DNA from: Streptosporangiaceae bacterium
Lineage (GTDB): Bacteria; Actinomycetota; Actinomycetes; Streptosporangiales; Streptosporangiaceae
DNA: 64,000 bases
Reading direction: 5' to 3'
Assembly: GCA_050011895.1 (NCBI GenBank)
Contig: JBEKIF010000013.1
Location: 27,744-91,743, forward strand
Part shown: piece after piece, positions 1-64,000 of the stretch
Position numbering within the stretch: the stretch's first letter is position 1
Layout of the letters: every line of letters begins with the position of its first letter
Program-made: the position numbers and the translations under genes
The notes under the pieces: model-generated
Told to the model about the DNA's origin: nothing
Seen by the model: the letters and a program-made list of their open reading frames with translations, nothing else
Database searches by the model: none

Positions 1-519
1 GCGACGAGACTGTCCGTCGTCTGCACATGCTGGCCGCTGTAGAGCGTGAGCGACGTGCTGCCCGACCCTCCGACGGCGCCGCAGCCGGCCAGCAGCCCGC
101 CGCCGATGACCATCGCGGCGACGACAGCGGCCCGGCGGCTCACCACGCCGGGCCAGCCGAGAGCGCGCCGATCCGGTCGCTCGCCATGGCGGCTGGCTCC
201 CTGCTGCGCCGCTGCTGCCGTTGATACCGAAGAACTGCCTGGTATTCCGTGATCATCGTCCCGTCCGGCGGTGGGGTCATCAGCGATTGAATTAGCTTAG
301 GCTAACCTAATAACGGGTCGATGGCGGGCCCTTCCGACTGAGCGGAGCTTTGGCTGCGAGCTCCGGGCCGCCATCGCGTACGGGCCCCGACCAGGTCCTC
401 CGCTGCCAGTTCCATCTCAAGGCCGGACCGGCCGCGCTGCAGAAGACCGTGGCGCGGTGGCGTCGACCACCACGCGCAGCCGCTGGCCGATCCGTGAGAC
501 CACCGGCCCGCCGGGTCCT

Positions 520-720
520 GGCTGCCCGCGCGGCCAGCCTGCCGCCCGCGCGGCCAGGCTGCCGCTCGCGCGGCCCGCCTGGCGCTCGCGCGGCCAGCCT
601 GCCGCCCGCCTGGCGCTCGCGCGGCCAGCCTGCCGCCCGCCTGGCGCTCGCGCGGCCAGGCTGCCGCCCGGGGAGTCCGGCCGCTCGCGCGGCCAGCCTG
701 CCGCCCGGGGAAGCCGGCTG
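520..720. repeat. GC-rich degenerate tandem repeat array (unit ~31 bp, cgcgcggccagcctgccgcccgcctggcgct, about 6 copies)
   Basis: Read directly: the units cgcgcggccagcctgccgcc and cgcctggcgct recur head-to-tail. Overlapping ORFs in three frames (302..823-, 350..832+, 457..861+) are all repeat-driven Ala/Arg/Pro-rich, so coding status is doubtful. Confidence 0.7.
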
Positions 721-855
721 GCCTACGAGCTCGGCCTCGGCGGTCGCCGGTACCGGGGGAGACGAGATCGCGGCCCGCGCTGTCACCGAGTCCAAGATCG
801 TCGCCTCGCCCGAAGTCCGGCAATCTGGCTGAAACTGCTCTCCAAAGTCAAGATC

Positions 856-938
856 ATCTAGAACCTATACCGGATTTAGTGGGAATATAACGGACATTAG
901 GCCCATGCAAGCCACCAAATCCGGTATAGGTTCGAGCT
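856..938. repeat. AT-rich imperfect inverted repeat / stem-loop
   Basis: Arm aacctataccggatttagtgg (862-882) is complementary to ccaccaaatccggtataggtt (912-932) at 20 of 21 positions. A 29-nt loop separates them. The flanking tctagaacc / ggttcgag extend the dyad imperfectly. It sits in a locally AT-rich patch between the two GC-rich arrays. Confidence 0.6.
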
Positions 939-1308
939 GGCCAGTTCTGGTAAGGGGTCAGGCCTCGTTTAGGCCAGCCGAATCGAAGCCGCATGGTCGA
1001 GTGTCACCCTGCTCGATCAACCGCCGGGCAGGAGCCCGGCGTGGTGGGTTTCGCAGGCAACATCGTTCTCGTGTCCCTGAGCGACATCGCCGCGGACCAC
1101 AGACTACGCATTGTTCGACTACTGCCGGGCATGTCACCTGGGGCGCCGCCGCCGCCGCTTGCCGGAGGCTCGGCCGGCCTGCCGGGCGGGCTGGCCGTCG
1201 GCGGGCGGGATCGCTGAGCCGGGAGGCTCTGACGCCCCTGGACGGGTGGCGCGGCCCTCGTGCTTCGCCCCGGCCGCCCCGACCAGCGGACCTTGCCGGG
1301 CGGCTGGG

Positions 1309-1440
1309 CTGGGCTGGGCGGGCTGGTTTGCGCGGTTCGGCTGGGCGGGCTGGTTTGCGCGGTTCGGCTGGGCGGGCTGGTTTGCGCGGTTCGGCTGGGC
1401 GGGCTGGTTTGCGCGGTTCGGCTGGGCGGGCTGGCTGGCC
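1309..1440. repeat. Tandem repeat, 27-bp unit ggctgggcgggctggtttgcgcggttc x ~5
   Basis: Five near-perfect consecutive copies read directly. Minus-strand ORF 958..1812 translates them as PARPAEPRK x5 and ORF 1134..1691 as QPAQPNRAN x5, so any coding would be repeat-only. Confidence 0.75.
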
Positions 1441-2046
1441 TTGCGGGGCAGGCTGGCGCGCCCGGCTCCGCTGACTTGCCGGCCCTGGCTGACCCGCGGA
1501 AGCCGGCTGACTGGCGCGGGCCGGCTGGCTGGCCGGGTCTGCCGGGCCCCCGGAGGCTGGCTGGCGTGCTTGGCGCCGGCTTGGCTGTCCTGGCGGGCCG
1601 GCGCCGACGGCCTGGGCGTCGCGGTCGCGCGCCTGTCCTTCATGCTCGGCATGCGGCCTCGACACGTCCCTGGCCCGCATAGCCGCGTCAACTGTTACCT
1701 TCATGCCTGTCATAGCGGTCCATCCCGGCTCGCGATCGGGTAGGGGCAAGAAAATCGCCGCACACCATGGCGCTGGATTCCATGACGGCGCGGTGGAGCG
1801 TGGGCAGGGCACCCGGCCGCGGTCCGGCCACTAGGCCGTGGTGCCCGGTTGGTATTCAGGATATGGTCCGTCACTTTGATGACCTGGTCTACCTGGCAGG
1901 CGCAGTACCCTGCCGCGCGCCCGCCCCGCGGAATGTCGACCCGCCAGACCCGCAGCCCGTCGGTCAGCCGCGCCGGCCCTGCTTCGCGCGGCTAACGGGT
2001 TCGCAGCGGGTGGATATCCCGCATCTACCGGTACAGTGCCGGCATC

Positions 2047-3147
2047 ATGGTTCATCACGTCCCGCACCGTTTCATGGCCGCGGCGCAGGCAGCGCTGTTC
2101 CGGCTACGCGGCGTGATCCGCCGGCAGTTCATCACCAGGAACCGGCGGCTGGCGTTCGGGCTGGCGATCTCCGTGGTGGCGATCGGCGCGGCAGCGGTCC
2201 GGGTGTCGGTGTCGTGGTTCTCGCCCGGCGTGATGATCCTGCCCATCCTGGCCGGCGGCCTACTGCTGTGGCCGCGGGCGCTGCGAATCCTGTTCTGCGT
2301 GGTCGCTGTGATGCTCGGCTACGACTGGCTGGAGGGCCGCGCTGAGCCTGGCATCGTCGCCACCATCGTTGTCACTGCCCTGATTGCCGATGTGCTCGCC
2401 AGGACCAGGGAGAAGCTTGGCGTCCAGGGACTGCGCGGCGACCAGATGCTGATTGAGCTGCGGGACCGGATCCGTGCCCAGAGCAGGCTGCCCGAACTGC
2501 CTTTTGGCTGGCAGTCCGTTTCGGTGCTCAGGCCAGCAGGGGGCTCGTCGTTCGGCGGCGATTTCGTGGTCTCCGCATGTGACGGGAAAACACTCGAAGT
2601 CGCGCTGGTGGACGTGTCAGGTAAAGGTATCGACGCCGGGACCCGCGCGCTGCTGCTGTCCGGCGCGTTCGGCGGGCTTCTCGGCTCGGTTCCTGCCGGG
2701 CAGTTCCTGGCCTGCTGTAATGCCTACCTGCGGCGCGGCGCCGTCACCGAGGGCTTCGTAACGGCGGTGCACCTAGCGCTTGACCTGGGGACCGGAGAAT
2801 ATGTGGTTGACTCAGCCGGTCACCCGCCAGCGGCGCATTTCGAGGCTGGCAGCGGCAAGTGGCGGCTTACCCAGGCCAGCGGCGTGGTGCTTGGCGTGGT
2901 CCCTGATCTGCGCAGCGTCCCTGAGGGCGGCGCGCTGCGGCCTGGAGATGCGCTGATGCTCTATACCGACGGGCTCGTCGAGGCGCCGGGCCGGGACATC
3001 GACGTGGGCATCGACCGGCTGCTCGGTGCGGCGGACCGGCTGGTGACATCGGGCTTCGGGGCGGGTGCCGCGCGCCTTGTCCAGACGATGCAGGAAGGGG
3101 AGCGCAGCTCCGACGACTGTGCGCTGGTGCTTATCTGGCGGGGCTGA
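2047..3147 (+). CDS. Membrane-anchored PP2C-type (SpoIIE-like) serine phosphatase
   Basis: The N-terminus carries ~3 hydrophobic helices (LAFGLAISVVAIGAAAV, VMILPILAGGLLLW, ILFCVVAVMLGY). The C-terminal PP2C/SpoIIE motifs are GGDFVV, VALVDVSGKGIDAG and LYTDGLVE. The 3' end overlaps cvnD convergently by 17 bp. Confidence 0.75.
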   Translation: MVHHVPHRFMAAAQAALFRLRGVIRRQFITRNRRLAFGLAISVVAIGAAAVRVSVSWFSPGVMILPILAGGLLLWPRALRILFCVVAVMLGYDWLEGRAEPGIVATIVVTALIADVLARTREKLGVQGLRGDQMLIELRDRIRAQSRLPELPFGWQSVSVLRPAGGSSFGGDFVVSACDGKTLEVALVDVSGKGIDAGTRALLLSGAFGGLLGSVPAGQFLACCNAYLRRGAVTEGFVTAVHLALDLGTGEYVVDSAGHPPAAHFEAGSGKWRLTQASGVVLGVVPDLRSVPEGGALRPGDALMLYTDGLVEAPGRDIDVGIDRLLGAADRLVTSGFGAGAARLVQTMQEGERSSDDCALVLIWRG

Positions 3148-3745
3148 CGTAGCCAGGATCCAAGCTGAGCAGGTTGATAGCGTGCTCCACGAGAGCGATC
3201 AGGACATCGCGCGACGATGCCCGCTGGCGCGCATCGCACAGCACGACTGGCACATCGGGATCTAGGTCGAGCGCGGTACGGACGGCGCCCTCGGGAAAGC
3301 GCTTCGCTCCGTCGAAGCAGTTCACCGCCACGATGAAAGGTGTCCCTTGGCATTCGAAGTAGTCAACTGAGGCGAAACAGTCAGCGAGCCGCCGGGTGTC
3401 CGCCATGATCACCGCACCGAGGGCCCCGAGTGCGAGGTCGTCCCACATGAACCAGAACCGGCGCTGGCCTGGCGTGCCGAACAGGTACACGACCAGGTCC
3501 TCGCGGATGGTAATGCGCCCGAAGTCCATCGCGACCGTGGTGGTGGTCTTGTGCTCCACTCCGTCGGTCAAGTCGATATGCGCGCCCGGCTCGCTCAGGT
3601 GCTCCTCGGTCCGCAGCGGCCGGATCTCGGTCACGGAACTCACCATGGTGGTCTTGCCGGCCCCGAAGCCGCCCGCGACGAGGATCTTGATTCCCACCGG
3701 CGTTGGGTGCGAATAGGCACCCTGATCAGAGCTTGCGTAGGCCAT
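3131..3745 (-). CDS. cvnD: Conservon GTPase (CvnD-like, Ras-like ATP/GTP-binding protein)
   Basis: P-loop KILVAGGFGAGKTT and ~200 aa length; it is the last gene of the HK-roadblock-DUF742-GTPase operon typical of Streptomyces conservons. Confidence 0.75.
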   Translation of the reverse strand: MAYASSDQGAYSHPTPVGIKILVAGGFGAGKTTMVSSVTEIRPLRTEEHLSEPGAHIDLTDGVEHKTTTTVAMDFGRITIREDLVVYLFGTPGQRRFWFMWDDLALGALGAVIMADTRRLADCFASVDYFECQGTPFIVAVNCFDGAKRFPEGAVRTALDLDPDVPVVLCDARQRASSRDVLIALVEHAINLLSLDPGYVSPAR

Positions 3746-4097
3746 CTGCCACCTCCCGCAGCAGTCGCGGGTCGGTCAGCCTCATCGGTACCGGGTGATG
3801 AACTGCGACGAGGCCGCCTTCTCGCAGGTCGGCGATCAGGATCCGGACCACGCCGAGCGGAAGGTCAAGATCGGCGGCCAGGTCAGCCACCGAGATCGGG
3901 AGGCGGCACCGGTGCAGCACGACCAGGTGCTCGGGCTCGAGGCCCAGGGGGTCGGCACGAGAGCCGCGGATTGCGACCACCATGGAGACCAGGTCGAAGC
4001 TCTCACCACTCGGCCGGGTCCGGCCGCCGGTCAGCGCATAAGGGCGGACCACCGGGCCGGCGTCGCCGTCAAGCCACCTGTCTGCGGCCGGGGACAC
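3726..4097 (-). CDS. cvnC: Conservon DUF742 protein (CvnC-like)
   Basis: 123 aa with an RPYALTGGRTRP motif and a C-terminal HTH-like LADLDLPLGVVRILIADL. It sits between the roadblock and GTPase genes and overlaps cvnD by 20 bp. Confidence 0.7.
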   Translation of the reverse strand: MSPAADRWLDGDAGPVVRPYALTGGRTRPSGESFDLVSMVVAIRGSRADPLGLEPEHLVVLHRCRLPISVADLAADLDLPLGVVRILIADLREGGLVAVHHPVPMRLTDPRLLREVADGLRKL

Positions 4098-4103
4098 CGG
4101 AAC

Positions 4104-4511
4104 TCACTTCGTCCCTGCGCCGGTGGACACCGGCCGATGGGCCACAGTCAGGTGCTCGCCTACCCGTTTGACGAGAACCGCCATCTCATAAGCGACCAGA
4201 CCGGCGTCAGCCGAGGCCGTGGTCAGAACGGCGAGGCAGCTGCCCTCGCCGGCGGCGGTCACAAACAAGAACGCGAAATCCATTTCGACAATGGTCTGCC
4301 GCACGTTACCGCCGCCGAAATGCGCACCAGCCCCCCTGGCCAGGCTCTGGAAGCCGGCCGCGACCGCGGAAAGGTGCTCGGCGTCCTCTCGGCTCAGCCC
4401 GGCCGACGCGCCGATAGCAAGGCCGTCCCTGGACAGAATGGCGGCCTTGTCGATGTGGACGACCCTGGCGACCAGGTCATCGAGAAGCCAGTCAAGTTCG
4501 CTGACGCTCAT
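4104..4511 (-). CDS. cvnB: Roadblock/LC7 domain protein (CvnB-like)
   Basis: 135 aa with roadblock-like sequence (LDWLLDDLV...VVHIDKAAILSRDGLAIGAS...), immediately downstream of the sensor kinase. Confidence 0.7.
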   Translation of the reverse strand: MSVSELDWLLDDLVARVVHIDKAAILSRDGLAIGASAGLSREDAEHLSAVAAGFQSLARGAGAHFGGGNVRQTIVEMDFAFLFVTAAGEGSCLAVLTTASADAGLVAYEMAVLVKRVGEHLTVAHRPVSTGAGTK

Positions 4512-4553
4512 GGGATGCCCCCCTGGTGGTCTGGCCCGCTGCTGATTCGCGGG

Positions 4554-7142
4554 TCACTCATCGCTCCGCGCCGTGCTGGCCTCATCGAGAGGCTCTGGGC
4601 TCAGTACTGTCCCGGATGCAGGATCCGCGGTGCCTGATGCGGACCGGCCACGTTCCCAGCCCCGTTGAAGGGCCGAGACCGTGCTGCGTGCCGCCTCCGG
4701 CGACGGCCCTCGCGGGCCGTTCTCGGGGGCCGCGAATCCGCCGCGATCCCTCAGTTGAGGCGCCAGGCTGGCCTGGCGAACTCGTACCGGCAGGCCCAGG
4801 TCGGTCAGTTCGGTGGTCGTCCCCCCCGGGTCCATGGCCGCTGAGTCGCCATGCTCGTCCAGTAGCTGGCCCGGGCCAAACGCAAGCGAGCCGGCTGCGG
4901 CCATTGCCGGTTCCGTGTTAGCCAGCGGCGCGAGGTCGCTGGCCCGGGTTGAGCTCGGCCCGGGAGTGGCGGAGACCCGGCCGGCCGGGATGACCCATGG
5001 ATCGAAGGCCGGTTCAGGCGAAGGATCGGCTGGCCGGCCGGCTGCCAGGGCGGGTGCGGGATCGACGGTCAGTCCCGGTGGCGGGGTGCCGGCCGGTTCT
5101 GGCGGCTGAGCCGCGCCCGATGACAAAGCGCTTGGCTGCGCCAGGGCAGTCGGCTCGAGACCGGCTCCCTGATGCAGCGCAGCAGGCCGGCCGGTGAGCC
5201 GCATCGCACGGTCGGCCGCCGACCCGGGCTCAAGTTCGAAGCCAGCCTCTACTTCGAAGATAAGCGCCTGCGGGATCAGCACGATCGCCGTAGTGCCCCC
5301 GTAGGGTGATGGCCGCAGGGATATCTGGATCTTGTGCCGTCTGGCGAGCTGCCCGGCAATGAAGAGGCCGAGCTGGTCACTGCCCGACAGGTCGAATGGC
5401 GCCGGGTGGGCGAGATTGTGATTGATCTCGGTGCGCTTCTCATCGGGGATGCCGAGGCCGCGATCCTCGATGTCAATGGCGAATCCTCTGCCGACAACGT
5501 CACCATGGATCCGGACCGGGGTATTGGGCGGTGAGAAGATCGTCGCATTCTCGGCCAGTTCCGCGATCAGGTGAATGACGTCGGCGACCGCCGAGCCGAC
5601 CAGCGCTGCCCGGGTGCCGGTCGTGACCCGGATCCTGGTGTAGTCCTCCACTTCGGCGACAGCGGCGCGCAAGACGTCGGCGAGCGGCACTGGGTTGCGC
5701 CAGCCGCGGCCTGGCGACTCGCCAGACAGGATGATCAGGCCCTCAGAGTGCCTGCGCATCCGGGTAGTCAGATGGTCGATGCGGAACAGGTCCTCAAGCT
5801 CGCCAGGCTCGGTGGCGCGCCGTTCCATGGCGTCGAGCAGTGCTAGCTGGCGGTGCAGTAGCGACTGACTGCGCCTGGCCAGGTTGCGGAAGACGTCGCT
5901 GATGCCGCGCCGTACTCTCGCCTCGTCCACCGCCGCCTCTACCGCGGTCCGTTGCACCGCGTTGAAGGCTTCTCTGACCTGGCCGATTTCATCAGAACTC
6001 GATTCCAGCTGTGGTGCCTCCGCAGACACATCCACGTCCTGGCCCGCGCGCAACCGCTGCACCAGGCTCGGCAGGCGTTCGTTGGCCAGTTCCAGGGCGG
6101 ACTTCCTGAGGCCCGCCAGCTGGCTGACAAGTCCGCGGCCGATCCAGATCGACATGATGATGGACAAGATGATCGCCAACAGCCCGAGACCGCCGGCCAG
6201 GATGAGCCGTCGATAGGTCGCGTTGGCGACTGGCTGTGCCCGGATCGTCAGCTCGTTAGCCGCCTGGTCACTCGCCTGCGAGAGGCCGGCCGATACTCCC
6301 CCCACCGCGCTGGTCCAGGCTGCCGGGGACACCGGCGGCACGCTGCGCGGACGCGGGTCATTGATGACGTCGTCTTCGAGCGCAGCGAGTTTGGCGGAGG
6401 CCCGCGGACTGACGTCCTTCAGGTAGTAGCCACGGTAGACCGGATCGAGATCGGGCAGCGTCTGGGCGTAAAGAGCCCGGCGCGCTCCGGCAAGCTCGGT
6501 AAATATCTGCCGGTCAGCAGCGTTGAATGAGCCTGCGGCCAGATCGCCGGTGAGAAGCGCGTCCTCCTGCAGCAGCATCTCCTCCGATTTACCCATGCCG
6601 ACCAATGCGAGTCCCTGGGTAGTTAGCGGGACATTGGTCTGCTGGAGAATGATCTTATTCAGCACTGCGCTGGCGCCGGCGATAAGAGTGTTGTATCCAT
6701 TCACCGCCTCCGGCCTGCTGATGCTCCGCGAGGTGATCCGGGAGCGGAGCGCTCCGAGGCCCGCCATGTCCTTGAGCAGCACCGCGAATGCCTGTTTTTC
6801 CGGTGCGGAGGCGCTACCCATCGTGGCGGGGGAGTTGACCGCGGTGCTGAAGACCGACAGGGCCTTGCCCGTCCTCACCTCCTGCGTGTGCAGCGCCCCC
6901 AGTATCAGCGGGTTAGGGCTGGCCAGGTAGACCACCGCGATCAGTCGCTCGGCGTCGACCTGGGCCTCAAGCTGTCCGGTCGGCAAGCCAATGGTGTTCT
7001 TCACCGTCTTGGACCGGGCGAGGTTGATGGCGTCGCTTGCCGTGATGCTCACGGCGAATGCATACAGCCCGATCAGAGACAGAATGGGGATGAGGACCAG
7101 CAGGAAGATCCTCAGACGAATGGACCGGCGGTGCAAACCCAT
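4554..7142 (-). CDS. cvnA: Conservon sensor histidine-kinase-like protein (CvnA-like; N-terminal TM, nitrate/nitrite-sensing-like periplasmic region, HAMP, HATPase_c)
   Basis: 862 aa. An N-terminal TM helix (IFLLVLIPILSLIGLYAFAV) and a second TM (LILAGGLGLLAIILSIIMSIWI) precede the HATPase region (LIAELAENATIFSPPNTPVRI, DIEDRGLGIP). The C-terminal third is long, Pro/Ala-rich and low-complexity. Confidence 0.8.
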   Translation of the reverse strand: MGLHRRSIRLRIFLLVLIPILSLIGLYAFAVSITASDAINLARSKTVKNTIGLPTGQLEAQVDAERLIAVVYLASPNPLILGALHTQEVRTGKALSVFSTAVNSPATMGSASAPEKQAFAVLLKDMAGLGALRSRITSRSISRPEAVNGYNTLIAGASAVLNKIILQQTNVPLTTQGLALVGMGKSEEMLLQEDALLTGDLAAGSFNAADRQIFTELAGARRALYAQTLPDLDPVYRGYYLKDVSPRASAKLAALEDDVINDPRPRSVPPVSPAAWTSAVGGVSAGLSQASDQAANELTIRAQPVANATYRRLILAGGLGLLAIILSIIMSIWIGRGLVSQLAGLRKSALELANERLPSLVQRLRAGQDVDVSAEAPQLESSSDEIGQVREAFNAVQRTAVEAAVDEARVRRGISDVFRNLARRSQSLLHRQLALLDAMERRATEPGELEDLFRIDHLTTRMRRHSEGLIILSGESPGRGWRNPVPLADVLRAAVAEVEDYTRIRVTTGTRAALVGSAVADVIHLIAELAENATIFSPPNTPVRIHGDVVGRGFAIDIEDRGLGIPDEKRTEINHNLAHPAPFDLSGSDQLGLFIAGQLARRHKIQISLRPSPYGGTTAIVLIPQALIFEVEAGFELEPGSAADRAMRLTGRPAALHQGAGLEPTALAQPSALSSGAAQPPEPAGTPPPGLTVDPAPALAAGRPADPSPEPAFDPWVIPAGRVSATPGPSSTRASDLAPLANTEPAMAAAGSLAFGPGQLLDEHGDSAAMDPGGTTTELTDLGLPVRVRQASLAPQLRDRGGFAAPENGPRGPSPEAARSTVSALQRGWERGRSASGTADPASGTVLSPEPLDEASTARSDE

Positions 7143-7330
7143 GACGTTGCCTCGGCGTGAGATGTAACAAGCGAACCCCGATGCTGGGGACGTTCCCCCA
7201 GGAAGGTCTGCGAGCCTAACACCGCAATATCAAGATCACTAGCAAAAAGCGGCATGTCACGATCAAGCATCAGAAATCAGCAAATTGCATTCCTCATATC
7301 TCAGACTTCATCATGCCGTCCATGGAAGCC
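7143..7330 (-). promoter_or_regulatory. AT-rich putative promoter/leader region of the conservon operon
   Basis: Local AT enrichment (atatcaagatcactagcaaaaagcggcatgtcacgatcaagcatcagaaatcagcaaattgcattcctcatatctc) lies immediately upstream of the cvnA start in an otherwise ~72% GC context. No explicit -10/-35 was assigned. Confidence 0.3.
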
Positions 7331-7560
7331 AGGCCGGGGTTCACGGAATCCCCCGAGTCTGATGCCACAGCCGAGAGTGCCATAGGCACCCAAATCATCC
7401 CAAGGTCGCTCAGGTTCTGAGTTCAGGGCTGCCAGGTGCGTGGCGGGAGGCCGACAAAAGTTGGTGCTGGCCACGCGAGGTCCGCCCGGATCCTGCCGAG
7501 GCCGGCTAGGTTGCCCCGGCCGGCTGGGATGCAGCCGAAGTCGGTGGGTTCTGGCTCGGC

Positions 7561-7698
7561 GGGCCGGGACTCTGGGTGGCGGCGGGCCGGGACTCTGGGT
7601 GGCGGCGGGCCGGGACTCTGGGTGGCGGCGGGCCGGGACTCTGGGTGGCGGCGGGCCGGGATTCTGGGTGGCGGCGGGCCGGGATTCTGGCGTGGTGA
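7561..7698. repeat. Intergenic tandem repeat, 23-bp unit gggccgggactctgggtggcggc x ~6 (last copies attctg variants)
   Basis: Read directly. The 23-bp period is not a multiple of 3. Overlapping ORFs on both strands show 23-aa (69-bp) periodicity, which is consistent with repeat artefacts. Confidence 0.75.
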
Positions 7699-7989
7699 GT
7701 TCGCTGCGGAGCGTCCTCGTTACTTGTAGCCACCGCCCGGGCCGTGCTAATAGAGTAACGATGTCCGGGGCCAGTGTGACGTGGGCGTCAGTTATGGTCC
7801 CCGGGCGGCAAGAACGGGATTTGGACTTGGCGGTACCGGGAAGAACGACCCAGGTGCGGCAAAGGCGCAAATGGGTGCTGCTGATGGGGGAAGGCGCCGT
7901 GGTCCGGCCGCCGGAAGGCGACACCCACGTCATCTGACGGCCGTGTCATTATTTGCTTTTCAAATGAGAGCTGTGCAGAAATATGGAAC

Positions 7990-8988
7990 GTGACGCGCGA
8001 CGGGATGCGAATCAGCGGCGGGTTCCTTGAGGGGGCTCAAGTGCCGCCGACAACAGCGGACGCGCTGGCCATAAGGGCTACGCGCGAGAACTTCCCTGTC
8101 GCGCTGCGGCTGCTGCCCGCACGCTACCGGCGGCATCTGATGGCTGTGTACGGCTTCGCCAGGACAGCCGACGACATCGGTGACCAGGCGCCAGCCGGTG
8201 ACCGGCTGCGCCTGCTCGACGAACTTCAGACCGACTTGCTTCGCCTGTACGCGCAACGGGTCGATGGCGGGGAAGGCGCTGGTCTGGTCAGCAGTGGCGG
8301 CGGGAGTGCTGGTCTGGTCGGCAGCGGCGGCGGGAGCGCCGGCCCGCTGGGCAACGACGGCCCGGCCGAACGGCCGAGGATCGACGTGGTCCGCGCGCTC
8401 GGGCCTGCCGTCGCCGAGTGCGGGATCCCGATGCAGCCCTTCGTGGACTTGATCAGGGCCAACCAGCAAGATCAGGTCGTCAGCGAGTACCGGACCTTCG
8501 AGGACCTGGTTGGCTACTGCCGTCTGTCGGCCAACCCGGTCGGCCGGATCGTGCTATACGTTTTCGGCAGCTATACCGAGCCACGGGCCGAGCTGTCCGA
8601 CGCCATCTGCACCGCGCTCCAGCTGGCCGAGCACTGGCAGGATGTCGCGGAAGACCTGCACGCGGGTCGCGTCTACCTGCCCGCCGATGACATGGAACGC
8701 TACGGCTGCTCGGCGCGGGACCTGGCCGCAGAGTCGGCCGGGGCACCGGTCCGCGCGCTGATCGCGTTCGAAGTCGCGCGTGCACGTGCGCTGCTAGATA
8801 CTGGGGCACCGCTCATCGGGTCATTGCGCGGCGCCGCGCGGGCAGCGGTGGCCGGGTACGTGGCTGGCGGTCGCGCCGCGCTCGCCGCCATTGCGGCGGC
8901 CGATTACGACGTGCTGCGCGGTACGCCGGTGGCGCGCCGCCGCCGGGTCGCCGGTGAGCTAGCGCTGGCCGTTACGAGGGGGCGGTGA
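7990..8988 (+). CDS. hpnC: Squalene synthase HpnC (squalene/phytoene synthase family)
   Basis: Has ENFPVALRLLP, YGFARTADDIGD and YCRLSANPVGRIVL motifs and is the first gene of the hpnCDE-shc order. It carries an in-frame Gly/Ser-rich tandem insertion (GAGLVSSGGGSAGLVGSGGGSAGPLG). Confidence 0.85.
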   Translation: MTRDGMRISGGFLEGAQVPPTTADALAIRATRENFPVALRLLPARYRRHLMAVYGFARTADDIGDQAPAGDRLRLLDELQTDLLRLYAQRVDGGEGAGLVSSGGGSAGLVGSGGGSAGPLGNDGPAERPRIDVVRALGPAVAECGIPMQPFVDLIRANQQDQVVSEYRTFEDLVGYCRLSANPVGRIVLYVFGSYTEPRAELSDAICTALQLAEHWQDVAEDLHAGRVYLPADDMERYGCSARDLAAESAGAPVRALIAFEVARARALLDTGAPLIGSLRGAARAAVAGYVAGGRAALAAIAAADYDVLRGTPVARRRRVAGELALAVTRGR

Positions 8989-8989
8989 G

Positions 8990-10048
8990 GTGATGAGGGA
9001 CGGCCCCCCCGCGATCCATGCCGCATACCGGCACTGCGAGCAGGTGACCAGGAGTCAGGCGCGGAACTTCTCCTACGGCATCCGGCTGCTCCCGACGCCG
9101 AAGCGACGGGCCCTGTCGGCCGTCTACGCATTCGCGCGCAGGATCGACGACATCGGCGACGGCACGTTGCCGGCCGCGGACAAACTCGCCGCGCTCGCCG
9201 AGGTCCGCGCCCAGCTGACAGAGCTGGCCAGCGCCTGCGGCCGGGCTGGGCGCCCTGAGCAAGCCGGGCAGGACGATTCAGCCGGGCGGGCTGAGCGGAC
9301 CGCGCGCGCCGGGCAGGACGATTCAGCCAGGCGGGCTGGTCTTGACGATCCGGTGCTTGTCGCGCTCGCGGATGCCAGCCGCAAGTATCCGATCCCCCTC
9401 GGCGCCTTTGGCGAGCTGATCGACGGCTGCGAGGCCGACGTGCGCGGCACCGCCTACGCCAGTTTCAGCGAGCTGGAGTATTACTGCAGGTGCGTGGCAG
9501 GCTCGATCGGGCGGCTGTCACTTGGCATATTCGGCAGCCGCGAGGCCGGGGCCGCGGAGCCGCTGGCCGACGCGCTCGGCGTCGCGTTGCAGCTGACCAA
9601 CATACTCAGGGACATCCGCGAGGACTACGGCAACGGCCGGGTGTACCTGCCCGCGGATGATCTCTCGCGATTCGGCTGCACGCTCGCATCTGGCGGCCGC
9701 GACGGCCCGGGGAGTCCGGCCGGGCTGCAGGCCAGTTCAGGGCTGGAGGATCTGGTACGTTTCGAGGCGCGGCGGGCCCAGCACTGGTATGCCGTGGGCC
9801 TGCGGCTGATGCCGCTGCTTGACCGGCGGAGCGCCGCTTGCACGGGCGCCATGGCCGGTATCTACCTGCGGTTGCTTGAGCAGATCGCGGCAGAGCCTGG
9901 CGCCGCCCTGCGGGGCAGGATGTCGGTGCCGCCGCGGGCCAAGGCAATGGTGGCCGTGAGGTCGCTGGCCGGCCTGGCGCCCCGGCCCGCTGGCCGCGGC
10001 GGGACGGCCGGGCCGGACACGATGACCATCGAGGGGGCTCGGCCATGA
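8990..10048 (+). CDS. hpnD: Presqualene diphosphate synthase HpnD
   Basis: Has YRHCEQVTRSQARNFSYGIRLLP, YAFARRIDDIGD and YCRCVAGSIGRLSL motifs. It is the second squalene/phytoene synthase paralog, immediately after hpnC, and carries an in-frame tandem-repeat insertion (AGQDDSAGRAERTARAGQDDSARRAG). Confidence 0.85.
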   Translation: MMRDGPPAIHAAYRHCEQVTRSQARNFSYGIRLLPTPKRRALSAVYAFARRIDDIGDGTLPAADKLAALAEVRAQLTELASACGRAGRPEQAGQDDSAGRAERTARAGQDDSARRAGLDDPVLVALADASRKYPIPLGAFGELIDGCEADVRGTAYASFSELEYYCRCVAGSIGRLSLGIFGSREAGAAEPLADALGVALQLTNILRDIREDYGNGRVYLPADDLSRFGCTLASGGRDGPGSPAGLQASSGLEDLVRFEARRAQHWYAVGLRLMPLLDRRSAACTGAMAGIYLRLLEQIAAEPGAALRGRMSVPPRAKAMVAVRSLAGLAPRPAGRGGTAGPDTMTIEGARP

Positions 10049-11616
10049 CAGCTCGCACCGTGGTTGTCATCGGCGGCGGCCTGGCCGGCGTGACCGCAGC
10101 CATCGCGCTGCGTGAGGCAGGCATGGGCGTCACGCTGGTGGAGGCCCGGCCGTGGCTGGGCGGGGCAACGTGTTCCTTCTCCCGCGGCGGGCTGGTCATC
10201 GACAATGGCCAGCACGTGTTCCTGCGGTGCTGCACGGCCTACCGGGAGCTGCTGGCGAGGCTCGGCATGACGGGCTCCGCCACCATCCAGGAACGTTTTG
10301 ACGTCACCGTGCTGTCCGGGAGCGGCCGTGGCACACGTGGCCTAGGTGACCCCGCCGGTGCTGGCCGCGGCGCGGCTGCCGGCGGCGGTCCGGGCCAGGC
10401 CAGGCTACGGCGGACCGCGCTGCCTGGTCCGCTGCACATGGGCAAGGCGCTGTCCGGTTACTCCTTCCTTACCCCGGCGGAACGGCTCCAGGTGATCCGC
10501 GCCGCGCTCGCCATGCGGTTTGCCGATCCTGCCGCGGCCGAGCTGGACCGCCAGCGGCTCGGCGACTGGCTCGCCGCCAGGGGCCAAAGCGAGCGAGCCC
10601 GGCGCAGGCTGTGGGACCTCTTCATCGTCTCGGCGCTGAACATCAATGGCGACGACGCGAGCACGGCGCTGGCGGCGACCGTGATCAAGAAGGCACTGCT
10701 TGGCGGCAGGGCCGCGGCGGACGTCGGCGTGCCGGCCGTGCCGCTCGGCGAACTGCACGGGCGGGCCGCGGCCAGCCTGCTGGGCAGGCTCGGCGCGAAC
10801 GTGCGGCTCGGGACCAAGGTGACAGCGGTCGAGGCGGGGCCAGGCGGCGGGTTCCAGGTCCGGATCAGCTCGGGTACCGATGCGGCGGCCAGCAGGCCTG
10901 ATGGCGAGGAACCGGCTGGCGGCGCGGATGACCCGGTCGAGCGGCTGCCCGGCGATGGTGCAGGCACGCCCGGCAGCACGAACGGCGCGGTGATCAGCGC
11001 GGACGCGGTGGTGCTCGCGGTCCCGCACGGGCCGGCCGCACGCCTCGTGCCGGCCGCCGCGGCCAGCGGCTCCGCGCGGTGGGCGGAACTCGGTGCGGTC
11101 CCGATCGTGAACGTGCACGTCATCTACGACAGCAGGGTAACCAGGCTGCCGCTGGCCGCTGCGGTCGATTCGCCGGTTCAGTGGGTGTTCGACAAGACCA
11201 GGCCGGCAGGCGTGCAGACGGGCCAGTACCTGGCGGTGTCCGTATCTGCCGCGGACAGCTACATCGACGCCCCGGTCGCGAGGCTGCGGGAGCTGTTCCT
11301 GCCTGCGCTCGAAGAGCTCTTCCCCGCGGCGCGAGATGCCCGCGTTACCGATTTCTTTGTCACCAGGGAGCGGCGGGCGACGTTCCGCCAGGGACCAGGC
11401 TGCGGGTCGCTCCGCCCGGGCGCCGCGACCTCGTTGCCCGGATTCGCGCTTGCGGGCGCATGGACCGATACCGGCTGGCCAGACACGATGGAGGGTGCCG
11501 TGCGAAGCGGACACAGCGCTGCACAGGAACTGATCCGCCAGCTAACTGCCGTGCCTGCAGCGCAGCAGGCAGTTCCGGCGACCGCCGCGCAGGCGCCGGT
11601 CCGGGTCTCGTCATGA
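10045..11616 (+). CDS. hpnE: Hydroxysqualene dehydrogenase HpnE (FAD-dependent amine-oxidase family)
   Basis: Rossmann motif VVVIGGGLAGVTAAIAL at the N-terminus and conserved cluster position. It overlaps the hpnD stop by 4 bp. Confidence 0.85.
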   Translation: MTARTVVVIGGGLAGVTAAIALREAGMGVTLVEARPWLGGATCSFSRGGLVIDNGQHVFLRCCTAYRELLARLGMTGSATIQERFDVTVLSGSGRGTRGLGDPAGAGRGAAAGGGPGQARLRRTALPGPLHMGKALSGYSFLTPAERLQVIRAALAMRFADPAAAELDRQRLGDWLAARGQSERARRRLWDLFIVSALNINGDDASTALAATVIKKALLGGRAAADVGVPAVPLGELHGRAAASLLGRLGANVRLGTKVTAVEAGPGGGFQVRISSGTDAAASRPDGEEPAGGADDPVERLPGDGAGTPGSTNGAVISADAVVLAVPHGPAARLVPAAAASGSARWAELGAVPIVNVHVIYDSRVTRLPLAAAVDSPVQWVFDKTRPAGVQTGQYLAVSVSAADSYIDAPVARLRELFLPALEELFPAARDARVTDFFVTRERRATFRQGPGCGSLRPGAATSLPGFALAGAWTDTGWPDTMEGAVRSGHSAAQELIRQLTAVPAAQQAVPATAAQAPVRVSS

Positions 11617-12644
11617 CGGCCACGATCCCGGTGGGCGTCGAGGCAGCCCGCGACCTGGTCGGGCCGGCCTTCGGTGCGGCCCTTGAGCGGCTGAGCCCGG
11701 AAGTTCGCGTCGTCGCTGCCTATCACCTCGGATTCGGCGACGCGGACGGCAATCCGGCCGGGACTGACGGCCGTTCCGGTGCCGCGGGCAAGGCGCTTCG
11801 TCCCGCGCTCGCGCTGCTGTCGGCGCGGGCTGCGGGTGCCGCGCCGGAGCGTGCGGTCTGCGCGGCGGCGGCCGTCGAGTTCGTGCACAACTTCTCGCTG
11901 CTGCATGACGACATCATGGACGGTGACGTCGAGCGCAGGCACCGGCCGACGGCGTGGACCGTGTTCGGCACGGGTGCGGCCATCCTGGCCGGCGACGCCC
12001 TGCTCGCCCTGGCCCAGGATCTGCTGCTTGAGGGGCCCGCGCCGCAAAACCTGTGGGCGTCCCGCTGCCTGTCGGCCGCCGTCCAGCGGCTCATTGCCGG
12101 ACAGGGTGCCGACCTGGCCTTTGAGCGGCGCGATGACGTGTCCCTCGCCCAGTGCCTGGAAATGGCCGGGGACAAGACAGCCGCGCTGATGGCCTGCGCG
12201 TGCAGCATCGGCGCCATCTACGTCGGCGCCCCGCCGGCCCTGGCCATGGGACTGGCCGGTTTCGGCGCGCACGTCGGCCTGGCGTTTCAGCTCACTGACG
12301 ACCTGCTGGGCATCTGGGGCGCCGCCGAGACGACCGGCAAGCCGGTCCGGTCCGACCTGCGGGCCAGGAAGAAGTCGCTGCCCGTGGTCGCGGCACTGAC
12401 CAGCGGGACGCCGGAAGGCACTGAACTAGGCGCGCTGCTGGCCCGAGCCGAGCCACTCGATGAGGATGACCTGCTGCGCGCCGCGGACCTGGTCGCGACC
12501 GCGGGCGGGAAGAGCTGGACGGAGGCCGAAGCCGACGTGCAGCTGGCCTCGGCGAGCAAGTGCCTGGCCGAGACGGACATGCCGGACGATGTGCGGGCGG
12601 AGTTCACGGGGATCGCCGAGTTCATCACGGCGCGCCAATGGTGA
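11613..12644 (+). CDS. Polyprenyl diphosphate synthase (FPP/GGPP synthase family; HopD-like)
   Basis: Two aspartate-rich motifs, LLHDDIMDG and FQLTDDLLGIWG. The ATG at 11613 overlaps the hpnE stop (tcATGA). The ORF track starts at 11079, but that upstream part lies inside hpnE in another frame. Confidence 0.8.
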   Translation: MTATIPVGVEAARDLVGPAFGAALERLSPEVRVVAAYHLGFGDADGNPAGTDGRSGAAGKALRPALALLSARAAGAAPERAVCAAAAVEFVHNFSLLHDDIMDGDVERRHRPTAWTVFGTGAAILAGDALLALAQDLLLEGPAPQNLWASRCLSAAVQRLIAGQGADLAFERRDDVSLAQCLEMAGDKTAALMACACSIGAIYVGAPPALAMGLAGFGAHVGLAFQLTDDLLGIWGAAETTGKPVRSDLRARKKSLPVVAALTSGTPEGTELGALLARAEPLDEDDLLRAADLVATAGGKSWTEAEADVQLASASKCLAETDMPDDVRAEFTGIAEFITARQW

Positions 12645-12681
12645 CAGGCCTGGAGAGCAGCGAGATGACGGTGCTTCCCAT

Positions 12682-14796
12682 ATGACGGTGACGCAGGCCC
12701 GCCCGGCCGTGCAGGCCACGCAGGAGGCTGCGCGGACGGCGCTTGACCGGGCCGCCGGTCACCTGTCCGGCCTCCAGCATGAGCGCGGCTGGTGGCAGGG
12801 GGAGCTGGAAACCAACGTCACGATGGACGCGGAGGACCTGCTGCTCCGCGAGTTCCTCGGCGTGCGGACGGCGGAGCAGACCGCGGCGGCCGCCAGGTGG
12901 ATCAGGTCCAAGCAGCGGCCGGACGGGACCTGGGCCAACTACTACGACGGCACCCCCGACCTGTCCACCACGGTCGAGGCTTACGTGGCGCTGCGGCTGG
13001 CCGGCGACCCGCCAGGCGCAGCTCACATGGCCCGCGCCGCCAGCTGGATCACTGAGCGCGGCGGGATCGCGGCAACGCGCGTCTTCACCCGTATCTGGCT
13101 GGCCCTGTTCGGCGAATGGCCGTGGGATGACCTGCCGGTCATGCCACCGGAGATGATCTACCTGCCGACCTGGTTCCCGCTGAATGTGTACGACTGGGGG
13201 TGCTGGGCGCGGCAGACAATCGTCCCGCTGACCATCGTCGGCTCGCTGCGCCCGGTGCGGCCGCTGCCCTTCGGCCTCGACGAGTTGCGAGCCGGTGACT
13301 CGCGCCGGCCGGCCAGGCGCGGCTCGCGGGCCGGCTGGGCCGGGCTGTTCAACGGCATTGACCGGGGGCTGCACGTCTATCAGCGCTACGGCCTCAGGGC
13401 CGGGCCGGCGCGCGCGGCCAGGACGGCGGCCCTTCGCCGGTGCGCGGAATGGATAGTCGCGCGGCAAGAGCGGGACGGCTGCTGGGGCGGAATCCAGCCG
13501 CCGTGGGTCTACTCGCTGATCGCGCTCCACCTGCTGGGCTACGGGCTCGATCATCCCGTCATCCAGCGCGGTCTCGCGGGCCTGGACCGCTTCACCGTCT
13601 GGGAGGAGACCGCCGAGGGGCCGGTGCGCAGGCTGGAAGCATGCCAGTCGCCAGTCTGGGACACGGTGCTCGCGATGATCGCCCTCGCCGATGCGGGGCT
13701 GCCGCCAGACCATCCGGCGCTCCGGTCGGCGGCGCGGTGGGTGCTCGAGGAGGAGATCCGCGGGCCCGGCGACTGGCAGGTACGTCGGCCCGGGCTGGAA
13801 CCGGCCGGATGGGCATTCGAGTTCGACAATGACGGCTATCCCGACGTCGATGACACGGCGGAGGTGCTGCTGGCGCTGCGGCGGGTGGCGCTCACGGGCC
13901 ACCTGGGCTCAGCTGACGCCATGGAGCGGGCGGCTCGCTGGCTCACCGGGATGCAGTGCCGTGACGGCGGCTGGGCCGCCTTTGACGCGGACAACACCGG
14001 CACGCTGGTGACCAAGCTGCCGTTCTGTGACTTCGGCGAGGTCACCGATCCGCCGTCGGCTGACGTGACCGCGCACACCATCGAGGCCCTGGCAGCGGCA
14101 GGCCTGGCCGGGAGCAAGGCAGTGCGCAGGGGAGTGGCGTGGCTGCTGCGGGCCCAGGAGAGCGACGGTTCATGGTTCGGGCGCTGGGGCGCCAACTACC
14201 TGTACGGGACCGGTGCCGTGGTGCCCGCGCTGATCGCCGCCGGCGTGCTGCCAGGCAAGCCGCCGATCCAGCGGGCCATCGCGTGGCTGACCGCGCACCA
14301 GAATCCCGATGGCGGCTGGGGCGAGGACCTGCGTTCGTATGAGGACACAAGCCGGGCCGGCCGTGGCCCGTCGACCGCCTCGCAGACGGCGTGGGCGCTG
14401 CTGGCGCTGCTGGCCGTCGGAACGGCCGGAGGGGATGAGGCCGCGGTCAGCGTTGACCGGGGGGTGCGCTGGCTCGCCGAGACCCAGCGGCCGGACGGAA
14501 GCTGGGACGAGCCCCAGTACACCGGGACCGGGTTCCCCGGCGACTTCTACATCAACTATCACCTGTACCGGCTGGTCTTCCCGGTCAGCGCGCTTGGCAG
14601 GTTCCTGGGCGCCGCGGACCCGGCAGGCCAGGGCCCGCCCGGCCAGGAACCCCCCGGCCGAGGTCTGGGGGCTCCTGGGGTTGCGGGACGGGGGCTGGCC
14701 GGGCAGGAGCTTGCCGGGCAGGGGCTTGCGGACAACGAAGCAGCGGACCAGGGGCACGGATCAGCCGGCTACCGAGCAGCGGGCGGTGCGGCATGA
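12682..14796 (+). CDS. shc: Squalene-hopene cyclase (Shc/HpnF)
   Basis: Catalytic [10 protein letters not shown] (DxDD) motif and multiple QW repeats ([34 protein letters not shown]). The start was moved to the internal Met (MTVTQARP) because upstream ORF residues are Arg/Pro-rich overlap with the previous gene. It has an unusual ~60-aa Pro/Gly-rich C-terminal tail. Confidence 0.9.
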
Positions 14797-16340
14797 GCCC
14801 GGCCGCTGTGAGCAGGCCGGATGCGGCAGGCCGCTTGGTCGTCTGCTCGCCGCTGCGGCTGGAGGCCCGGGCGGTGCGTCGCGGCATCGGTGACAACGGC
14901 GAGGTCCTGCGGACCGGCTTCGGCGGCAGGAGATCCCTCGTAGCGGCCGACCGGCTGCGTGGCTCTGCGTTCGGGATGCTGGCGATCAGCGGTACTGGCG
15001 GGGGGCTTTCAGCAGACCTCAAGCCCGGTGATCTTGTGGTGGGGGCGGAGGTGGGCGCGCAAGGCAGCTCGCCAGCGGCCGCGCTCAGCTGCCCGTCGGC
15101 CCCGCTGCTGGCCGGCGAGCTGCGGCGGGCGGGCCTGCGTGCCCAGGCCGGCAAGATCGTCACTGTCGACCACCTGGTCCGCAGGTCAGAGCGGGCTCGG
15201 CTGGCCAGCGATGGCGCCGTCGCCGCTGACATGGAGTCCGCGATGCTGCTGACGGCTGCGGGCGGCCGCCCGTCGGTCGTGGTCCGGGCGGTCTCTGACA
15301 CCCCGGAGTGGCCGCTGCTGAGCCCGCGGGCGCTGGCAGGCGGCGCAGCGGCGCTCCGGTCGCTGAGGCTGGCTGGCCCCGTTCTGACCAGGTGGGCAGC
15401 CGCGGGCGGCCAGCGGCGCGTGCTGCTGGCCGGTCCGCGGTCATTCTGCGCCGGGGTGGAGCGGGCGATCGAGATCGTCGACCGGATGCTGGACCGGCGC
15501 GCCCAGCCGGTCTACGTCCGAAAGCAGATCGTGCACAACTCCCATGTGGTGACCGGCCTCGAGCGGCGCGGCGCGGTCTTCGTCGATGAGCTGAGCGAGG
15601 TACCCGACGACGCGACCGTGGTGTTCTCCGCGCACGGGGTGTCGCAGGCGGTGCGGACCGAGGCCGCGCGTCGCGGGCTCGACGCGATCGACGCGACCTG
15701 CCCGCTGGTCGCGAAGGTGCACGCCGAGGCCCGCCGGTTCGTGGCCGAGGGTTACCAGGTAGTCCTGATCGGCCATGCCGGGCACGAGGAGGTCGACGGC
15801 ACGCTCGGCGAGGCGCCCGGCGCCATAGTGCTGGTCGAGAGCGTCGAGGACGTGGCCAGGCTGCGGCCGGCCGACCCGGCCAAGATCGCCTACCTGATGC
15901 AGACGACGCTGTCCGCCGACGAGGCCCGCGAGATCGTCGACGCGCTGCATGAGAGGTTCCCCGCGGCCCGCGGACCGGGCAGCGACGACATCTGCTACGC
16001 CACGACCAACCGGCAGCTGGGGGTCCGCGCCGTGGCCCGCGAGGCCGACCTGGTGCTTGTCGCCGGCTCGGCCAACTCATCCAACTCGGTTCGCCTGGTC
16101 GAGACCGCGCAGCGGGCTGGCACCCCGGCATACCTCATCGACGGCCCGGAAGACATCGAGCTCAGCTGGCTCGCCGGGGCGTCCGTAGTCGGGGTTACCG
16201 CAGGAGCGTCCGCGCCGCCCGCGGCGGTCGGGCAGATCGTCGCGGCCCTCTCCGGTCTCGGCCCCATCGAGGTCAGCGAGCGCATCGTCGCCACCGAGTC
16301 CATCCGGTTCAGCCTTCCCAAGGAGGTCAGGCCAGCATGA
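14793..16340 (+). CDS. ispH: In-frame fusion of an HpnG-like nucleosidase (PNP/MTA-nucleosidase fold) with 4-hydroxy-3-methylbut-2-enyl diphosphate reductase IspH (LytB)
   Basis: The first ~205 aa resemble a hopanoid-associated nucleosidase ([16 protein letters not shown]...[14 protein letters not shown]). The rest is IspH ([43 protein letters not shown]). There is a single ORF with no stop or frameshift at the junction (..[24 protein letters not shown]..). Confidence 0.75.
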
Positions 16341-17338
16341 CCATGCCACTGCGCCAGAGCGTGCGCGTCGGCGCCTACCTGATGCGCCAGCGGCTAGCCA
16401 GGCGGGAGAAGTTCCCGCTGCTCGTCGAGCTTGAACCGTTGTTCGCCTGCAATCTCGCCTGCGCCGGCTGCGGCAAGATCCAGCACCCGGCCAGCGTGCT
16501 GAAGCAGCGGATGCCGGTGGAGCAGGCGCTCGCTGCCATCGAGGAATGCGGCGCGCCGATGGTGTCGATCGCCGGCGGCGAGCCGCTCATGCACCCCGAG
16601 ATCGACAAGCTCGTCGCAGAGCTGATCAAGCGAAAGAAGTACGTGTTCCTGTGCACGAATGCGCTGCTCATCCCTAAGAAGCTGGACAAGTTCACGCCGT
16701 CGCGCTACTTCGCCTGGGCGGTCCACATCGACGGGCTGGCCGAGCGGCACGACGCGTCGGTGTGCAAGGACGGCGTCTTCGACGATGCCGTCGCCGCGAT
16801 CAGGGAGTGCCAGCGGCGCGGCTTCCGGGTGACCACGAACACGACCTTCTTCAACACCGACACCCCGCAGACCGTCATCGACGTACTCGACTACCTCAAC
16901 GACGACCTCAAGGTCGACGAGATGATGATCTCCCCGGCGTATGCCTACGAGAAGGCACCCGACCAGGAGCATTTCCTCGGCGTCACGGAGACCCGCGAGC
17001 TGTTCCGCAAGGCGTTCGGCGACGGCAACAGGAAGCGGTGGCGGCTCAACCACTCACCGCTGTTCCTGGACTTCCTCGAAGGCAAGGCCGACTTCTCCTG
17101 CACCGCGTGGGGGATCCCGTCGTATTCGCTGTTCGGCTGGCAGCGGCCGTGCTACCTGATGAACGACGGGTACGCCAAGACCTACCAGGAGCTGGTCGAG
17201 ACCACCGACTGGTCAAAGTACGGCCGCGGGGCCGACCCCAGGTGCGCGAACTGCATGGCGCATTGCGGGTATGAGCCGTCCGCCGTGCTCGCCACGATGG
17301 GGTCGCTGCGGCAGTCGATCCGGGCGCTGCGCGGCTGA
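16337..17338 (+). CDS. hpnH: Adenosylhopane synthase HpnH (radical SAM)
   Basis: [14 protein letters not shown] (CxxxCxxC radical-SAM cluster motif) and a C-terminal Cys-rich region ([12 protein letters not shown]). It lies immediately after ispH, as in Streptomyces hopanoid clusters. Confidence 0.85.
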
Positions 17339-17380
17339 CACGGCGCTGCTGGCACGGCGCTGCTGGCACGGCGCTGCTGG
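17339..17380. repeat. 14-bp direct repeat x3 (acggcgctgctggc) immediately after the hpnH stop
   Basis: Read directly: cacggcgctgctggcacggcgctgctggcacggcgctgctgg. Confidence 0.6.
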
Positions 17381-17383
17381 GCA

Positions 17384-19075
17384 GTGTCCGCTGCTGCCTG
17401 CCAATCCATGGAGGCCCGACTCGTGACCCCTCGCAACACCCCGCCGCTGCTGGCGCCTTCGGCCGGCCCGGTCGCGGCCGCGGATGCCGGGACCGTCGGG
17501 GGGCCGCCGTTCGACGGCGGCCCGTTGTGGATGCGGGTGGTGCCGTCGCTGGTCATGCTCGGCTTGGCCCTGTGGGACATCACCGGGCCCTCCTACTGGC
17601 GGGACGAGGGCGCGACGCTGGCCGCGGTGCAACGCCCCTTCGGCCAGCTGGTGCGGATGATGGGCCACGTCGATGGGGTGCACGGCGTCTACTACATGAT
17701 CATCTGGCCGCTGGTGCGGGTGGCCGGCACCGGCGAGCTCGTCACCCGGCTGCCGTCGGCCCTGGCGATGGCGGTGGCGGCTGGGCTGGTGGCCGCGATC
17801 GGCCGGCGGCTCGTATCGCTGCCCGCCGGGCTGGCCGCCGGCCTGGTCTTCGCGGTGCTGCCGCAGATCAGCCTCTACGGGCAGGACGCCAGGTCCTATG
17901 CGATGGTGACCGCGTTCGGGACAGCGGGGAGCTACCTGCTGCTGCGGGCGATCGGCGCCCCGGGCCGCCGGCGGGGCTGGCTGGCCGGATACGCGGCGTG
18001 CATGGCAGCGATGGGCGCCCTGAATATCTTCGGGATCCTGCTGCTCGCGGCGCATGCGGTGACGGTCGCGCTGGCCTGCCTGCGCCGGGACGACGGCCGG
18101 GTCCGGTTGTCGGTGGCCGGGCTGCGCGGCGGGGAGGGCAGGGAGGGCGGGAAAAGCAGGGAGGGCGGCGGGGCCGTCAGGTCGCTGGCGCTCGGCTGGC
18201 TGGCCGCGGCCGCAGTGGCAGTGTTCGTGGCCAGCCCGGTACTCCTGCTCGGCATCGAGCAGCGCGGCGCGGTCAGCTGGATCAAGGCCCCGGGACCTCG
18301 CACGGTTGCGACCCTGTGGCAGCTGGTGGGGCCGCAGGCCATGGTCATCGCCATTTGCCTGCTAGCCGGCTGCGGGCTGGCGGCCAGCGCGCTCGCGGGC
18401 CGGGTGGCACTGCGGGCCAGCTGGCCGGCGATGCTGCCCGTGCTATCCGTTCCGTGGCTGCTGGTTCCTCCGGCGCTGCTGATCGGTGTCTCTTTCGCGC
18501 TGCCGCTCTACGTGCCCCGCTACATCCTGTACTGCCTGCCTGCGGTGGCGCTGCTGGCGGGCGCGGGGCTGGCCGCGCTCGGCCAGGCCGTCGGCACCGG
18601 GCTCGGCCGGGCGCCCGAGGCTGGGCTTGCCGCGCTCGGCTGGGCGACCGGCGCGGCCGCGCTGGCCGTGATCGCGGTGCTCGGATTCGGCGTACAGGTC
18701 AGCGAGCGCGGCCCGGCCGGCCACAACGACAACATCCGCCGCGGCGACCAGATCGTGGCGGCCAACATGCGGCGAGGCGACGCCGTCCTCTATGAGACAT
18801 TTGACAATCTCTGGGCCGCCTATCCGTACGGGCTGGCCAGGCTCGCCGACATCGCCCAGTACCAGACGCCTGCCCAGTCAGCGACGCTGGCCGGGACCGT
18901 CTTGCCTCCGGCGGTGGTCCGGCAGCGGATCGCGAGCACCTCCAGGCTGTGGGTCGTCGAACTGCGCCATCGCTCGCAGGTGCCGCTCCTGCAAGGGCTT
19001 GACCTGCGGCTCATCGGGACCTGGCACACCGCCGGCTTGTGGTTGTTCCTTTACGCGCACCGCTCGGCGTTCTGA
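17384..19075 (+). CDS. GT-C superfamily membrane glycosyltransferase (PMT/ArnT-like, GT39/GT83-type), paralog 1
   Basis: A first TM helix is followed by the loop YWRDE (the DE motif diagnostic of GT-C PMT/ArnT enzymes), then multiple TM helices over ~560 aa. It contains a Gly/Arg/Glu-rich low-complexity loop (GLRGGEGREGGKSREGGG). The true start may be an internal Met. Confidence 0.7.
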   Translation: MSAAACQSMEARLVTPRNTPPLLAPSAGPVAAADAGTVGGPPFDGGPLWMRVVPSLVMLGLALWDITGPSYWRDEGATLAAVQRPFGQLVRMMGHVDGVHGVYYMIIWPLVRVAGTGELVTRLPSALAMAVAAGLVAAIGRRLVSLPAGLAAGLVFAVLPQISLYGQDARSYAMVTAFGTAGSYLLLRAIGAPGRRRGWLAGYAACMAAMGALNIFGILLLAAHAVTVALACLRRDDGRVRLSVAGLRGGEGREGGKSREGGGAVRSLALGWLAAAAVAVFVASPVLLLGIEQRGAVSWIKAPGPRTVATLWQLVGPQAMVIAICLLAGCGLAASALAGRVALRASWPAMLPVLSVPWLLVPPALLIGVSFALPLYVPRYILYCLPAVALLAGAGLAALGQAVGTGLGRAPEAGLAALGWATGAAALAVIAVLGFGVQVSERGPAGHNDNIRRGDQIVAANMRRGDAVLYETFDNLWAAYPYGLARLADIAQYQTPAQSATLAGTVLPPAVVRQRIASTSRLWVVELRHRSQVPLLQGLDLRLIGTWHTAGLWLFLYAHRSAF

Positions 19076-19164
19076 CCAGCGGGCACCGGGCATACTATGG
19101 GAGTCGCCGCCGCGCTTCGCTATGTGGTCGCTTTATGCGCCCACGCTGATCGCGGGAGGACACC

Positions 19165-20835
19165 ATGACGTCGTCTGGGAGCCGGACTGTGCTCGGCCGG
19201 GCGCCGCAACCCAGCGGCGGCGGGCGAGACGGCTACACCGGCGGTCCGGCCTGGATGTGGTTCCTGCCGCCCGTCCTGATGCTCGGGCTGGGGCTCTGGG
19301 ACATCACGAGACCGTCATACTGGCGTGACGAGGCCGCGAGCCTGACGGCGGTGCACCGTTCCTTTGCCCAGCTCGTGCGGACGCTGGGCCATGTGGACGC
19401 GGTGCACGGCGTCTACTACATGATCATGTGGCCGGTGGTCCGGGTGGCAGGCTCGGGCGAGCTGGTCACCAGGCTGCCCTCGGTGGTCGCGATGGCGGTG
19501 GCCGCCGCCGGGGTGGCCGCGCTCGGCCGCCGGCTGGTCTCGCCCGCCGCCGGTCTGGCCTCCGGCCTGATTTTCGTGATATTGCCGCAGATCAGCCGGT
19601 ACGCGCAGGACATGAGATCGTATGCGATGGTGGCCGCGTTCGGGACAGTGGCTACCTACCTGCTGGTGCGGGCGATCGGCACCTCCGGCCGCAAGCGCGG
19701 CTGGCTGGCGGGGTACGCGGGGTGCATGGGGGTGATGGGCGCCCTGAACATCTTCGGGATCCTGCTGCTCGCCGCGCACGCGGTAACGGTGGCGCTGGTG
19801 TGCCTGCGCCGCGATGACGGCAGTGTCCGGCCGTCGCTGGCCCGACTGCGCGGCGAGCGGGGCGGGGACGGCGGGAAAGGCGGGGACGGCAGGGAAGGCG
19901 GGGACGGCAGGAAAGGCGGGGAAGGTAAGGCCGCGCGATCGCTGGCGGCCGGGTGGGTCGCCGCTGCCGTCGTGGCGGTAGCGCTGGCCAGCCCCATAAT
20001 CCTGCTCGGCATCGCCCAGCGCCAGACCGCCAGCTGGATCAAGCCCCCTGGGCTGCAGACGTTTGTGAAGCTGACGCAACTGGTGGGCCCGCTGCCGATG
20101 GCGGCGGCGGTGGTGCTTGCCGTGGCGCTCGGACTGGCCGCCAGCGCAGCCTCGGGACGCGCCGCGCTGCTGGCCGCCTGGCCCAGGCGGCTGCCCGCGG
20201 TGGCCGTTCCGTGGCTGGTCGTCCCCCCGGCGCTGCTGATCGGTGTCTCGTTCGCGCTGCCGCTCTACGTGCCCCGCTACATCCTGTACTGCCTGCCTGC
20301 GGTGGCGCTGCTGGCGGGCGCGGGGCTGGCGGCGCTCGGCCAGGCCGTCGGCACCGGGTTCGGCCGGGCGCCCGAGGCCGGGCTTGACGTGCTCGGCTGG
20401 GCGACCGGCGCGGTGGCGCTGCTGTTCATCGCGGTACTCGGGCTCAGCGCCCAGGAGGCTTTCCGCGCCCCGGCCGGCCACGGAGACAACATCCGCCGCG
20501 TCGACAGCATCATCGCCGGGCAACGGCGTCCCGGGGACGCCGTGATCTACGTCGGCTGGGACGCTCACTACTTCACCGCCGCCTACCCTTACGGGCTCCC
20601 GCAGCTGGACAACGTCGGGCAGGACAAGACACCCGCCCAGGCGGCCAACCTGACCGGGACCACGTGGCCAGCCGCGGTGGTGCGGCAGCGGCTGGCCGGC
20701 ATCTCCAGGGTCTGGCTCGTCGACGCGTCCGGTTACCCGAAATCGCGGGTCTTGTCCGGGCTCCACGTCACGCGCCTGCGGGCCTGGCAGATTGGCAAGA
20801 TCTGGCTCGTTCTCTACCAGCAAAAGCCGGTGTGA
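19165..20835 (+). CDS. GT-C superfamily membrane glycosyltransferase, paralog 2
   Basis: Has the same architecture as paralog 1, and its DITRPSYWRDE block and long stretches are near-identical to it. It carries a repeat loop (ERGGDGGKGGDGREGGDGRKGGEGK) encoded by a DNA tandem repeat at ~19857-19925. Confidence 0.7.
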   Translation: MTSSGSRTVLGRAPQPSGGGRDGYTGGPAWMWFLPPVLMLGLGLWDITRPSYWRDEAASLTAVHRSFAQLVRTLGHVDAVHGVYYMIMWPVVRVAGSGELVTRLPSVVAMAVAAAGVAALGRRLVSPAAGLASGLIFVILPQISRYAQDMRSYAMVAAFGTVATYLLVRAIGTSGRKRGWLAGYAGCMGVMGALNIFGILLLAAHAVTVALVCLRRDDGSVRPSLARLRGERGGDGGKGGDGREGGDGRKGGEGKAARSLAAGWVAAAVVAVALASPIILLGIAQRQTASWIKPPGLQTFVKLTQLVGPLPMAAAVVLAVALGLAASAASGRAALLAAWPRRLPAVAVPWLVVPPALLIGVSFALPLYVPRYILYCLPAVALLAGAGLAALGQAVGTGFGRAPEAGLDVLGWATGAVALLFIAVLGLSAQEAFRAPAGHGDNIRRVDSIIAGQRRPGDAVIYVGWDAHYFTAAYPYGLPQLDNVGQDKTPAQAANLTGTTWPAAVVRQRLAGISRVWLVDASGYPKSRVLSGLHVTRLRAWQIGKIWLVLYQQKPV

Positions 20836-20930
20836 CTGACAGGATCCATCCCGGGCATAATGCCGTAGTACAGACCACGCCCGTCTGAGGCGCTTGCGGT
20901 CGCTACTGCCTGCTTAGTCCGGAGGATGCC

Positions 20931-22565
20931 ATGACGCCGCCTGCTACCCGGGCCCCGCTGGCCCGGGCGCCCGGGGCGGCTGCCAGGCCTCCCGTGCGGC
21001 CGGGCCGGGCCTACGACGGCGGCCCGGTGTGGATGTGGCTGGTACCGCCGGTCGTGACGCTGGCGGTCACGCTGTGGGGGATTACCGGTTCGTCGTACTG
21101 GCGGGATGAGTCGGCGACGCTCGCGGCGGTGCATCGCCCCTTCACCCAGCTGATCCGGATGCTCGGTCACGTGGACGCGGTACATGGCGCCTACTACGTG
21201 ATCATGTGGCCGCTGGTGCGGGTGGCCGGCAGCAGCGAGCTGGTGACGCGGCTGCCGTCCGCGGTGGCGATGGCGGCGGCGGCGGGGCTGGTGGCGGCGC
21301 TCGGCAGGAGGCTGGTGTCGCCGTCGGCGGGGCTGGCTTCCGGGCTGGTCTTCGCCGTGCTGCCGGCGGTCAGCCTATACGGGCAGGATGCCCGCTCGTA
21401 TGCGCTGGTGACGGCGGCGGCGGCAGGAGCGAGCTACCTGCTGGTCCGGCTGATCACAGCGACCGGCGGCAGGCTTGGCTGGCTGGCCGGGTACGGAGCG
21501 TGCCTGGCGGCCGTCGGCCTGCTGAACATCTTCGGGCTGCTCCTGATCGGCGCGCACGCGGTGACTGTCGCGACGGCCTGCCTGCGCCGGGCCGGCCGGC
21601 CGGCCCGGCGGTCGCTGGCGCTGGGCTGGCTGGCCGCCGCAGCCGCGGCAGCGGCGGTGACCAGCCCCATCGTGCTGCTGGCCTGGACCGAGCGCAGCCA
21701 GCTGGCCTGGCTCACTAAGATCAGCCAGATCCAGAGCCTGGTGGCGCTGCTCGGCGCGGGGGAGATGCCCGTCGCGCTCTGCGTCATCGTCGCTTGCGGC
21801 GTGCTGGCGAGCGCGCTGAGCGGGCGGGCCGCGCTGCGGGCAGGCTGGCCGCTGATGCTGCCCGCGCTCGCCGTGCCCTGGCTCGTCGTGCCGCCTGCGC
21901 TGCTGATCCTGATGTCGCGGTTCACGCCCCTTTACACGTTCAGGTACGTGGTGTTCTGCCTGCCAGCCGGAGCCCTGCTGGGCGGCGCGGGACTGGCCGC
22001 GGTCGGCCGCGCGATAGCCACCGGCCTGGGATGGGCGCGCGGCCGGGCAGACGGCGGGGGGGACGGCCGGGGGCCGGGCGCGGGGCAGGCCGGGTGGGGC
22101 CGCTGGCCGCGGGTGGCGCTGACTGCACTGGGCTGGGTTACCTGCGCTGCCGCGCTGGCGATGGTGGCGCTCTTCGGGCTCGGTGCGCAGCGCAGCGCGC
22201 GCGCGGCCAACGGTCACCTGGACGATATCCGGCGCGCGGACCAGATCGTCGCCGCGAACATGCGGCCCGGTGATGCCGTCATCTACGACACGCCAGCGGA
22301 TGAGAACCTGCGGACCGCCTATCCCTACGGGATGGGCAAGCTGACCGATATCACGCAGGCGCAGTCGCCTATCCAGTCCGGGACGCTGTCCGGGACCAGC
22401 CTGCCATTGGCGGCGGTGCGGCAGCGGGTCGGCGGCGTCTCCAGGCTGTGGGTCATCGAGGTGCACCAGGTCACGCAGCTGCCGGTGCTGCAGGGCCTCG
22501 GGCTGCGGCAGCTGCGGGTCTGGCACCCGGCCAACCTGTGGCTGTTCCTCTACCTCGTGCACTGA
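20931..22565 (+). CDS. GT-C superfamily membrane glycosyltransferase, paralog 3 (more diverged)
   Basis: Has the SSYWRDE motif and the same TM topology. Its Gly/Arg-rich insertion is at a different position (GRADGGGDGRGPGAGQAGWGR). Confidence 0.7.
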   Translation: MTPPATRAPLARAPGAAARPPVRPGRAYDGGPVWMWLVPPVVTLAVTLWGITGSSYWRDESATLAAVHRPFTQLIRMLGHVDAVHGAYYVIMWPLVRVAGSSELVTRLPSAVAMAAAAGLVAALGRRLVSPSAGLASGLVFAVLPAVSLYGQDARSYALVTAAAAGASYLLVRLITATGGRLGWLAGYGACLAAVGLLNIFGLLLIGAHAVTVATACLRRAGRPARRSLALGWLAAAAAAAAVTSPIVLLAWTERSQLAWLTKISQIQSLVALLGAGEMPVALCVIVACGVLASALSGRAALRAGWPLMLPALAVPWLVVPPALLILMSRFTPLYTFRYVVFCLPAGALLGGAGLAAVGRAIATGLGWARGRADGGGDGRGPGAGQAGWGRWPRVALTALGWVTCAAALAMVALFGLGAQRSARAANGHLDDIRRADQIVAANMRPGDAVIYDTPADENLRTAYPYGMGKLTDITQAQSPIQSGTLSGTSLPLAAVRQRVGGVSRLWVIEVHQVTQLPVLQGLGLRQLRVWHPANLWLFLYLVH

Positions 22566-22804
22566 GGCCGCCACGGGCGGCCCGAGATGGTGCCTGGACG
22601 GCAACTCGGGCGGACGGCGAACCGGACGGCGAGCCGGGCGGCCGGGACGGCGAATCCGGCAACCTCGCAGTCCCCCTTCAGGATCCATTCAGAATCCATC
22701 GCCATCATGATGACCGGCGCATGTCTTGCGCCCGGCGCGGATAACCCGCCGCCGTCAAGAGCCCGGCGCACCTGGCCAGGCCCGCGGTTTGCCGAGGAGC
22801 CCGA

Positions 22805-24316
22805 ATGTTCTTTACCTACCTCCGGCGTGAGCTGCGCCGGCGGATGCGCCAGGCCATCTTGATCTCGCTAGGCCTCGCGGTCGGGATCGGGCTGGTCATC
22901 ACGGTGACGGCGCTATCGACCGGAGTGAAGGACGCGCAGGGCACGGTACTGCACTCGCTCTACGGCGTCGGCACCGACATCACCGTGTCGCAGGCGCCCG
23001 CGGCCGGCTCGGCAGGCGGTTTCGGGGTCGGATTCAGCGGATCCGCTGGCTCGCGCACCCGGCCCGCGCCCGGAACCACCATCCACGCGAATACGCTGCG
23101 CGCGTTCGCCTTGGCGCCGCTGGACTCCTCGGCAGTGACGGCCATCGCCAAGATGCCGAACGTCGCCGGCGCGGCAGGCGGGCTGACGCTCACCGACTCG
23201 ACGGTGTCGGGGAAGATCCCGTCGTTCTCCGCGGGCGGCGGCGGATTCGGCGGTGGCGGCGGCAGCGGCGGCAGTGGCGGCGGGTTCCGCGGAGCGTTCA
23301 ACGTCAGCTCGTTCGGGGTGCAGGGAGTCGACATATCCGAGGGTGAACTCGGGCCGCTCAGCTCCGGCAAGATCACCACAGGCCGCACTTTCACCGCCGC
23401 GGACGCCAATTCGAGCGTCGCGCTGCTTGACTCCACCTACGCGACGCAGCAAAAGCTCAAGCTCGGCTCCGCGGTTACGGTGGCCGGCCAGAGCTTCAAG
23501 GTGATCGGCATCGTCGCGGAGCCACAGGGCGCGAGTCCGTCCGATGTCTACATCCCGCTGGCCAAGGCGCAGAGCCTGACCACCCCCAGCCTGACCGGCA
23601 AGGTCAACTCGATCTATGTGGCCGCCGCCAGCGCCTCGGATATCACCCCGGTGTCGAAGGAGATCTCCAAGGCGCTGCCCAAGGCCACGGTGACGACGTC
23701 AAGTGATCTGGCCAGCGAGGTGACCGGCTCGCTCGCCAGCACCTCCAGCCTGGCCAACAACCTAGGGAAATGGCTGGCGATCGCGGTGCTCATCGTCGCG
23801 TTCCTGGTGGCCAGCCTGCTGACCATGGCGGCGGTCTCGCGCCGGGTCAGGGAGTTCGGCACCCTCAAGGCCCTCGGCTGGCGCAGCCGGCGCGTGATCG
23901 GCCAGGTCATGGGTGAGTCCCTGGTGATCGGCATCGCGGGCGGGATCATCGGCGTGGGGCTCGGCTACCTCGGCACGACCCTGATCACCAGGCTGTCATC
24001 GCCGCTGACCGCGTCGATCGGCCAGACGACCGGCAGCGCGACTCCCGGCGGCGCCCGCGCCTTCGGCGGGGGCGGTGGCGGTGGCGGCGGGTTCGGTGGC
24101 GGTGGCGGTGGCGGCGGCGGGTTCGGCGGCGGCTTCCGGCGGTTCGCCGCAACCGCGGCTCACACCGTGGACGTGCACCTCACCGCGCCGATGACGATCG
24201 GCATTGTCATCGCCGCGGTGCTGCTGGCGATCGCCGGCGGCCTGATCGCCGGACTATTCGGCGGCTGGCGCGCGGCGCGGCTCAGACCCGCCGCGGCGCT
24301 GGCGCGGGTCGAGTAG
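22805..24316 (+). CDS. ABC transporter permease, FtsX/MacB-like, with a large extracytoplasmic domain
   Basis: TM1 (ILISLGLAVGIGLVITVTAL) is followed by a long periplasmic domain, then three C-terminal TM helices (FtsX fold). Two Gly-rich inserts, GGGGFGGGGGSGGSGGGF and GGGGGGGGFGGGGGGGGGFGGGF, are present. Confidence 0.7.
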   Translation: MFFTYLRRELRRRMRQAILISLGLAVGIGLVITVTALSTGVKDAQGTVLHSLYGVGTDITVSQAPAAGSAGGFGVGFSGSAGSRTRPAPGTTIHANTLRAFALAPLDSSAVTAIAKMPNVAGAAGGLTLTDSTVSGKIPSFSAGGGGFGGGGGSGGSGGGFRGAFNVSSFGVQGVDISEGELGPLSSGKITTGRTFTAADANSSVALLDSTYATQQKLKLGSAVTVAGQSFKVIGIVAEPQGASPSDVYIPLAKAQSLTTPSLTGKVNSIYVAAASASDITPVSKEISKALPKATVTTSSDLASEVTGSLASTSSLANNLGKWLAIAVLIVAFLVASLLTMAAVSRRVREFGTLKALGWRSRRVIGQVMGESLVIGIAGGIIGVGLGYLGTTLITRLSSPLTASIGQTTGSATPGGARAFGGGGGGGGGFGGGGGGGGGFGGGFRRFAATAAHTVDVHLTAPMTIGIVIAAVLLAIAGGLIAGLFGGWRAARLRPAAALARVE

Positions 24317-24361
24317 ACCGGCCACCTGAGCAGACCGACCGGACACCGAGGAGAGAAGACC

Positions 24362-25201
24362 ATGTACAAGCTGACCGGCGTGACCAAGGTCTACCAGAAG
24401 GGCCGGACTCCGGTGCACGCGCTGCAGGGCGTGGACGTGGTGATCGAGGACGGCGAGTGGCTGGCGATCCAGGGCCCCACCGGGCACGGCAAGACCACGC
24501 TGCTGCAGATGCTCGGCGGCCTGGACCGGCCCACGTCAGGAACCATCGAATTCGACGGCCAGGACCTGGCGCAGATGCGGGAGAGCCAGGTCACGAAGGT
24601 GCGGGCCACCTCGATCGGGTTCATCTTCCAGACCTTCAACCTGATTCCGACGCTGAGCGCGCAGGAGAACGTGGAGACCGCGCTGGTGCCGTTGCACGTG
24701 AGCGCGGGGGAGCGGCAGGCGAGGGCCCGGCAGGCGCTGGAGGACCTCGGACTCGGGGACCGGCTCAGGCACCTGCCCGCCGAGCTGTCCGGCGGCCAGC
24801 AGCAGCGGGTCGCGATCGCCCGGGCGCTGGTGAAGGAGCCCAAGGTGCTTTTGGCCGACGAGCCGACCGGCAACCTTGACGAAGGGACCAGGGACGAGAT
24901 CATCGGGCTGCTGGAGAAACTCTGGCGGGACCGCGGCCTGACCATGGTCCTGATCACTCATGACAGCTCCATCGCGCGGCGGGCCGAGCGGGTCGGCGTG
25001 ATGAAGGGCGGCAAGCTGACCATCAAGCAGGACACCAGGCGCCGGGCAGCGGGAAGCCGGCAGGCCGGGGCCAGCGTGGCCGACCAGTACCCGGCACCCG
25101 TGGACGATGCGGCCGGGGTCAGCGAAGCGGGCGTCAGCGGAGCCGGGCAGTACCCGGCACCCGGGGACGACGCGGTGGGAGCCGAGCGGATCGAGTTCTA
25201 G
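24362..25201 (+). CDS. ABC transporter ATP-binding protein (MacB/LolD-type)
   Basis: Walker [10 protein letters not shown], signature [15 protein letters not shown] and Walker [12 protein letters not shown]. The C-terminal ~60 aa is a duplicated low-complexity tail ([35 protein letters not shown]). Confidence 0.85.
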
Positions 25202-25255
25202 CCGTCGGCTACGCCGCCGGGTACGCCGCCGGGTACGGCTCAGGACCCCGGCGAT

Positions 25256-27394
25256 TCAGGACCGGGGCAGCGACAGCTCGCACCAGACGACCTTGCCCGA
25301 TGCCGTCCGCCTGGCGCCCCAGCGCTGCGCCAGCTGGCTGACGACCTGCAGGCCCCGGCCGCGCTCCTCCTCGGCGCCCGGGTGCCTGAGCCTGGGCAGT
25401 GCGGCGGAGTTGTCGAACACCTCGCAGACCAGTCCCTCCTCCAGCACCAGGCGGAGTCCGATCGGCCCCTGGGCGTACCGCACCGCGTTGGTAACCAGCT
25501 CCGAAACGAGCAGCTCGGCGAGGGGGATCAGGTCGGCCAGGCCCCAGCGGCGGAGCGGCCGGCCGATCAGGAAGCGCGCCCGGCGGGACGCGGTCAGCTC
25601 GGCGCGCAGGGTCCACGTGACATGGTGGTCCGCCGGGAGCTTGCGCAGCCTGGCGATCAGTACCGCGATGTCATCGCGCTGATGATCTGAGTAGACACCG
25701 TCCAGGGTGGCCTTGCAGAGATCCTCTAGCGGGCGGTCGGCGGAACCAGGGCCGAAAACCTCGCGCAGCCTGGTCAGACCCTCGTCGATGTCGGCGGTGC
25801 GCTTCTCGACGAGCCCGTCGGTGTAGAGCACGAGCAGGCTGCCGTCCTCGATGTCGAGCGTCCTGCTCTCGGTGGGCCCGGCGCCGATGCCGAGCGGCGG
25901 GGCCGGCAAGACGTCGAGGAACTCGTTGGTGCCATCGGGCCGGACCAGCAGCGGCGGCAGGTGGCCGGCCGAGGCGACCTCGCAGGTCCCCGTCACTGCG
26001 TCGAAGATCGCGTAGATGCAGGTGGCGAAGTGCGGCTCGCGTACGCCAAGCTCCTGCATCAGCTCGTCAAGCTGCTGCAACGTCTCGACGGGCGGCAGCT
26101 CGAGCCGGGCGAGGGTGTGGATGGCGGTCCGCAGCCTGCCCATCGTGACCGCCGCGTGCACGCCGTGGCCTGCCACGTCACCGACGACAAGAGCGACCCG
26201 GCCGCCGGGCAGCGCGATCGACTCATACCAGTCGCCGCCGACCTCGATCAGCTTGCTGCCCGGCAGGTAGCGGTGGCGCACCTCAACCGAGGACGGCGCG
26301 GACAGCCCGGTCGGCAGCAGGCTGCGCTGCAGGGTCAGGGCGGTGGCCCGCTCCCTGGAGTACCTGCGGGCGTTGTCCATGAAGATCGCCGCGCGGGTGG
26401 CGAACTCCATGCCGATCTCAGTGTCGTAGGCATCGAACCGGCGGTAGCCCGCCTTCCTGATGCACACCAGGAAGCCGAGCATGGTGTCCCTGGCGACCAG
26501 CGGCAGCAGCAGCATCGAGACGCCGGACAGCAGCCTGGCCACCGGCTTGCGCAGCCAGGAGTTCGCGATGCGGGTGGCGGTGTCGGCCGCCACGCTAACC
26601 TCGCGGACCGGCTGCTCGGTGTCCATGCACGTCGTATACGGCGTTCCCGGCGGGTAGCGGAGGATCTCGCCGACCGGGAAGGCGGCTTCCCAGCCCGGAT
26701 CGCCGTCGTCGTGGGCGATCGCCAGCCGCCGGACCGCGTGCGACCCGTGGAGTTCGTCGGCGGGCGGGTCGTCCCCGCCGACCAGGCTCTCCAGCACCAG
26801 CAGGCCGCTCGCGTTGCAGAAATGCGGAACGATGATATTGATCAGCTCAGGTGCCATCTGATCGAGGTCGAGCGCCCCCCCGGTCCTGCGCACAGCGCCG
26901 TCAAGCAGCGCATGCCGCATCACGGCCGGATCGAGGAACCGGCCCTCGGACAGCGGCGCGATCCGGAGGATCACCAGCGCGGCGAGGTCAGCGTCGGCGG
27001 ACCGGACCGGCTGGACGGTGACCACCGCGTCGGCGTGGTCACCGTTGCCCAGCCTGATCGTCAGCACGGCGGTGCCCTCGCGATCGGCACAGGCCGAGCC
27101 GATGAGCTCGGTCAGCGCCACGACGTGCGCGGGGTTGGTGATCAGGCGGCCGAGTTCGACCCCGAGCAGCGCGCCAGGACCGCTGCCGAGTACCTCGGCA
27201 GCGTTGCGGTCATGCTGCAGGATCCGGCCGGCCTTGTCGATACCGAGGATCAGGGTCCGCGCGGAGGTGTTCGACACGAGCGCTGGGAAATCGGACGCCG
27301 TTCCGGCTGGCATGACCCGGTGCACTCCCTTCGGCGCGAGGCATGACCTGTTCGCCTCATTATGAAGCAGGTTCCCGCACATTGAGCAGAACAA
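25256..27394 (-). CDS. Multidomain regulator: PAS/GAF sensor, PP2C (SpoIIE) phosphatase and HATPase_c (RsbW-like kinase)
   Basis: PP2C block GGDWYESIALPGGRVALVVGDVAGHGVHAA...LYTDGLVE. HATPase block ELVTNAVRYA...GRGLQVVSQLAQRWG. The true start may be the internal Met28 (MPAGTASD). Confidence 0.7.
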   Translation of the reverse strand: MFCSMCGNLLHNEANRSCLAPKGVHRVMPAGTASDFPALVSNTSARTLILGIDKAGRILQHDRNAAEVLGSGPGALLGVELGRLITNPAHVVALTELIGSACADREGTAVLTIRLGNGDHADAVVTVQPVRSADADLAALVILRIAPLSEGRFLDPAVMRHALLDGAVRRTGGALDLDQMAPELINIIVPHFCNASGLLVLESLVGGDDPPADELHGSHAVRRLAIAHDDGDPGWEAAFPVGEILRYPPGTPYTTCMDTEQPVREVSVAADTATRIANSWLRKPVARLLSGVSMLLLPLVARDTMLGFLVCIRKAGYRRFDAYDTEIGMEFATRAAIFMDNARRYSRERATALTLQRSLLPTGLSAPSSVEVRHRYLPGSKLIEVGGDWYESIALPGGRVALVVGDVAGHGVHAAVTMGRLRTAIHTLARLELPPVETLQQLDELMQELGVREPHFATCIYAIFDAVTGTCEVASAGHLPPLLVRPDGTNEFLDVLPAPPLGIGAGPTESRTLDIEDGSLLVLYTDGLVEKRTADIDEGLTRLREVFGPGSADRPLEDLCKATLDGVYSDHQRDDIAVLIARLRKLPADHHVTWTLRAELTASRRARFLIGRPLRRWGLADLIPLAELLVSELVTNAVRYAQGPIGLRLVLEEGLVCEVFDNSAALPRLRHPGAEEERGRGLQVVSQLAQRWGARRTASGKVVWCELSLPRS

Positions 27395-27410
27395 CCCAGT
27401 GGCTTAGCGT

Positions 27411-28931
27411 GTGCTAGTTCGATTAATGCGGCGGCCAGCTGGAGGATGCGTGATTATTGCGCGCGATGACAGCATTGTCATCGTGGGGGCGGGGCCGACC
27501 GGGCTGGTGCTTGCTGGCGAGCTCGCGCTGGCCGGAGTGCGGTGCCTGGTGCTCGACCGGCGGGACGCGCCGCGGTCTGACTCGCGGGCCATCTGCCTGC
27601 ACGCCCGCAGCATGGAGATGCTCGACCTGCGCGGCCAGGCAGAGGTGTTTGCGGGTGCTGGGCTGCCGGTTCCGTCGTTCCCGCTCGGCCCGAAGGGCAC
27701 CATGATCAGGTTCGGGGTGCTCGACTGTGACTTCCCCTACCTGCTGGACATGCCGCAGAGCCAGATCGAGCTGCTGCTGGCGGTCAGGGCGCTCGACCTC
27801 GGCGCCGAGATCCGCTGGGCGTCGCGGGTAACCGGGATCGAGCAGGACGGTACCGGGGTGAGCGTGACCACCGGTGACGGCACGGTGACCCGGGCCGCGT
27901 ACGCGGTGGGGTGCGACGGGGTGCACAGCTTCGTCCGCAACGCCATCGGGATGCCGTTTCCCGGCTTCCCCAATCCTGGCTCGGTTATCCTGGCCGACCT
28001 GCACCTGGACGGGCTGCCGATGACCAGCGCGTACGGCGATCTGTCCAAGGACGGCATGCTGCTGATGTTCCCGTTCAGGAATGGTTCTTGCCGGGTGGTC
28101 CTGTATGACTACGCGCGCGCGGACGCGGCCGTCACCGAGCCGGTCACGATCGAGGAGGTGCGGGCCGCCCTGCTGCGGATCACCGGCCACGATTTCGGGC
28201 CCCGGGACATGTACCGGGCGGCCCGCTACCGCAGCGAGAGCCGTCAGGCGCCCCGCTACCGAAGCGGCCGGATCCTGCTGGCCGGCGACGCCGCGCACGC
28301 GCACTCGCCGGCCGGAGCGCAGGGGCTCAACACCGGGCTGCAGGACGCGATGAACCTGGGCTGGAAGCTCGGCGCCGTCATGTCCGGCTGGGCGCCCGGC
28401 TGGCTGCTCGACTCGTATCACCATGAACGCCATCCGGTGGGCCGGGCCGTGCTCGCCTTAACCGGACGCCAGTTCAGGCTGAACACGGCGCGGACCCTGG
28501 GACGCCGGGCGCTGCGCTGGGCGGTGCACCGGCTGGTCGTGCCGCTGCCGCCGGTGCAGGCCCGGCTGGCCCGCGACTACTCCGGCGTCTCGATCAGCTA
28601 CCCGCAGGCGGATGCGTCGGCGCATCCAATGGCAGGGAAACGGCTGCCGCGTGGCATGGTCAGGCTGCCCGGCGGATCGGCCGTCCGGCTTTACGAGCTG
28701 TTTCGTGACGGCCGCTTCGTGCTGCTCGGGCCGTCCGGCGGCTCGCCGCCCCGTGATCTTCCCGGGCATGTCAAGGTGGTCACCTACGCCCAGGGCAGCC
28801 CGCCGATGCTGCCAGCCGAGGTGCTCGTCCGGCCGGACGGGTACGTGGCGTGGGCGTCCGATGAACGGGATCAGGCTGCCCGCGACGCTGCCGTCGGGGC
28901 GGCCGTCGCCGCCTGGTGCGGTCCCGGCTGA
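27411..28931 (+). CDS. FAD-dependent aromatic-ring monooxygenase (PheA/TfdB family)
   Basis: Dinucleotide-binding motif IVIVGAGPTGLVLAGELALAG and FAD-contact motif LAGDAAHAHSPAGAQGLNTGLQDAMNLGWKL. Confidence 0.8.
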   Translation: MLVRLMRRPAGGCVIIARDDSIVIVGAGPTGLVLAGELALAGVRCLVLDRRDAPRSDSRAICLHARSMEMLDLRGQAEVFAGAGLPVPSFPLGPKGTMIRFGVLDCDFPYLLDMPQSQIELLLAVRALDLGAEIRWASRVTGIEQDGTGVSVTTGDGTVTRAAYAVGCDGVHSFVRNAIGMPFPGFPNPGSVILADLHLDGLPMTSAYGDLSKDGMLLMFPFRNGSCRVVLYDYARADAAVTEPVTIEEVRAALLRITGHDFGPRDMYRAARYRSESRQAPRYRSGRILLAGDAAHAHSPAGAQGLNTGLQDAMNLGWKLGAVMSGWAPGWLLDSYHHERHPVGRAVLALTGRQFRLNTARTLGRRALRWAVHRLVVPLPPVQARLARDYSGVSISYPQADASAHPMAGKRLPRGMVRLPGGSAVRLYELFRDGRFVLLGPSGGSPPRDLPGHVKVVTYAQGSPPMLPAEVLVRPDGYVAWASDERDQAARDAAVGAAVAAWCGPG

Positions 28932-28949
28932 GCGGCGGGCCCGGGAGGC

Positions 28950-29972
28950 TTGATGGAAGGACGTCCGCGGCTGACCGTCCTCGGCAGCCTGAACATGGAC
29001 ATCTCGGTCGCGGTCGAACGGCTGCCCGCGCCCGGGGAGACGGTGCTCGGGCCGGCGGCGGTCATCGCGCCCGGCGGCAAAGGCGCCAACCAGGCGGTCG
29101 CCGCTGCGCGGCTCGGCGCGGCTGTCCGGATGGCTGGCTGCACTGGCGCCGACGACTTCGGCGGCGCGCTGGTGGCCGCGCTGGCAGCCGAGGGCGTGGA
29201 TGTCGGTGCGGTGCGCGCGGTCGCCGGATATGCGACCGGGATGGCGCTGATCACGGTCGACGCGATGGGGGAGAACGTGATCACCGTTGCGGCCGGGGCC
29301 AACGGGCAGGCCGGTTCTGCGGAGGCCGAGGCTGCCCTCGGCAGTGCCTGCGACTTGCTGATCGTATCGGCGGAGATCCCGGTGGCCGTGGTGGCGGCCG
29401 TCTTGACCGGAGCCCGTGCCGCGGGCACCCCGTGCCTGCTCAACCTCGCGCCGGCGCCCCGCGATGCGGCCGGGCTGCTGTCGGGCGGGGTTGACTGGCT
29501 GGTCGTGAACGAGTCCGAGGCAGCGGCGATCCTAGGCCGGCCCGTGGCGGGCATGACCGGGGCGCTGACCGCAGCCGGGGACCTGCGCCGCCTGGGTGCC
29601 AGGAACGCGGTCGTCACGGCCGGGGCCAACGGGGCCGCGCTGGCCAGTGACGACGGAGCCGCGCCGGGTGGCGGGGGCGCGGCGCCGGGCGGCCTGGGTG
29701 CCGCGCCGGGGCGCGGCCAGCCTGACCGCGCCGGCCTTGTCGCGGTTGCCGGGCTGAGCGTGCGCAGTGTCGACGCCGTAGGTGCGGGCGATGCGTTCGT
29801 TGCGGCTCTCGGAGTGACCCTGGCGGCTGGACTGCCCGCCGTCCAGGCGGCACGGGCGGCAGGTGCGGCGGGCGCCACCGCGACGACCCGCCACGGCACC
29901 CAGGATGCGTTGCCACGGCCGGGGGACATCTTCGCCGCCACCGGCCTGGCCTGGCCGCTGGCCCCCCGCTGA
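28950..29972 (+). CDS. Ribokinase / PfkB-family sugar kinase
   Basis: GGKGANQAVAAARLG and the C-terminal DAVGAGDAFVAAL anion-hole motif. Confidence 0.75.
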   Translation: MMEGRPRLTVLGSLNMDISVAVERLPAPGETVLGPAAVIAPGGKGANQAVAAARLGAAVRMAGCTGADDFGGALVAALAAEGVDVGAVRAVAGYATGMALITVDAMGENVITVAAGANGQAGSAEAEAALGSACDLLIVSAEIPVAVVAAVLTGARAAGTPCLLNLAPAPRDAAGLLSGGVDWLVVNESEAAAILGRPVAGMTGALTAAGDLRRLGARNAVVTAGANGAALASDDGAAPGGGGAAPGGLGAAPGRGQPDRAGLVAVAGLSVRSVDAVGAGDAFVAALGVTLAAGLPAVQAARAAGAAGATATTRHGTQDALPRPGDIFAATGLAWPLAPR

Positions 29973-29990
29973 CCTGCGCTGGGCGACTGG

Positions 29991-30785
29991 CTAGTTGTCT
30001 CTGGCCGGCTCGCCGTGGCCTGCGTTGGCGCGACCGCGGCCCCAGTACGCCTTCGGCGAGACCTGATCCGGCCGGAGCCCGCGGCTGGCCAGCACGTCAC
30101 GCAGCCGGGACACGACCGTGCCCTCGCCGAGCAGATAGGCATGGCCGGCGCCGGGGAGCAGTTCGACTTCGGCTGCCTCGGCGGCCAGCAGCCCGGCCTG
30201 GCCTGCGGGATTTCCGCCCCGGTGCAGCCAGCTGAGCCGGGTCCGGGCCGCCGCGGCGAGATCCTGCTCGTCGCCTGGTTCAGGGACCTCGATGATGAGC
30301 GTGGCAACCGAGTCGCCGGGCAGCGACTCGGTCATCGCGAAGATCGCCGGGAGCGCTGACTCGTCGCCGATGAACAGGTGCCAGTCGGCCGACGGTGACG
30401 TCGTGATCTTCCCGCGCGGCGCGATGCCCTCGATCTTGTCGCCCGGGCCGGCCGCGCGCACCCACCGCTCGCCGGGGCCGTCGCCGTGCAGGACGACGTC
30501 GATGGTCAGGAGCCGGCTGGCCGCAGCCAGCGCCCGGATGGTGTAGCGCCGCCGGACCGGGCGGTTTCCCTCCGCGGCGACCAGCAGCATCACGTCCTGG
30601 CCCGGCTGGTAGCCGAACCCGTCGAGCTGCGGCGCGGTGAGCTGCAGCCGGCGCATGTGCGGGGTCAGCGCCGCGGAGCTGACCACCTCGAGGTCCAGCC
30701 GGCGGGTGCCCGACAGCGGGCCGGCGAGCTGGGCGAACGGGTCTTCCAGGCCAGCCCGGACAGCTTGCGGCAGTGCTTCAGCCAT
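29991..30785 (-). CDS. Siderophore-interacting protein (FAD_binding_9 plus SIP domain; ViuB-like reductase)
   Basis: RRYTIRA FAD-binding motif and GDESALPAI. The start was placed at the internal Met (MAEALPQ); the ORF track extends to 30980 with an unlikely Arg-rich leader. Confidence 0.65.
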   Translation of the reverse strand: MAEALPQAVRAGLEDPFAQLAGPLSGTRRLDLEVVSSAALTPHMRRLQLTAPQLDGFGYQPGQDVMLLVAAEGNRPVRRRYTIRALAAASRLLTIDVVLHGDGPGERWVRAAGPGDKIEGIAPRGKITTSPSADWHLFIGDESALPAIFAMTESLPGDSVATLIIEVPEPGDEQDLAAAARTRLSWLHRGGNPAGQAGLLAAEAAEVELLPGAGHAYLLGEGTVVSRLRDVLASRGLRPDQVSPKAYWGRGRANAGHGEPARDN

Positions 30786-31119
30786 GGCGCCCGCCTTCCT
30801 CTCCATCGGCGCCGCTAGTCGTCGGCAGCGCTCTTCGTCGGTACGCATGACGACGCCCCCGGAGCGATGCTCGCGAGGGCGTGCCAGGTACCAGTGTGCG
30901 GTCGCCTCTCGGCGAGTGGCACAACGCGGCTCCAGCCAGACGGTATTCCGCGAAGGCAGTAGTTGCGGCCCGGGGGACACAACACACTGGCACAGAAGGT
31001 GAACTCACCAGCGCCTCCCGCTATTCCGGGAGGCCTGCAGAATCTGCTCGGTCGCCCGGCATGTGGGACAGAGATAAGGTGAGCACTCTAGCTCGGGGCG
31101 GTTTGAGGAGCGGCTGCCG

Positions 31120-31368
31120 GTGACCCAGGACACCTCGCTTGTAGGCAGCATCGGCGTACTCACCGTGGCCACGCGAGGCCAGGCCGGACCCGGTGAGGTG
31201 CTGGTCAAGATCAGGGGCGGCTCCGAGTGCTACATCGCCTGGTCGCTGACCCCGATACCCAGGGGCGCGACCGTCCTGGTCATCGAAACCCGGGGGACCA
31301 GGACCGTCGATGTGAGCGCGTGGACCGATCCGCTCGATCCCTTCGCTGGCGGCTGGAATGTGCAATGA
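31120..31368 (+). CDS. NfeD-like OB-fold protein (short form, no TM)
   Basis: 82 aa with the pattern G..G.VLVKIRGG.E...AWSL..IPRGATVLVIE..G.R.VDV typical of the NfeD C-terminal beta-barrel. It is immediately upstream of an SPFH gene. Confidence 0.6.
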   Translation: MTQDTSLVGSIGVLTVATRGQAGPGEVLVKIRGGSECYIAWSLTPIPRGATVLVIETRGTRTVDVSAWTDPLDPFAGGWNVQ

Positions 31369-31411
31369 CCTCCCGGGCGGCGGCCCCGGGACGACCCCCC
31401 ATTGGAGATGA

Positions 31412-32587
31412 ATGATGCTCGGCTATCGTGTTCCAGCGCCTGACGAGGCGATGCTGATTTCCGGCGGCCGGTACGGGCGCAGCGGCGCGCCCTTCAAGGT
31501 CGTGACCGGTCACGGCGCCTTCGTGCTCCCGTTCGTGCGCAAGGCCAGTTTCCTCAACCTGTCCATGTACGAGGCTGAGGTTGCTGAGACCTGTGTCACC
31601 AAGCAGGGCATCTCGCTCAACGTCCGCTCGGTGATCGCGTTCAAGGTCGGCAACGACGAGGAGAGCATCGTCAACGCAGGACAGCGGTTCCTGTCCGACC
31701 AGGATCAGATGTCCACGCTGACCGGCCGGATCTTCGCCGGGCACCTGCGCTCGATCATCGGCTCGATGACGGTGGAGGAGATAGTCACCGAGCGGCAGAA
31801 GCTGGCCAGCGAGGTGCTCGACGGATCCAAGGCGGAGATGGTCAAGATCGGCCTGACCGTCGACTCGCTGCAGATCCAGTCGATCGACGACATGAACACC
31901 GGTTACATCGACGCGATGGCGGCGCCGCACAACGCGGCGATCCAGCGGCAGGCCCAGATCGCGCAGGCCCAGGCCAACCAGGCCTCGGCGGAGGCGCAGC
32001 AGCAGTCGCAGCGGGCCCAGGCGGAGTACGCGCGGCAGACCTCCGTGGTCCAGGCGCAGTACAAGGCAGAAATCGACAAGGCCCAGGCCGAGGCCGCTCA
32101 GGCGGGCCCGCTGGCGCAGGCCCAGGCGCAGATGAATGTCATCGCGGCCCAGGCCGACCTCGCGCAGCGCCAGGGCGACCTGCGCCAGCGACAGCTGGTA
32201 GCCGAGGTGATCAAGCCCGCCGAGGCCGAGGCGGACAAGGTGCGCATCCTGGCCAAGGCCGACGCCGAGCGCGTTCAGCTCCAGGCCGAGGCGGCGGCCT
32301 CGCACAACCGCATCGCACTCGACCGGATGCTGATCGATCAGCTGCCGCAGATTGTCAGGGAGGCCGCTGCTGGCCTGGCCGGCGCCAACATCAGCGTGCT
32401 GAATGGCGCGGATGGTCTCAGCGAGATAGCAGCTGGCCTGGTGGGCCAGGGCCTGACGATCCTGGATTCGGTGAAGAAGAGCCTCTCCGGATCGGCTGAC
32501 CGGATTCTCACCCCGGGTACCGAGCCCGTTACCGGGCAGTACGCGGACGGCAATGCCGCGCCTGAGCCGGGGCGCCCGCTGGGGTGA
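31412..32587 (+). CDS. SPFH/band-7 domain protein (flotillin-like, YqiK/FloA-type)
   Basis: SPFH core (ISLNVRSVIAFKV...TVEEIVTERQKLASEV) is followed by a long AQAQA coiled-coil (QAQIAQAQANQASAEAQQQSQRAQAEYARQ...). Confidence 0.75.
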   Translation: MMLGYRVPAPDEAMLISGGRYGRSGAPFKVVTGHGAFVLPFVRKASFLNLSMYEAEVAETCVTKQGISLNVRSVIAFKVGNDEESIVNAGQRFLSDQDQMSTLTGRIFAGHLRSIIGSMTVEEIVTERQKLASEVLDGSKAEMVKIGLTVDSLQIQSIDDMNTGYIDAMAAPHNAAIQRQAQIAQAQANQASAEAQQQSQRAQAEYARQTSVVQAQYKAEIDKAQAEAAQAGPLAQAQAQMNVIAAQADLAQRQGDLRQRQLVAEVIKPAEAEADKVRILAKADAERVQLQAEAAASHNRIALDRMLIDQLPQIVREAAAGLAGANISVLNGADGLSEIAAGLVGQGLTILDSVKKSLSGSADRILTPGTEPVTGQYADGNAAPEPGRPLG

Positions 32588-32844
32588 TTCCGGCGCAGCC
32601 GGGACTTCACGGCTATTCCCGGTCGCTGATCTGGCAGTTCAGCGAGTGCGGCCTAAATAGGCGTCTTTAGTTATTCGGCATATCATTTCGCTACGTTGCG
32701 TAGTCCGGTGACAACCATTCGTGACAGTCGCACGTCTAGTTGTTGTGAGGCTGTAGCGCTAAGTCAAGAGGTAGCTACTCATCGCCAGAAAGCTGCCGAT
32801 TTGCGGCCTGCAGCAGCTGCCCGAGCAGACCGGAGGAAAGACGA

Positions 32845-33630
32845 ATGGCTAGTCGCTTATCCCGCGCGGCTGGCGCCCTGGCGGGCGCCATCGCCGGCAT
32901 CACCGCGCTGAGCCTCGTTCCTGCGGGCGCCGCCACCGCCTCGTCACGGCAGGCCGGGCCGGCCGGATCGACGCGGCAGGCCGGGACGGCCGGATCGACG
33001 CGGCAGGCCGGGCGCCGGACCCCGGCGCGGCCGTCCCAGCCCGCCGCCAGGCCAGACGCGAGCGTGCCATGCGGTGCGTTCTGCGCGAGCTACTTCACCG
33101 AGAAATACGGGCCTGAATTCGTGCTGAACGATTTCCGCGGCCGCCAGGCCACCGGCACCCGGGTAACCCTCCGCTATGCCAGTAATAGCGACCCTGCCGA
33201 AGATTGGAGCATATGGCCGACTGGAACGGTCCGCCAGCTTGCCGCTTTCGGTATCGTCAGCCGGGCACTGGCCCTGCACTATGGCGCGGACCAGGCCTTC
33301 GAGGCCGAGTTCGCCCCGTACGGCACGCCTACCGGGCTGTGCGCCGGGCTGGCCGGCGGCGCGGCCAGCGGCGAGAGCGTGACGCTGCAGTGGTGCGGGC
33401 AGAGCGGCAAGACAGTCTGGGTTACCGACGCAGCAGATCAGGCCGGCAACTACGCCCCGCTGATCAACGGGTCAGACCGCAATTTCAGTGATCCGCAAGT
33501 GCTGACCGAGCCCGGCTGGCCGACTCGCTGGCCGCGTCCGCAGCTGATCAGCGACCGGCTGCAGAAGTTCGCTGACGGGACCGTCTACGACGATCAGATG
33601 TGGGACAACACCACCGGCGTGCTGCCCTGA
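32845..33630 (+). CDS. Secreted beta-trefoil (ricin-B-like) lectin-domain protein, paralog A
   Basis: Signal peptide (AGALAGAIAGITALSLVPAGAA). An STRQAG x2 linker repeat. A mature domain with three QxW-like elements (EDWSIW, LQWCG, TVWV). It is paralogous to the next gene. Confidence 0.5.
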   Translation: MASRLSRAAGALAGAIAGITALSLVPAGAATASSRQAGPAGSTRQAGTAGSTRQAGRRTPARPSQPAARPDASVPCGAFCASYFTEKYGPEFVLNDFRGRQATGTRVTLRYASNSDPAEDWSIWPTGTVRQLAAFGIVSRALALHYGADQAFEAEFAPYGTPTGLCAGLAGGAASGESVTLQWCGQSGKTVWVTDAADQAGNYAPLINGSDRNFSDPQVLTEPGWPTRWPRPQLISDRLQKFADGTVYDDQMWDNTTGVLP

Positions 33631-33932
33631 CGCCCGGACCTGCGCGGCCTGGCCGGGCGGTCGCGCGCCGTCTTTCGCCGGCCAGACCGGGCACGGCGGG
33701 CAGCGTACGCTGCCCGCCGCAAGGAGGCCAGGTCAGGCCGCCTGGCCGAGCGGCGCAGCGTACTGTTGCGACCCAACTACTCGTGGTAACGTGCTAACTA
33801 CTAACTGGCAGGGCGGGATTACAGAACGCTACCAAGCCAGGCATTATTCGATCAGCCGCGACCGGCCATTGCTTGACCGCCCAAGCCGCCGGAGTAGGCA
33901 GTCGGCCCCGCAATTCACAGGAAGGAATCACC

Positions 33933-34628
33933 ATGCCTAACCGCTTTACCAAGGCGTGCTACGCGATGGCGGCTGGCGTTGCCGTCACAGCGGCAATCGG
34001 CCTTACCGCGGCTGGCGCGGCAAGCGCGTCCACCAGCAGCGTCAAGCCGGACGCCACCCCGCCGTGCGGCTATCACTGCATCAACCCGTACACCGCGAAG
34101 TTCGGCCCGGGCTGGGTGCTGCAGAACTACCGGGCGATCAACGCCGTCGGCAACCCGCTGAAGCTGCAGTACGCCAGCAACACCGCTCCCGGCCAGGACT
34201 GGACGATCTACTTCCAGGGCTCGGTGAACTGGTTCTATCACCACGGCCTGGTGAGCGCGAGGCTCGCGCTCCACTACGGCCATGAGCCCGCTTATGAGCT
34301 GCAGTGGTCGCCCTACGGCGTGAACACCGGCCTGTGCCAGGGGACCAGCGCGCCGGCGGCCAACGGCCGCAAGGTCAACCTCCAGGAGTGCGGCGACAAC
34401 GCCAACACTGTCTGGGTGCTCGATTTCCAGGACGCTCCTCCGCACATCGGGTTCGTCCCGGTCATCGCTGGCTCGACGACCAACTTCAGCCAGCCGCAGG
34501 TGCTGACCGCCGGCACGCCGCCGACGGAGCAGCTGTACACCTACCGCATCCACACCTTCGCGGATGGATCGGTTGCCAACAACCAGCTCTGGTGGGCCTT
34601 CCCGGGCATGATCGGCCCGGCCATCTAG
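33933..34628 (+). CDS. Secreted beta-trefoil (ricin-B-like) lectin-domain protein, paralog B
   Basis: Signal peptide (MAAGVAVTAAIGLTAAGAASA). Same Cys pattern (PCGYHC) and QxW-like elements (QDWTIY, LQECG, TVWVLD, QLWW). The start is set at the internal MPNRF. Confidence 0.5.
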   Translation: MPNRFTKACYAMAAGVAVTAAIGLTAAGAASASTSSVKPDATPPCGYHCINPYTAKFGPGWVLQNYRAINAVGNPLKLQYASNTAPGQDWTIYFQGSVNWFYHHGLVSARLALHYGHEPAYELQWSPYGVNTGLCQGTSAPAANGRKVNLQECGDNANTVWVLDFQDAPPHIGFVPVIAGSTTNFSQPQVLTAGTPPTEQLYTYRIHTFADGSVANNQLWWAFPGMIGPAI

Positions 34629-34821
34629 TTGGCGCATGACTGAGGTGCCGGGACCGGGCCAGGCAGCGCAAGGCCACCCGGTCCGGCACTCCAGCCAGGT
34701 CAGGGCGCAGGCGTACCTGTCACGCAGGTCGCCAGCGGCCAGGCCAGGACCGCAAGGTGCCCCTCCGCCAGACCGGCGGGGGGGCATCTGCCGTTCCGGA
34801 GCCCGCTGGTAGAGAGGATCC

Positions 34822-35589
34822 GTGCGAGGTCTGAGTGAGGTGGCCCCGGGGATACTCGTCGCTACCGGTGAGCTGTATGTGACCAACACGACCGCCGTAG
34901 CCGGCCGCGGCGGCTGCCTGCTCATCGACCCGGCTGTGACACCGGGCGAGCTCCGGCTGCTCGCGGCGGACCTGGCAGCCCGGGGGCTGCGGCCGCAGGC
35001 GGGCTTCGCGACGCACGCGCACTGGGATCACGTGCTGTGGTGCCGGGAGCTCGGGAGCGCGCCGAGATACGCGACGGCGGCGGCGGCCCGGGCGGCCCGG
35101 CGGGACCGGGCGGCCCTGATCACCGCCGTCCAGGCTGCCGCTCCCGGGCACGACCTCGAGGTATTCGGCAGGCTGCGGCCGCTCGAGCCCGGCCAGGACG
35201 AAGTCCCGTGGGACGGCCCGCGGGCGCGCCTGCTGGCGCACAACGGGCACGCGCCCGGTCACGCTGCCATCTTCCTGCCTGACGCAGGCGTGCTGGTGGC
35301 CGGCGACATGTGCTCCGACATCGAAGTCCCGCTGCTCGACCTGGACGCCACCGATCCGCTCGGCGACTATCGCGCCGGGCTCGAACAGCTGGCCGGTCTT
35401 TCCGGGGTGCGGTGGGTCGTTCCTGGACACGGCTCCGCCGGGGACGCGGCCGCCTTTCGCGCCCGGGTGGCAGCAGATGTCGCCTATCTGGACGCTCTCG
35501 AGCGAGGCGACGGCTCAGCCGATCCCAGGCTGGCCCTCGACTGGCTGCGGGGCGAGCACGAACGGCAACAGGGGCACTTCCGGCGCTGA
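34822..35589 (+). CDS. MBL-fold metallo-hydrolase
   Basis: ATHAHWDHV (HxHxDH) and the downstream HGS ligand motif. The long opposite-strand ORF 35120..36688 is a GC shadow ORF. Confidence 0.7.
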   Translation: MRGLSEVAPGILVATGELYVTNTTAVAGRGGCLLIDPAVTPGELRLLAADLAARGLRPQAGFATHAHWDHVLWCRELGSAPRYATAAAARAARRDRAALITAVQAAAPGHDLEVFGRLRPLEPGQDEVPWDGPRARLLAHNGHAPGHAAIFLPDAGVLVAGDMCSDIEVPLLDLDATDPLGDYRAGLEQLAGLSGVRWVVPGHGSAGDAAAFRARVAADVAYLDALERGDGSADPRLALDWLRGEHERQQGHFRR

Positions 35590-35812
35590 GACCCGCGGCG
35601 GTCACGTTGCGGTTAATTGCCGTGCGCCTGACGTGCTGTCCGGAAATAATCGGCGGAATGGCACCGTCCCCAGGTCCGCTCGCCGGGCTGCGCCCCGCGC
35701 TGTTGCGGCGGCTGCGGCTGGACCGGGCAACCTGGCAGGCCACCCGCCGCATCCTGGTGAGGATCGACGGCCACGGCCTGACGGGCTGCCCGCATTGCTC
35801 CGGCCGGCCCGG

Positions 35813-36457
35813 GTGACTGGCGTGAGCGGGGTCAACGCGGTGGTGTTCGACCTCGGCGGAGTGCTGCTGGACTGGGATCCCCGTTATCTCTACCGCAAGC
35901 TCTTCGCTGGCGACGAGGCAGCGATGGAGCAATTCCTGACCGACGTGTGCACGCGGCAGTGGCACGCCGCACATGATCTGGGCGGCAGTGTCACGCAGGC
36001 CTGCGTGGAACTTGCCGCCCGCCATCCTGAGCAGGCCGAGCTGATCAGGGCCTGGGCAGAGCGGAGCGAGGAGATGGTAGCTGGCCCGATACCGGGCAGC
36101 GTGGCGATCCTGGCCGACCTTCAGCGCCGCGGCGTTCCCTGCTATGCGCTGAGCAATATGGAAGCGGAGACCTTCCCGCTCCGGTTGCAGCGGTTTGCCT
36201 TCCTGCGCTCGTTCGACGGGCACGTGATCTCTGGCCTGGAGGGGATGGTCAAACCGGACCCTAGGATCTACCGCCTGCTGCTGCGGCGATACGACCTTCC
36301 TGCCGCCCGGACGCTGTTCATCGACGACAACGCCGACAACGTGACCGCGGCCCGTGCCGCCGGGATGCGCGCGGTCCGCTTCGAGTCCCCGCTGGTCCTG
36401 CGCGGTCAGCTCGAGTCGATAGGCCTGCTGGAGCCAGGTTCCGCAGCCGCCGACTGA
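35813..36457 (+). CDS. HAD-superfamily hydrolase (subfamily IA)
   Basis: Motif I VVFDLGGVLLDWD near a GTG start at 35813. Motif S(N) CYALSNM. A C-terminal DD motif, LFIDDNADNV. Confidence 0.7.
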   Translation: MTGVSGVNAVVFDLGGVLLDWDPRYLYRKLFAGDEAAMEQFLTDVCTRQWHAAHDLGGSVTQACVELAARHPEQAELIRAWAERSEEMVAGPIPGSVAILADLQRRGVPCYALSNMEAETFPLRLQRFAFLRSFDGHVISGLEGMVKPDPRIYRLLLRRYDLPAARTLFIDDNADNVTAARAAGMRAVRFESPLVLRGQLESIGLLEPGSAAAD

Positions 36458-36707
36458 TCGGTAGCGGGCGCCGCGCGAGGCTGAACGCGATGGATGCGGC
36501 GTGCAGGCTGCGTCGAGCTGATTGTCCCGCTGCGCGACTGGCCACGCCCGTGAACGACCAGGAGCACTCCCGGGCGGCAGGGCCCGTCCCGCGGCGTCGG
36601 ACCAATGCGCCGCGCCGATGCGAGATCGTGATCCTGGAGTTGTATTCGCGGGGAGTGGATCGTCGTCATAGCAGGTGACGGGAGCCAATCCGGAAAGGAA
36701 TCAACCG

Positions 36708-37145
36708 ATGAGATTCAATCGCGTGCGGGTCGTTCTGGCGGCTGGGCTGATGACACTCGCCGGGACGACGTCCGCGGCCGTGCTGGCCGCAGGTCCGGCG
36801 TCGGCCAGTTCCAGCCAAGTGGTCGTGGTGAACTGCGGCCAGGGCCAGGTCCGGCCAGCCCAGTACGACATCGGCTGCATGGCCTCCCAGGAGTTCCTGG
36901 CCGGGCTGCGCTGGACGAGCTGGCGTTCGGTAGCCTTCGGCGGCGGCGTCCTGAAGGTGAACGACTGCACGCCAAGCTGCGCGAAGGGCACGTATATCAA
37001 GTACCCGGTCCTGACCGTCCTGTGGCGGGCCAGGCCGTGGCCGGCGCACGCCGGCCGGCGGTACTTCAGCCGCCTCACCCTTATTTTCACCGGCAAGCGC
37101 CCCGCCCATGTCCCGGTGACCCAGACCATCACGCTTCCGGCCTAG
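36708..37145 (+). CDS. Secreted hypothetical protein (signal peptide, 4 Cys)
   Basis: MRFNRVRVVLAAGLMTLAGTTSAAVLAAGPASA signal peptide. The mature domain has CGQGQ...GC...DCTPSC pairs. No family was recognised. Confidence 0.45.
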   Translation: MRFNRVRVVLAAGLMTLAGTTSAAVLAAGPASASSSQVVVVNCGQGQVRPAQYDIGCMASQEFLAGLRWTSWRSVAFGGGVLKVNDCTPSCAKGTYIKYPVLTVLWRARPWPAHAGRRYFSRLTLIFTGKRPAHVPVTQTITLPA

Positions 37146-37488
37146 GCGCGGCCGCCAATGCCATTCGCTGCCCTGGCGCGGGCTTGCGCGTAAGAAGCTG
37201 GTCCAGGTGCGCGGGCGCGGTGCGCGGTCGTTCATGGCATCTTCGCCGACGAGCGACCCCGTGCACCGCGCCCGTGCTGACCGCGCATGCCGCGCGGTCA
37301 GCAGGGGCGCAGTGACAGGCTGTGGTCCGTGCCTGTCAGGATGAAGTGGTCAGCACTGCGATGATTGGGGGCTGTCATGACGGGAGCCATGGGAGCCGGC
37401 TTCAGCATGCTGCGCAGCGGCAGGGTCGTCGGCTGGCACCGGAGGCCGAGGTGATGTTCAAGTATGCGGGCCCGCGGCGTGGTCACCG

Positions 37489-38484
37489 GTGCTGGATATG
37501 AGTTCAGCTGCGGGATCGCAGCCGGGGCTCCGGAGCTCGCGCGGCATCCGGCGGTTGTCGGCGGGGGAGGGCCGGGCCGAGTCGCGGCGCGGGCAGCTGT
37601 CTCCGGAGGCCACGGTAAGCTTCGCCGCCGAGCGCGGCGCTGCGGGCATCGACGACGTCTTCGCGGCCCTCGACCGCGAGCTTGTCGGCCTTGTGCCGGT
37701 CAAGAAACGGATCCAGGAGATCGGGTCGCTGCTCCTAGTTGACCGGGTTCGGCAGCGGTTCGGGCTGGCGGCACCCCGGCCGAACCTGCACATGTGCTTC
37801 ACTGGCGCCCCGGGGACCGGCAAGACCACCGTCGCGCTGCGGATGGCTGATCTCCTGCACCGGCTCGGTTACCTGGAGCGCGGTCAACTCGTGCATGCCA
37901 TGCGGAACGACCTGGTCGGCGAGTTCGTCGGTCAGACCGCGCCGAAGACCAAGAAGGTCCTCGACCGGGCGATGGGCGGCGTGCTGTTCATCGACGAGGC
38001 ATACTACCTCTACCGGACTTCGGACTCGCGGGACTACGGCCAGGAGGTTATCGACATCCTCCTCCAAGTGATGGAGAACGAGCGCGGCAAGCTCGTGGTG
38101 ATACTCGCTGGCTATAAAGACCGCATGGACACCTTTTTCGCGTCTAACCCCGGGATGAATTCCAGGATTGCTCATCACCTAGATTTCGCCGACTATGAGA
38201 CTGGCGAGCTGATAGCGATCGGGCGGCTGATGCTCGAGCAGGCCAGCTACTACCTCTCCGCGGAGGCAGAGATAGTGTTTCGTGACTACCTCATGCGCCG
38301 GATGCACCTGCCGCACTTCGCCAATGCCCGCAGTGTCCGCAACGAGCTGGAGCGGTCCCGGCTACGGCACGCGCACCGTCTTGCCGCCGACCTGCACCGC
38401 AGCTGGAGCCGGGATGATCTCATGCGCATCGAGCCCGTGGATCTCCTGGCCGGCGATGTCTTCTCGCTGCCGGTCACCGATTAA
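37489..38484 (+). CDS. CbbX/CfxQ-family AAA+ ATPase (SpoVK/EccA-C-terminal-like)
   Basis: Walker A GAPGTGKTT and Walker B VLFIDEAYYL, plus the CbbX-type regions VMENERGKLVVILAGYKDRMD and NARSVRNELER. The true start probably lies downstream of 37489. Confidence 0.75.
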   Translation: MLDMSSAAGSQPGLRSSRGIRRLSAGEGRAESRRGQLSPEATVSFAAERGAAGIDDVFAALDRELVGLVPVKKRIQEIGSLLLVDRVRQRFGLAAPRPNLHMCFTGAPGTGKTTVALRMADLLHRLGYLERGQLVHAMRNDLVGEFVGQTAPKTKKVLDRAMGGVLFIDEAYYLYRTSDSRDYGQEVIDILLQVMENERGKLVVILAGYKDRMDTFFASNPGMNSRIAHHLDFADYETGELIAIGRLMLEQASYYLSAEAEIVFRDYLMRRMHLPHFANARSVRNELERSRLRHAHRLAADLHRSWSRDDLMRIEPVDLLAGDVFSLPVTD

Positions 38485-38588
38485 TCCGAACGGGGCGTTA
38501 GAGCTGCTGGTGACATCCTGGCTGGACGCGGGCGGGCAGCATGGTGCGGGTAAGGCTGGTAGCAGATAGGGAGGCTGGGAGCACAAGG

Positions 38589-39251
38589 ATGCGGAAGCTT
38601 GTTCTTCAGATCGCCGCGATCTCCCTCGACGGCTACATCTGCGAGGAGGGCACAGAGTTCTGGCGGTCGTTCGGATCTGCGTCCCTCCCGCCAGCACCGG
38701 ACGATAACGAGTATGAGGACTACTTCCTTACGACACTGCGGCGCGCGGGGACCCACATCATGGGCCGCGTGACCTACGAGTCAATGGCAGATACCTGGCC
38801 GACGTCCACAGACCCGGTAGCCGCCATCATGAACGACATCCCGAAGGTCGTGTTCTCCAAGACCCTGCCTTCCGCAGACTGGCCGGAGGCACGGATCGCT
38901 CGCGGTGATACGGCCCAGGAGATTGCCCGGCTTAAGGCCGAGCCGGGCGGCGAGGTCGTCGCACACGGGGGCGCCCTGTTCGCGCAGTCCCTTGCGCGGC
39001 TCGGCCTCGTGGATGAGTACCGCTTGTATGTGCTTCCGGTGGCGGTGGCAAGCGGGAAGCCGCTGTTTACTGACGTCGGCCGTCCCCAGGGCTTGCGCCT
39101 GGTGTCGGGCCGGGTGTTTCAATGCGGTGTGCTCGCGCTCGAGTACCGGCCGATGACCGTCCAGGAACTGGAGGCGGTCGTCCCGATCCCGGACACCGGG
39201 AAGGAACTGCAAGCCAGGCTCGATGCGGCGCGATCCGGATCGGCTACCTAG
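38589..39251 (+). CDS. Dihydrofolate-reductase-like (RibD C-terminal domain) family protein
   Basis: MRKLVLQIAAISLDGYI start and the C-terminal motifs VVAHGGALFAQSLARLGLVDEYRLYVLPVAVASGKPLF. Confidence 0.7.
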   Translation: MRKLVLQIAAISLDGYICEEGTEFWRSFGSASLPPAPDDNEYEDYFLTTLRRAGTHIMGRVTYESMADTWPTSTDPVAAIMNDIPKVVFSKTLPSADWPEARIARGDTAQEIARLKAEPGGEVVAHGGALFAQSLARLGLVDEYRLYVLPVAVASGKPLFTDVGRPQGLRLVSGRVFQCGVLALEYRPMTVQELEAVVPIPDTGKELQARLDAARSGSAT

Positions 39252-39336
39252 ACAGGCTGCGGAAGACCAGCACCTGGCGAGTCAGGCCAGGCAGTTGCGG
39301 CTGGTGATCAGCCGCGTAAAGGGGGGAACAGCAATG

Positions 39337-39724
39337 GCGCATCCCAACGAGGACCTGCTCAGGCGGGGATACGCGGCGTACAACTCCGGCGACATGGACA
39401 CCGTCCAGGCCCTGTTCGATGACGACATCGTCTGGCACGCCGGAGGATCCAACCAGACCACTGGTGAGTACCGCGGCTTCCAGGAGATCATGGGCTTCTT
39501 CGGCAAAGTGATGGAGCTAAGCGGTGGCACCTTCCGCACAGAGATCCACGACGTCCTGGCCAACGACAGGCGCGGCGTCGTACTGGTGGACCTTCCATGC
39601 CGAGCGGGACGGGCAGACGGTGGCGCTCCGGTCGGCCGACATCTGGCATCTGGCAGACGGTAAGGTCACGGAACACTGGTCATTCTTTGAGGACCAGGCC
39701 GCCGCTGACAAGCTCTTCAGCTGA
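39337..39724 (+). pseudogene. SnoaL-like / NTF2-like protein disrupted by a +1 frameshift near 39590
   Basis: The N-terminal half (MAHPNEDLLRRGYAAYNSGDMDT...HDVLANDRRGVVLVD) is in one frame. The C-terminal half (FHAERDGQTVALRSADIWHLADGKVTEHWSFFEDQAAADKLFS) continues in the +1 frame. Deleting one C in gtggaccttccatgcc would restore a contiguous VVLVDFHAERDG reading. Confidence 0.65.
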
Positions 39725-40043
39725 CCCGCCCGGGCACGGCCTCTTCGTCCCGAAGCCAAGTTCATGGGTTCTCAGGCTGGGCGCATGTGGCACCTGACCT
39801 GCTGAGTTTGTTCGCGAGCGTCCGCGGGAGTCCAGGCACGAACGTCCCGATCGTCACTCAGTTGGTCACTCGGTTCAGCCAGCTAGGCAAAAGGCTGGGA
39901 CCTCTTCCTTATCAGGGTGTCGGCCTGGCAGCGCGAATAAGCTTCGGCCGCCTGTGACCTGGTGTCGTGAAGCGGCGGCGGCCGTGACTGCCCCCTCCGG
40001 TGACCTCCATATTCCTGGCTGCCCTAGGGCCAATGTAGGGCTA

Positions 40044-40085
40044 GCCCTAGGGGATCCTTGATTACCCCTAGGGGATCCTTGATTA
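40044..40085. repeat. Perfect 21-bp tandem direct repeat x2 (ccctaggggatccttgattac), iteron-like
   Basis: Read directly. The repeat contains the palindromic hexamers CCTAGG and GGATCC. A further cctagggc/gggctagccctagg dyad lies just upstream (40022-40048). Confidence 0.7.
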
Positions 40086-40227
40086 CTCTGCCAGACAGGC
40101 TCCGGCGGCGGTAGGTCGGCTGTGCCTTTGGCAGCGCGGCTGGCAGAGCTCACATGACTAACTTAGGGTTTCCGCGTCTGGTCCGCGAGCACCGGACGGC
40201 TGATCGTCTGCCAGGGCGCCTTGCGCT

Positions 40228-40275
40228 GTCGCTCTTGACAGCGTCGATATCATAGTGATATCATTTTAATAGGTG
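40228..40275 (+). promoter_or_regulatory. Candidate sigma70-type promoter with an embedded perfect palindromic operator
   Basis: The sequence TTGACAgcgtcgatatcatagtgatatcatTTTAAT has a TTGACA -35-like hexamer. It has a perfect 7-bp inverted repeat, GATATCA-tag-TGATATC. It has an AT-rich -10-like hexamer ~20 bp upstream of the ATG at 40288. Confidence 0.45.
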
Positions 40276-40287
40276 GTCGGATAGCCA

Positions 40288-40617
40288 ATGCCGCAGCTGA
40301 CGGGAAGTGTCCCGATGAACGCACAAAATGACAACACCGCTCCGAGCGGTCTGCGCGGGTGGTGGGCATCTCCCCCGCGATCGGGCATGCGACGCATAAT
40401 CTGGCCATTCGAGTACCGCCACCTCCGCGCGTTCGGACGCGTGCGCACTGCCGCTGGAATCGTCCTGGTCGGCCTTGGCGTCGTTACCCTCGTGGGGGGT
40501 TCCTTTGCAGCGGTGGCTATCGCGTGGGGGATAGTGTTCCTGGCGGCGGCGGCGGCGAACTTGGCGTGGGCCGCCTGGCTGATGGCTATCGCTCGTTCCG
40601 CATCTGCCCGAACCTGA
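40288..40617 (+). CDS. Small 2-TM membrane protein (hypothetical)
   Basis: 109 aa with a basic N-terminus and then two hydrophobic helices (IVLVGLGVVTLVGGSFAAVAIAW, IVFLAAAAANLAWAAWLMAIA). No family was recognised. Confidence 0.45.
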   Translation: MPQLTGSVPMNAQNDNTAPSGLRGWWASPPRSGMRRIIWPFEYRHLRAFGRVRTAAGIVLVGLGVVTLVGGSFAAVAIAWGIVFLAAAAANLAWAAWLMAIARSASART

Positions 40618-40816
40618 GCCTAGGGCCGGTAATCGATGGAGGTTCGGCGCGCGCCGCGCGGTGGTTCGTCAGTGGCGCACGCTCCTCGTGAGTGGGCGGG
40701 CGGTCGGGATGTGTCGACCCGGAGCGTCAGGCACTCAACCGAGGCATGTATACGAGCGGGCACGCCGAACTCGCGGATTAAAAGGCGGGCTCGGCCACGG
40801 TCGACCCGGTCTGAAT

Positions 40817-41062
40817 TCAGGTGAGTCGGCTGGGACGGCTTGGTGTGGGCCTAACGCGTTGTCGCCAGGTGAGATAAGCCCAGACGGCGTTTGCCACCGC
40901 GCCCGCGATCGTCAGTATCGCCCAGCCCCAGTAGCCGTAGGCCAGCAGGACGCCGGTCAGGGCGAGCAGCCAGGCCGTGACCAGCACGCGGATGACTATC
41001 ACGCTACGCGGATGCCTGCCGCCGAAGCGTGTAAGAGTGGCATGCTCAGTCGCGGTATTCAT
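40817..41062 (-). CDS. Small 2-TM membrane protein (hypothetical; distant paralog of 40288..40617)
   Basis: Same architecture and a shared AANxxWAxW-like motif (AVANAVWAYLTW vs AAANLAWAAWLM). The start is set at the internal MNTATE. It is convergent with the previous gene. Confidence 0.4.
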   Translation of the reverse strand: MNTATEHATLTRFGGRHPRSVIVIRVLVTAWLLALTGVLLAYGYWGWAILTIAGAVANAVWAYLTWRQRVRPTPSRPSRLT

Positions 41063-41189
41063 TACGCAGCCTCCTGTAGTGCCCGGGCACGCAGCCAACG
41101 AGTGGCGTGCAGTTACCGGGGTCCAGAGCAGCTATCTGCAGCGTACGCGTCCGGTGCGCGTCCGGGAAGTTCGTCGGGAACGGTGAATC

Positions 41190-42095
41190 TTGGCGACGCC
41201 GCCAGCCAAGTCCTGGTCGCGGCGCGGGGAGCGCCGGACGCGGCGCCGCAGGCGCCGCCTTGATACCGGCTCTCGCGCGGCGCGGCCGTTCGGGCCGGTT
41301 ACCGTGGCCAAGGCCTACCGGTTGCTGCATGCGATCTTCGAGACCGCGGTGGATGATCAGATGGTCCGCCGTAACCCCTGCCGGATCGAGGGCGCGGGCG
41401 AGGAGGATTCTCCAGAGCGCGAGGTCGTTTCGCTGCCCGTCGTGTTCGCGATCGCTGACGCGCTTCCTGTGCGCTACCGCGTGATGGTGCTGATGGCGAC
41501 TTTCGCGAGCATGCGCTGGGGCGAGCTGGTGGGCCTTCGCCGGGAGAACATCGACTTGGATGCGTGCGAGATCCGGATTGTCGAGACGACGGCTGAGCTG
41601 GACCGCGGAGACCTGCTGCCCGAGACGCCTAAATCGCGGGCAGGTCGGCGCACGGTGACGTTCCCGGCCGAACTGGTGCCCGAGTTGCGCTGGCATTTGG
41701 AACGGTTCGCCCAGCCGGGGGAGCGGGGCCTGGTCTGCGCCGGGCCGAAGGGCGCCACGCTGCGCCGGTCAAACTTCCGGCCGATCTGGAATGCCGCGTG
41801 CGACAAAGCAGGCATGCCCGGGCTGCACTTCCACGACCTGAGGCACGTGGGCGGGACGCTGGCCGCAGGTACCGGGGCGAGCCTTAAGGAGTTGATGGCC
41901 CGCCTGGGGCATTCGAGCACGCGCGCTGCGATGATCTACCAGCACGCGACCAGGGACCGTGACCAGGCCATCGCCAAGGCGCTCGGCGGCCTGGTCCAAC
42001 AGCTTCGGGCGACTACTGCGGACGGGCCGGAAGAGGTCAGCGGTGACGCGTACTTTCCGCTTGCTGTGGCCCGTATGTGGCCCGGCTCGGGCTGA
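41190..42095 (+). pseudogene. Tyrosine recombinase (phage-integrase family) lacking the N-terminal core-binding domain
   Basis: The catalytic domain is present (LHFHDLRHVGGTLAAGTGASLKELMARLGHSSTRAAMIYQH). The ORF begins mid-protein (..AYRLLHAIFETAVDDQMVRRNPC..) with an Arg-rich non-homologous leader. It ends 66 bp from the 3' end of tRNA-Gly. Confidence 0.7.
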
Positions 42096-42160
42096 GCTGA
42101 GCGAATCCTGACTGATCAGGGAGATGACCTGCTCTGGCCCAGCGACCTGGGCTTACGTGG

Positions 42161-42234
42161 TGGAGCGGGCGAAGGGAATCGAACCCTCATGACCAGCTTG
42201 GAAGGCTGGGGCTCTACCATTGAGCTACGCCCGC
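42161..42234 (-). tRNA. tRNA-Gly (anticodon TCC)
   Basis: The reverse complement reads GCGGGCGTAGCTCAATGGTAGAGC C CCAGC CTTCCAA GCTGG ... GGGTTCGATTCCC TTCGCCCGC TCCA. It has the cloverleaf arms and a TCC anticodon. Coordinates are from manual indexing, +/-1. Confidence 0.85.
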
Positions 42235-42368
42235 GGTACGTGGACCTCAGGCCGTAGCGTACCGCCTGTGGGAAGGCTCTCGCGTGCCGCCCGGCTGACG
42301 CGAGCGGGCTGGGCGCTGTTGCGCGCGGCCGCGCGATGCCGGAACACGGTAGGCTTCGGGTTGCCCGA

Positions 42369-42446
42369 CGGGATGTAGCGCAGCTTGGTTAGCGCGCCTG
42401 CTTTGGGAGCAGGAGGCCGCGGGTTCGAATCCCGCCATCCCGACCA
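42369..42446 (+). tRNA. tRNA-Pro (anticodon TGG)
   Basis: CGGGATG TA GCGC AGCTTGGTTA GCGC G CCTGC TTTGGGA GCAGG AGGCC GCGGG TTCGAAT CCCGC CATCCCG A CCA. It has U33, a TGG anticodon and G37. Coordinates are from manual indexing, +/-1. Confidence 0.85.
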
Positions 42447-42915
42447 AAAGTGCAGGTCGCAGGGCTTGCTGAGGACGGCCAAGTGGCTTCCAAGATCGTT
42501 TGAGTGTCCCGAACGTGGCGGGGGGCTCGATGTAAGTAGAGCCCTTTGATGCGGTGCTGCGTGGACGATGGAGGATTGTGGCCCTCCGGAGCCGCGCCCT
42601 GGTCAGCGTGGCGAGAGGGAGCTGCTCGCGGCAATTGCGAGCGTGCGCGGATTGCCGGATCGGTCGCAACCGGATGTGGCCCGGATCGAGCAGGCCGCGT
42701 GGCGACGCAGGAGGGGGCGCAGGCGAGCTGGCGTGAGCTGGCCGAAGCTACGCTCGCTTGCTGAACGTGGCACGCGACCACAGGTATCCGACGAGGGCGA
42801 TCCCGGCGCACCAGGTAAGAGCGGCGGCCGCGTAGCCACCCGACGGGGGTTCGTGGCCGCGTCCACCGGCAGCCACCGCTATATCCTTGACTACCCCGCC
42901 TGCGACTGGGACGCC

Positions 42916-43374
42916 ATGATCGCCACGCTGCTGACACTCCACGACCAGCAGCGCGAAGCGAACCTGGACACACGCCGCGGTCACCGCCCCCGGATGACTG
43001 CCCCCGGAACCGGCCGCCGCCCCGTCCTCACCCTCGCCGACCGGCTCCTGGCCACCATCCTCCACCAGCGCCTCGCCCTGCCCCAGGTCGCCATCGCCAC
43101 CTTGTTCGGCGTCCGGCCCGAGACAATCAACAAGCGCATCCGCGACATCCGCCAGCTCCTGGACCAGGCCGGATACACCATCCAGCCCCGGCCCGCACCG
43201 GCTCGCCAGCCTGGACGACCTTTACAGTCTCGCGACCGCAGAGGAAATCACCGTGCCTCCAGAGATCAAGACAGCGTGTTAATCATCTGCAAGCTCTTAG
43301 AACGGCTGCATTGGTGCCGGGGTATGGCGGGTGTCCGCAGAGGGGAGTTACCGTCGGCCCGTGACTCTTGCTGA
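42916..43374 (+). mobile_element. IS5/IS4-family (DDE_Tnp_4-type) transposase remnant: HTH_Tnp_4 region only, DDE domain missing
   Basis: PVLTLADRLLATILHQRLALPQVAIATLFGVRPETINKRIRDIRQLL matches the helix-turn-helix of DDE-superfamily transposases. The downstream sequence is non-homologous and has no DDE motifs. Confidence 0.55.
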
Positions 43375-44041
43375 CGCGTGGGAGGAGAATGCGCCGGATT
43401 GGATCGCGTGGGCGCGCGCTCCGCTGCATGACGGGTTCTGGGAGGGCACCTGGCCGACGCTGCGCGCGATCATGCCGGAGCCGGACGGCCCGGTCCTAGA
43501 TCTGGGCTGCGGGGAGGGCCGGGCGGCCCGGCTGCTTCTGGCGGCGGGGTGGCGGGTGATAGGCATTGAGCAGTCGGCGACGCTGGCGCGTGCTGCGGCC
43601 ACGGGTTCGCCGCCGGTGCCGGTCGTGCGGGCCGATGCCGCTGGGCTCCCCATCGCCGACCGGAGCGTCGGCCTGGTGGTGGCGTGCATGTCGCTGCTGG
43701 ATGTCGACGAATTCGAGGGCGCGGTCGCGGAGGCGGCGCGGGTCCTGCATCCGGGCGGGGTGTTCTGCATCGCGATCGTGCATCCATTCGACTCGGCTCT
43801 GGACGATCACGTCCCGGAGGGCGGCGCGTACCGGGTGCCGGGGCCGTACTTGCAGGCTCGCCGTTACGAAGATCACTTTGAGCGGGGTGGCCTGGCGATG
43901 ACGTTTGTCAGCATGCACCGGCCGCTCGGCGCCTATACCGCGGCCCTGTTCGGCCATGGCATGGTCATCACTGAGCTCCGCGAGCATGGCGACGGTGACA
44001 TCCCCTGGCTTCTGGTAATCCGCGCCCAGAAGCGCGGCTGA
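43331..44041 (+). CDS. Class I SAM-dependent methyltransferase
   Basis: Motif I VLDLGCGEGRAA, post-I acidic VIGIEQS and motif II-like LHPGGVFCIA. Confidence 0.7.
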   Translation: MSAEGSYRRPVTLADAWEENAPDWIAWARAPLHDGFWEGTWPTLRAIMPEPDGPVLDLGCGEGRAARLLLAAGWRVIGIEQSATLARAAATGSPPVPVVRADAAGLPIADRSVGLVVACMSLLDVDEFEGAVAEAARVLHPGGVFCIAIVHPFDSALDDHVPEGGAYRVPGPYLQARRYEDHFERGGLAMTFVSMHRPLGAYTAALFGHGMVITELREHGDGDIPWLLVIRAQKRG

Positions 44042-44553
44042 ACCGGGCACCTGGAGCAGGCGTCTGGCTGGGTGGACTGGTTCGTCGGCAAGCTCACCCG
44101 CCGCCAGATCCAGCCGGCGGTGTGGGACGCTGCGACAGCGTGCGCCTGCCTGCAAGCCGAGCGCGAGATCACCTGGGCTGATCGCCGCGCAGCCATGGCA
44201 GCTTCGTGTCATCGAGCAGGCCGACTGGCGGGCGTCAGGTGACTAGCACCCAGAACTCGGACGGATTCGGACCGTTCCCATCGTGGCCCGGGCCTGTCTC
44301 TTAATCGGTGGGTCGTAGCACCTCGCCGTCTGGGAGGGGGATCAGTCGGCCGACGACCCGGCGGCAGACCAAGAGCACGGGCAGCCGCACGCCCCTATAT
44401 CCGCAGCGCGCCAGGCTTCTGAGGTGCCCCGGTTTCGGCTAACCCTTGATACGGGGAGGAGCAGGCTACGATGGCAGACTCGCCACGGCGGTTGACCGGT
44501 GGCCGATGATCGCACCACGATTATGACGACAGTCATCTCAAAGGAGCGGTCGC

Positions 44554-44877
44554 ATGATCCTGATCAACATCAAGATGCCGATCCGGCCCGACAAGGTGGA
44601 CGAGTGGCTCGCACTAGCCGATTCCTACGCCAAGGATGTCAACTCCGAAGATGGCTGCCTATTCTTCCAGTTCGCCCGGAGCCTCACCGATAAGAACGAG
44701 TTCATCTGCATCGAGGGCTTCAAGGACGCCGAGGCGGGAGCCAACCACGTCAGGCAGCCGTACGTGAAGAGGTTCTTCGACACCGCGCCCGACCTCGTGT
44801 CTGCGCAGCCGCAGATCATCTACATCGACGCGCCGCATGACGGCTTCGGCCCGATGGGCGAGATCCAGCCTCGCTGA
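44554..44877 (+). CDS. Antibiotic-biosynthesis-monooxygenase (ABM) domain protein
   Basis: ~107 aa ferredoxin-like ABM pattern (MILINIKMPIRPDKVDEWLAL...CLFFQFARSLTDKNEFICIEGFKDAEA). Confidence 0.6.
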   Translation: MILINIKMPIRPDKVDEWLALADSYAKDVNSEDGCLFFQFARSLTDKNEFICIEGFKDAEAGANHVRQPYVKRFFDTAPDLVSAQPQIIYIDAPHDGFGPMGEIQPR

Positions 44878-45088
44878 CCGCCAACGGCAAGGTGCCGGAG
44901 CCTGACCGGATGCCTTCGGTTTACCTGATGAGGAAGAGATCCGATAGCTGTCGTGCTGCCTTCCCGATGGTGGTACCCGCCTGCGCTGGAAGACGTGATC
45001 GAGTTCTTGATCGCCGAGAAGCTCGCCAAACCGCGCGAGGGCTGGCGGAAGGTGCTCGACACGAGTCGTGACAACTTCGCCGGGCCTG

Positions 45089-45739
45089 CTAGGTGCCCGT
45101 CTGGCGGAAACGGGCAGCCAGACGGCCTACCCGCCCGGTAACGCCGCGCCTGCTGACCAGTCGCAGGCCAGGTATCAGTTTGGGCACCCGCTGGCGATAG
45201 CGCGGATAATCGCCAGGAAACTCGGCCTGCATGAGCCGTTCCTCGACGCGGATCTTGATCTCGAGAAACACGAGGAAAACAGGGAAGGGCAGGACCCATC
45301 GCCCGCCCCCGGCCAGCAGCAAGGAGCCGAGCATCATGCCCAGCATCCCGGTGTAGATGGGATGCCTGGTTACGCCGTACGGCCCGCTGGTACGGAGCTG
45401 GTGCTCCTGCTTCACCGCGGGTGCACCGCTCCACATCGTGCCGAGCGCGAGCCTGGCCCACAGCGTGAACGCCGTGGCCGCCAGCAGGATCGCCAGACCC
45501 AGGAGGCGAACCCAGGGCGTTAGGTGCACGGCCAGGGATTCCCAGTCTGCCTTGGGCACCGCGACCCACCCCACGCCCACGACGACCCAGCCCGATCGAA
45601 CGAACCACCTTCGGGTCCGTTCCACCGCCGGGGCGCGCGACTGGTTGTAAATCGCACCGGCGAGCCAGGTCAGCGCGAAAGCACCCCAGCACGCCGCGAG
45701 GCTGACCACGGCGAGCAGGTTCAGCTGCTGCGGCGTCAC
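45089..45739 (-). CDS. Isoprenylcysteine carboxyl methyltransferase (ICMT/PEMT) family membrane methyltransferase
   Basis: RHPIYTGMLGMMLGSLLL and a C-terminal EERLMQAEFPGDYPRYRQRV, with multiple TM helices. Confidence 0.7.
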   Translation of the reverse strand: MTPQQLNLLAVVSLAACWGAFALTWLAGAIYNQSRAPAVERTRRWFVRSGWVVVGVGWVAVPKADWESLAVHLTPWVRLLGLAILLAATAFTLWARLALGTMWSGAPAVKQEHQLRTSGPYGVTRHPIYTGMLGMMLGSLLLAGGGRWVLPFPVFLVFLEIKIRVEERLMQAEFPGDYPRYRQRVPKLIPGLRLVSRRGVTGRVGRLAARFRQTGT

Positions 45740-46049
45740 GCTGCAAACGTAGCCATGCCGCGACCTTTGTCAACAGTCTTTCCGTGCAGCACGACGGCGC
45801 GGCCACCGTGACGCCCGGCTGGCCTTCACCTGCGATCTGGCGCAGGTCGGGCAGCAGGTCGCGCAGTTCGGCGGCCACCGACTCAGACGGCTCGGCGAGC
45901 ACGATGAACACCGGGTCGCCGCCGGCGTCGGCTACCCAGGTCTCGGCGAGTCCTGGGCCCTGACGCGACCTACGGCAACGGTGCCTTGGTGGGCAGGCCC
46001 TGTTCCCGGCCGAGTGGCGGTGTCGGCACCGTAATGAGCCTGACGCTGA

Positions 46050-46346
46050 TCACGATGTCTCGGTTGCGCCGGCCTCGTCGCCCAGTTCGCTGGCCAGCGC
46101 GTCGGCGGCTGCCGCCTTGCGAGCGGCCAGCATCCTGGCCTTGCGTTCGATGTCCTCGATTTGGGCAGGCCCCCACGCATGCACCACCTCCGGCTCGACG
46201 GAGAGCCGCACAGTGAGCCGGCAGGAACCCGCATTGCCGTCGGTGACCATAGTCCGCGCGAGCCACATGTTGCAGCTGTCCGGCTGGAGCGCGACTGGGG
46301 CCTCGGCCAGCAGGGTCTCGCCCAGGGAGTCAAGCACGTCCAGCAT
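46050..46346 (-). CDS. Hypothetical small protein downstream of ugd
   Basis: 98-aa ORF with no recognisable motifs. It is on the same strand as the ugd operon. Coding status is uncertain. Confidence 0.2.
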   Translation of the reverse strand: MLDVLDSLGETLLAEAPVALQPDSCNMWLARTMVTDGNAGSCRLTVRLSVEPEVVHAWGPAQIEDIERKARMLAARKAAAADALASELGDEAGATETS

Positions 46347-46432
46347 CGCCCCGGGCCGGTCAGTAGAGCGGATATGCAGCTGACCATGAACACCCAGCTC
46401 ACGCGCCGTTAGCTGGCCGACGGCACGCGCAG

Positions 46433-47743
46433 TTACGCGCGTCCCAGGATCCGCACCGTCCAGCCAGCCGCCCGCCAGAACTTATCGTCGAGCGCGCACC
46501 TCGCGTCGATGATATTGCGCTGTGCGACTACCTTGCCGAGAGCGGCCGGATCGATGGCGCGATAGTCTGCCCACTCGGTGAGGTGCAGGACAACATCGGC
46601 GCCCCCGGCAGCCTCGGTGACCGTCTCGGCGTAGCGGAGGTCTGGCCTGGCCAGGGCGGCGTTGCCGGTGGCCACTGGATCGTGTACCTGCACGATGGCG
46701 CCCTCCCGGGTGAGCTGGTCGCAGACAGCGAGACTCGGCGAGTCCCGCACATCGTCACTGCCGGGCTTGAACGCAACGCCGAGCACCGCCACGCGCTGCC
46801 CGGCCAGCGTGCCCCCGACAACCTCCCGCGCGATGTCAGTGACCCGGGTCCTGCGGCTCAGGTTGATAGCGTCCACCTCGCTCAGGAAGCGATCGACGGA
46901 GCCGACTCCGAGCGCCCGCGCCGTGGCCCGGAATGCACGGATGTCCTTCGGCAGGCAGCCACCGCCGAATCCGAGGCCAGGCGACATGAACCTCCCGCCG
47001 ATGCGCTCGTCGTGCGCCAGCGCCGCGGCCAGCCGGATTACGTCGGCGCCCGACGCCTCGCAGACCTCAGCCATGGCGTTGATGAATGAGATCTTCGTGG
47101 CCAGGAACGAGTTGGCCGCAACCTTGACCAGCTCTGCTGTTTCCAGGTCCATGACCAGGCTAGGGGTTCCGTTGCACAGTGGCATGGCATAGGCGTCCCG
47201 CAGCCGGTCCGCGGACCACGACGACGTGACGCCGAAGACGAGGCGGTCCGGTGACAAGCTGTCCTGCACGGCCGTGCCCTCACGGAGGAATTCAGGGTTC
47301 CAGGCAAGCTCGACTTCGTCGCCGGCTGGTGCGTGCTCCCTGATGCGTGTGGTGAGCAGGCGTGCGGTACCGACCGGGACCGTGGACTTCCCGACTACGA
47401 GGCACTGGCGGCTGAGGTGCGGGGCGAGTGCGTCAACGGCAGCGCACACGTACCGCAGGTCGGCCGACGCATCCGCCGACTGGGGGGTCCCGACGCAGAG
47501 GAAGTGGACCTCCCCGAAGTCGCCCACCTCAGCGTATGAGGTGGTGAAGCGCAGCCGTCCGGCCTCGAGGTTCTTCCGCAGCAGGGGCTCCAGGCCCGGC
47601 TCGAAGAACGGCGCCTCGCCGCTCGCCGCCTTGGCCACCTTGGCCGGGTCAACGTCAAGGGCCAGGACATCGTGACCCAGGTCTGCCATGCAGACCGCAT
47701 GCGTGAGACCCAGGTATCCAATCCCGATCACCGTCAGGCGCAT
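46433..47743 (-). CDS. UDP-glucose 6-dehydrogenase (nucleotide-sugar dehydrogenase family)
   Basis: N-terminal Rossmann MRLTVIGIGYLGLTHAV. The catalytic Cys region is GGGCLPKDIRAF. C-terminal UDP-binding domain. The start is set at Met19 of the track ORF. Confidence 0.8.
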   Translation of the reverse strand: MRLTVIGIGYLGLTHAVCMADLGHDVLALDVDPAKVAKAASGEAPFFEPGLEPLLRKNLEAGRLRFTTSYAEVGDFGEVHFLCVGTPQSADASADLRYVCAAVDALAPHLSRQCLVVGKSTVPVGTARLLTTRIREHAPAGDEVELAWNPEFLREGTAVQDSLSPDRLVFGVTSSWSADRLRDAYAMPLCNGTPSLVMDLETAELVKVAANSFLATKISFINAMAEVCEASGADVIRLAAALAHDERIGGRFMSPGLGFGGGCLPKDIRAFRATARALGVGSVDRFLSEVDAINLSRRTRVTDIAREVVGGTLAGQRVAVLGVAFKPGSDDVRDSPSLAVCDQLTREGAIVQVHDPVATGNAALARPDLRYAETVTEAAGGADVVLHLTEWADYRAIDPAALGKVVAQRNIIDARCALDDKFWRAAGWTVRILGRA

Positions 47744-47781
47744 GCGGGGGAAAGGCAGAGTCATTGCCAGTCTCCTTAATC

Positions 47782-48885
47782 TTAGCTGTTCTGACATGGA
47801 ATGTTAGAAATCTGAGCGCTGGCCCTAGTGACGACATTATTGCAGGCGACTATGGTTTGCAGGTGACGGCTCTGCACGTAGATGCCATAACCAGCGCCAG
47901 GTACCGTTGCCTTGTTGCCCCGGAAGATATTTCCGATACCCCAGCCGGGGTAGACGCGGTGTACCTGAAATCCGTCACCGATGCTTTGCACGCCGGTGTT
48001 ATCCAGTATCTTCCAGTCGTTACCTTTCACGTTGACCCAGGCTGTCGCCGCCGATGCAACCATGCCCGTGCCGTTGAAGGTATTGCCGATTATGGTGCCG
48101 CCGGTCGTCCCTTCCTTGATATCTATATTCTCGGCGGTCGTGTCCGCGATGTTGTTGTCCATAAGGACGTTATAATTACTCGCGTCGGGGCGGCAGCCAG
48201 TGTATCTGCACCAGTTCTTGTGAGCGGAGCCGACGTATATTCCTTCGCCAAAGAACTGCTCGTCTAGTCCCGTGTCGCGCACGATGTTCTGGCTGACGAC
48301 GTTGTAGCTGCTGAAAGATCTGAGGTGAATGGCTTCATCTCCCGTCCCGTGCACGAACAGGCCGTAGATGAGATCGTGCGTGGCGCCGTCAGTCACGACG
48401 CCCTTCTGCCCGCCTTCGACGCTGAAGCCCTCCACCCGCCACCATGATGCCTTGTCGAGGTAGAAGGTGTAGCCATTAGTGATGCTCGTGCCCTTGAGCA
48501 CCGCGCTCCTGGCGCCGCACAAGGTGATGGGGGCGGCGGCGGTACCGGATGCGGTGGCCGCGAAGTCGCCGAGATAGACCCCCGGCGCCAGCAAGATCCT
48601 GGCGCCGGGCTGCGCGCGTGCCAGAGCCACTTGCAGCCCAGCGGCGGTCGATACGTTCGTGACCGCCGCCCCGCTGCCGCAGCGGACCACGTTCCCGCCG
48701 CCCGACCGCGATGCCGCGGTGGCTCCGCCGGGCCCAAGCTCGCTGGCGGACGCGGAATGCGTACCGGACGGGGCCGGCGCACCGGCCGGCGAGGATGTTC
48801 CGGCGCATGCGGCCAGCGCGAGCAGGAGGGACCCGGCCACCGCCGTCTGCGCGGCCACCCTCAAGGCCGCGGCGCGCGCCCTCAT
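47782..48885 (-). CDS. Secreted right-handed parallel beta-helix lipoprotein (polysaccharide lyase/hydrolase-like fold)
   Basis: Lipobox LLLALAACAG. There are many NxxxD/N-rich beta-helix rungs (NVVSQNIVRDTG, NVLMDNNIADTT, GNTFNGTG, NIFRGNKAT). The stop overlaps ugd and the start overlaps the upstream gene. Confidence 0.55.
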   Translation of the reverse strand: MRARAAALRVAAQTAVAGSLLLALAACAGTSSPAGAPAPSGTHSASASELGPGGATAASRSGGGNVVRCGSGAAVTNVSTAAGLQVALARAQPGARILLAPGVYLGDFAATASGTAAAPITLCGARSAVLKGTSITNGYTFYLDKASWWRVEGFSVEGGQKGVVTDGATHDLIYGLFVHGTGDEAIHLRSFSSYNVVSQNIVRDTGLDEQFFGEGIYVGSAHKNWCRYTGCRPDASNYNVLMDNNIADTTAENIDIKEGTTGGTIIGNTFNGTGMVASAATAWVNVKGNDWKILDNTGVQSIGDGFQVHRVYPGWGIGNIFRGNKATVPGAGYGIYVQSRHLQTIVACNNVVTRASAQISNIPCQNS

Positions 48886-51074
48886 GGCCGGTCGGCCACT
48901 CGGGGCAGCGGGCAGGTCGCGTCGATCTGCTCGGCGCTGCCATGCCGTGCCACCCGCGGGTACCCGCCGGCGTCCCGGCCATCAGGCAGGACGTACTCCA
49001 GCCTGCGGTCGTGCGGCACTCCGCCAGCCGGCCCCACCCGTTCGAAGGGCCTGCGGCCATCGGGCACCGTGGCGTCCGGCAACCCGGGATCGTAGAGCGC
49101 GCGGCCGTAAGCACCCGCACCCCTCGGCGAGGCATCGTGATTCCCGGACCATGACGGGCCGTCCGGCCCGCCCTTAGCGGCAGCCACCAGCACGGGAGCC
49201 TGCCTCCCCGGGTCGGCCGCCGGGCCGATCCACTGGGTGCTTTCCGGATAGGGATGCTGTGGCGGGCGGCGGCGGCGCGTCCAAAGCCCGCCAACGATCA
49301 CCAGGAAGACGATGCTCAGCCACAGGATGGCAAGCGGATGGAACTCAAGGTAAGTCAAGAAGGTGCCTTTCTCGTGAGGAGCCCAGTCGGCCGTGTTGCT
49401 TCCGGACAAGGCGGGTGGCACGGCGTCAGCGCGCACGTCCACGGCTCGGTAACCGGTCCCCGAGATCACGTTGTCCTTCCCGGAAACGACCGAGTTCGCT
49501 CCGCGGATCGAGATGCCGAAGACGGTGCCCTGGGTAATAAGGCTGTTGTCCACCTCGACGCTGCCGGAACTGCGCACGACGACCGCGATACGGGCACCTG
49601 AGACGGCGTTCCCTGAGACTAGTGTCGCGGGTGCGGTCGGCCCGATGGAGAGCCCGACCCTGGGGCCGCACCGGACGTCGTTGCCGTTCACGATCGTCTT
49701 GCTGGCTCCGTAGCGGAGCGCGATGCCGGTCTGCTTGGCGCACACCTCGTCCGCCTTGAGCACCGCTGCGGTCCCGCCCTCGACGAGGATGCCCGTCCCC
49801 GCGTTGCCGAGCGCGGCACTGTTCTCGATGCGCGTCCCCGACCCTGGTGCCACGGCGTTCCCGGAGGGGGAGGCGGTGCTGACGAGCGGACGTCCGTCGG
49901 CCACGAAGCCGTTGGCCGCGTTGTGCTGCGACACGTCGTCCTGCAAGACGGTCCCGTTGCTCCCGCGGTCAACGTGGAAGCCGTTCTCGCCGTTGCGCAC
50001 CGCCGAGCTCAAGGTGGCCGACGCGCCGACCGTGCCACGGTGGACGTGGAAGCCATCCAGCTGGTTGGACTCGAACAGGTCGGCCGAGAACCTGACGTCC
50101 TCAGAACGAGTCACGAATGCGCCGTACGTGTTGCCCGTGAAGGTCGTCGAGGTCGCACCGCCGGTGCTGGGGTAGTTGGCCAGTCCGGTCCAGGCGACAC
50201 CGCCGGTCCGGCCGCTCCAGAAGCCGAGAAAGGACGCGCGGACATTGGCGAAGGTCATCCGGCCGGCCACCTCACGGATGTACGGCCTGCCGCGGCCGGT
50301 GTCCTTTGCCGGTGTCATCGTCGCTTCGTCCCAGCCCTCCACAGTCAGGGGGCTGTTACTGGTTCCCCGGAACGCCAGGCTGCCTCGCCAGCCGACGATC
50401 GAGGCGGAGCCGGCCGGCGTGTCGTCAAGGTAGAGCGCCCGCACATCAGACGAGGAGAGTTCGAGGTGCGCCCCGGCAGCGACGAATATGTTGTCCTCCA
50501 GAAGCGCCGCGCCGTGCGGCAGTGGCACCAGCGCCCCGTACTGAATGAGATCAGTGGCGGTGTATGTGGGCGACGGTGCGGTGTCCGTGGCCACGCCGCT
50601 GGATGAGTAAGGCGCTCCAGACGTCAGCACGAGGGTGGGCAGCGAGCCGCCGTATTGGACGACCATGGGCTGGTAGGAGCGGAATGAGTCGTGCAGCATC
50701 GCCCGGAGCCAGTTGTCCTGCGCGCTGACCGCCGCCGCCTCCTGGGATTCGCTCACCCCGGGCAAGGTCGCAGGCGGCTGCCACGGGTCGACCGGCCTTG
50801 CGGCCGGCGGTAGCGGCACGCTGCTGAGTGCACTCGGGGCAGGGAGCAGCCGAATCCCGTCGCTGGACGCGGGCGGCGCGACATTGATCTTCAGGTGCAA
50901 GGCAGACAGGATCGTCGGAAGCCCGCCGAGGCACAAGAAGAAGGCCAGCGCGATCACCACGGTATATCCCCTGCGGCGCACTCCCCGGTCGCGGTCAGGG
51001 TGACGGTTCTTGGCCACGTCAGTTCTCCTATCGCAGCGACGCTGCGGACTGGGCCTCGCCACCGATGAGGTCAC
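48882..51074 (-). CDS. Membrane-anchored parallel beta-helix (NosD/CASH-like) protein with a cytoplasmic Pro-rich tail
   Basis: The N-terminal TM is VVIALAFFLCLGGLPTIL. There is a ~450-aa beta-helix repeat region (GNTYGAFVTRSEDVRF, ENGFHVDRGSNGTVLQDDVSQHNAANGFV, NGNDVRCG, SGNAVSGARIAVVV). The second TM is LAILWLSIVFLVIVGGLW. The C-terminal ~130 aa are Pro/Gly/Asp-rich and low-complexity. Confidence 0.55.
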   Translation of the reverse strand: MTSSVARPSPQRRCDRRTDVAKNRHPDRDRGVRRRGYTVVIALAFFLCLGGLPTILSALHLKINVAPPASSDGIRLLPAPSALSSVPLPPAARPVDPWQPPATLPGVSESQEAAAVSAQDNWLRAMLHDSFRSYQPMVVQYGGSLPTLVLTSGAPYSSSGVATDTAPSPTYTATDLIQYGALVPLPHGAALLEDNIFVAAGAHLELSSSDVRALYLDDTPAGSASIVGWRGSLAFRGTSNSPLTVEGWDEATMTPAKDTGRGRPYIREVAGRMTFANVRASFLGFWSGRTGGVAWTGLANYPSTGGATSTTFTGNTYGAFVTRSEDVRFSADLFESNQLDGFHVHRGTVGASATLSSAVRNGENGFHVDRGSNGTVLQDDVSQHNAANGFVADGRPLVSTASPSGNAVAPGSGTRIENSAALGNAGTGILVEGGTAAVLKADEVCAKQTGIALRYGASKTIVNGNDVRCGPRVGLSIGPTAPATLVSGNAVSGARIAVVVRSSGSVEVDNSLITQGTVFGISIRGANSVVSGKDNVISGTGYRAVDVRADAVPPALSGSNTADWAPHEKGTFLTYLEFHPLAILWLSIVFLVIVGGLWTRRRRPPQHPYPESTQWIGPAADPGRQAPVLVAAAKGGPDGPSWSGNHDASPRGAGAYGRALYDPGLPDATVPDGRRPFERVGPAGGVPHDRRLEYVLPDGRDAGGYPRVARHGSAEQIDATCPLPRVADRP

Positions 51075-52284
51075 TGCGGCGGGTGAGCCAGCCGTGGGTG
51101 TTCATCGTGACGAAGGCGTAGGTCTTGACCGGAAGCGCGACGATGATGGTCATGATCGCGACGAGCGGGAGGACCCAGATGTCACCGGGCCGCTGGAGCA
51201 GATGCGAGATCCCGCGCAAGGCCCGGCCGGCGAGCAGCCACGCAATGGCGATCGCGGTAACGTACAGCTGGGGATGGAGCAGCCAGACTGCGAGATAGGC
51301 CATGGCAAAGCCCATGGTCACCGGTGTGAGAATGATCTGCAGGACGCTGAGCTGGCAGATGAACGGCTGGCGCCAGAGCCAGCCCTTCCACATCGCCGTG
51401 AAATAGCAGCGGTAGGAGTTCCTGCTCCAGCGCAGCCGCTGCTTGAGGAAGGCCCGGCCAGTGTCGGGGAACATCGACAGCGCCCGCGCGGTGGACTGGT
51501 ACACGGTCTTGTAGCCGGACCCGAGGACAAGCCAGGTCAGCCGCCCATCGTCGCCTGCCACGCAGTGGCGGCCCAGGAAGAACTCGTCCTCCAGGTGCTT
51601 CAGCACGGGCAGCACGACGCTGCGGCGATAAGCCACGGTCCGCCCGGACAGGCAGGCGACTGCTCCAGCGCGGGACTGTGCCCGGACATAGTCGAGGTAT
51701 CGGACGTCGATCATCCAGTCGGCGACCCGCCGCCATGCGCTCGTTCTTGGCAGGTAGGCATTCTGCCGGGTGCCGACTCCGCCGACCTTCGGGTCCCTGA
51801 ATGGCGCCAGGACCGCAACGAGGAGCCCTGGCTGCCACATCGTGTCCGAGTCAGCGAGGACCAGGATTTCGGAGCTGGCCCTGCGGATGCCGACGCCGAG
51901 CGCCGAGCGCTTGCCCTGGTGCCGGAATGGGAGGACGGTGAGCCGGGAGTCGGCGCGGGCGCGCTGCTGCAGCAGCTGGATGACCTCGACATCGTCGACG
52001 TCGGGAACGACGATGACTTGCGTCGGATTCTCCGCAAGCCACGAGCGCAGGCAGCGGTCGAGTATGCCCGGGTCCTCGCGGTACGCCGGCACGACCACCG
52101 AAGTCGTGGCGGTGAACCCGGGCGGCACCGGGCGGTACACCCGCGACAGCGTGAACCGCAGGAGCCAGACCGACCAGGAGACGAGGCCGACGAGGCCGAG
52201 CGGGACCAGGTGACGCAGTTGCTGCAGCTGCAAGGTGCTGATCTTCGGCACCGCCAGCGCCGCATGGATGACCTGCGAGTGCAT
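51028..52284 (-). CDS. Processive family-2 glycosyltransferase, hyaluronan-synthase-like (HAS class I / chitin-synthase-like)
   Basis: N-terminal TM helices and DSD (LADSDTMW). Also GDDGRLT (compare HAS GDDRHLT), CLSGRTVAYRRS, the Q-R-L-R-W motif (QRLRWSRNSYR) and 4 C-terminal TM helices. Confidence 0.75.
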   Translation of the reverse strand: MHSQVIHAALAVPKISTLQLQQLRHLVPLGLVGLVSWSVWLLRFTLSRVYRPVPPGFTATTSVVVPAYREDPGILDRCLRSWLAENPTQVIVVPDVDDVEVIQLLQQRARADSRLTVLPFRHQGKRSALGVGIRRASSEILVLADSDTMWQPGLLVAVLAPFRDPKVGGVGTRQNAYLPRTSAWRRVADWMIDVRYLDYVRAQSRAGAVACLSGRTVAYRRSVVLPVLKHLEDEFFLGRHCVAGDDGRLTWLVLGSGYKTVYQSTARALSMFPDTGRAFLKQRLRWSRNSYRCYFTAMWKGWLWRQPFICQLSVLQIILTPVTMGFAMAYLAVWLLHPQLYVTAIAIAWLLAGRALRGISHLLQRPGDIWVLPLVAIMTIIVALPVKTYAFVTMNTHGWLTRRSDLIGGEAQSAASLR

Positions 52285-52439
52285 CCCGTCTCCCCGTTAA
52301 GCGATCATGCCGGTCGGCCGGGTCCTGCTGGCCCCGCCGCCTGACTGGCCCACGATCTGAAGCCCCCACCGGCCCCCGTCTGGGCGGTGGATATCTGTAA
52401 AGAGAGGCGTCGGGGCGATTCCGAACGGCGGACTAAATG

Positions 52440-52525
52440 AACTCCAGGTAAACTCTAGGTAAACGGTAAAGATCACGTTTATTCATTGGTTCAGCCCTTG
52501 AATGCACTGTGTTACCATTCATGAC
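52440..52525 (-). promoter_or_regulatory. AT-rich putative promoter/operator region upstream of the HAS-like GT2 operon
   Basis: Local AT-rich island with direct repeats GTAAAC..GTAAAC..GGTAAAG (52448-52470) and a dyad TGAATG-N11-CATTCA (52498-52520). Confidence 0.35.
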
Positions 52526-52636
52526 AAAGCGTGATTGCCGCGGCTCCGCGCTAGACGGCTCCGCGCTCCCGCGTTCCTGCAGAACACGGCCTCGATAGCG
52601 CTTCCACCGCTCGCGGAGCGGTGGAAGCGGAGCCGC

Positions 52637-53689
52637 TCACGAGTCGCGCCTGGATCCCGCAGCCGGGGATTTGTGCGCTGACCGGTCGGCGGTGCGGCGT
52701 GACGCGATGGTTCCGTTGTGGTCGATGGCGGCGTTCCCGCACCGCCCGGCCCGCTGCGGCGGACGCGATGCTTCCGGCGTCACCTGCTGAGGCGCGCGGA
52801 AGGAGGCGACCAGGCGGGCCACGAGCGTGGCGAGGAAGACCTGCCCAGTTATCGCCTCGATGACGGCGACCGCCTGTCCGCCGCTCTGCGCGGCCGTGAA
52901 GTCGCCGTATCCGAGGGTCGTCAGCGTGGTGAAGCTGAAGTACTGGAAAGTCTGAGTCGTGCCGGGGCGCCCGCCAGCGAAGAACTGGTCGCCGCCGAAA
53001 TGGAACATTCCAGCATAGAAAGCGGCGAACATCAGCCCGAGGATCAGGTAGGCGCTCACTGCGCCGTAGATGCTCTGGAGAGTGACCGTGCCCATTTTAA
53101 GGACGCGCTCGACAATGATCACGACAGTCAGCAGCAGCACCAGGCCGGTCCAGAAATTCGCGATCCCGTCGCCTATCTCGCTGATCCTGCTCAGCGCAAG
53201 CCAAGCGGAGATCGCCGAGCCGACCAGCGCGACGCCGATGACAAGCTGCACAGTCCGTCGCCGAAACCGGGACGCGCGCAAGGTGAGGATCGCCACGGTA
53301 ACAAACAGCACGATCTGGATGAAGTTTACCCAGCCAGCGCTCGTGAACGCTGACAGCAGATAGGTGAAGATCAGCAGCAGGAGCAGAAACCCGTATCGAC
53401 GACGCGGCAGCGGCACGCCAGGGCTGGGGCGTGCCGCGTGCCCCGCCCTGGGTGGCACCGTCGCCGCCTCCTCAAATTCACCCGATGCGCGATGGCCAGG
53501 TCGTGCCTGGCGCATTTCACGCTTCTGTGCGCCAGCGTGAGCGCCTGTGCCCCCGCGCCGCATCACCCCGTGCGGATGACGCGCGGCAGGTAACGACCGC
53601 CGCATCCTTGGCCTGCTGTCGGAGGCAGGTGCGACGACGCGCAGGCATGCAACAGGCGACGAGGAGCTAACTGATGGCTGAGCAGGCAA
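52637..53689 (-). CDS. Potassium channel (TLGYGD selectivity filter) with ~5 TM helices before the pore
   Basis: Pore helix plus filter FSFTTLTTLGYGDF, followed by an inner helix AVAVIEAITGQVFLATLVARLV. Several upstream TM helices are present. The first ~90 residues of the track ORF are Arg/Pro-rich, so the true start is probably downstream of 53689. Confidence 0.65.
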   Translation of the reverse strand: MPAQPSVSSSSPVACLRVVAPASDSRPRMRRSLPAARHPHGVMRRGGTGAHAGAQKREMRQARPGHRASGEFEEAATVPPRAGHAARPSPGVPLPRRRYGFLLLLLIFTYLLSAFTSAGWVNFIQIVLFVTVAILTLRASRFRRRTVQLVIGVALVGSAISAWLALSRISEIGDGIANFWTGLVLLLTVVIIVERVLKMGTVTLQSIYGAVSAYLILGLMFAAFYAGMFHFGGDQFFAGGRPGTTQTFQYFSFTTLTTLGYGDFTAAQSGGQAVAVIEAITGQVFLATLVARLVASFRAPQQVTPEASRPPQRAGRCGNAAIDHNGTIASRRTADRSAHKSPAAGSRRDS

Positions 53690-55860
53690 CCAAGGATCCG
53701 AGTGGGCGCAGCACCCGGGCCGGCACCGGGCGGCGCGAGGCGGCTAAAACGGCACCGCCGCGGCAGGGCGCGGCGCGGCCCGCGAGGCCCGTGGCGGCAC
53801 CAGCGCGACAACGCGCGGCGCGGCGCACCAAACCGGCCAAGCCGGCCAGGCCCAGGCCTCCGGGGACGGGGCAGCGCACGGCAGCGCACGCACCCGCAAA
53901 GCCCGCGGTACGGCGAACCCAGTCGGTCAAGCTCGCAGGCGCAACGACGGCCAAGCCCACGACGGTTACGCGCGCCGGGTCCGCCAAGCCCACGACGGCC
54001 GGGCCCACGACCGCTAGGCCCACGACCGCTAGGCCCACGACCGCTAGGCCCACGACCGTCGGCACGACCGCCAAACGCGCGGTGCGGCGCACTCCAGCCA
54101 AGCCAGCCGCGGCGGGCACGACTGCCGCCAAGCGCCCAGCCCAGCGCACGCCAGCCAAGCCAGCCAAGCCAGCCGCGGCGGGCACGACTGCCGCCAAGCG
54201 CCCAGCCCAGCGCACGCCAGCCAAGCCAGCCAAGCCCGCTGCGGCCGGGACGACGGCCGCCAAGCTCGCCGCCCGGCGCGCGCCCGCTAGCTCGCCCAGG
54301 CCCACGGCGCCCCGGACGACAGGACAGCGCACGGCGCGGCGTACTCAGGCCGCCAAGCCGGGCAAGCCCGCAGCGGCTGCGCGGCGCGGGGTAGCGCCAA
54401 CCGCGGCGGTAGCGGCGGCAGCGGCAGCACAGCCCGCGACGCGCCGGGCCAGGCCCGAGCCCTCGTCACCGCGGCTGAGCCCGGCCGAGCGCGTCGCACG
54501 CGGCAAGGCGGCGCGGGCCGCGGTGCCAAGGGAGGCCCACGCGACGCTCGATCTGCCCGCGGACCGGCCCGATCCGGTCGGCCTGCTCGAAAGCCAGGCG
54601 GCCTCACGGCTGCCTGGCCTGGTGCCGATCCGCTACGGCCGGATGCTCGTCTCCCCGTTCAGCTACTTCCGCGGCGCCGCGTTGCCGATGGCTTCCGACC
54701 TGGCCAGCACCCCATCGTCCGGCATCATCGTGCAGGCCTGCGGGGACGCGCACCTGTCGAACTTCGGATTCTTCGCTTCACCCGAGCGCCGGCTCGTCTT
54801 CGACGTCAATGACTTCGACGAGACGCTGCCTGGGCCTTGGGAATGGGATGTCAAGCGGCTGGCGGCCAGCCTGGAGATAGCCGGACGCGACAGCGGGTTC
54901 TCCGGCACGGAGCGGCGCCAGATCGTGCTGGCCGCGACCGGGAGCTACCGCAAGGCCATGCGGGAGTTCGCCGACATGAGCAACCTGGATGTCTGGTACG
55001 CCAGTGCCGACGTGGACCGGCTACGCGCGAACGTAGATGCGCAGGTGGACAAGCGGCGGCGCAAGATGCTGGCGAAGGGCGTCGCCAAGGCCCAGAACCG
55101 GACCAGCATGCAGGAACTCAGCAAGCTAACCGGCATGGTGGATGGTCGGCCTAAGATCATCGCCGACCCGCCGCTTATCGTCCCGCTGGCCGACCTGCTG
55201 CCAGAGCAGCTGGACGCCAGCGACATCGAGAGTCAGATCCGCGGCCTGATCGTCAACTACTCGCACACGCTCGAATACAGCCGCCGGATCCTGCTCAGGC
55301 AGTTCGAGTTCGCCGATATGGCCCACAAGGTAGTCGGTGTCGGCAGCGTGGGCACCCGGTGCTGGATCGTGCTGACGATGGGGCGCGACGAGACCGATCC
55401 GCTGTTCCTGCAGGTCAAGGAGGCCCAGCCGTCAGTGCTCAGCGCGTTCGCCGGAGCCAGCATATTCAGCAACGAAGGCGAGCGCGTGGTCACCGGCCAG
55501 CGCCTGATGCAGGCGGTCAGCGACATCTTCCTGGGCTGGCAGCGGGTCAACGGCATCGACGGGAAGACGCGCGACTTCTACATCCGTCAGTTGCGGGACT
55601 GGAAGCTGTCCGTTGAGATCGGCGAGCTGGTGCCCAATGGCATGCGCATCTACGGCGAGACCTGCGGCTGGACCCTGGCCCGCGCGCACGCCCGGTCCGG
55701 TGACCGGATCGCGATCGCCGCATACCTGGGCGGCAAGGACATCTTCGACCAGGCCATCGCCGATTTCGCGGCAGCCTACGCGGACCAGAACGAGAGCGAC
55801 TACCGCGCCCTGGCCGCCGCGCGCGAGCATGGCCGGATCATCGCCACGACGAACGTGTGA
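53674..55860 (+). CDS. DUF2252 family protein with a ~270-aa N-terminal Lys/Ala/Pro/Thr-rich histone-H1-like repeat extension
   Basis: The C-terminal 450 aa match the DUF2252 pattern (RGKAARAAVPREAHA..DRPDPVGLLE..PIRYGRMLVSPFSYFRGAA..CGDAHLSNFG..FDVNDFDETLPGPWEWDVKRL). The N-terminus has PTTARPTTARPTTARPTT and two copies of a 22-aa repeat (KRPAQRTPAKPAKPAAAGTTAA), each encoded by a 66-bp DNA repeat (~54112-54243). Confidence 0.65.
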   Translation: MAEQATKDPSGRSTRAGTGRREAAKTAPPRQGAARPARPVAAPARQRAARRTKPAKPARPRPPGTGQRTAAHAPAKPAVRRTQSVKLAGATTAKPTTVTRAGSAKPTTAGPTTARPTTARPTTARPTTVGTTAKRAVRRTPAKPAAAGTTAAKRPAQRTPAKPAKPAAAGTTAAKRPAQRTPAKPAKPAAAGTTAAKLAARRAPASSPRPTAPRTTGQRTARRTQAAKPGKPAAAARRGVAPTAAVAAAAAAQPATRRARPEPSSPRLSPAERVARGKAARAAVPREAHATLDLPADRPDPVGLLESQAASRLPGLVPIRYGRMLVSPFSYFRGAALPMASDLASTPSSGIIVQACGDAHLSNFGFFASPERRLVFDVNDFDETLPGPWEWDVKRLAASLEIAGRDSGFSGTERRQIVLAATGSYRKAMREFADMSNLDVWYASADVDRLRANVDAQVDKRRRKMLAKGVAKAQNRTSMQELSKLTGMVDGRPKIIADPPLIVPLADLLPEQLDASDIESQIRGLIVNYSHTLEYSRRILLRQFEFADMAHKVVGVGSVGTRCWIVLTMGRDETDPLFLQVKEAQPSVLSAFAGASIFSNEGERVVTGQRLMQAVSDIFLGWQRVNGIDGKTRDFYIRQLRDWKLSVEIGELVPNGMRIYGETCGWTLARAHARSGDRIAIAAYLGGKDIFDQAIADFAAAYADQNESDYRALAAAREHGRIIATTNV

Positions 55861-56512
55861 GCGCCGCTGCCAACGCGCCGCGCCGCCGTGCGGCACGGTC
55901 GGTCAGGCCGGTCATGGTCTGACCGATCGCCGCACCGACGATCGAGCCGGCCACTGCGTCACCCGGGTAATGAACGCCGGTGTGAACGCGGGAATAGGCC
56001 ACTGCCGCGGCGAGGAACCGCAGCGGAAGGGCCAGCCACGGCAGTTCGTGGCCGACCGCGGTCGCGAACGCGAACCCTGACGCCGAGTGCCCGGACGGAA
56101 ACGATCTCGACAGCGGCATCGGCACCTGACGGACGGCCGGAACGCCCAGGCCAGCGCGATCGGGCCGGGGCCGGTCATACAGGGACTTGATCCCGATGTT
56201 GACCAGCGCCGAGGTCAGCCCGATTGTGGTCGTCCCCCTGACCGCCGCGCGCCGCCCGGAGCCGCCACCGACGGCGGCCAGCCCGGCCGCGATGGCCAGC
56301 CAGATGGCCGAACGGTTTGCGGTCTGCGATAGCCGGCGCATCAGGCGATCGAGGACGGGGGTCGGTACCTGAGCGATGGCCTCATAAAGGGCCTGGTCGA
56401 CCGCTCCGAGTTCGCGCAGCACCTCCGCGATCTGAGCACGGGCCTGACGAGTCAAGCGCGGGCCGGCCGTGCTGCCGCTGGCGATGCTTGGTGGTCTGGC
56501 CACGCGCCGCAT
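55838..56512 (-). CDS. PAP2-family (type 2 phosphatidic acid / lipid phosphate) phosphatase
   Basis: The motifs KSLYDRPRP, SFPSGHSASGFAFATAV and RVHTGVHYPGD (KxxxxxxRP / PSGH / SRxxxxxHxxxD) are present. The start is placed at the internal Met (MRRVARPP). Confidence 0.75.
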   Translation of the reverse strand: MRRVARPPSIASGSTAGPRLTRQARAQIAEVLRELGAVDQALYEAIAQVPTPVLDRLMRRLSQTANRSAIWLAIAAGLAAVGGGSGRRAAVRGTTTIGLTSALVNIGIKSLYDRPRPDRAGLGVPAVRQVPMPLSRSFPSGHSASGFAFATAVGHELPWLALPLRFLAAAVAYSRVHTGVHYPGDAVAGSIVGAAIGQTMTGLTDRAARRRGALAAALTRSSWR

Positions 56513-56697
56513 GCTAGCAGCGCTGGCGGCTCTGGCAGCGCCGGCGGCTGCAGCCGCGGCACGGCGACGGCTGCACGGCGACCCGCCGCACGGCGACCTC
56601 CGGCACGTGACCGGCGGCACGGGACCAGCTACACACAGTCAGTGACGTGAAACCGGATATCTAGCGATGCGGACGGGGTACAGACAGATCAACCGGA

Positions 56698-58323
56698 TTG
56701 GTGCGAGAGAGCTGGGGAATGCACAGGGGACCCGGAAGGAACAAGCCGGAAAGCCAGCCAGATCGGCCCACGGCTGTTGAGCGCGCGGCCGCCGCGGTGG
56801 CGCTGCTCGCGCTGGCCGGTGCGCTCGCGCTATTGCTCATCGGCGTGGTCCGTCATTTCGTGGCGGTGATCCTGGCGATGATCGCAATGCTCATCTTCGT
56901 GACGGCGGGGTGGTACGCGGTATCGAGACGCGGCCTGGTCCGCGTCGTCGCGTTCGTCGCGATTGCGGTCGCGGTGGCGGGGTTCATCGCCACGATCGTG
57001 TTCGCGGACATCACTGCCGTTCGGCTAATCGCGGTCATCGTGCTCGCCGCGCTATCTATCGTGGCGGCGCGGCAGGCGCTGAACCGGACCACCAGGGCGC
57101 AGCGGGCCGCCTTGCACCGGCGGCTGAAACCGGCCGCGCGTCCGGCCCACCCGGTTCTGATCATGAACCCGAAGTCGGGTGGCGGGAAGGCCGAGAAGTT
57201 CAGGCTGGCGGAGGAATGCTCGAAACGGGGCATCGAGCCCATCGTGCTCCACCAAGGTGATGACCTGCTGCGGCTGGCTGAGGACGCGATCTCGCGCGGG
57301 GCGGACGCGATCGGCATGGCCGGGGGCGATGGCTCGCAGGCCCTGGTGGCGTCCGTCGCTGCCCGGCGCGGTGTACCGCACGTCTGCGTGCCCGCGGGGA
57401 CCCGGAACCATTTCGCGCTCGACCTCGGCCTGGACCGGGACGACGTGGTGGGCGCGCTCCAGGCGTTCAGTGATGGCGTCGAATGCCAGATAGACCTCAG
57501 CAGCGTCAACGGGCGGATCTTCGTGAACAACGCCTCGCTCGGCCTCTACGCGAAGGTCGTCCAATCACCCGACTACCGGGATGCCAAGGTCAAGACCGCC
57601 GGAACGATGCTTCCGGAGCTGCTCGGTCCCGACGCGGTCCCGCTGGACCTGAAATTCCGCGGGCCCGATGGCACCAGCTACCCGACGGCCCAGCTCATCC
57701 TCGTCTCAAACGACCCTTACCAGCTGGATCAGCCGGGCGGCCGGGGCACGAGGGAGCGGATCGACCTCGGTGTGCTCGGCATCGTCGCGGCCCGGGTAGG
57801 CAACGCCTCGGACGCGCGGCGGTTTGCGGCGCTGCAGGCAGCGGGCCAGCTCCGCCGGTTCCCGGGCTGGATGGAGTGGACCTCGAAGCGGTTCGAGGTT
57901 ACCTCCGGCGGTCCGGTGGAGATCGGCATCGACGGTGAGGCGCTGCTGATGGAACCGCCGCTGATCTTCGAGTCCCTTCCTGGCGCGCTACGGGTCCGGC
58001 TGCCGCGCACCGGCATCAGGCCGTCTCCGGCTGCCAGGGCGGTCCAGATTCTTTCGCGCTCGACAATCGCCCAACTCGGGCGGGTCACCGTCGGCCAGCA
58101 GCCGGACAAGGCAGCCGGACCCGCGGCGGTGAGTCGGCTCCCTGACCCGGATCAGTCAGGACAGCTGGAATCGTCGCCGGCGGACGCCGGCCCGCCCCGG
58201 CAGCTGGACCAGCCCGGCCAGGCGGAGCCGCAGCCAGCGGGCGCTGAGGATGCCGCTCTCCCTGGTCAGCCGGCAGAGCCGGCGTCGCCGCCCGCGGACC
58301 GCGCGCCGGACGGCGGCGCGTAG
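56698..58323 (+). CDS. DAGK_cat-domain lipid kinase (diacylglycerol/sphingosine-kinase-like, YegS/BmrU family) with N-terminal TM helices and a Pro-rich C-terminal tail
   Basis: N-terminal TM helices are present. The kinase core reads VLIMNPKSGGGKAEK...IGMAGGDGSQALV...CVPAGTRNHFA. The last ~80 aa are low-complexity (PADAGPPRQLDQPGQAEPQPAGAED). Confidence 0.7.
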   Translation: MVRESWGMHRGPGRNKPESQPDRPTAVERAAAAVALLALAGALALLLIGVVRHFVAVILAMIAMLIFVTAGWYAVSRRGLVRVVAFVAIAVAVAGFIATIVFADITAVRLIAVIVLAALSIVAARQALNRTTRAQRAALHRRLKPAARPAHPVLIMNPKSGGGKAEKFRLAEECSKRGIEPIVLHQGDDLLRLAEDAISRGADAIGMAGGDGSQALVASVAARRGVPHVCVPAGTRNHFALDLGLDRDDVVGALQAFSDGVECQIDLSSVNGRIFVNNASLGLYAKVVQSPDYRDAKVKTAGTMLPELLGPDAVPLDLKFRGPDGTSYPTAQLILVSNDPYQLDQPGGRGTRERIDLGVLGIVAARVGNASDARRFAALQAAGQLRRFPGWMEWTSKRFEVTSGGPVEIGIDGEALLMEPPLIFESLPGALRVRLPRTGIRPSPAARAVQILSRSTIAQLGRVTVGQQPDKAAGPAAVSRLPDPDQSGQLESSPADAGPPRQLDQPGQAEPQPAGAEDAALPGQPAEPASPPADRAPDGGA

Positions 58324-58353
58324 CGGTCCCGGATTACCCCGACCGGCGGTCGG

Positions 58354-58629
58354 CTAGGCGCGCTGGCTGGTCGTGGCGCCGTCCTGCCAGGCGCTGGTAC
58401 CCGCCGCGGTCGCGGCCTTGGCCTGCTCCCACTTCAGCCTGGCCAGCTCGCTCGGCGGTGCGTCCATCTGCTTGACCCACTTGCGGGTCGCGGCGATCAC
58501 CGTTGAACTGCAGATCGTCAGCCCGATCAGGCCCAGAACCCAGCCCGCCCCGATCAGCGCCGCCCCGAGGATCAGCGATCCCGACCTCAGCTGGAACGTC
58601 GTGCCGGATGACTCTGTGCTGCTACTCAT
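58354..58629 (-). CDS. Small membrane protein (hypothetical)
   Basis: 91 aa with a single hydrophobic stretch, ILGAALIGAGWVLGLIGLTICSSTVIAA. It is intergenic between DAGK and GH15. Coding status is uncertain. Confidence 0.25.
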   Translation of the reverse strand: MSSSTESSGTTFQLRSGSLILGAALIGAGWVLGLIGLTICSSTVIAATRKWVKQMDAPPSELARLKWEQAKAATAAGTSAWQDGATTSQRA

Positions 58630-58902
58630 GTCACCTTCCTTGATCTCGCGATTGCTCGTACTGTCGCCCGCGGCGGGGAGACCGACACCATCCGCGCGGG
58701 GTGATTGGGCCAGCAGCGCCGATGGCGCATCGGTGCGGCAACAGCGGTGCGGCGGGGGCGGCCTGGGTGCGGGCGGCGCGGACGGCGGCGTTCACCGGCG
58801 CGGACGGCGGTGTTCACCCGGCGAGGAGGGTGCGCTGGCTGAGCCAGCCCGGACAGGGTCGAAAGGTGACCGAACATGAGGGCAGTCACAAGGAGGAGAA
58901 AC

Positions 58903-60768
58903 ATGGCCCGCTATCCCAACATCAGCGACCACGGCCTGATCGGCGACCTGCAGACCGCTGCGCTGGTGACCGACGACGGCACGGTGGACTGGTTCTGCAG
59001 CCCCAGGTTCGACTCGCCGAGCATCTTCGCCTCGCTGCTCGACGCCGACAAAGGCGGTCATTTCCGGATCGCGCCCGACCGGGAATGTGCCACCAAGCAG
59101 CTGTATTTCCCGGAGACCGCGATCCTGATCACCAGGTTCATGACCCCGGACGGCGTCGGTGAGGTGCACGACTTCATGCCGATCGTGATGGGGAAGGCCA
59201 CCGACAGGCACCGGCTGGTCCGCCAGCTGCGGGTAGCCAGGGGCACGATGCGGTTCCAGATGGACCTGCAGCCGAGGTTCGACTACGGGCGGGCCCAGCA
59301 CACCATCGACGTCACCGAGAACGGCGCGGTGTTCCGGGCCGGTGACGGTCAGGAGCTCACCCTGCACACGATCGGCAAGCGCGGCCCAGGCAAGGATGAC
59401 CAGACCAGGCTGAAGCGGCACGGCAAGGGCCTGCAGGCGTCCTGGACGCTGCACGAGGGCGAGACCACCGGCGTGGTGATCGAGACGATGGGCGGCCAGC
59501 CCCAGCGGCTGCCGCCTGCTGAGCTGGCCCGGCTGGCCGACGACACCGCCGCCGCCTGGCGGTTGTGGCTGAAGCGCTCGACCTACACCGGCCGGTGGCG
59601 GGAGATGGTCACCCGGTCCGCGATGACCCTGAAGCTGCTGACCTACGCGCCGACCGGGGCGCCGATCGCCGCGGCCACGATGGGCCTGCCCGAGCAGGTC
59701 GGCGGTGAGCGCAACTGGGACTATCGCTACACCTGGATCAGGGACGCCTCGTTCTCCATCTACGCCCTGCTCGGGCTCGGCTACCAGGAAGAGGCCGCGG
59801 CGTTCGGTTTCTGGATGCGGGAGCGGGCCACCGAGCAGGCGGGCAACGGCTCGGGGCCGCTGAAGATCATGTACCGGGTGGACGGCTCGTCCGATCTCAC
59901 CGAGGAGACCCTCGACCACCTGGAGGGCTGGCGCGGCTCACGGCCGATCAGGCTCGGCAACGGCGCGGCCGACCAGCTCCAGCTCGACATCTACGGCGAG
60001 GCGCTCGACGCGATGTTCCTGGCCGACAGCAACGGCCTGCAGATGGCGCACCAGGGCTGGCTGGCGATCAGGGACATGATCGAGTGGCTCTGCGAGCACT
60101 GGGACCAGCCCGACGAGGGCATCTGGGAAACCCGCGGCGGCCGCAAGGACTTCACCTACGGCAGGTTCCAGTGCTGGGTGGCCATGGACCGGGCGATCCG
60201 GCTGGCCGGGCGCCACGGCCGGCCTGCCGACGTCAACCGGTGGACCACCGAGCGGGACCTGATCTACGAGCAGATCATGAAGCGCGGCTGGAACCCGAAG
60301 GTCGGCGGCTTCACCCAGCATTACCAGACCGACGTGCTCGACTCCTCGCTGCTGCTGATGCCGCTGATGGGCTTCGTGGCGCCCCGAGACCCGATGTGGC
60401 TATCCACGCTCGATGCGATGAACCGGGAGCTGGTCTCCGACAGCCTCGTGTACCGGTACAACCCGGGCGCCTCGCCCGACGGGCTCCGGGGGAGCGAGGG
60501 CACCTTCTCGCTCTGCACGTTCTGGTACGTCGACGCGCTGGCCAGGGCGGGACGGCTGGAGGAGGCGGGCCTGGTCTTCGAGAAGATGCACACCTACGCC
60601 AACCACCTCGGGCTGTACTCGGAGGAGATCAGCCAGACCGGCGAGCAGCTGGGCAACTTCCCGCAGGCGTTCAGCCACCTGTCGCTGATCAACGCCGCGA
60701 TCAACCTCGACTACCAGATGGACCACGGCGCCGGCTCGGTCGAACAGGTGCTGTCCCAGGGGCGCTAG
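58903..60768 (+). CDS. Glycoside hydrolase family 15 (trehalase/glucoamylase-like, mycobacterial TreH-type), paralog 1
   Basis: N-terminal beta-sandwich YALIGDLxTAALV..DGxIDWxCxPRFDS and (alpha/alpha)6 catalytic region (WDYRYTWIRDASFS, FPQAFSHLSLINAA). The start is set at MARYPNISDHGLIGD. Confidence 0.75.
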   Translation: MARYPNISDHGLIGDLQTAALVTDDGTVDWFCSPRFDSPSIFASLLDADKGGHFRIAPDRECATKQLYFPETAILITRFMTPDGVGEVHDFMPIVMGKATDRHRLVRQLRVARGTMRFQMDLQPRFDYGRAQHTIDVTENGAVFRAGDGQELTLHTIGKRGPGKDDQTRLKRHGKGLQASWTLHEGETTGVVIETMGGQPQRLPPAELARLADDTAAAWRLWLKRSTYTGRWREMVTRSAMTLKLLTYAPTGAPIAAATMGLPEQVGGERNWDYRYTWIRDASFSIYALLGLGYQEEAAAFGFWMRERATEQAGNGSGPLKIMYRVDGSSDLTEETLDHLEGWRGSRPIRLGNGAADQLQLDIYGEALDAMFLADSNGLQMAHQGWLAIRDMIEWLCEHWDQPDEGIWETRGGRKDFTYGRFQCWVAMDRAIRLAGRHGRPADVNRWTTERDLIYEQIMKRGWNPKVGGFTQHYQTDVLDSSLLLMPLMGFVAPRDPMWLSTLDAMNRELVSDSLVYRYNPGASPDGLRGSEGTFSLCTFWYVDALARAGRLEEAGLVFEKMHTYANHLGLYSEEISQTGEQLGNFPQAFSHLSLINAAINLDYQMDHGAGSVEQVLSQGR

Positions 60769-60860
60769 GCGGCCGTTCACCCGGGCCGGGTGATGCCGCG
60801 GCCGCCCAGAGCGCCGATCGTGCTGTCTGCCAGGAGCTGGCGGGCCCGGCCCGCCGCAGT

Positions 60861-61367
60861 ATGAGCGGAGATGTGATGGCGGCCCTGACGGTTTGGAAAT
60901 TCAGCTCGCCGGCGGGCGCCGACGAGGCGCTTGACACCCTCGGCAGGCTGCAGAACCAGCAGCTCGTCCGGGTGCATGACGCGGCCGTGGTGAGCTGGCC
61001 AGCGGGCGCGAGTAAGCCGGCCACTCACGAGATGCACAGCGCGAAGGGCGCGGGAGCGCTCGGCGGCGGGTTCTGGGGGCTGCTGTTCGGGCTCATCTTC
61101 TTCGTCCCGCTCCTCGGGCTCGCGATCGGCGCGGCGAGCGGGGCAATTCTCGGGTCGATGAAGGACGTCGGCATCAGCGAGACGTTCATCTCCGAGGTAC
61201 GCGACAAGGTGACCCCGGGGACGTCCGCGCTGTTCGCCTTCACCTCGGACGCTGTTCCCGACCGGGTGGCCGAGGCATTCAGCCAGACGCGTCCGGAGCT
61301 GATCAGGACCAGCCTGTCGGCCGATCAGGAAGCCAAGCTGCGCGAGGTATTCAGCCAGGAAGGCTGA
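60861..61367 (+). CDS. DUF1269-like membrane protein (general-stress-type, Gly-zipper TM pair)
   Basis: MSGDVMAALTVWKFSSPAGADEALDTL..., then a hydrophobic GGGFWGLLFGLIFFVPLLGLAIGAASGAILG. The ATG at 60861 is internal to track ORF 60084..61367, whose N-terminal part is a shadow of the GH15 gene. Confidence 0.6.
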   Translation: MSGDVMAALTVWKFSSPAGADEALDTLGRLQNQQLVRVHDAAVVSWPAGASKPATHEMHSAKGAGALGGGFWGLLFGLIFFVPLLGLAIGAASGAILGSMKDVGISETFISEVRDKVTPGTSALFAFTSDAVPDRVAEAFSQTRPELIRTSLSADQEAKLREVFSQEG

Positions 61368-61369
61368 CG

Positions 61370-61460
61370 CCGGGGCGGCGCCCGCACCTGCGGGGCTGGC
61401 GTCCGCACAGGCGGGGCTGGCGTCCGCACCTGCGGGTCTGGCGCCCTCACCTGCGGGGGG
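61370..61460. repeat. Intergenic ~20-bp tandem repeat x4 (ctggcgtccgcacctgcgggg variants)
   Basis: Read directly: ggctggcgtccgcacaggcggggctggcgtccgcacctgcgggtctggcgccctcacctgcgggggg. Confidence 0.6.
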
Positions 61461-61579
61461 TGAGGACGGCCCGGCCTGGTCTGGCGCAGACTGCGGAAAG
61501 CAGCGAGGATCCGGCAGGCCACCGCTGACCGGCCGGGCTCCTGCTCCGCGGCGGCCGCCAGGCTCGGGGAGGCTCGCGA

Positions 61580-63412
61580 ATGTCCCGCATGATCGAGGAT
61601 TACGCGCTCATCGGCGACCTTCACACAGCCGCGCTGGTAGCCAGGGATGGCTCGATCGACTGGCTGTGCCTGCCGAGGTTCGACTCGAAGGCGTGCTTCG
61701 CGGCGCTGCTCGGCGAGGACAGGCACGGGCACTGGCGGATCGCGCCGTCCGAGGCGGGCGCCCGGGTCAGCCGGCGCTACCTGCCGGACACGCTGATCCT
61801 CGAGACCGAGTTCGGCACCGGCTCAGGCGAGGTCAGGCTCACCGACTGCATGCCGCCCCGCTGCGGCGATCCGGTCCTGGTACGGATGATCGAGGGCGTC
61901 AGCGGCAGCGTCGAGGTGCGGATGACACTCGGGGCGCGGTTCGAGTACGGGTCGGCCCAGCCGAGGATCCAGCGCCGGGACGGCGCGCACTGCATCCTCG
62001 CGGGCTCGGAGACGCTCTGGCTGTTCGGGCCGGTTCAGCTGCGGAGCCGGCGGGGCGTCGCGGTGGCCGAATTCTCGGTCAGCGAGGGCGACCAGGTGCC
62101 GCTGGCCGCCGTCTGGCGGTCAGCGCGGGTGACCGCGCCCGCGGCGCCGTTTGTCCCCGCCGTGCTCGAGCAGGCCGAGCGGTGGTGGACCCGGTGGGTC
62201 GGCGGCCTCGACTGCGGCGGGGAATGGCGCGAAGCGGTGACCCGCTCGCTGATCACCGTCAAGGCGCTGACGTTCGCCCCGACCGGCGGCGTGGTCGCGG
62301 CGCCCACGTCCTCGCTGCCCCAGCAGGCGTCGGGTGCCCGCAACTGGGACTACCGGTACTGCTGGCTGCGGGACGCGGCCGCTGCCCTGCCGGTGCTGCT
62401 GAGCAGCGGGGCGCTCGGCGAGGCGAGCGCGCTGCTGCGGTTCGTCACGAACGCGTCCGCCGGGCTGCCGTCGCAGGTGCAGGGCCTGTACGGGATCGAC
62501 GGCCGCCGGTGGCTGCCGGAGATCGAGCTGGACTGGCTGCCCGGTTACGAGGGCGCGCAACCGGTCCGGGCCGGGAATGCCGCCGCCGCCCAGCGGCAGC
62601 TCGCCGCCTTCGGCGAGGTCATGACGGCGCGGCTGGCCGCCCGGATGGCGGGGATGCCAGGCGCCATCGACCCGTGGGAGCAGGAGGAGGTGCTCGGCTT
62701 CCTCGAGGCCGCCTGGCGTGAGCCTGATCCGGGAAACTGGGAAGTACGCGGCCCGCCGCGGCAGTTCGTCTACTCCAAGGTCATGGTCTGGGCGGCCGCT
62801 GACGCGGCGGTCAAGATGATCGAGCGGTTCGGCGATGCCGGGCCCGCCGACCGATGGCGCAGGCTGCGCGCCGAGGTGCGCTCCGACGTGCTGGAGCAGG
62901 GCTATGACGCCAGCGGTGAGACGTTCGTTCAGCACTATTCGGGAACCCGCGTCGACGCCAGCCTGCTGCGCCTGGCCCAGCTCGGTTTCCTGCCGCCGAG
63001 CGATCAGCGGATGACCGGCACGGTCGCGGCGATCGCGCGGCAGCTGGACCGGGGCGGGGTTCTGCTGCGTTACCAGCAGGACCCGGCGGACAGCCTGGAC
63101 GGCCTCCCGCCCGGTGCCGGCGGTTACGTCCCTGCCACCTTCTGGCTGGCGCAGTGTTACGCCCAGATGGGCCGGGCGGGCGAGGCCCGCCGGGCTTTCG
63201 CTGGCGGCCTTGAGCTGCGCAACGATGTGGGCCTGCTGCCGGAAGAGTATGACCCGCTGCGCAGGCGGTTCGCCGGGAACTTCCCGCTGACCGCCAGCCA
63301 CGCCGCGGCCGCCGCGACCGCCGCGGCGCTGGATTCGATGGACTCCACGGCCGGCGCGGCTAGGTTCACCCGCGCCGGGCGACGCGCTCGTCTTCCCACT
63401 TGGACACCGTGA
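61580..63412 (+). CDS. Glycoside hydrolase family 15 (trehalase/glucoamylase-like), paralog 2
   Basis: Has the same N-terminal signature (YALIGDLHTAALVARDGSIDWLCLPRFDS) and WDYRYCWLRDAA. It is ~610 aa and diverged from paralog 1. Confidence 0.75.
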   Translation: MSRMIEDYALIGDLHTAALVARDGSIDWLCLPRFDSKACFAALLGEDRHGHWRIAPSEAGARVSRRYLPDTLILETEFGTGSGEVRLTDCMPPRCGDPVLVRMIEGVSGSVEVRMTLGARFEYGSAQPRIQRRDGAHCILAGSETLWLFGPVQLRSRRGVAVAEFSVSEGDQVPLAAVWRSARVTAPAAPFVPAVLEQAERWWTRWVGGLDCGGEWREAVTRSLITVKALTFAPTGGVVAAPTSSLPQQASGARNWDYRYCWLRDAAAALPVLLSSGALGEASALLRFVTNASAGLPSQVQGLYGIDGRRWLPEIELDWLPGYEGAQPVRAGNAAAAQRQLAAFGEVMTARLAARMAGMPGAIDPWEQEEVLGFLEAAWREPDPGNWEVRGPPRQFVYSKVMVWAAADAAVKMIERFGDAGPADRWRRLRAEVRSDVLEQGYDASGETFVQHYSGTRVDASLLRLAQLGFLPPSDQRMTGTVAAIARQLDRGGVLLRYQQDPADSLDGLPPGAGGYVPATFWLAQCYAQMGRAGEARRAFAGGLELRNDVGLLPEEYDPLRRRFAGNFPLTASHAAAAATAAALDSMDSTAGAARFTRAGRRARLPTWTP

Positions 63413-63492
63413 GCACGGGACTGCCCTGCGGATCCAGGGCCGGTACCGGGGAGAGCCCGGGTACCGCGGCGCAGGACGGCAGGAGGTGACCA

Positions 63493-64000
63493 TTGACCGG
63501 CGCGACAAGCGATCGTGAACCCGCTGCGGTGTCGGCCCCGTCGCGCGACGAGCAGACCGAGCTCGAGCAGCTGCGGGCCGAGGTGCGGCGGCTGCGGGCT
63601 GAGGTGACCGAGGTCCGCCAGCCCGGCCCGGCCGCGGGCGCCGGCCAGGGCGACGGCGACGGGACGGCCGGGCGCAAGCGGCAGGTCAGCTGGCGGTCTC
63701 CGGTGTCCGCCGTGCTCATCGTGGTGGGCTGCGTGCTCGCGCCACTCGCGGTGCTGGCGGTCTGGGCCGCCAACCAGGTCTCCAATACCAGCAGATATGT
63801 GGCAAACGTGGCGCCGCTTATTCACCAGCCCGCGATCCAGGGGGCACTGACCGACAAGATCACGCCGCAGATCACCGGCAGGCTGAACGTGCAGGGCCTC
63901 ACCAATCAGGTGGCGACCGAGCTGGGCAGCCGCGGCCTGCCCAGGGTCGCCACCCTGTTGCACAGCTTCTCCGGCTCGATCGCCAGCAGCGTGGCGGGTC
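63493..64000 (+). CDS. Partial CDS (5' end only): membrane protein with an N-terminal coiled-coil
   Basis: The RBS AGGAGG (63481-63486) is followed at 6-nt spacing by a TTG. The open frame runs to the window end (..ELEQLRAEVRRLRAEVTEV.., TM VLIVVGCVLAPLAVLAVW). It is not in the ORF track because it is unterminated. Confidence 0.35.
   Translation, partial: MTGATSDREPAAVSAPSRDEQTELEQLRAEVRRLRAEVTEVRQPGPAAGAGQGDGDGTAGRKRQVSWRSPVSAVLIVVGCVLAPLAVLAVWAANQVSNTSRYVANVAPLIHQPAIQGALTDKITPQITGRLNVQGLTNQVATELGSRGLPRVATLLHSFSGSIASSVAG

Follow-up and report, generated by a model that had tools for sequence, protein, structure and literature searches.

Which polymer is made by a block of four minus-strand genes in the 64,000-nucleotide stretch of DNA analysed here (the window), from a soil actinobacterium of the Streptosporangiaceae, and what do two beta-helix proteins do next to its synthase? 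The original prediction was an exopolysaccharide containing glucuronic acid (GlcA), which a hyaluronan synthase (HAS)-like family 2 glycosyltransferase (GT2) makes and the beta-helix proteins then alter or cut at the membrane. Our results support this picture, with both the grouping of the GT2 and the conservation of the genes as a unit in its favor. We consider it fairly probable that the genes form an operon of the synthase-dependent kind whose product is a polyuronate, extracellular or in the envelope, made from UDP-glucuronic acid (UDP-GlcA), with a layout that matches the alginate core. Hyaluronan is not shown by our data, which agree better with a 4-linked polyglucuronate, and the findings point to an undescribed, acidic polymer that is built in the way of alginate.

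Gene layout and conservation

The four open reading frames are present on the minus strand where they had been placed (51028-52284, 48882-51074, 47782-48885, and 46433-47797) and encode, in this order, a membrane synthase of 418 amino acids (aa) that is a GT2 from the HAS/NodC clade, an AlgG-like beta-helix membrane protein, a 367-aa lipoprotein of the polyuronate lyase family PL31, and a UDP-glucose 6-dehydrogenase (UGD). The block had been described as having overlapping stops and starts, and one firm overlap stands, ATGA at 48885-48882 between the AlgG-like and PL31 genes, but the other two junctions are spaced. After the GT2 stop codon TAG (51030-51028) come AGGAGA and then GTG at 51017, with a spacer of 10 nt, and after the PL31 stop codon TAA (47784-47782) come AAGGAG and ATG at 47764, with a spacer of 17 nt. 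The 730-aa frame reported for the second gene exists as the longest frame, from 51074, but the likely start is GTG 51017, giving a protein of 711 aa (48882-51017) as in the identical database entry P0121. For UGD, the longest frame starts at 47797, and the likely start, ATG 47764, gives 443 aa (46433-47764). The four genes are still tightly packed despite these start corrections. None of the four proteins has a c-di-GMP receptor domain, PilZ or other, in Pfam and NCBIfam.

Conservation as a unit, tested across relatives, extends across phyla. In loci from Streptosporangiaceae, Frankia, Geodermatophilaceae, Actinoplanes, Streptomyces, Pseudonocardiales, Chloroflexota, and Dormibacterota, the order GT2, AlgG-like, PL31 was kept (72 of 72 and 59 of 62 testable loci), the PL31 gene being found in 59 of 62. 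A UGD gene lies within 8 kb of this triad in 39 of 55 loci and was not found in the examined neighborhood of the other 16. At least 499 species-level genomes contain the triad; among its hosts are plant symbionts (Frankia), Streptomyces scabiei as a plant pathogen, and soil lineages that are abundant but uncultured. The neighbor genes of the loci held no further conserved family; the K+ channel gene, a DUF2252 gene, and an ICMT-like methyltransferase gene were considered as members and rejected, as none of them adjoins the block outside the closest relatives, if it does so at all. In the source annotation, the GT2 carries only generic, conflicting labels, and the AlgG-like and lyase proteins are called only "right-handed parallel beta-helix repeat protein," "NosD," or "hypothetical."

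The synthase

The motifs quoted in the original prediction (DSD, GDDGRLT, CLSGRTVAYRRS, and QRLRWSRNSYR) are all present in the GT2, as are transmembrane (TM) helices at both ends, seen as hydropathy segments at residues 26-44, 308-336, and 367-392. The protein matches Pfam Glyco_tranf_2_3 (8e-35) and, weakly, Chitin_synth_2, and its best NCBIfam match is NodC (TIGR04242), at 139 bits against a curated cutoff of 550 that is not reached; no NCBIfam mannuronan synthase model matched it. The top PDB matches are hyaluronan synthases, both with the single sequence (E = 1.3e-18) and with a profile (1.9e-23). In the profile search, HAS1 (8smm) and the Chlorella virus HAS lead at 1.9e-23 and 3e-21, the next match stands at 2.7e-9, and no BcsA, CesA, cellulose synthase, or chitin synthase structure appears at an E value of <0.01. 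Among solved structures, the GT2 hence clusters with hyaluronan synthases (1.9e-23) and not with the cellulose or chitin synthases that would have spoken against the prediction.

This relationship to HAS is the closest one found, with modest scores of 70 to 86 bits, and the alignment reaches from the catalytic domain across the C-terminal TM region. Of the class I HAS motifs, DSD, QRLRW, the C-terminal GWLTR, and the TM segments are present, but GDDR reads GDDGR and the C(I/V)(S/G)GP stretch reads CLSGRT. Relatives of the GT2 in other phyla are 62 to 96% identical; JGI names some close homologues "hyaluronan synthase" and many "cellulose synthase/PNAG synthase-like." An AF2 model from a 15-sequence alignment was unusable (pLDDT 48, pTM 0.41).

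The beta-helix proteins

Both middle proteins have matches to Pfam Beta_helix/NosD, and by predicted topology their beta-helix domains lie on the outer side of the membrane. Unrelated autotransporter-like adhesins would have spoken against the prediction; one protein is an AlgG homologue and the other a member of PL31. A profile-profile comparison showed the two families to be unrelated (probability of 0.4%), so the proteins are not recent paralogues.

In the larger protein, TM segments at 37-59 and 578-599 (hydropathy; 730-aa numbering) bracket the beta-helix as predicted, and a variable, Pro-rich cytoplasmic tail is present. In fold comparison, its right-handed parallel beta-helix is closest to AlgG and AlgE structures. 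The homology to AlgG is indirect, running from the window protein to the orthologue at locus L071 (E = 5e-53) and from that orthologue to AlgG (1.2e-11), while the window family profile alone reaches only 0.1 to 1 with AlgE-type epimerases. On these comparisons, the middle protein is an AlgG homologue. At the canonical YG(F/I)DPH(D/E) motif, the window reads DGFHVHR, with only Gly, Phe, and His kept, and the Tyr and first Asp implicated in epimerization are absent. These two residues are missing from nearly all family members; the full motif, YGFDPHD, is found in 1 of 73, the L071 orthologue. His345 is kept in 69 of the 73 sequences and Arg346 in 70. Counterparts of the AlgG catalytic His and of its carboxylate-neutralizing Arg (Arg345) are thus retained, the Arg as window Arg370 (GFHVDR), which aligns with AlgG IISR through L071 GMVFSR and is conserved in most family members, though not all; the roles of this Arg and of the catalytic His are taken from PMC4444821. 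Both TM helices and a membrane-adjacent motif, P608-Y609, are conserved across phyla.

The smaller protein had been called a lipobox-bearing secreted protein, and its signal peptide does close with a lipobox, LAAC, at Cys27. Its residues 77 to 329 match PsAly (PDB 6kfn) at an E value of 1.7e-45, and by this similarity the lipoprotein belongs to PL31. The PsAly residues K128, H154, R156, E181, Y184, E216, D219, K221, and K252 are all conserved in the window lyase, and the catalytic Tyr184 and Lys221 as well as the cation ligands Glu181, Glu216, and Asp219 (PsAly numbering; roles from PMC6796002) are present there and in all 65 of 65 orthologues. Asp250 is the exception: the window and 35 of the 65 orthologues have Asn at this position, the remaining 30 have Asp, and in PsAly the D250N mutation leaves only 0.25% activity. 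The characterized Streptomyces glucuronan lyase AGF62897.1 was not among the ten Streptomyces PL31 clusters examined. Beta-elimination requires a 4-substituted uronate. The founding members of PL31 are endo-beta-1,4-glucuronan lyases (PMC6442616), and the substrates cut by characterized PL31 enzymes are beta-1,4-glucuronan or polymannuronate (PMC6442616, PMC6796002, and PMC13235733).

The dehydrogenase

The fourth gene had been read as a UDP-glucose 6-dehydrogenase, and all three Pfam UDPG_MGDP_dh domains match its product, with 406 bits to TIGR03026 (cutoff 190). Within NCBIfam, it scores 345 bits with TuaD, 341 with AglM, and 166 with UDP-ManNAc dehydrogenase, below the narrow equivalog cutoffs, and in PDB it scores 260 to 324 bits with UDP-glucose dehydrogenases and 175 with GDP-mannose dehydrogenase (GMD), making it closer to UGD than to either of the other two enzymes. 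The Chloroflexota and Dormibacterota loci carry another UGD lineage, 38% identical to that of the window, with 429 bits to TuaD and 349 to UGD against 175 to GMD in PDB. On the score ranking (324 and 349 versus 175 bits), we rejected a GDP-mannose dehydrogenase. With two UGD lineages next to the triad, UDP-GlcA supply was recruited beside it at least twice.

Proposed pathway and alternatives

In the pathway that we propose, UGD, by its family membership, would convert UDP-glucose to UDP-GlcA, and the HAS/NodC-type GT2 would polymerize a chain containing 4-linked GlcA, most likely with a beta-1,4-glucuronan backbone, and thread it through its own membrane channel. The AlgG homologue would sit beside the synthase, held by its two TM helices and the conserved membrane-adjacent motif, and the emerging chain would enter its beta-helix groove, where some GlcA may be epimerized to L-iduronate or the chain otherwise processed or guided. 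The membrane-tethered PL31 lyase, as its family and catalytic residues suggest, would then cut 4-linked uronate bonds by beta-elimination and might serve to trim, release, or clear polymer, like AlgL in alginate synthesis. We count the kept gene order, the UGD linkage, the PL31 membership, the AlgG homology, the HAS match, and the topology as speaking for a polyuronate, all of them read from sequence. Against it we count the missing epimerase Tyr and Asp, the Asn at PsAly Asp250, the absence of UGD near 16 of 55 loci, and the fact that the donor sugars of a GT2 cannot be read from its sequence, its closest solved relatives making a GlcA/GlcNAc heteropolymer.

A true class I hyaluronan synthase, or another maker of an alternating GlcA/hexosamine polymer whose glycosaminoglycan-like chain is acted on by the beta-helix proteins, seems unlikely to us. 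No PDB entries other than hyaluronan synthases match strongly, the alignment with these runs to the C-terminal TM region, some JGI entries bear that name, and the GlcA of hyaluronan is 4-linked, so a lyase could act on it; however, the scores are low and the GDDR and SGP stretches altered, the PL31 members described in PMC6442616, PMC6796002, and PMC13235733 have been assigned to glucuronan or alginate and not to hyaluronan, and homopolyuronates are the substrates of AlgG-type enzymes (PMC4444821). A neutral chain based on GlcNAc or Glc, whether a NodC-like chito-oligosaccharide or a cellulose-like polymer, with UGD as a chance neighbor, would suit the NodC and weak Chitin_synth_2 matches and the many "cellulose synthase/PNAG synthase-like" names, but we find it hardly credible with a NodC score so far under its cutoff, an invariably linked PL31 lyase and AlgG homologue that are both predicted to act on uronates, and two separate UGD lineages recruited to the cluster. 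Just as improbable is true alginate (polymannuronate/guluronate) with a dehydrogenase making GDP-mannuronate: the cluster does hold an AlgG homologue and a lyase from a family with some polyM-preferring members, yet both dehydrogenase lineages are far nearer to UDP-glucose dehydrogenases than to the AlgD-type GMD, and no mannuronan synthase model matched the synthase.

The role of the AlgG homologue is where the polyuronate pathway itself could differ. It is possible, if doubtful, that this protein is not an enzyme and instead binds or guides the chain at the membrane or activates the synthase, as BcsB serves BcsA or as AlgG itself acts as a scaffold, with PL31 cleavage as the sole modification; this would touch only the third step and is otherwise compatible with the proposed pathway. 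The loss of the epimerase Tyr and Asp, the conservation of the TM helices and P608-Y609 across phyla, and the protective role seen in Pseudomonas, where mutants without AlgG give lyase-degraded oligomers (PMC4444821), agree with such a role. Against it, His345, Arg346, and mostly Arg370 are kept at AlgG catalytic motif positions, which suggests that the active-site groove is still under selection, and the L071 orthologue has the full YGFDPHD. Only tentatively, and with well below even expectation that all of it holds, we suggest a further-reaching reading: the first identified bacterial glucuronan synthase system, with the AlgG-derived partner as a polyglucuronate C5-epimerase (D-GlcA to L-IdoA), making a GlcA/IdoA copolymer that would be the gluco-series counterpart of alginate and would occur widely among soil Actinomycetota (Frankia, Streptomyces with S. 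scabiei, and Actinoplanes), Chloroflexota, and Dormibacterota.

Comparison with known systems

The closest analogy is alginate (Alg8/AlgG/AlgL/AlgD) and not hasAB. The alginate core of Pseudomonas and Azotobacter (Alg8, the C5-epimerase AlgG, AlgL, and AlgD) shows the same division of labor within one operon, combining a membrane GT2, an AlgG-homologous beta-helix protein, a polyuronate lyase, and an enzyme of the UDPG/GDP-mannose dehydrogenase family, all of which, as proposed here, act on a 4-linked polyuronate. The precursor there is GDP-ManA and here UDP-GlcA, and the Alg8 synthase and PL5 lyase are replaced by a HAS/NodC-like synthase and a beta-helix PL31 lyase. A PilZ/Alg44-type partner, acetylation genes, and outer-membrane export parts were not found here, and the AlgG homologue differs in its anchor of two TM helices and in the absence, for the most part, of the DPHD motif.

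Class I HAS operons (streptococcal hasA-hasB and Chlorella virus HAS with UGD) likewise encode one membrane GT2 of about 420 aa together with UGD, and the DxD, GDD, QxxRW, and C-terminal W-x-T-R-type motifs are shared, HAS being the best match among solved structures. The similarity is nevertheless only about 70 to 86 bits with altered SGP and GDDR motifs, has operons have no counterpart of the two obligatory beta-helix partners, and nothing here shows the use of GlcNAc. The Streptococcus pneumoniae type 3 capsule also pairs a HAS-related processive GT2, Cps3S, with a UGD, Cps3D, giving a GlcA-containing polymer without Wzx/Wzy; its GlcA is 3-linked, making elimination by a lyase impossible, and neither a lyase nor an epimerase-like protein accompanies the synthase in that locus. 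Membership among the PL31 lyases, which include PsAly (6KFN) and the endo-beta-1,4-glucuronan lyases of Saccharophagus and Streptomyces, is clear (E = 1.7e-45). The enzyme here is, however, a lipoprotein (TM anchored in Streptomyces) encoded inside a biosynthetic operon and not a secreted degradative enzyme, and unlike PsAly, the clade of the window has Asn for Asp250.

Searches of open-access papers and preprints gave no description of a glucuronan synthase or an actinobacterial HAS-like cluster, an absence that is no proof. Papers on brown algae have reported relatives of alginate epimerases and lyases in actinobacteria that have no known alginate-type pathway, and the four-gene cluster may supply the context that these relatives have lacked. 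If our reading is true, it would provide a gene for beta-1,4-glucuronan synthesis and add to the AlgG family a new branch whose active site is remodeled, PL31 lyases would gain a biological role beyond the breakdown of algal polymers, and Gram-positive bacteria would build a polyuronate in an alginate-like manner without periplasmic or outer-membrane parts.

Upstream region and adjacent K+ channel gene

The putative control region of the operon (52285-52598, minus strand) contains the predicted AT-rich island, with a GC content of 40 to 50% at about 52400-52520 against about 69% elsewhere, a direct repeat, GTTTACCTAGA/GTTTACCTGGA, at 52443-52464, and a leader, about 150 nt long and rich in GC, that is conserved among close relatives. 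An Rfam scan of the 5' region of the operon and a sigma-70 consensus scan gave no match, the sigma-70 and terminator consensus scans being uninformative. The dyad TGAATG-N11-CATTCA is present at 52499-52521 as described, but its left arm is unconserved in the alignment of the four closest relatives (L001 to L004), and because of this we rejected it as an operator and do not count it in the system. The K+ channel gene (Ion_trans_2, E = 2e-9) does adjoin the block in the window but neighbors it only in the two closest relatives. Neither the dyad nor the channel is part of the system. Between the channel gene and the operon, just past the channel stop codon, lies a perfect hairpin with a 14-nt stem and a 3-nt loop (52599-52629, minus strand), which likely marks the transcript boundary between the two.

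The four-gene block and its conservation

Four consecutive minus-strand genes, all found in the ORF listing where the original prediction had placed them, encode a family 2 glycosyltransferase (GT2; 52284-51028), an AlgG-like beta-helix protein (51074-48882, 730 aa), a PL31-type lipoprotein (48885-47782, 367 aa) and a UDP-glucose 6-dehydrogenase (UGD; 47797-46433). Overlap had been proposed at every junction. The junction sequences bear this out for the second, an ATGA at 48885-48882, but not for the GT2 and lyase junctions, where the stop codons are followed by AGGAGA and an alternative GTG start at 51017 and by AAGGAG and an alternative ATG start at 47764, respectively. The 711-aa protein that results from the GTG start is 100% identical to an entry derived from a Streptosporangiaceae MAG. 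With the revised starts, the spacers are 10 nt (GT2/AlgG-like) and 17 nt (lyase/UGD), which still indicates that the four genes form a single operon. The GC content falls to 57 to 61% at 47500-48500, a segment that takes in the 3' half of the lyase gene and the beginning of the UGD gene, versus about 69% elsewhere.

When one genome was scanned per species, at least 499 loci with a GT2 relative were found, and linkage was counted in 79 fetched loci. The expected co-occurrence was found: the AlgG-like gene follows the GT2 gene in all 72 testable loci, the PL31 gene is next in order in 59 of 62, and a UGD gene lies no more than 8 kb away in 39 of 55. Most actinomycete clades carry the UGD gene downstream in the same orientation. 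Frankia and some Geodermatophilaceae have it upstream and divergently oriented, and in Chloroflexota and Dormibacterota it lies upstream on the same strand. An all-against-all ORF comparison of 60 loci revealed no conserved neighbors outside the block.

Several loci carry variants of this arrangement. At L024, a second GT2 and AlgG-like pair (14638-17237) lies just downstream of a complete four-gene block and makes a tandem duplication of the synthase module, and in Microbispora amethystogenes (L073, 9828-13351) there are two tandem AlgG-like matches between the GT2 and PL31 genes. A Streptomyces gramineus database entry (P0422) is annotated as one chain of 1052 aa, with residues 1-505 being 89% identical to the AlgG-like protein and the C terminus being a PL31 lyase; the AlgG-like match stops before the second transmembrane helix, and the entry may represent either a genuine fusion or a frameshift at the ATGA overlap. 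Some MAGs placed in Dormibacterota, Chloroflexota or "Melainabacteria" (L035-L037, L040, L042, L053, L055, L059 and L071) carry GT2 genes 63 to 75% identical to that of the window, which suggests either that the block was transferred from one soil phylum to another or that MAG binning was in error.

The synthase and its precursor supply

The GT2 motifs on which the original prediction relied are all present in the ORF, and a hydropathy scan placed transmembrane helices at both ends, as expected (residues 26-44, 308-336 and 367-392). All Pfam matches were to generic GT2 families apart from a weak C-terminal one to chitin synthase, and the best NCBIfam model, NodC, scored 139 bits, far under its cutoff of 550 (PgaC, 66 bits). 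When the search was directed at solved structures, hyaluronan synthases (HAS) stood apart from all others: the single sequence matched Xenopus HAS1 (E = 1.3e-18) and the Chlorella virus HAS (1e-15), and the family profile improved these matches to 1.9e-23 and 3e-21. The next match had an E value of 2.7e-9, and BcsA, CesA and chitin synthases were absent from the matches at <0.01. The alignment with HAS spans DSD, GDD, QxxRW and the C-terminal GW(L/G)T(R/S), and the protein departs from HAS in having CLSGRT for C(I/V)(S/G)GP and GDDGR for GDDR. Conservation is very strong, with 62 to 96% identity across phyla. The AF2 model was unusable (pLDDT of 48). From these comparisons, we place the protein among the processive synthases of the HAS/NodC clade, as a distinct subfamily; its sequence does not reveal the sugar donors.

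The predicted assignment of the fourth gene as a UGD agrees with its scores. The protein passed TIGR03026 (406 bits), it scored higher with the UGD models TuaD (345 bits) and AglM (341 bits) than with the UDP-ManNAc dehydrogenase model (166 bits), and it matched UDP-glucose dehydrogenases in PDB at 260 to 324 bits versus 175 for GDP-mannose dehydrogenase (GMD). The hydropathy scan showed no transmembrane segments in it. The dehydrogenase of the Chloroflexota/Dormibacterota cluster is only 38% identical to it and yet by its scores is clearly a UGD too (TuaD, 429 bits; PDB UGD, 349 bits versus 175 for GMD), so that a UDP-GlcA supply has been recruited more than once beside the GT2, AlgG-like and PL31 genes. 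In our view, this repeated recruitment is the strongest single argument for a polymer built from GlcA.

The lyase-like lipoprotein

The third protein has the signal peptide and lipobox (LAAC) that had been predicted for it, and it matches the characterized PL31 lyase PsAly (PDB 6kfn) with an E value of 1.7e-45. With the offset of 34 between chain and PsAly numbering, it is identical at the catalytic Tyr184 and Lys221, at the cation ligands Glu181, Glu216 and Asp219, and at the conserved Lys128, His154, Arg156 and Lys252 (residue functions are from PMC6796002), all of which are conserved in 65 orthologues from related loci. PL31 was founded on two endo-beta-1,4-glucuronan lyases, one of Saccharophagus degradans and one of Streptomyces hygroscopicus (PMC6442616), whereas PsAly prefers polymannuronate (PMC6796002). 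A Cellulophaga relative of the PL31-containing CelAly is reported to cut both alginate and glucuronan (PMC13235733).

PsAly Asp250 is replaced by Asn in the window protein (residue 285) and in 35 of the 65 orthologues, namely, in the Streptosporangiaceae-type clade, Chloroflexota and Dormibacterota. The other 30, including those of Frankia and Streptomyces, have Asp, as does Actinoplanes. The D250N mutant of PsAly retained 0.25% activity in the PsAly study. This split tracks a motif variant of the AlgG-like protein (His/Arg versus other residues at position 343) and could be a sign that activity has shifted from one protein to the other.

An AlgG homologue encoded beside the synthase

The two transmembrane segments predicted to bracket the beta-helix of the second protein were located at residues 37-59 and 578-599. 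A single-sequence search of solved structures gave no match, and the family profile gave weak ones (E values of 0.1 to 1.2), four of five to mannuronan epimerases, with the catalytic His154 of AlgE4 falling on His345 in this weak alignment. AF2 modeled the beta-helix core confidently when given residues 1-640, and for this model Foldseek ranked AlgG entries (5e-10 to 8e-9) and AlgE4 (1.4e-4) above the first non-epimerase (4e-4).

The assignment is made through an orthologue in a Chloroflexota MAG (L071), which has the gene context UGD-GT2-beta-helix, as in the window. This orthologue matches AlgG by sequence (E = 1.2e-11; NIGYGFDPHDHS versus NIVYGIDPHDRS and HGMVFSR versus HGIIISR) and the window protein at 5e-53, ungapped over the motif, and since it matches both, the window protein is, through this indirect sequence link, an AlgG homologue. 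In an alignment of 73 family members from related loci, YGFDPHD of the L071 orthologue aligns with D340-G-F-H-V-H345-R346 of the window protein. YGFDPHD is the canonical catalytic motif of AlgG and AlgE, and the L071 protein (2220-3545) is the sole member to carry it in full.

His345 is kept in 69 of the 73 members, Arg346 in 70 and Gly341 in >90%, and Arg370, the counterpart of AlgG Arg345, is retained in most, while the Tyr, first Asp and Pro of the epimerase motif are not retained across the family. Also conserved across phyla are LGFWSGRTGG, GRxYxR, both transmembrane helices and a membrane-proximal Pro-Tyr pair on the cytoplasmic side. The DPHD His removes the proton from C5, Arg neutralizes the carboxylate in AlgG, and Tyr positions the water that gives the proton back; the first two steps are common to lyases and epimerases (PMC4444821). 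The protein thus retains the predicted carboxylate-binding and proton-abstracting residues and lacks the one proposed for re-protonation. With 528 representatives at E < 1e-3 among 1.84 billion proteins, the family is compact, and a profile-level comparison showed it to be unrelated to the PL31 family.

Proposed polymer and alternatives

From the families to which the proteins belong, their conserved catalytic residues, their topology and the linkage of their genes, as observed here, we infer the following polymer and membrane complex. UGD would make UDP-GlcA, from which the GT2 would polymerize and export a chain with 4-linked GlcA. The AlgG homologue, held beside the synthase through its two transmembrane helices, would receive the chain in its groove and may epimerize part of the GlcA to L-IdoA or else process or guide the chain, which the tethered PL31 lyase would trim, release or clear. 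There is a minor but real chance that the AlgG homologue has a non-catalytic role, as the loss of the motif Tyr might suggest; the His and Arg residues are kept in nearly all members.

As to the product, a lyase of the PL31 kind requires an O4-substituted uronic acid. A hyaluronan-like heteropolymer, to which the closest structural relatives of the synthase would point, is unlikely. True alginate, for which one could cite the preference of PsAly and the AlgG fold, is very unlikely beside dehydrogenases that score as UGD over GMD, and we hold a neutral polymer, to which the NodC match would point, to be just as improbable beside a UGD and a uronate lyase.

The glucuronan-type system that we favor has the same overall layout as the alginate system Alg8-AlgG-AlgL-AlgD but differs from it in the HAS-type synthase, the UDP-sugar precursor and the PL31 lyase, and in having neither a c-di-GMP receptor nor the Gram-negative export parts. 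The support for this reading is computational. A literature search of open-access papers and preprints found no description of a glucuronan synthase or of this cluster. A 2024 study of brown-algal wall genes noted that, among bacteria, it is the actinobacteria that have the proteins most closely related to the mannuronan epimerases of these algae.

Upstream region and flanking genes

The AT-rich island proposed upstream of the GT2 gene is seen in the GC profile (40 to 50% versus about 69% elsewhere). The dyad TGAATG-N11-CATTCA described there is present at 52499-52521, but the four closest relatives do not share its left arm. On the minus strand at 52443-52464, about 160 to 180 nt upstream of the GT2 start, lie the direct repeats GTTTACCTAGA and GTTTACCTGGA with a spacing of 11 nt, which resemble the 11-nt GTTCACC repeat units bound by Streptomyces PhoP (PHO boxes). 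Similar pairs lie 5' of the GT2 gene at L001 (7808-7840), L002 (7816-7848) and L012 (7776-7797), with about 0.3 expected by chance, and none were found upstream of the GT2 gene in the Streptomyces or Frankia loci. The repeats could mean that the operon is induced under phosphate limitation, as is teichuronic acid in Bacillus.

Between the island and the GT2 start is a GC-rich leader of about 150 nt (52285-52440), well conserved in the four closest relatives (L001-L004) and with short hairpins at 52366-52390, which no Rfam family matches. A perfect 14-nt hairpin lies 3' of the K+ channel stop codon, and only the two closest relatives have the channel gene and the DUF2252 gene next to the block. 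The product of the DUF2252 gene (53674-55860, plus strand) is extended at its N terminus by about 300 aa with a high content of Ala, Pro, Lys and Thr, which are encoded by 15-nt and 66-nt tandem repeats (53988-54320) in DNA of 79% GC.
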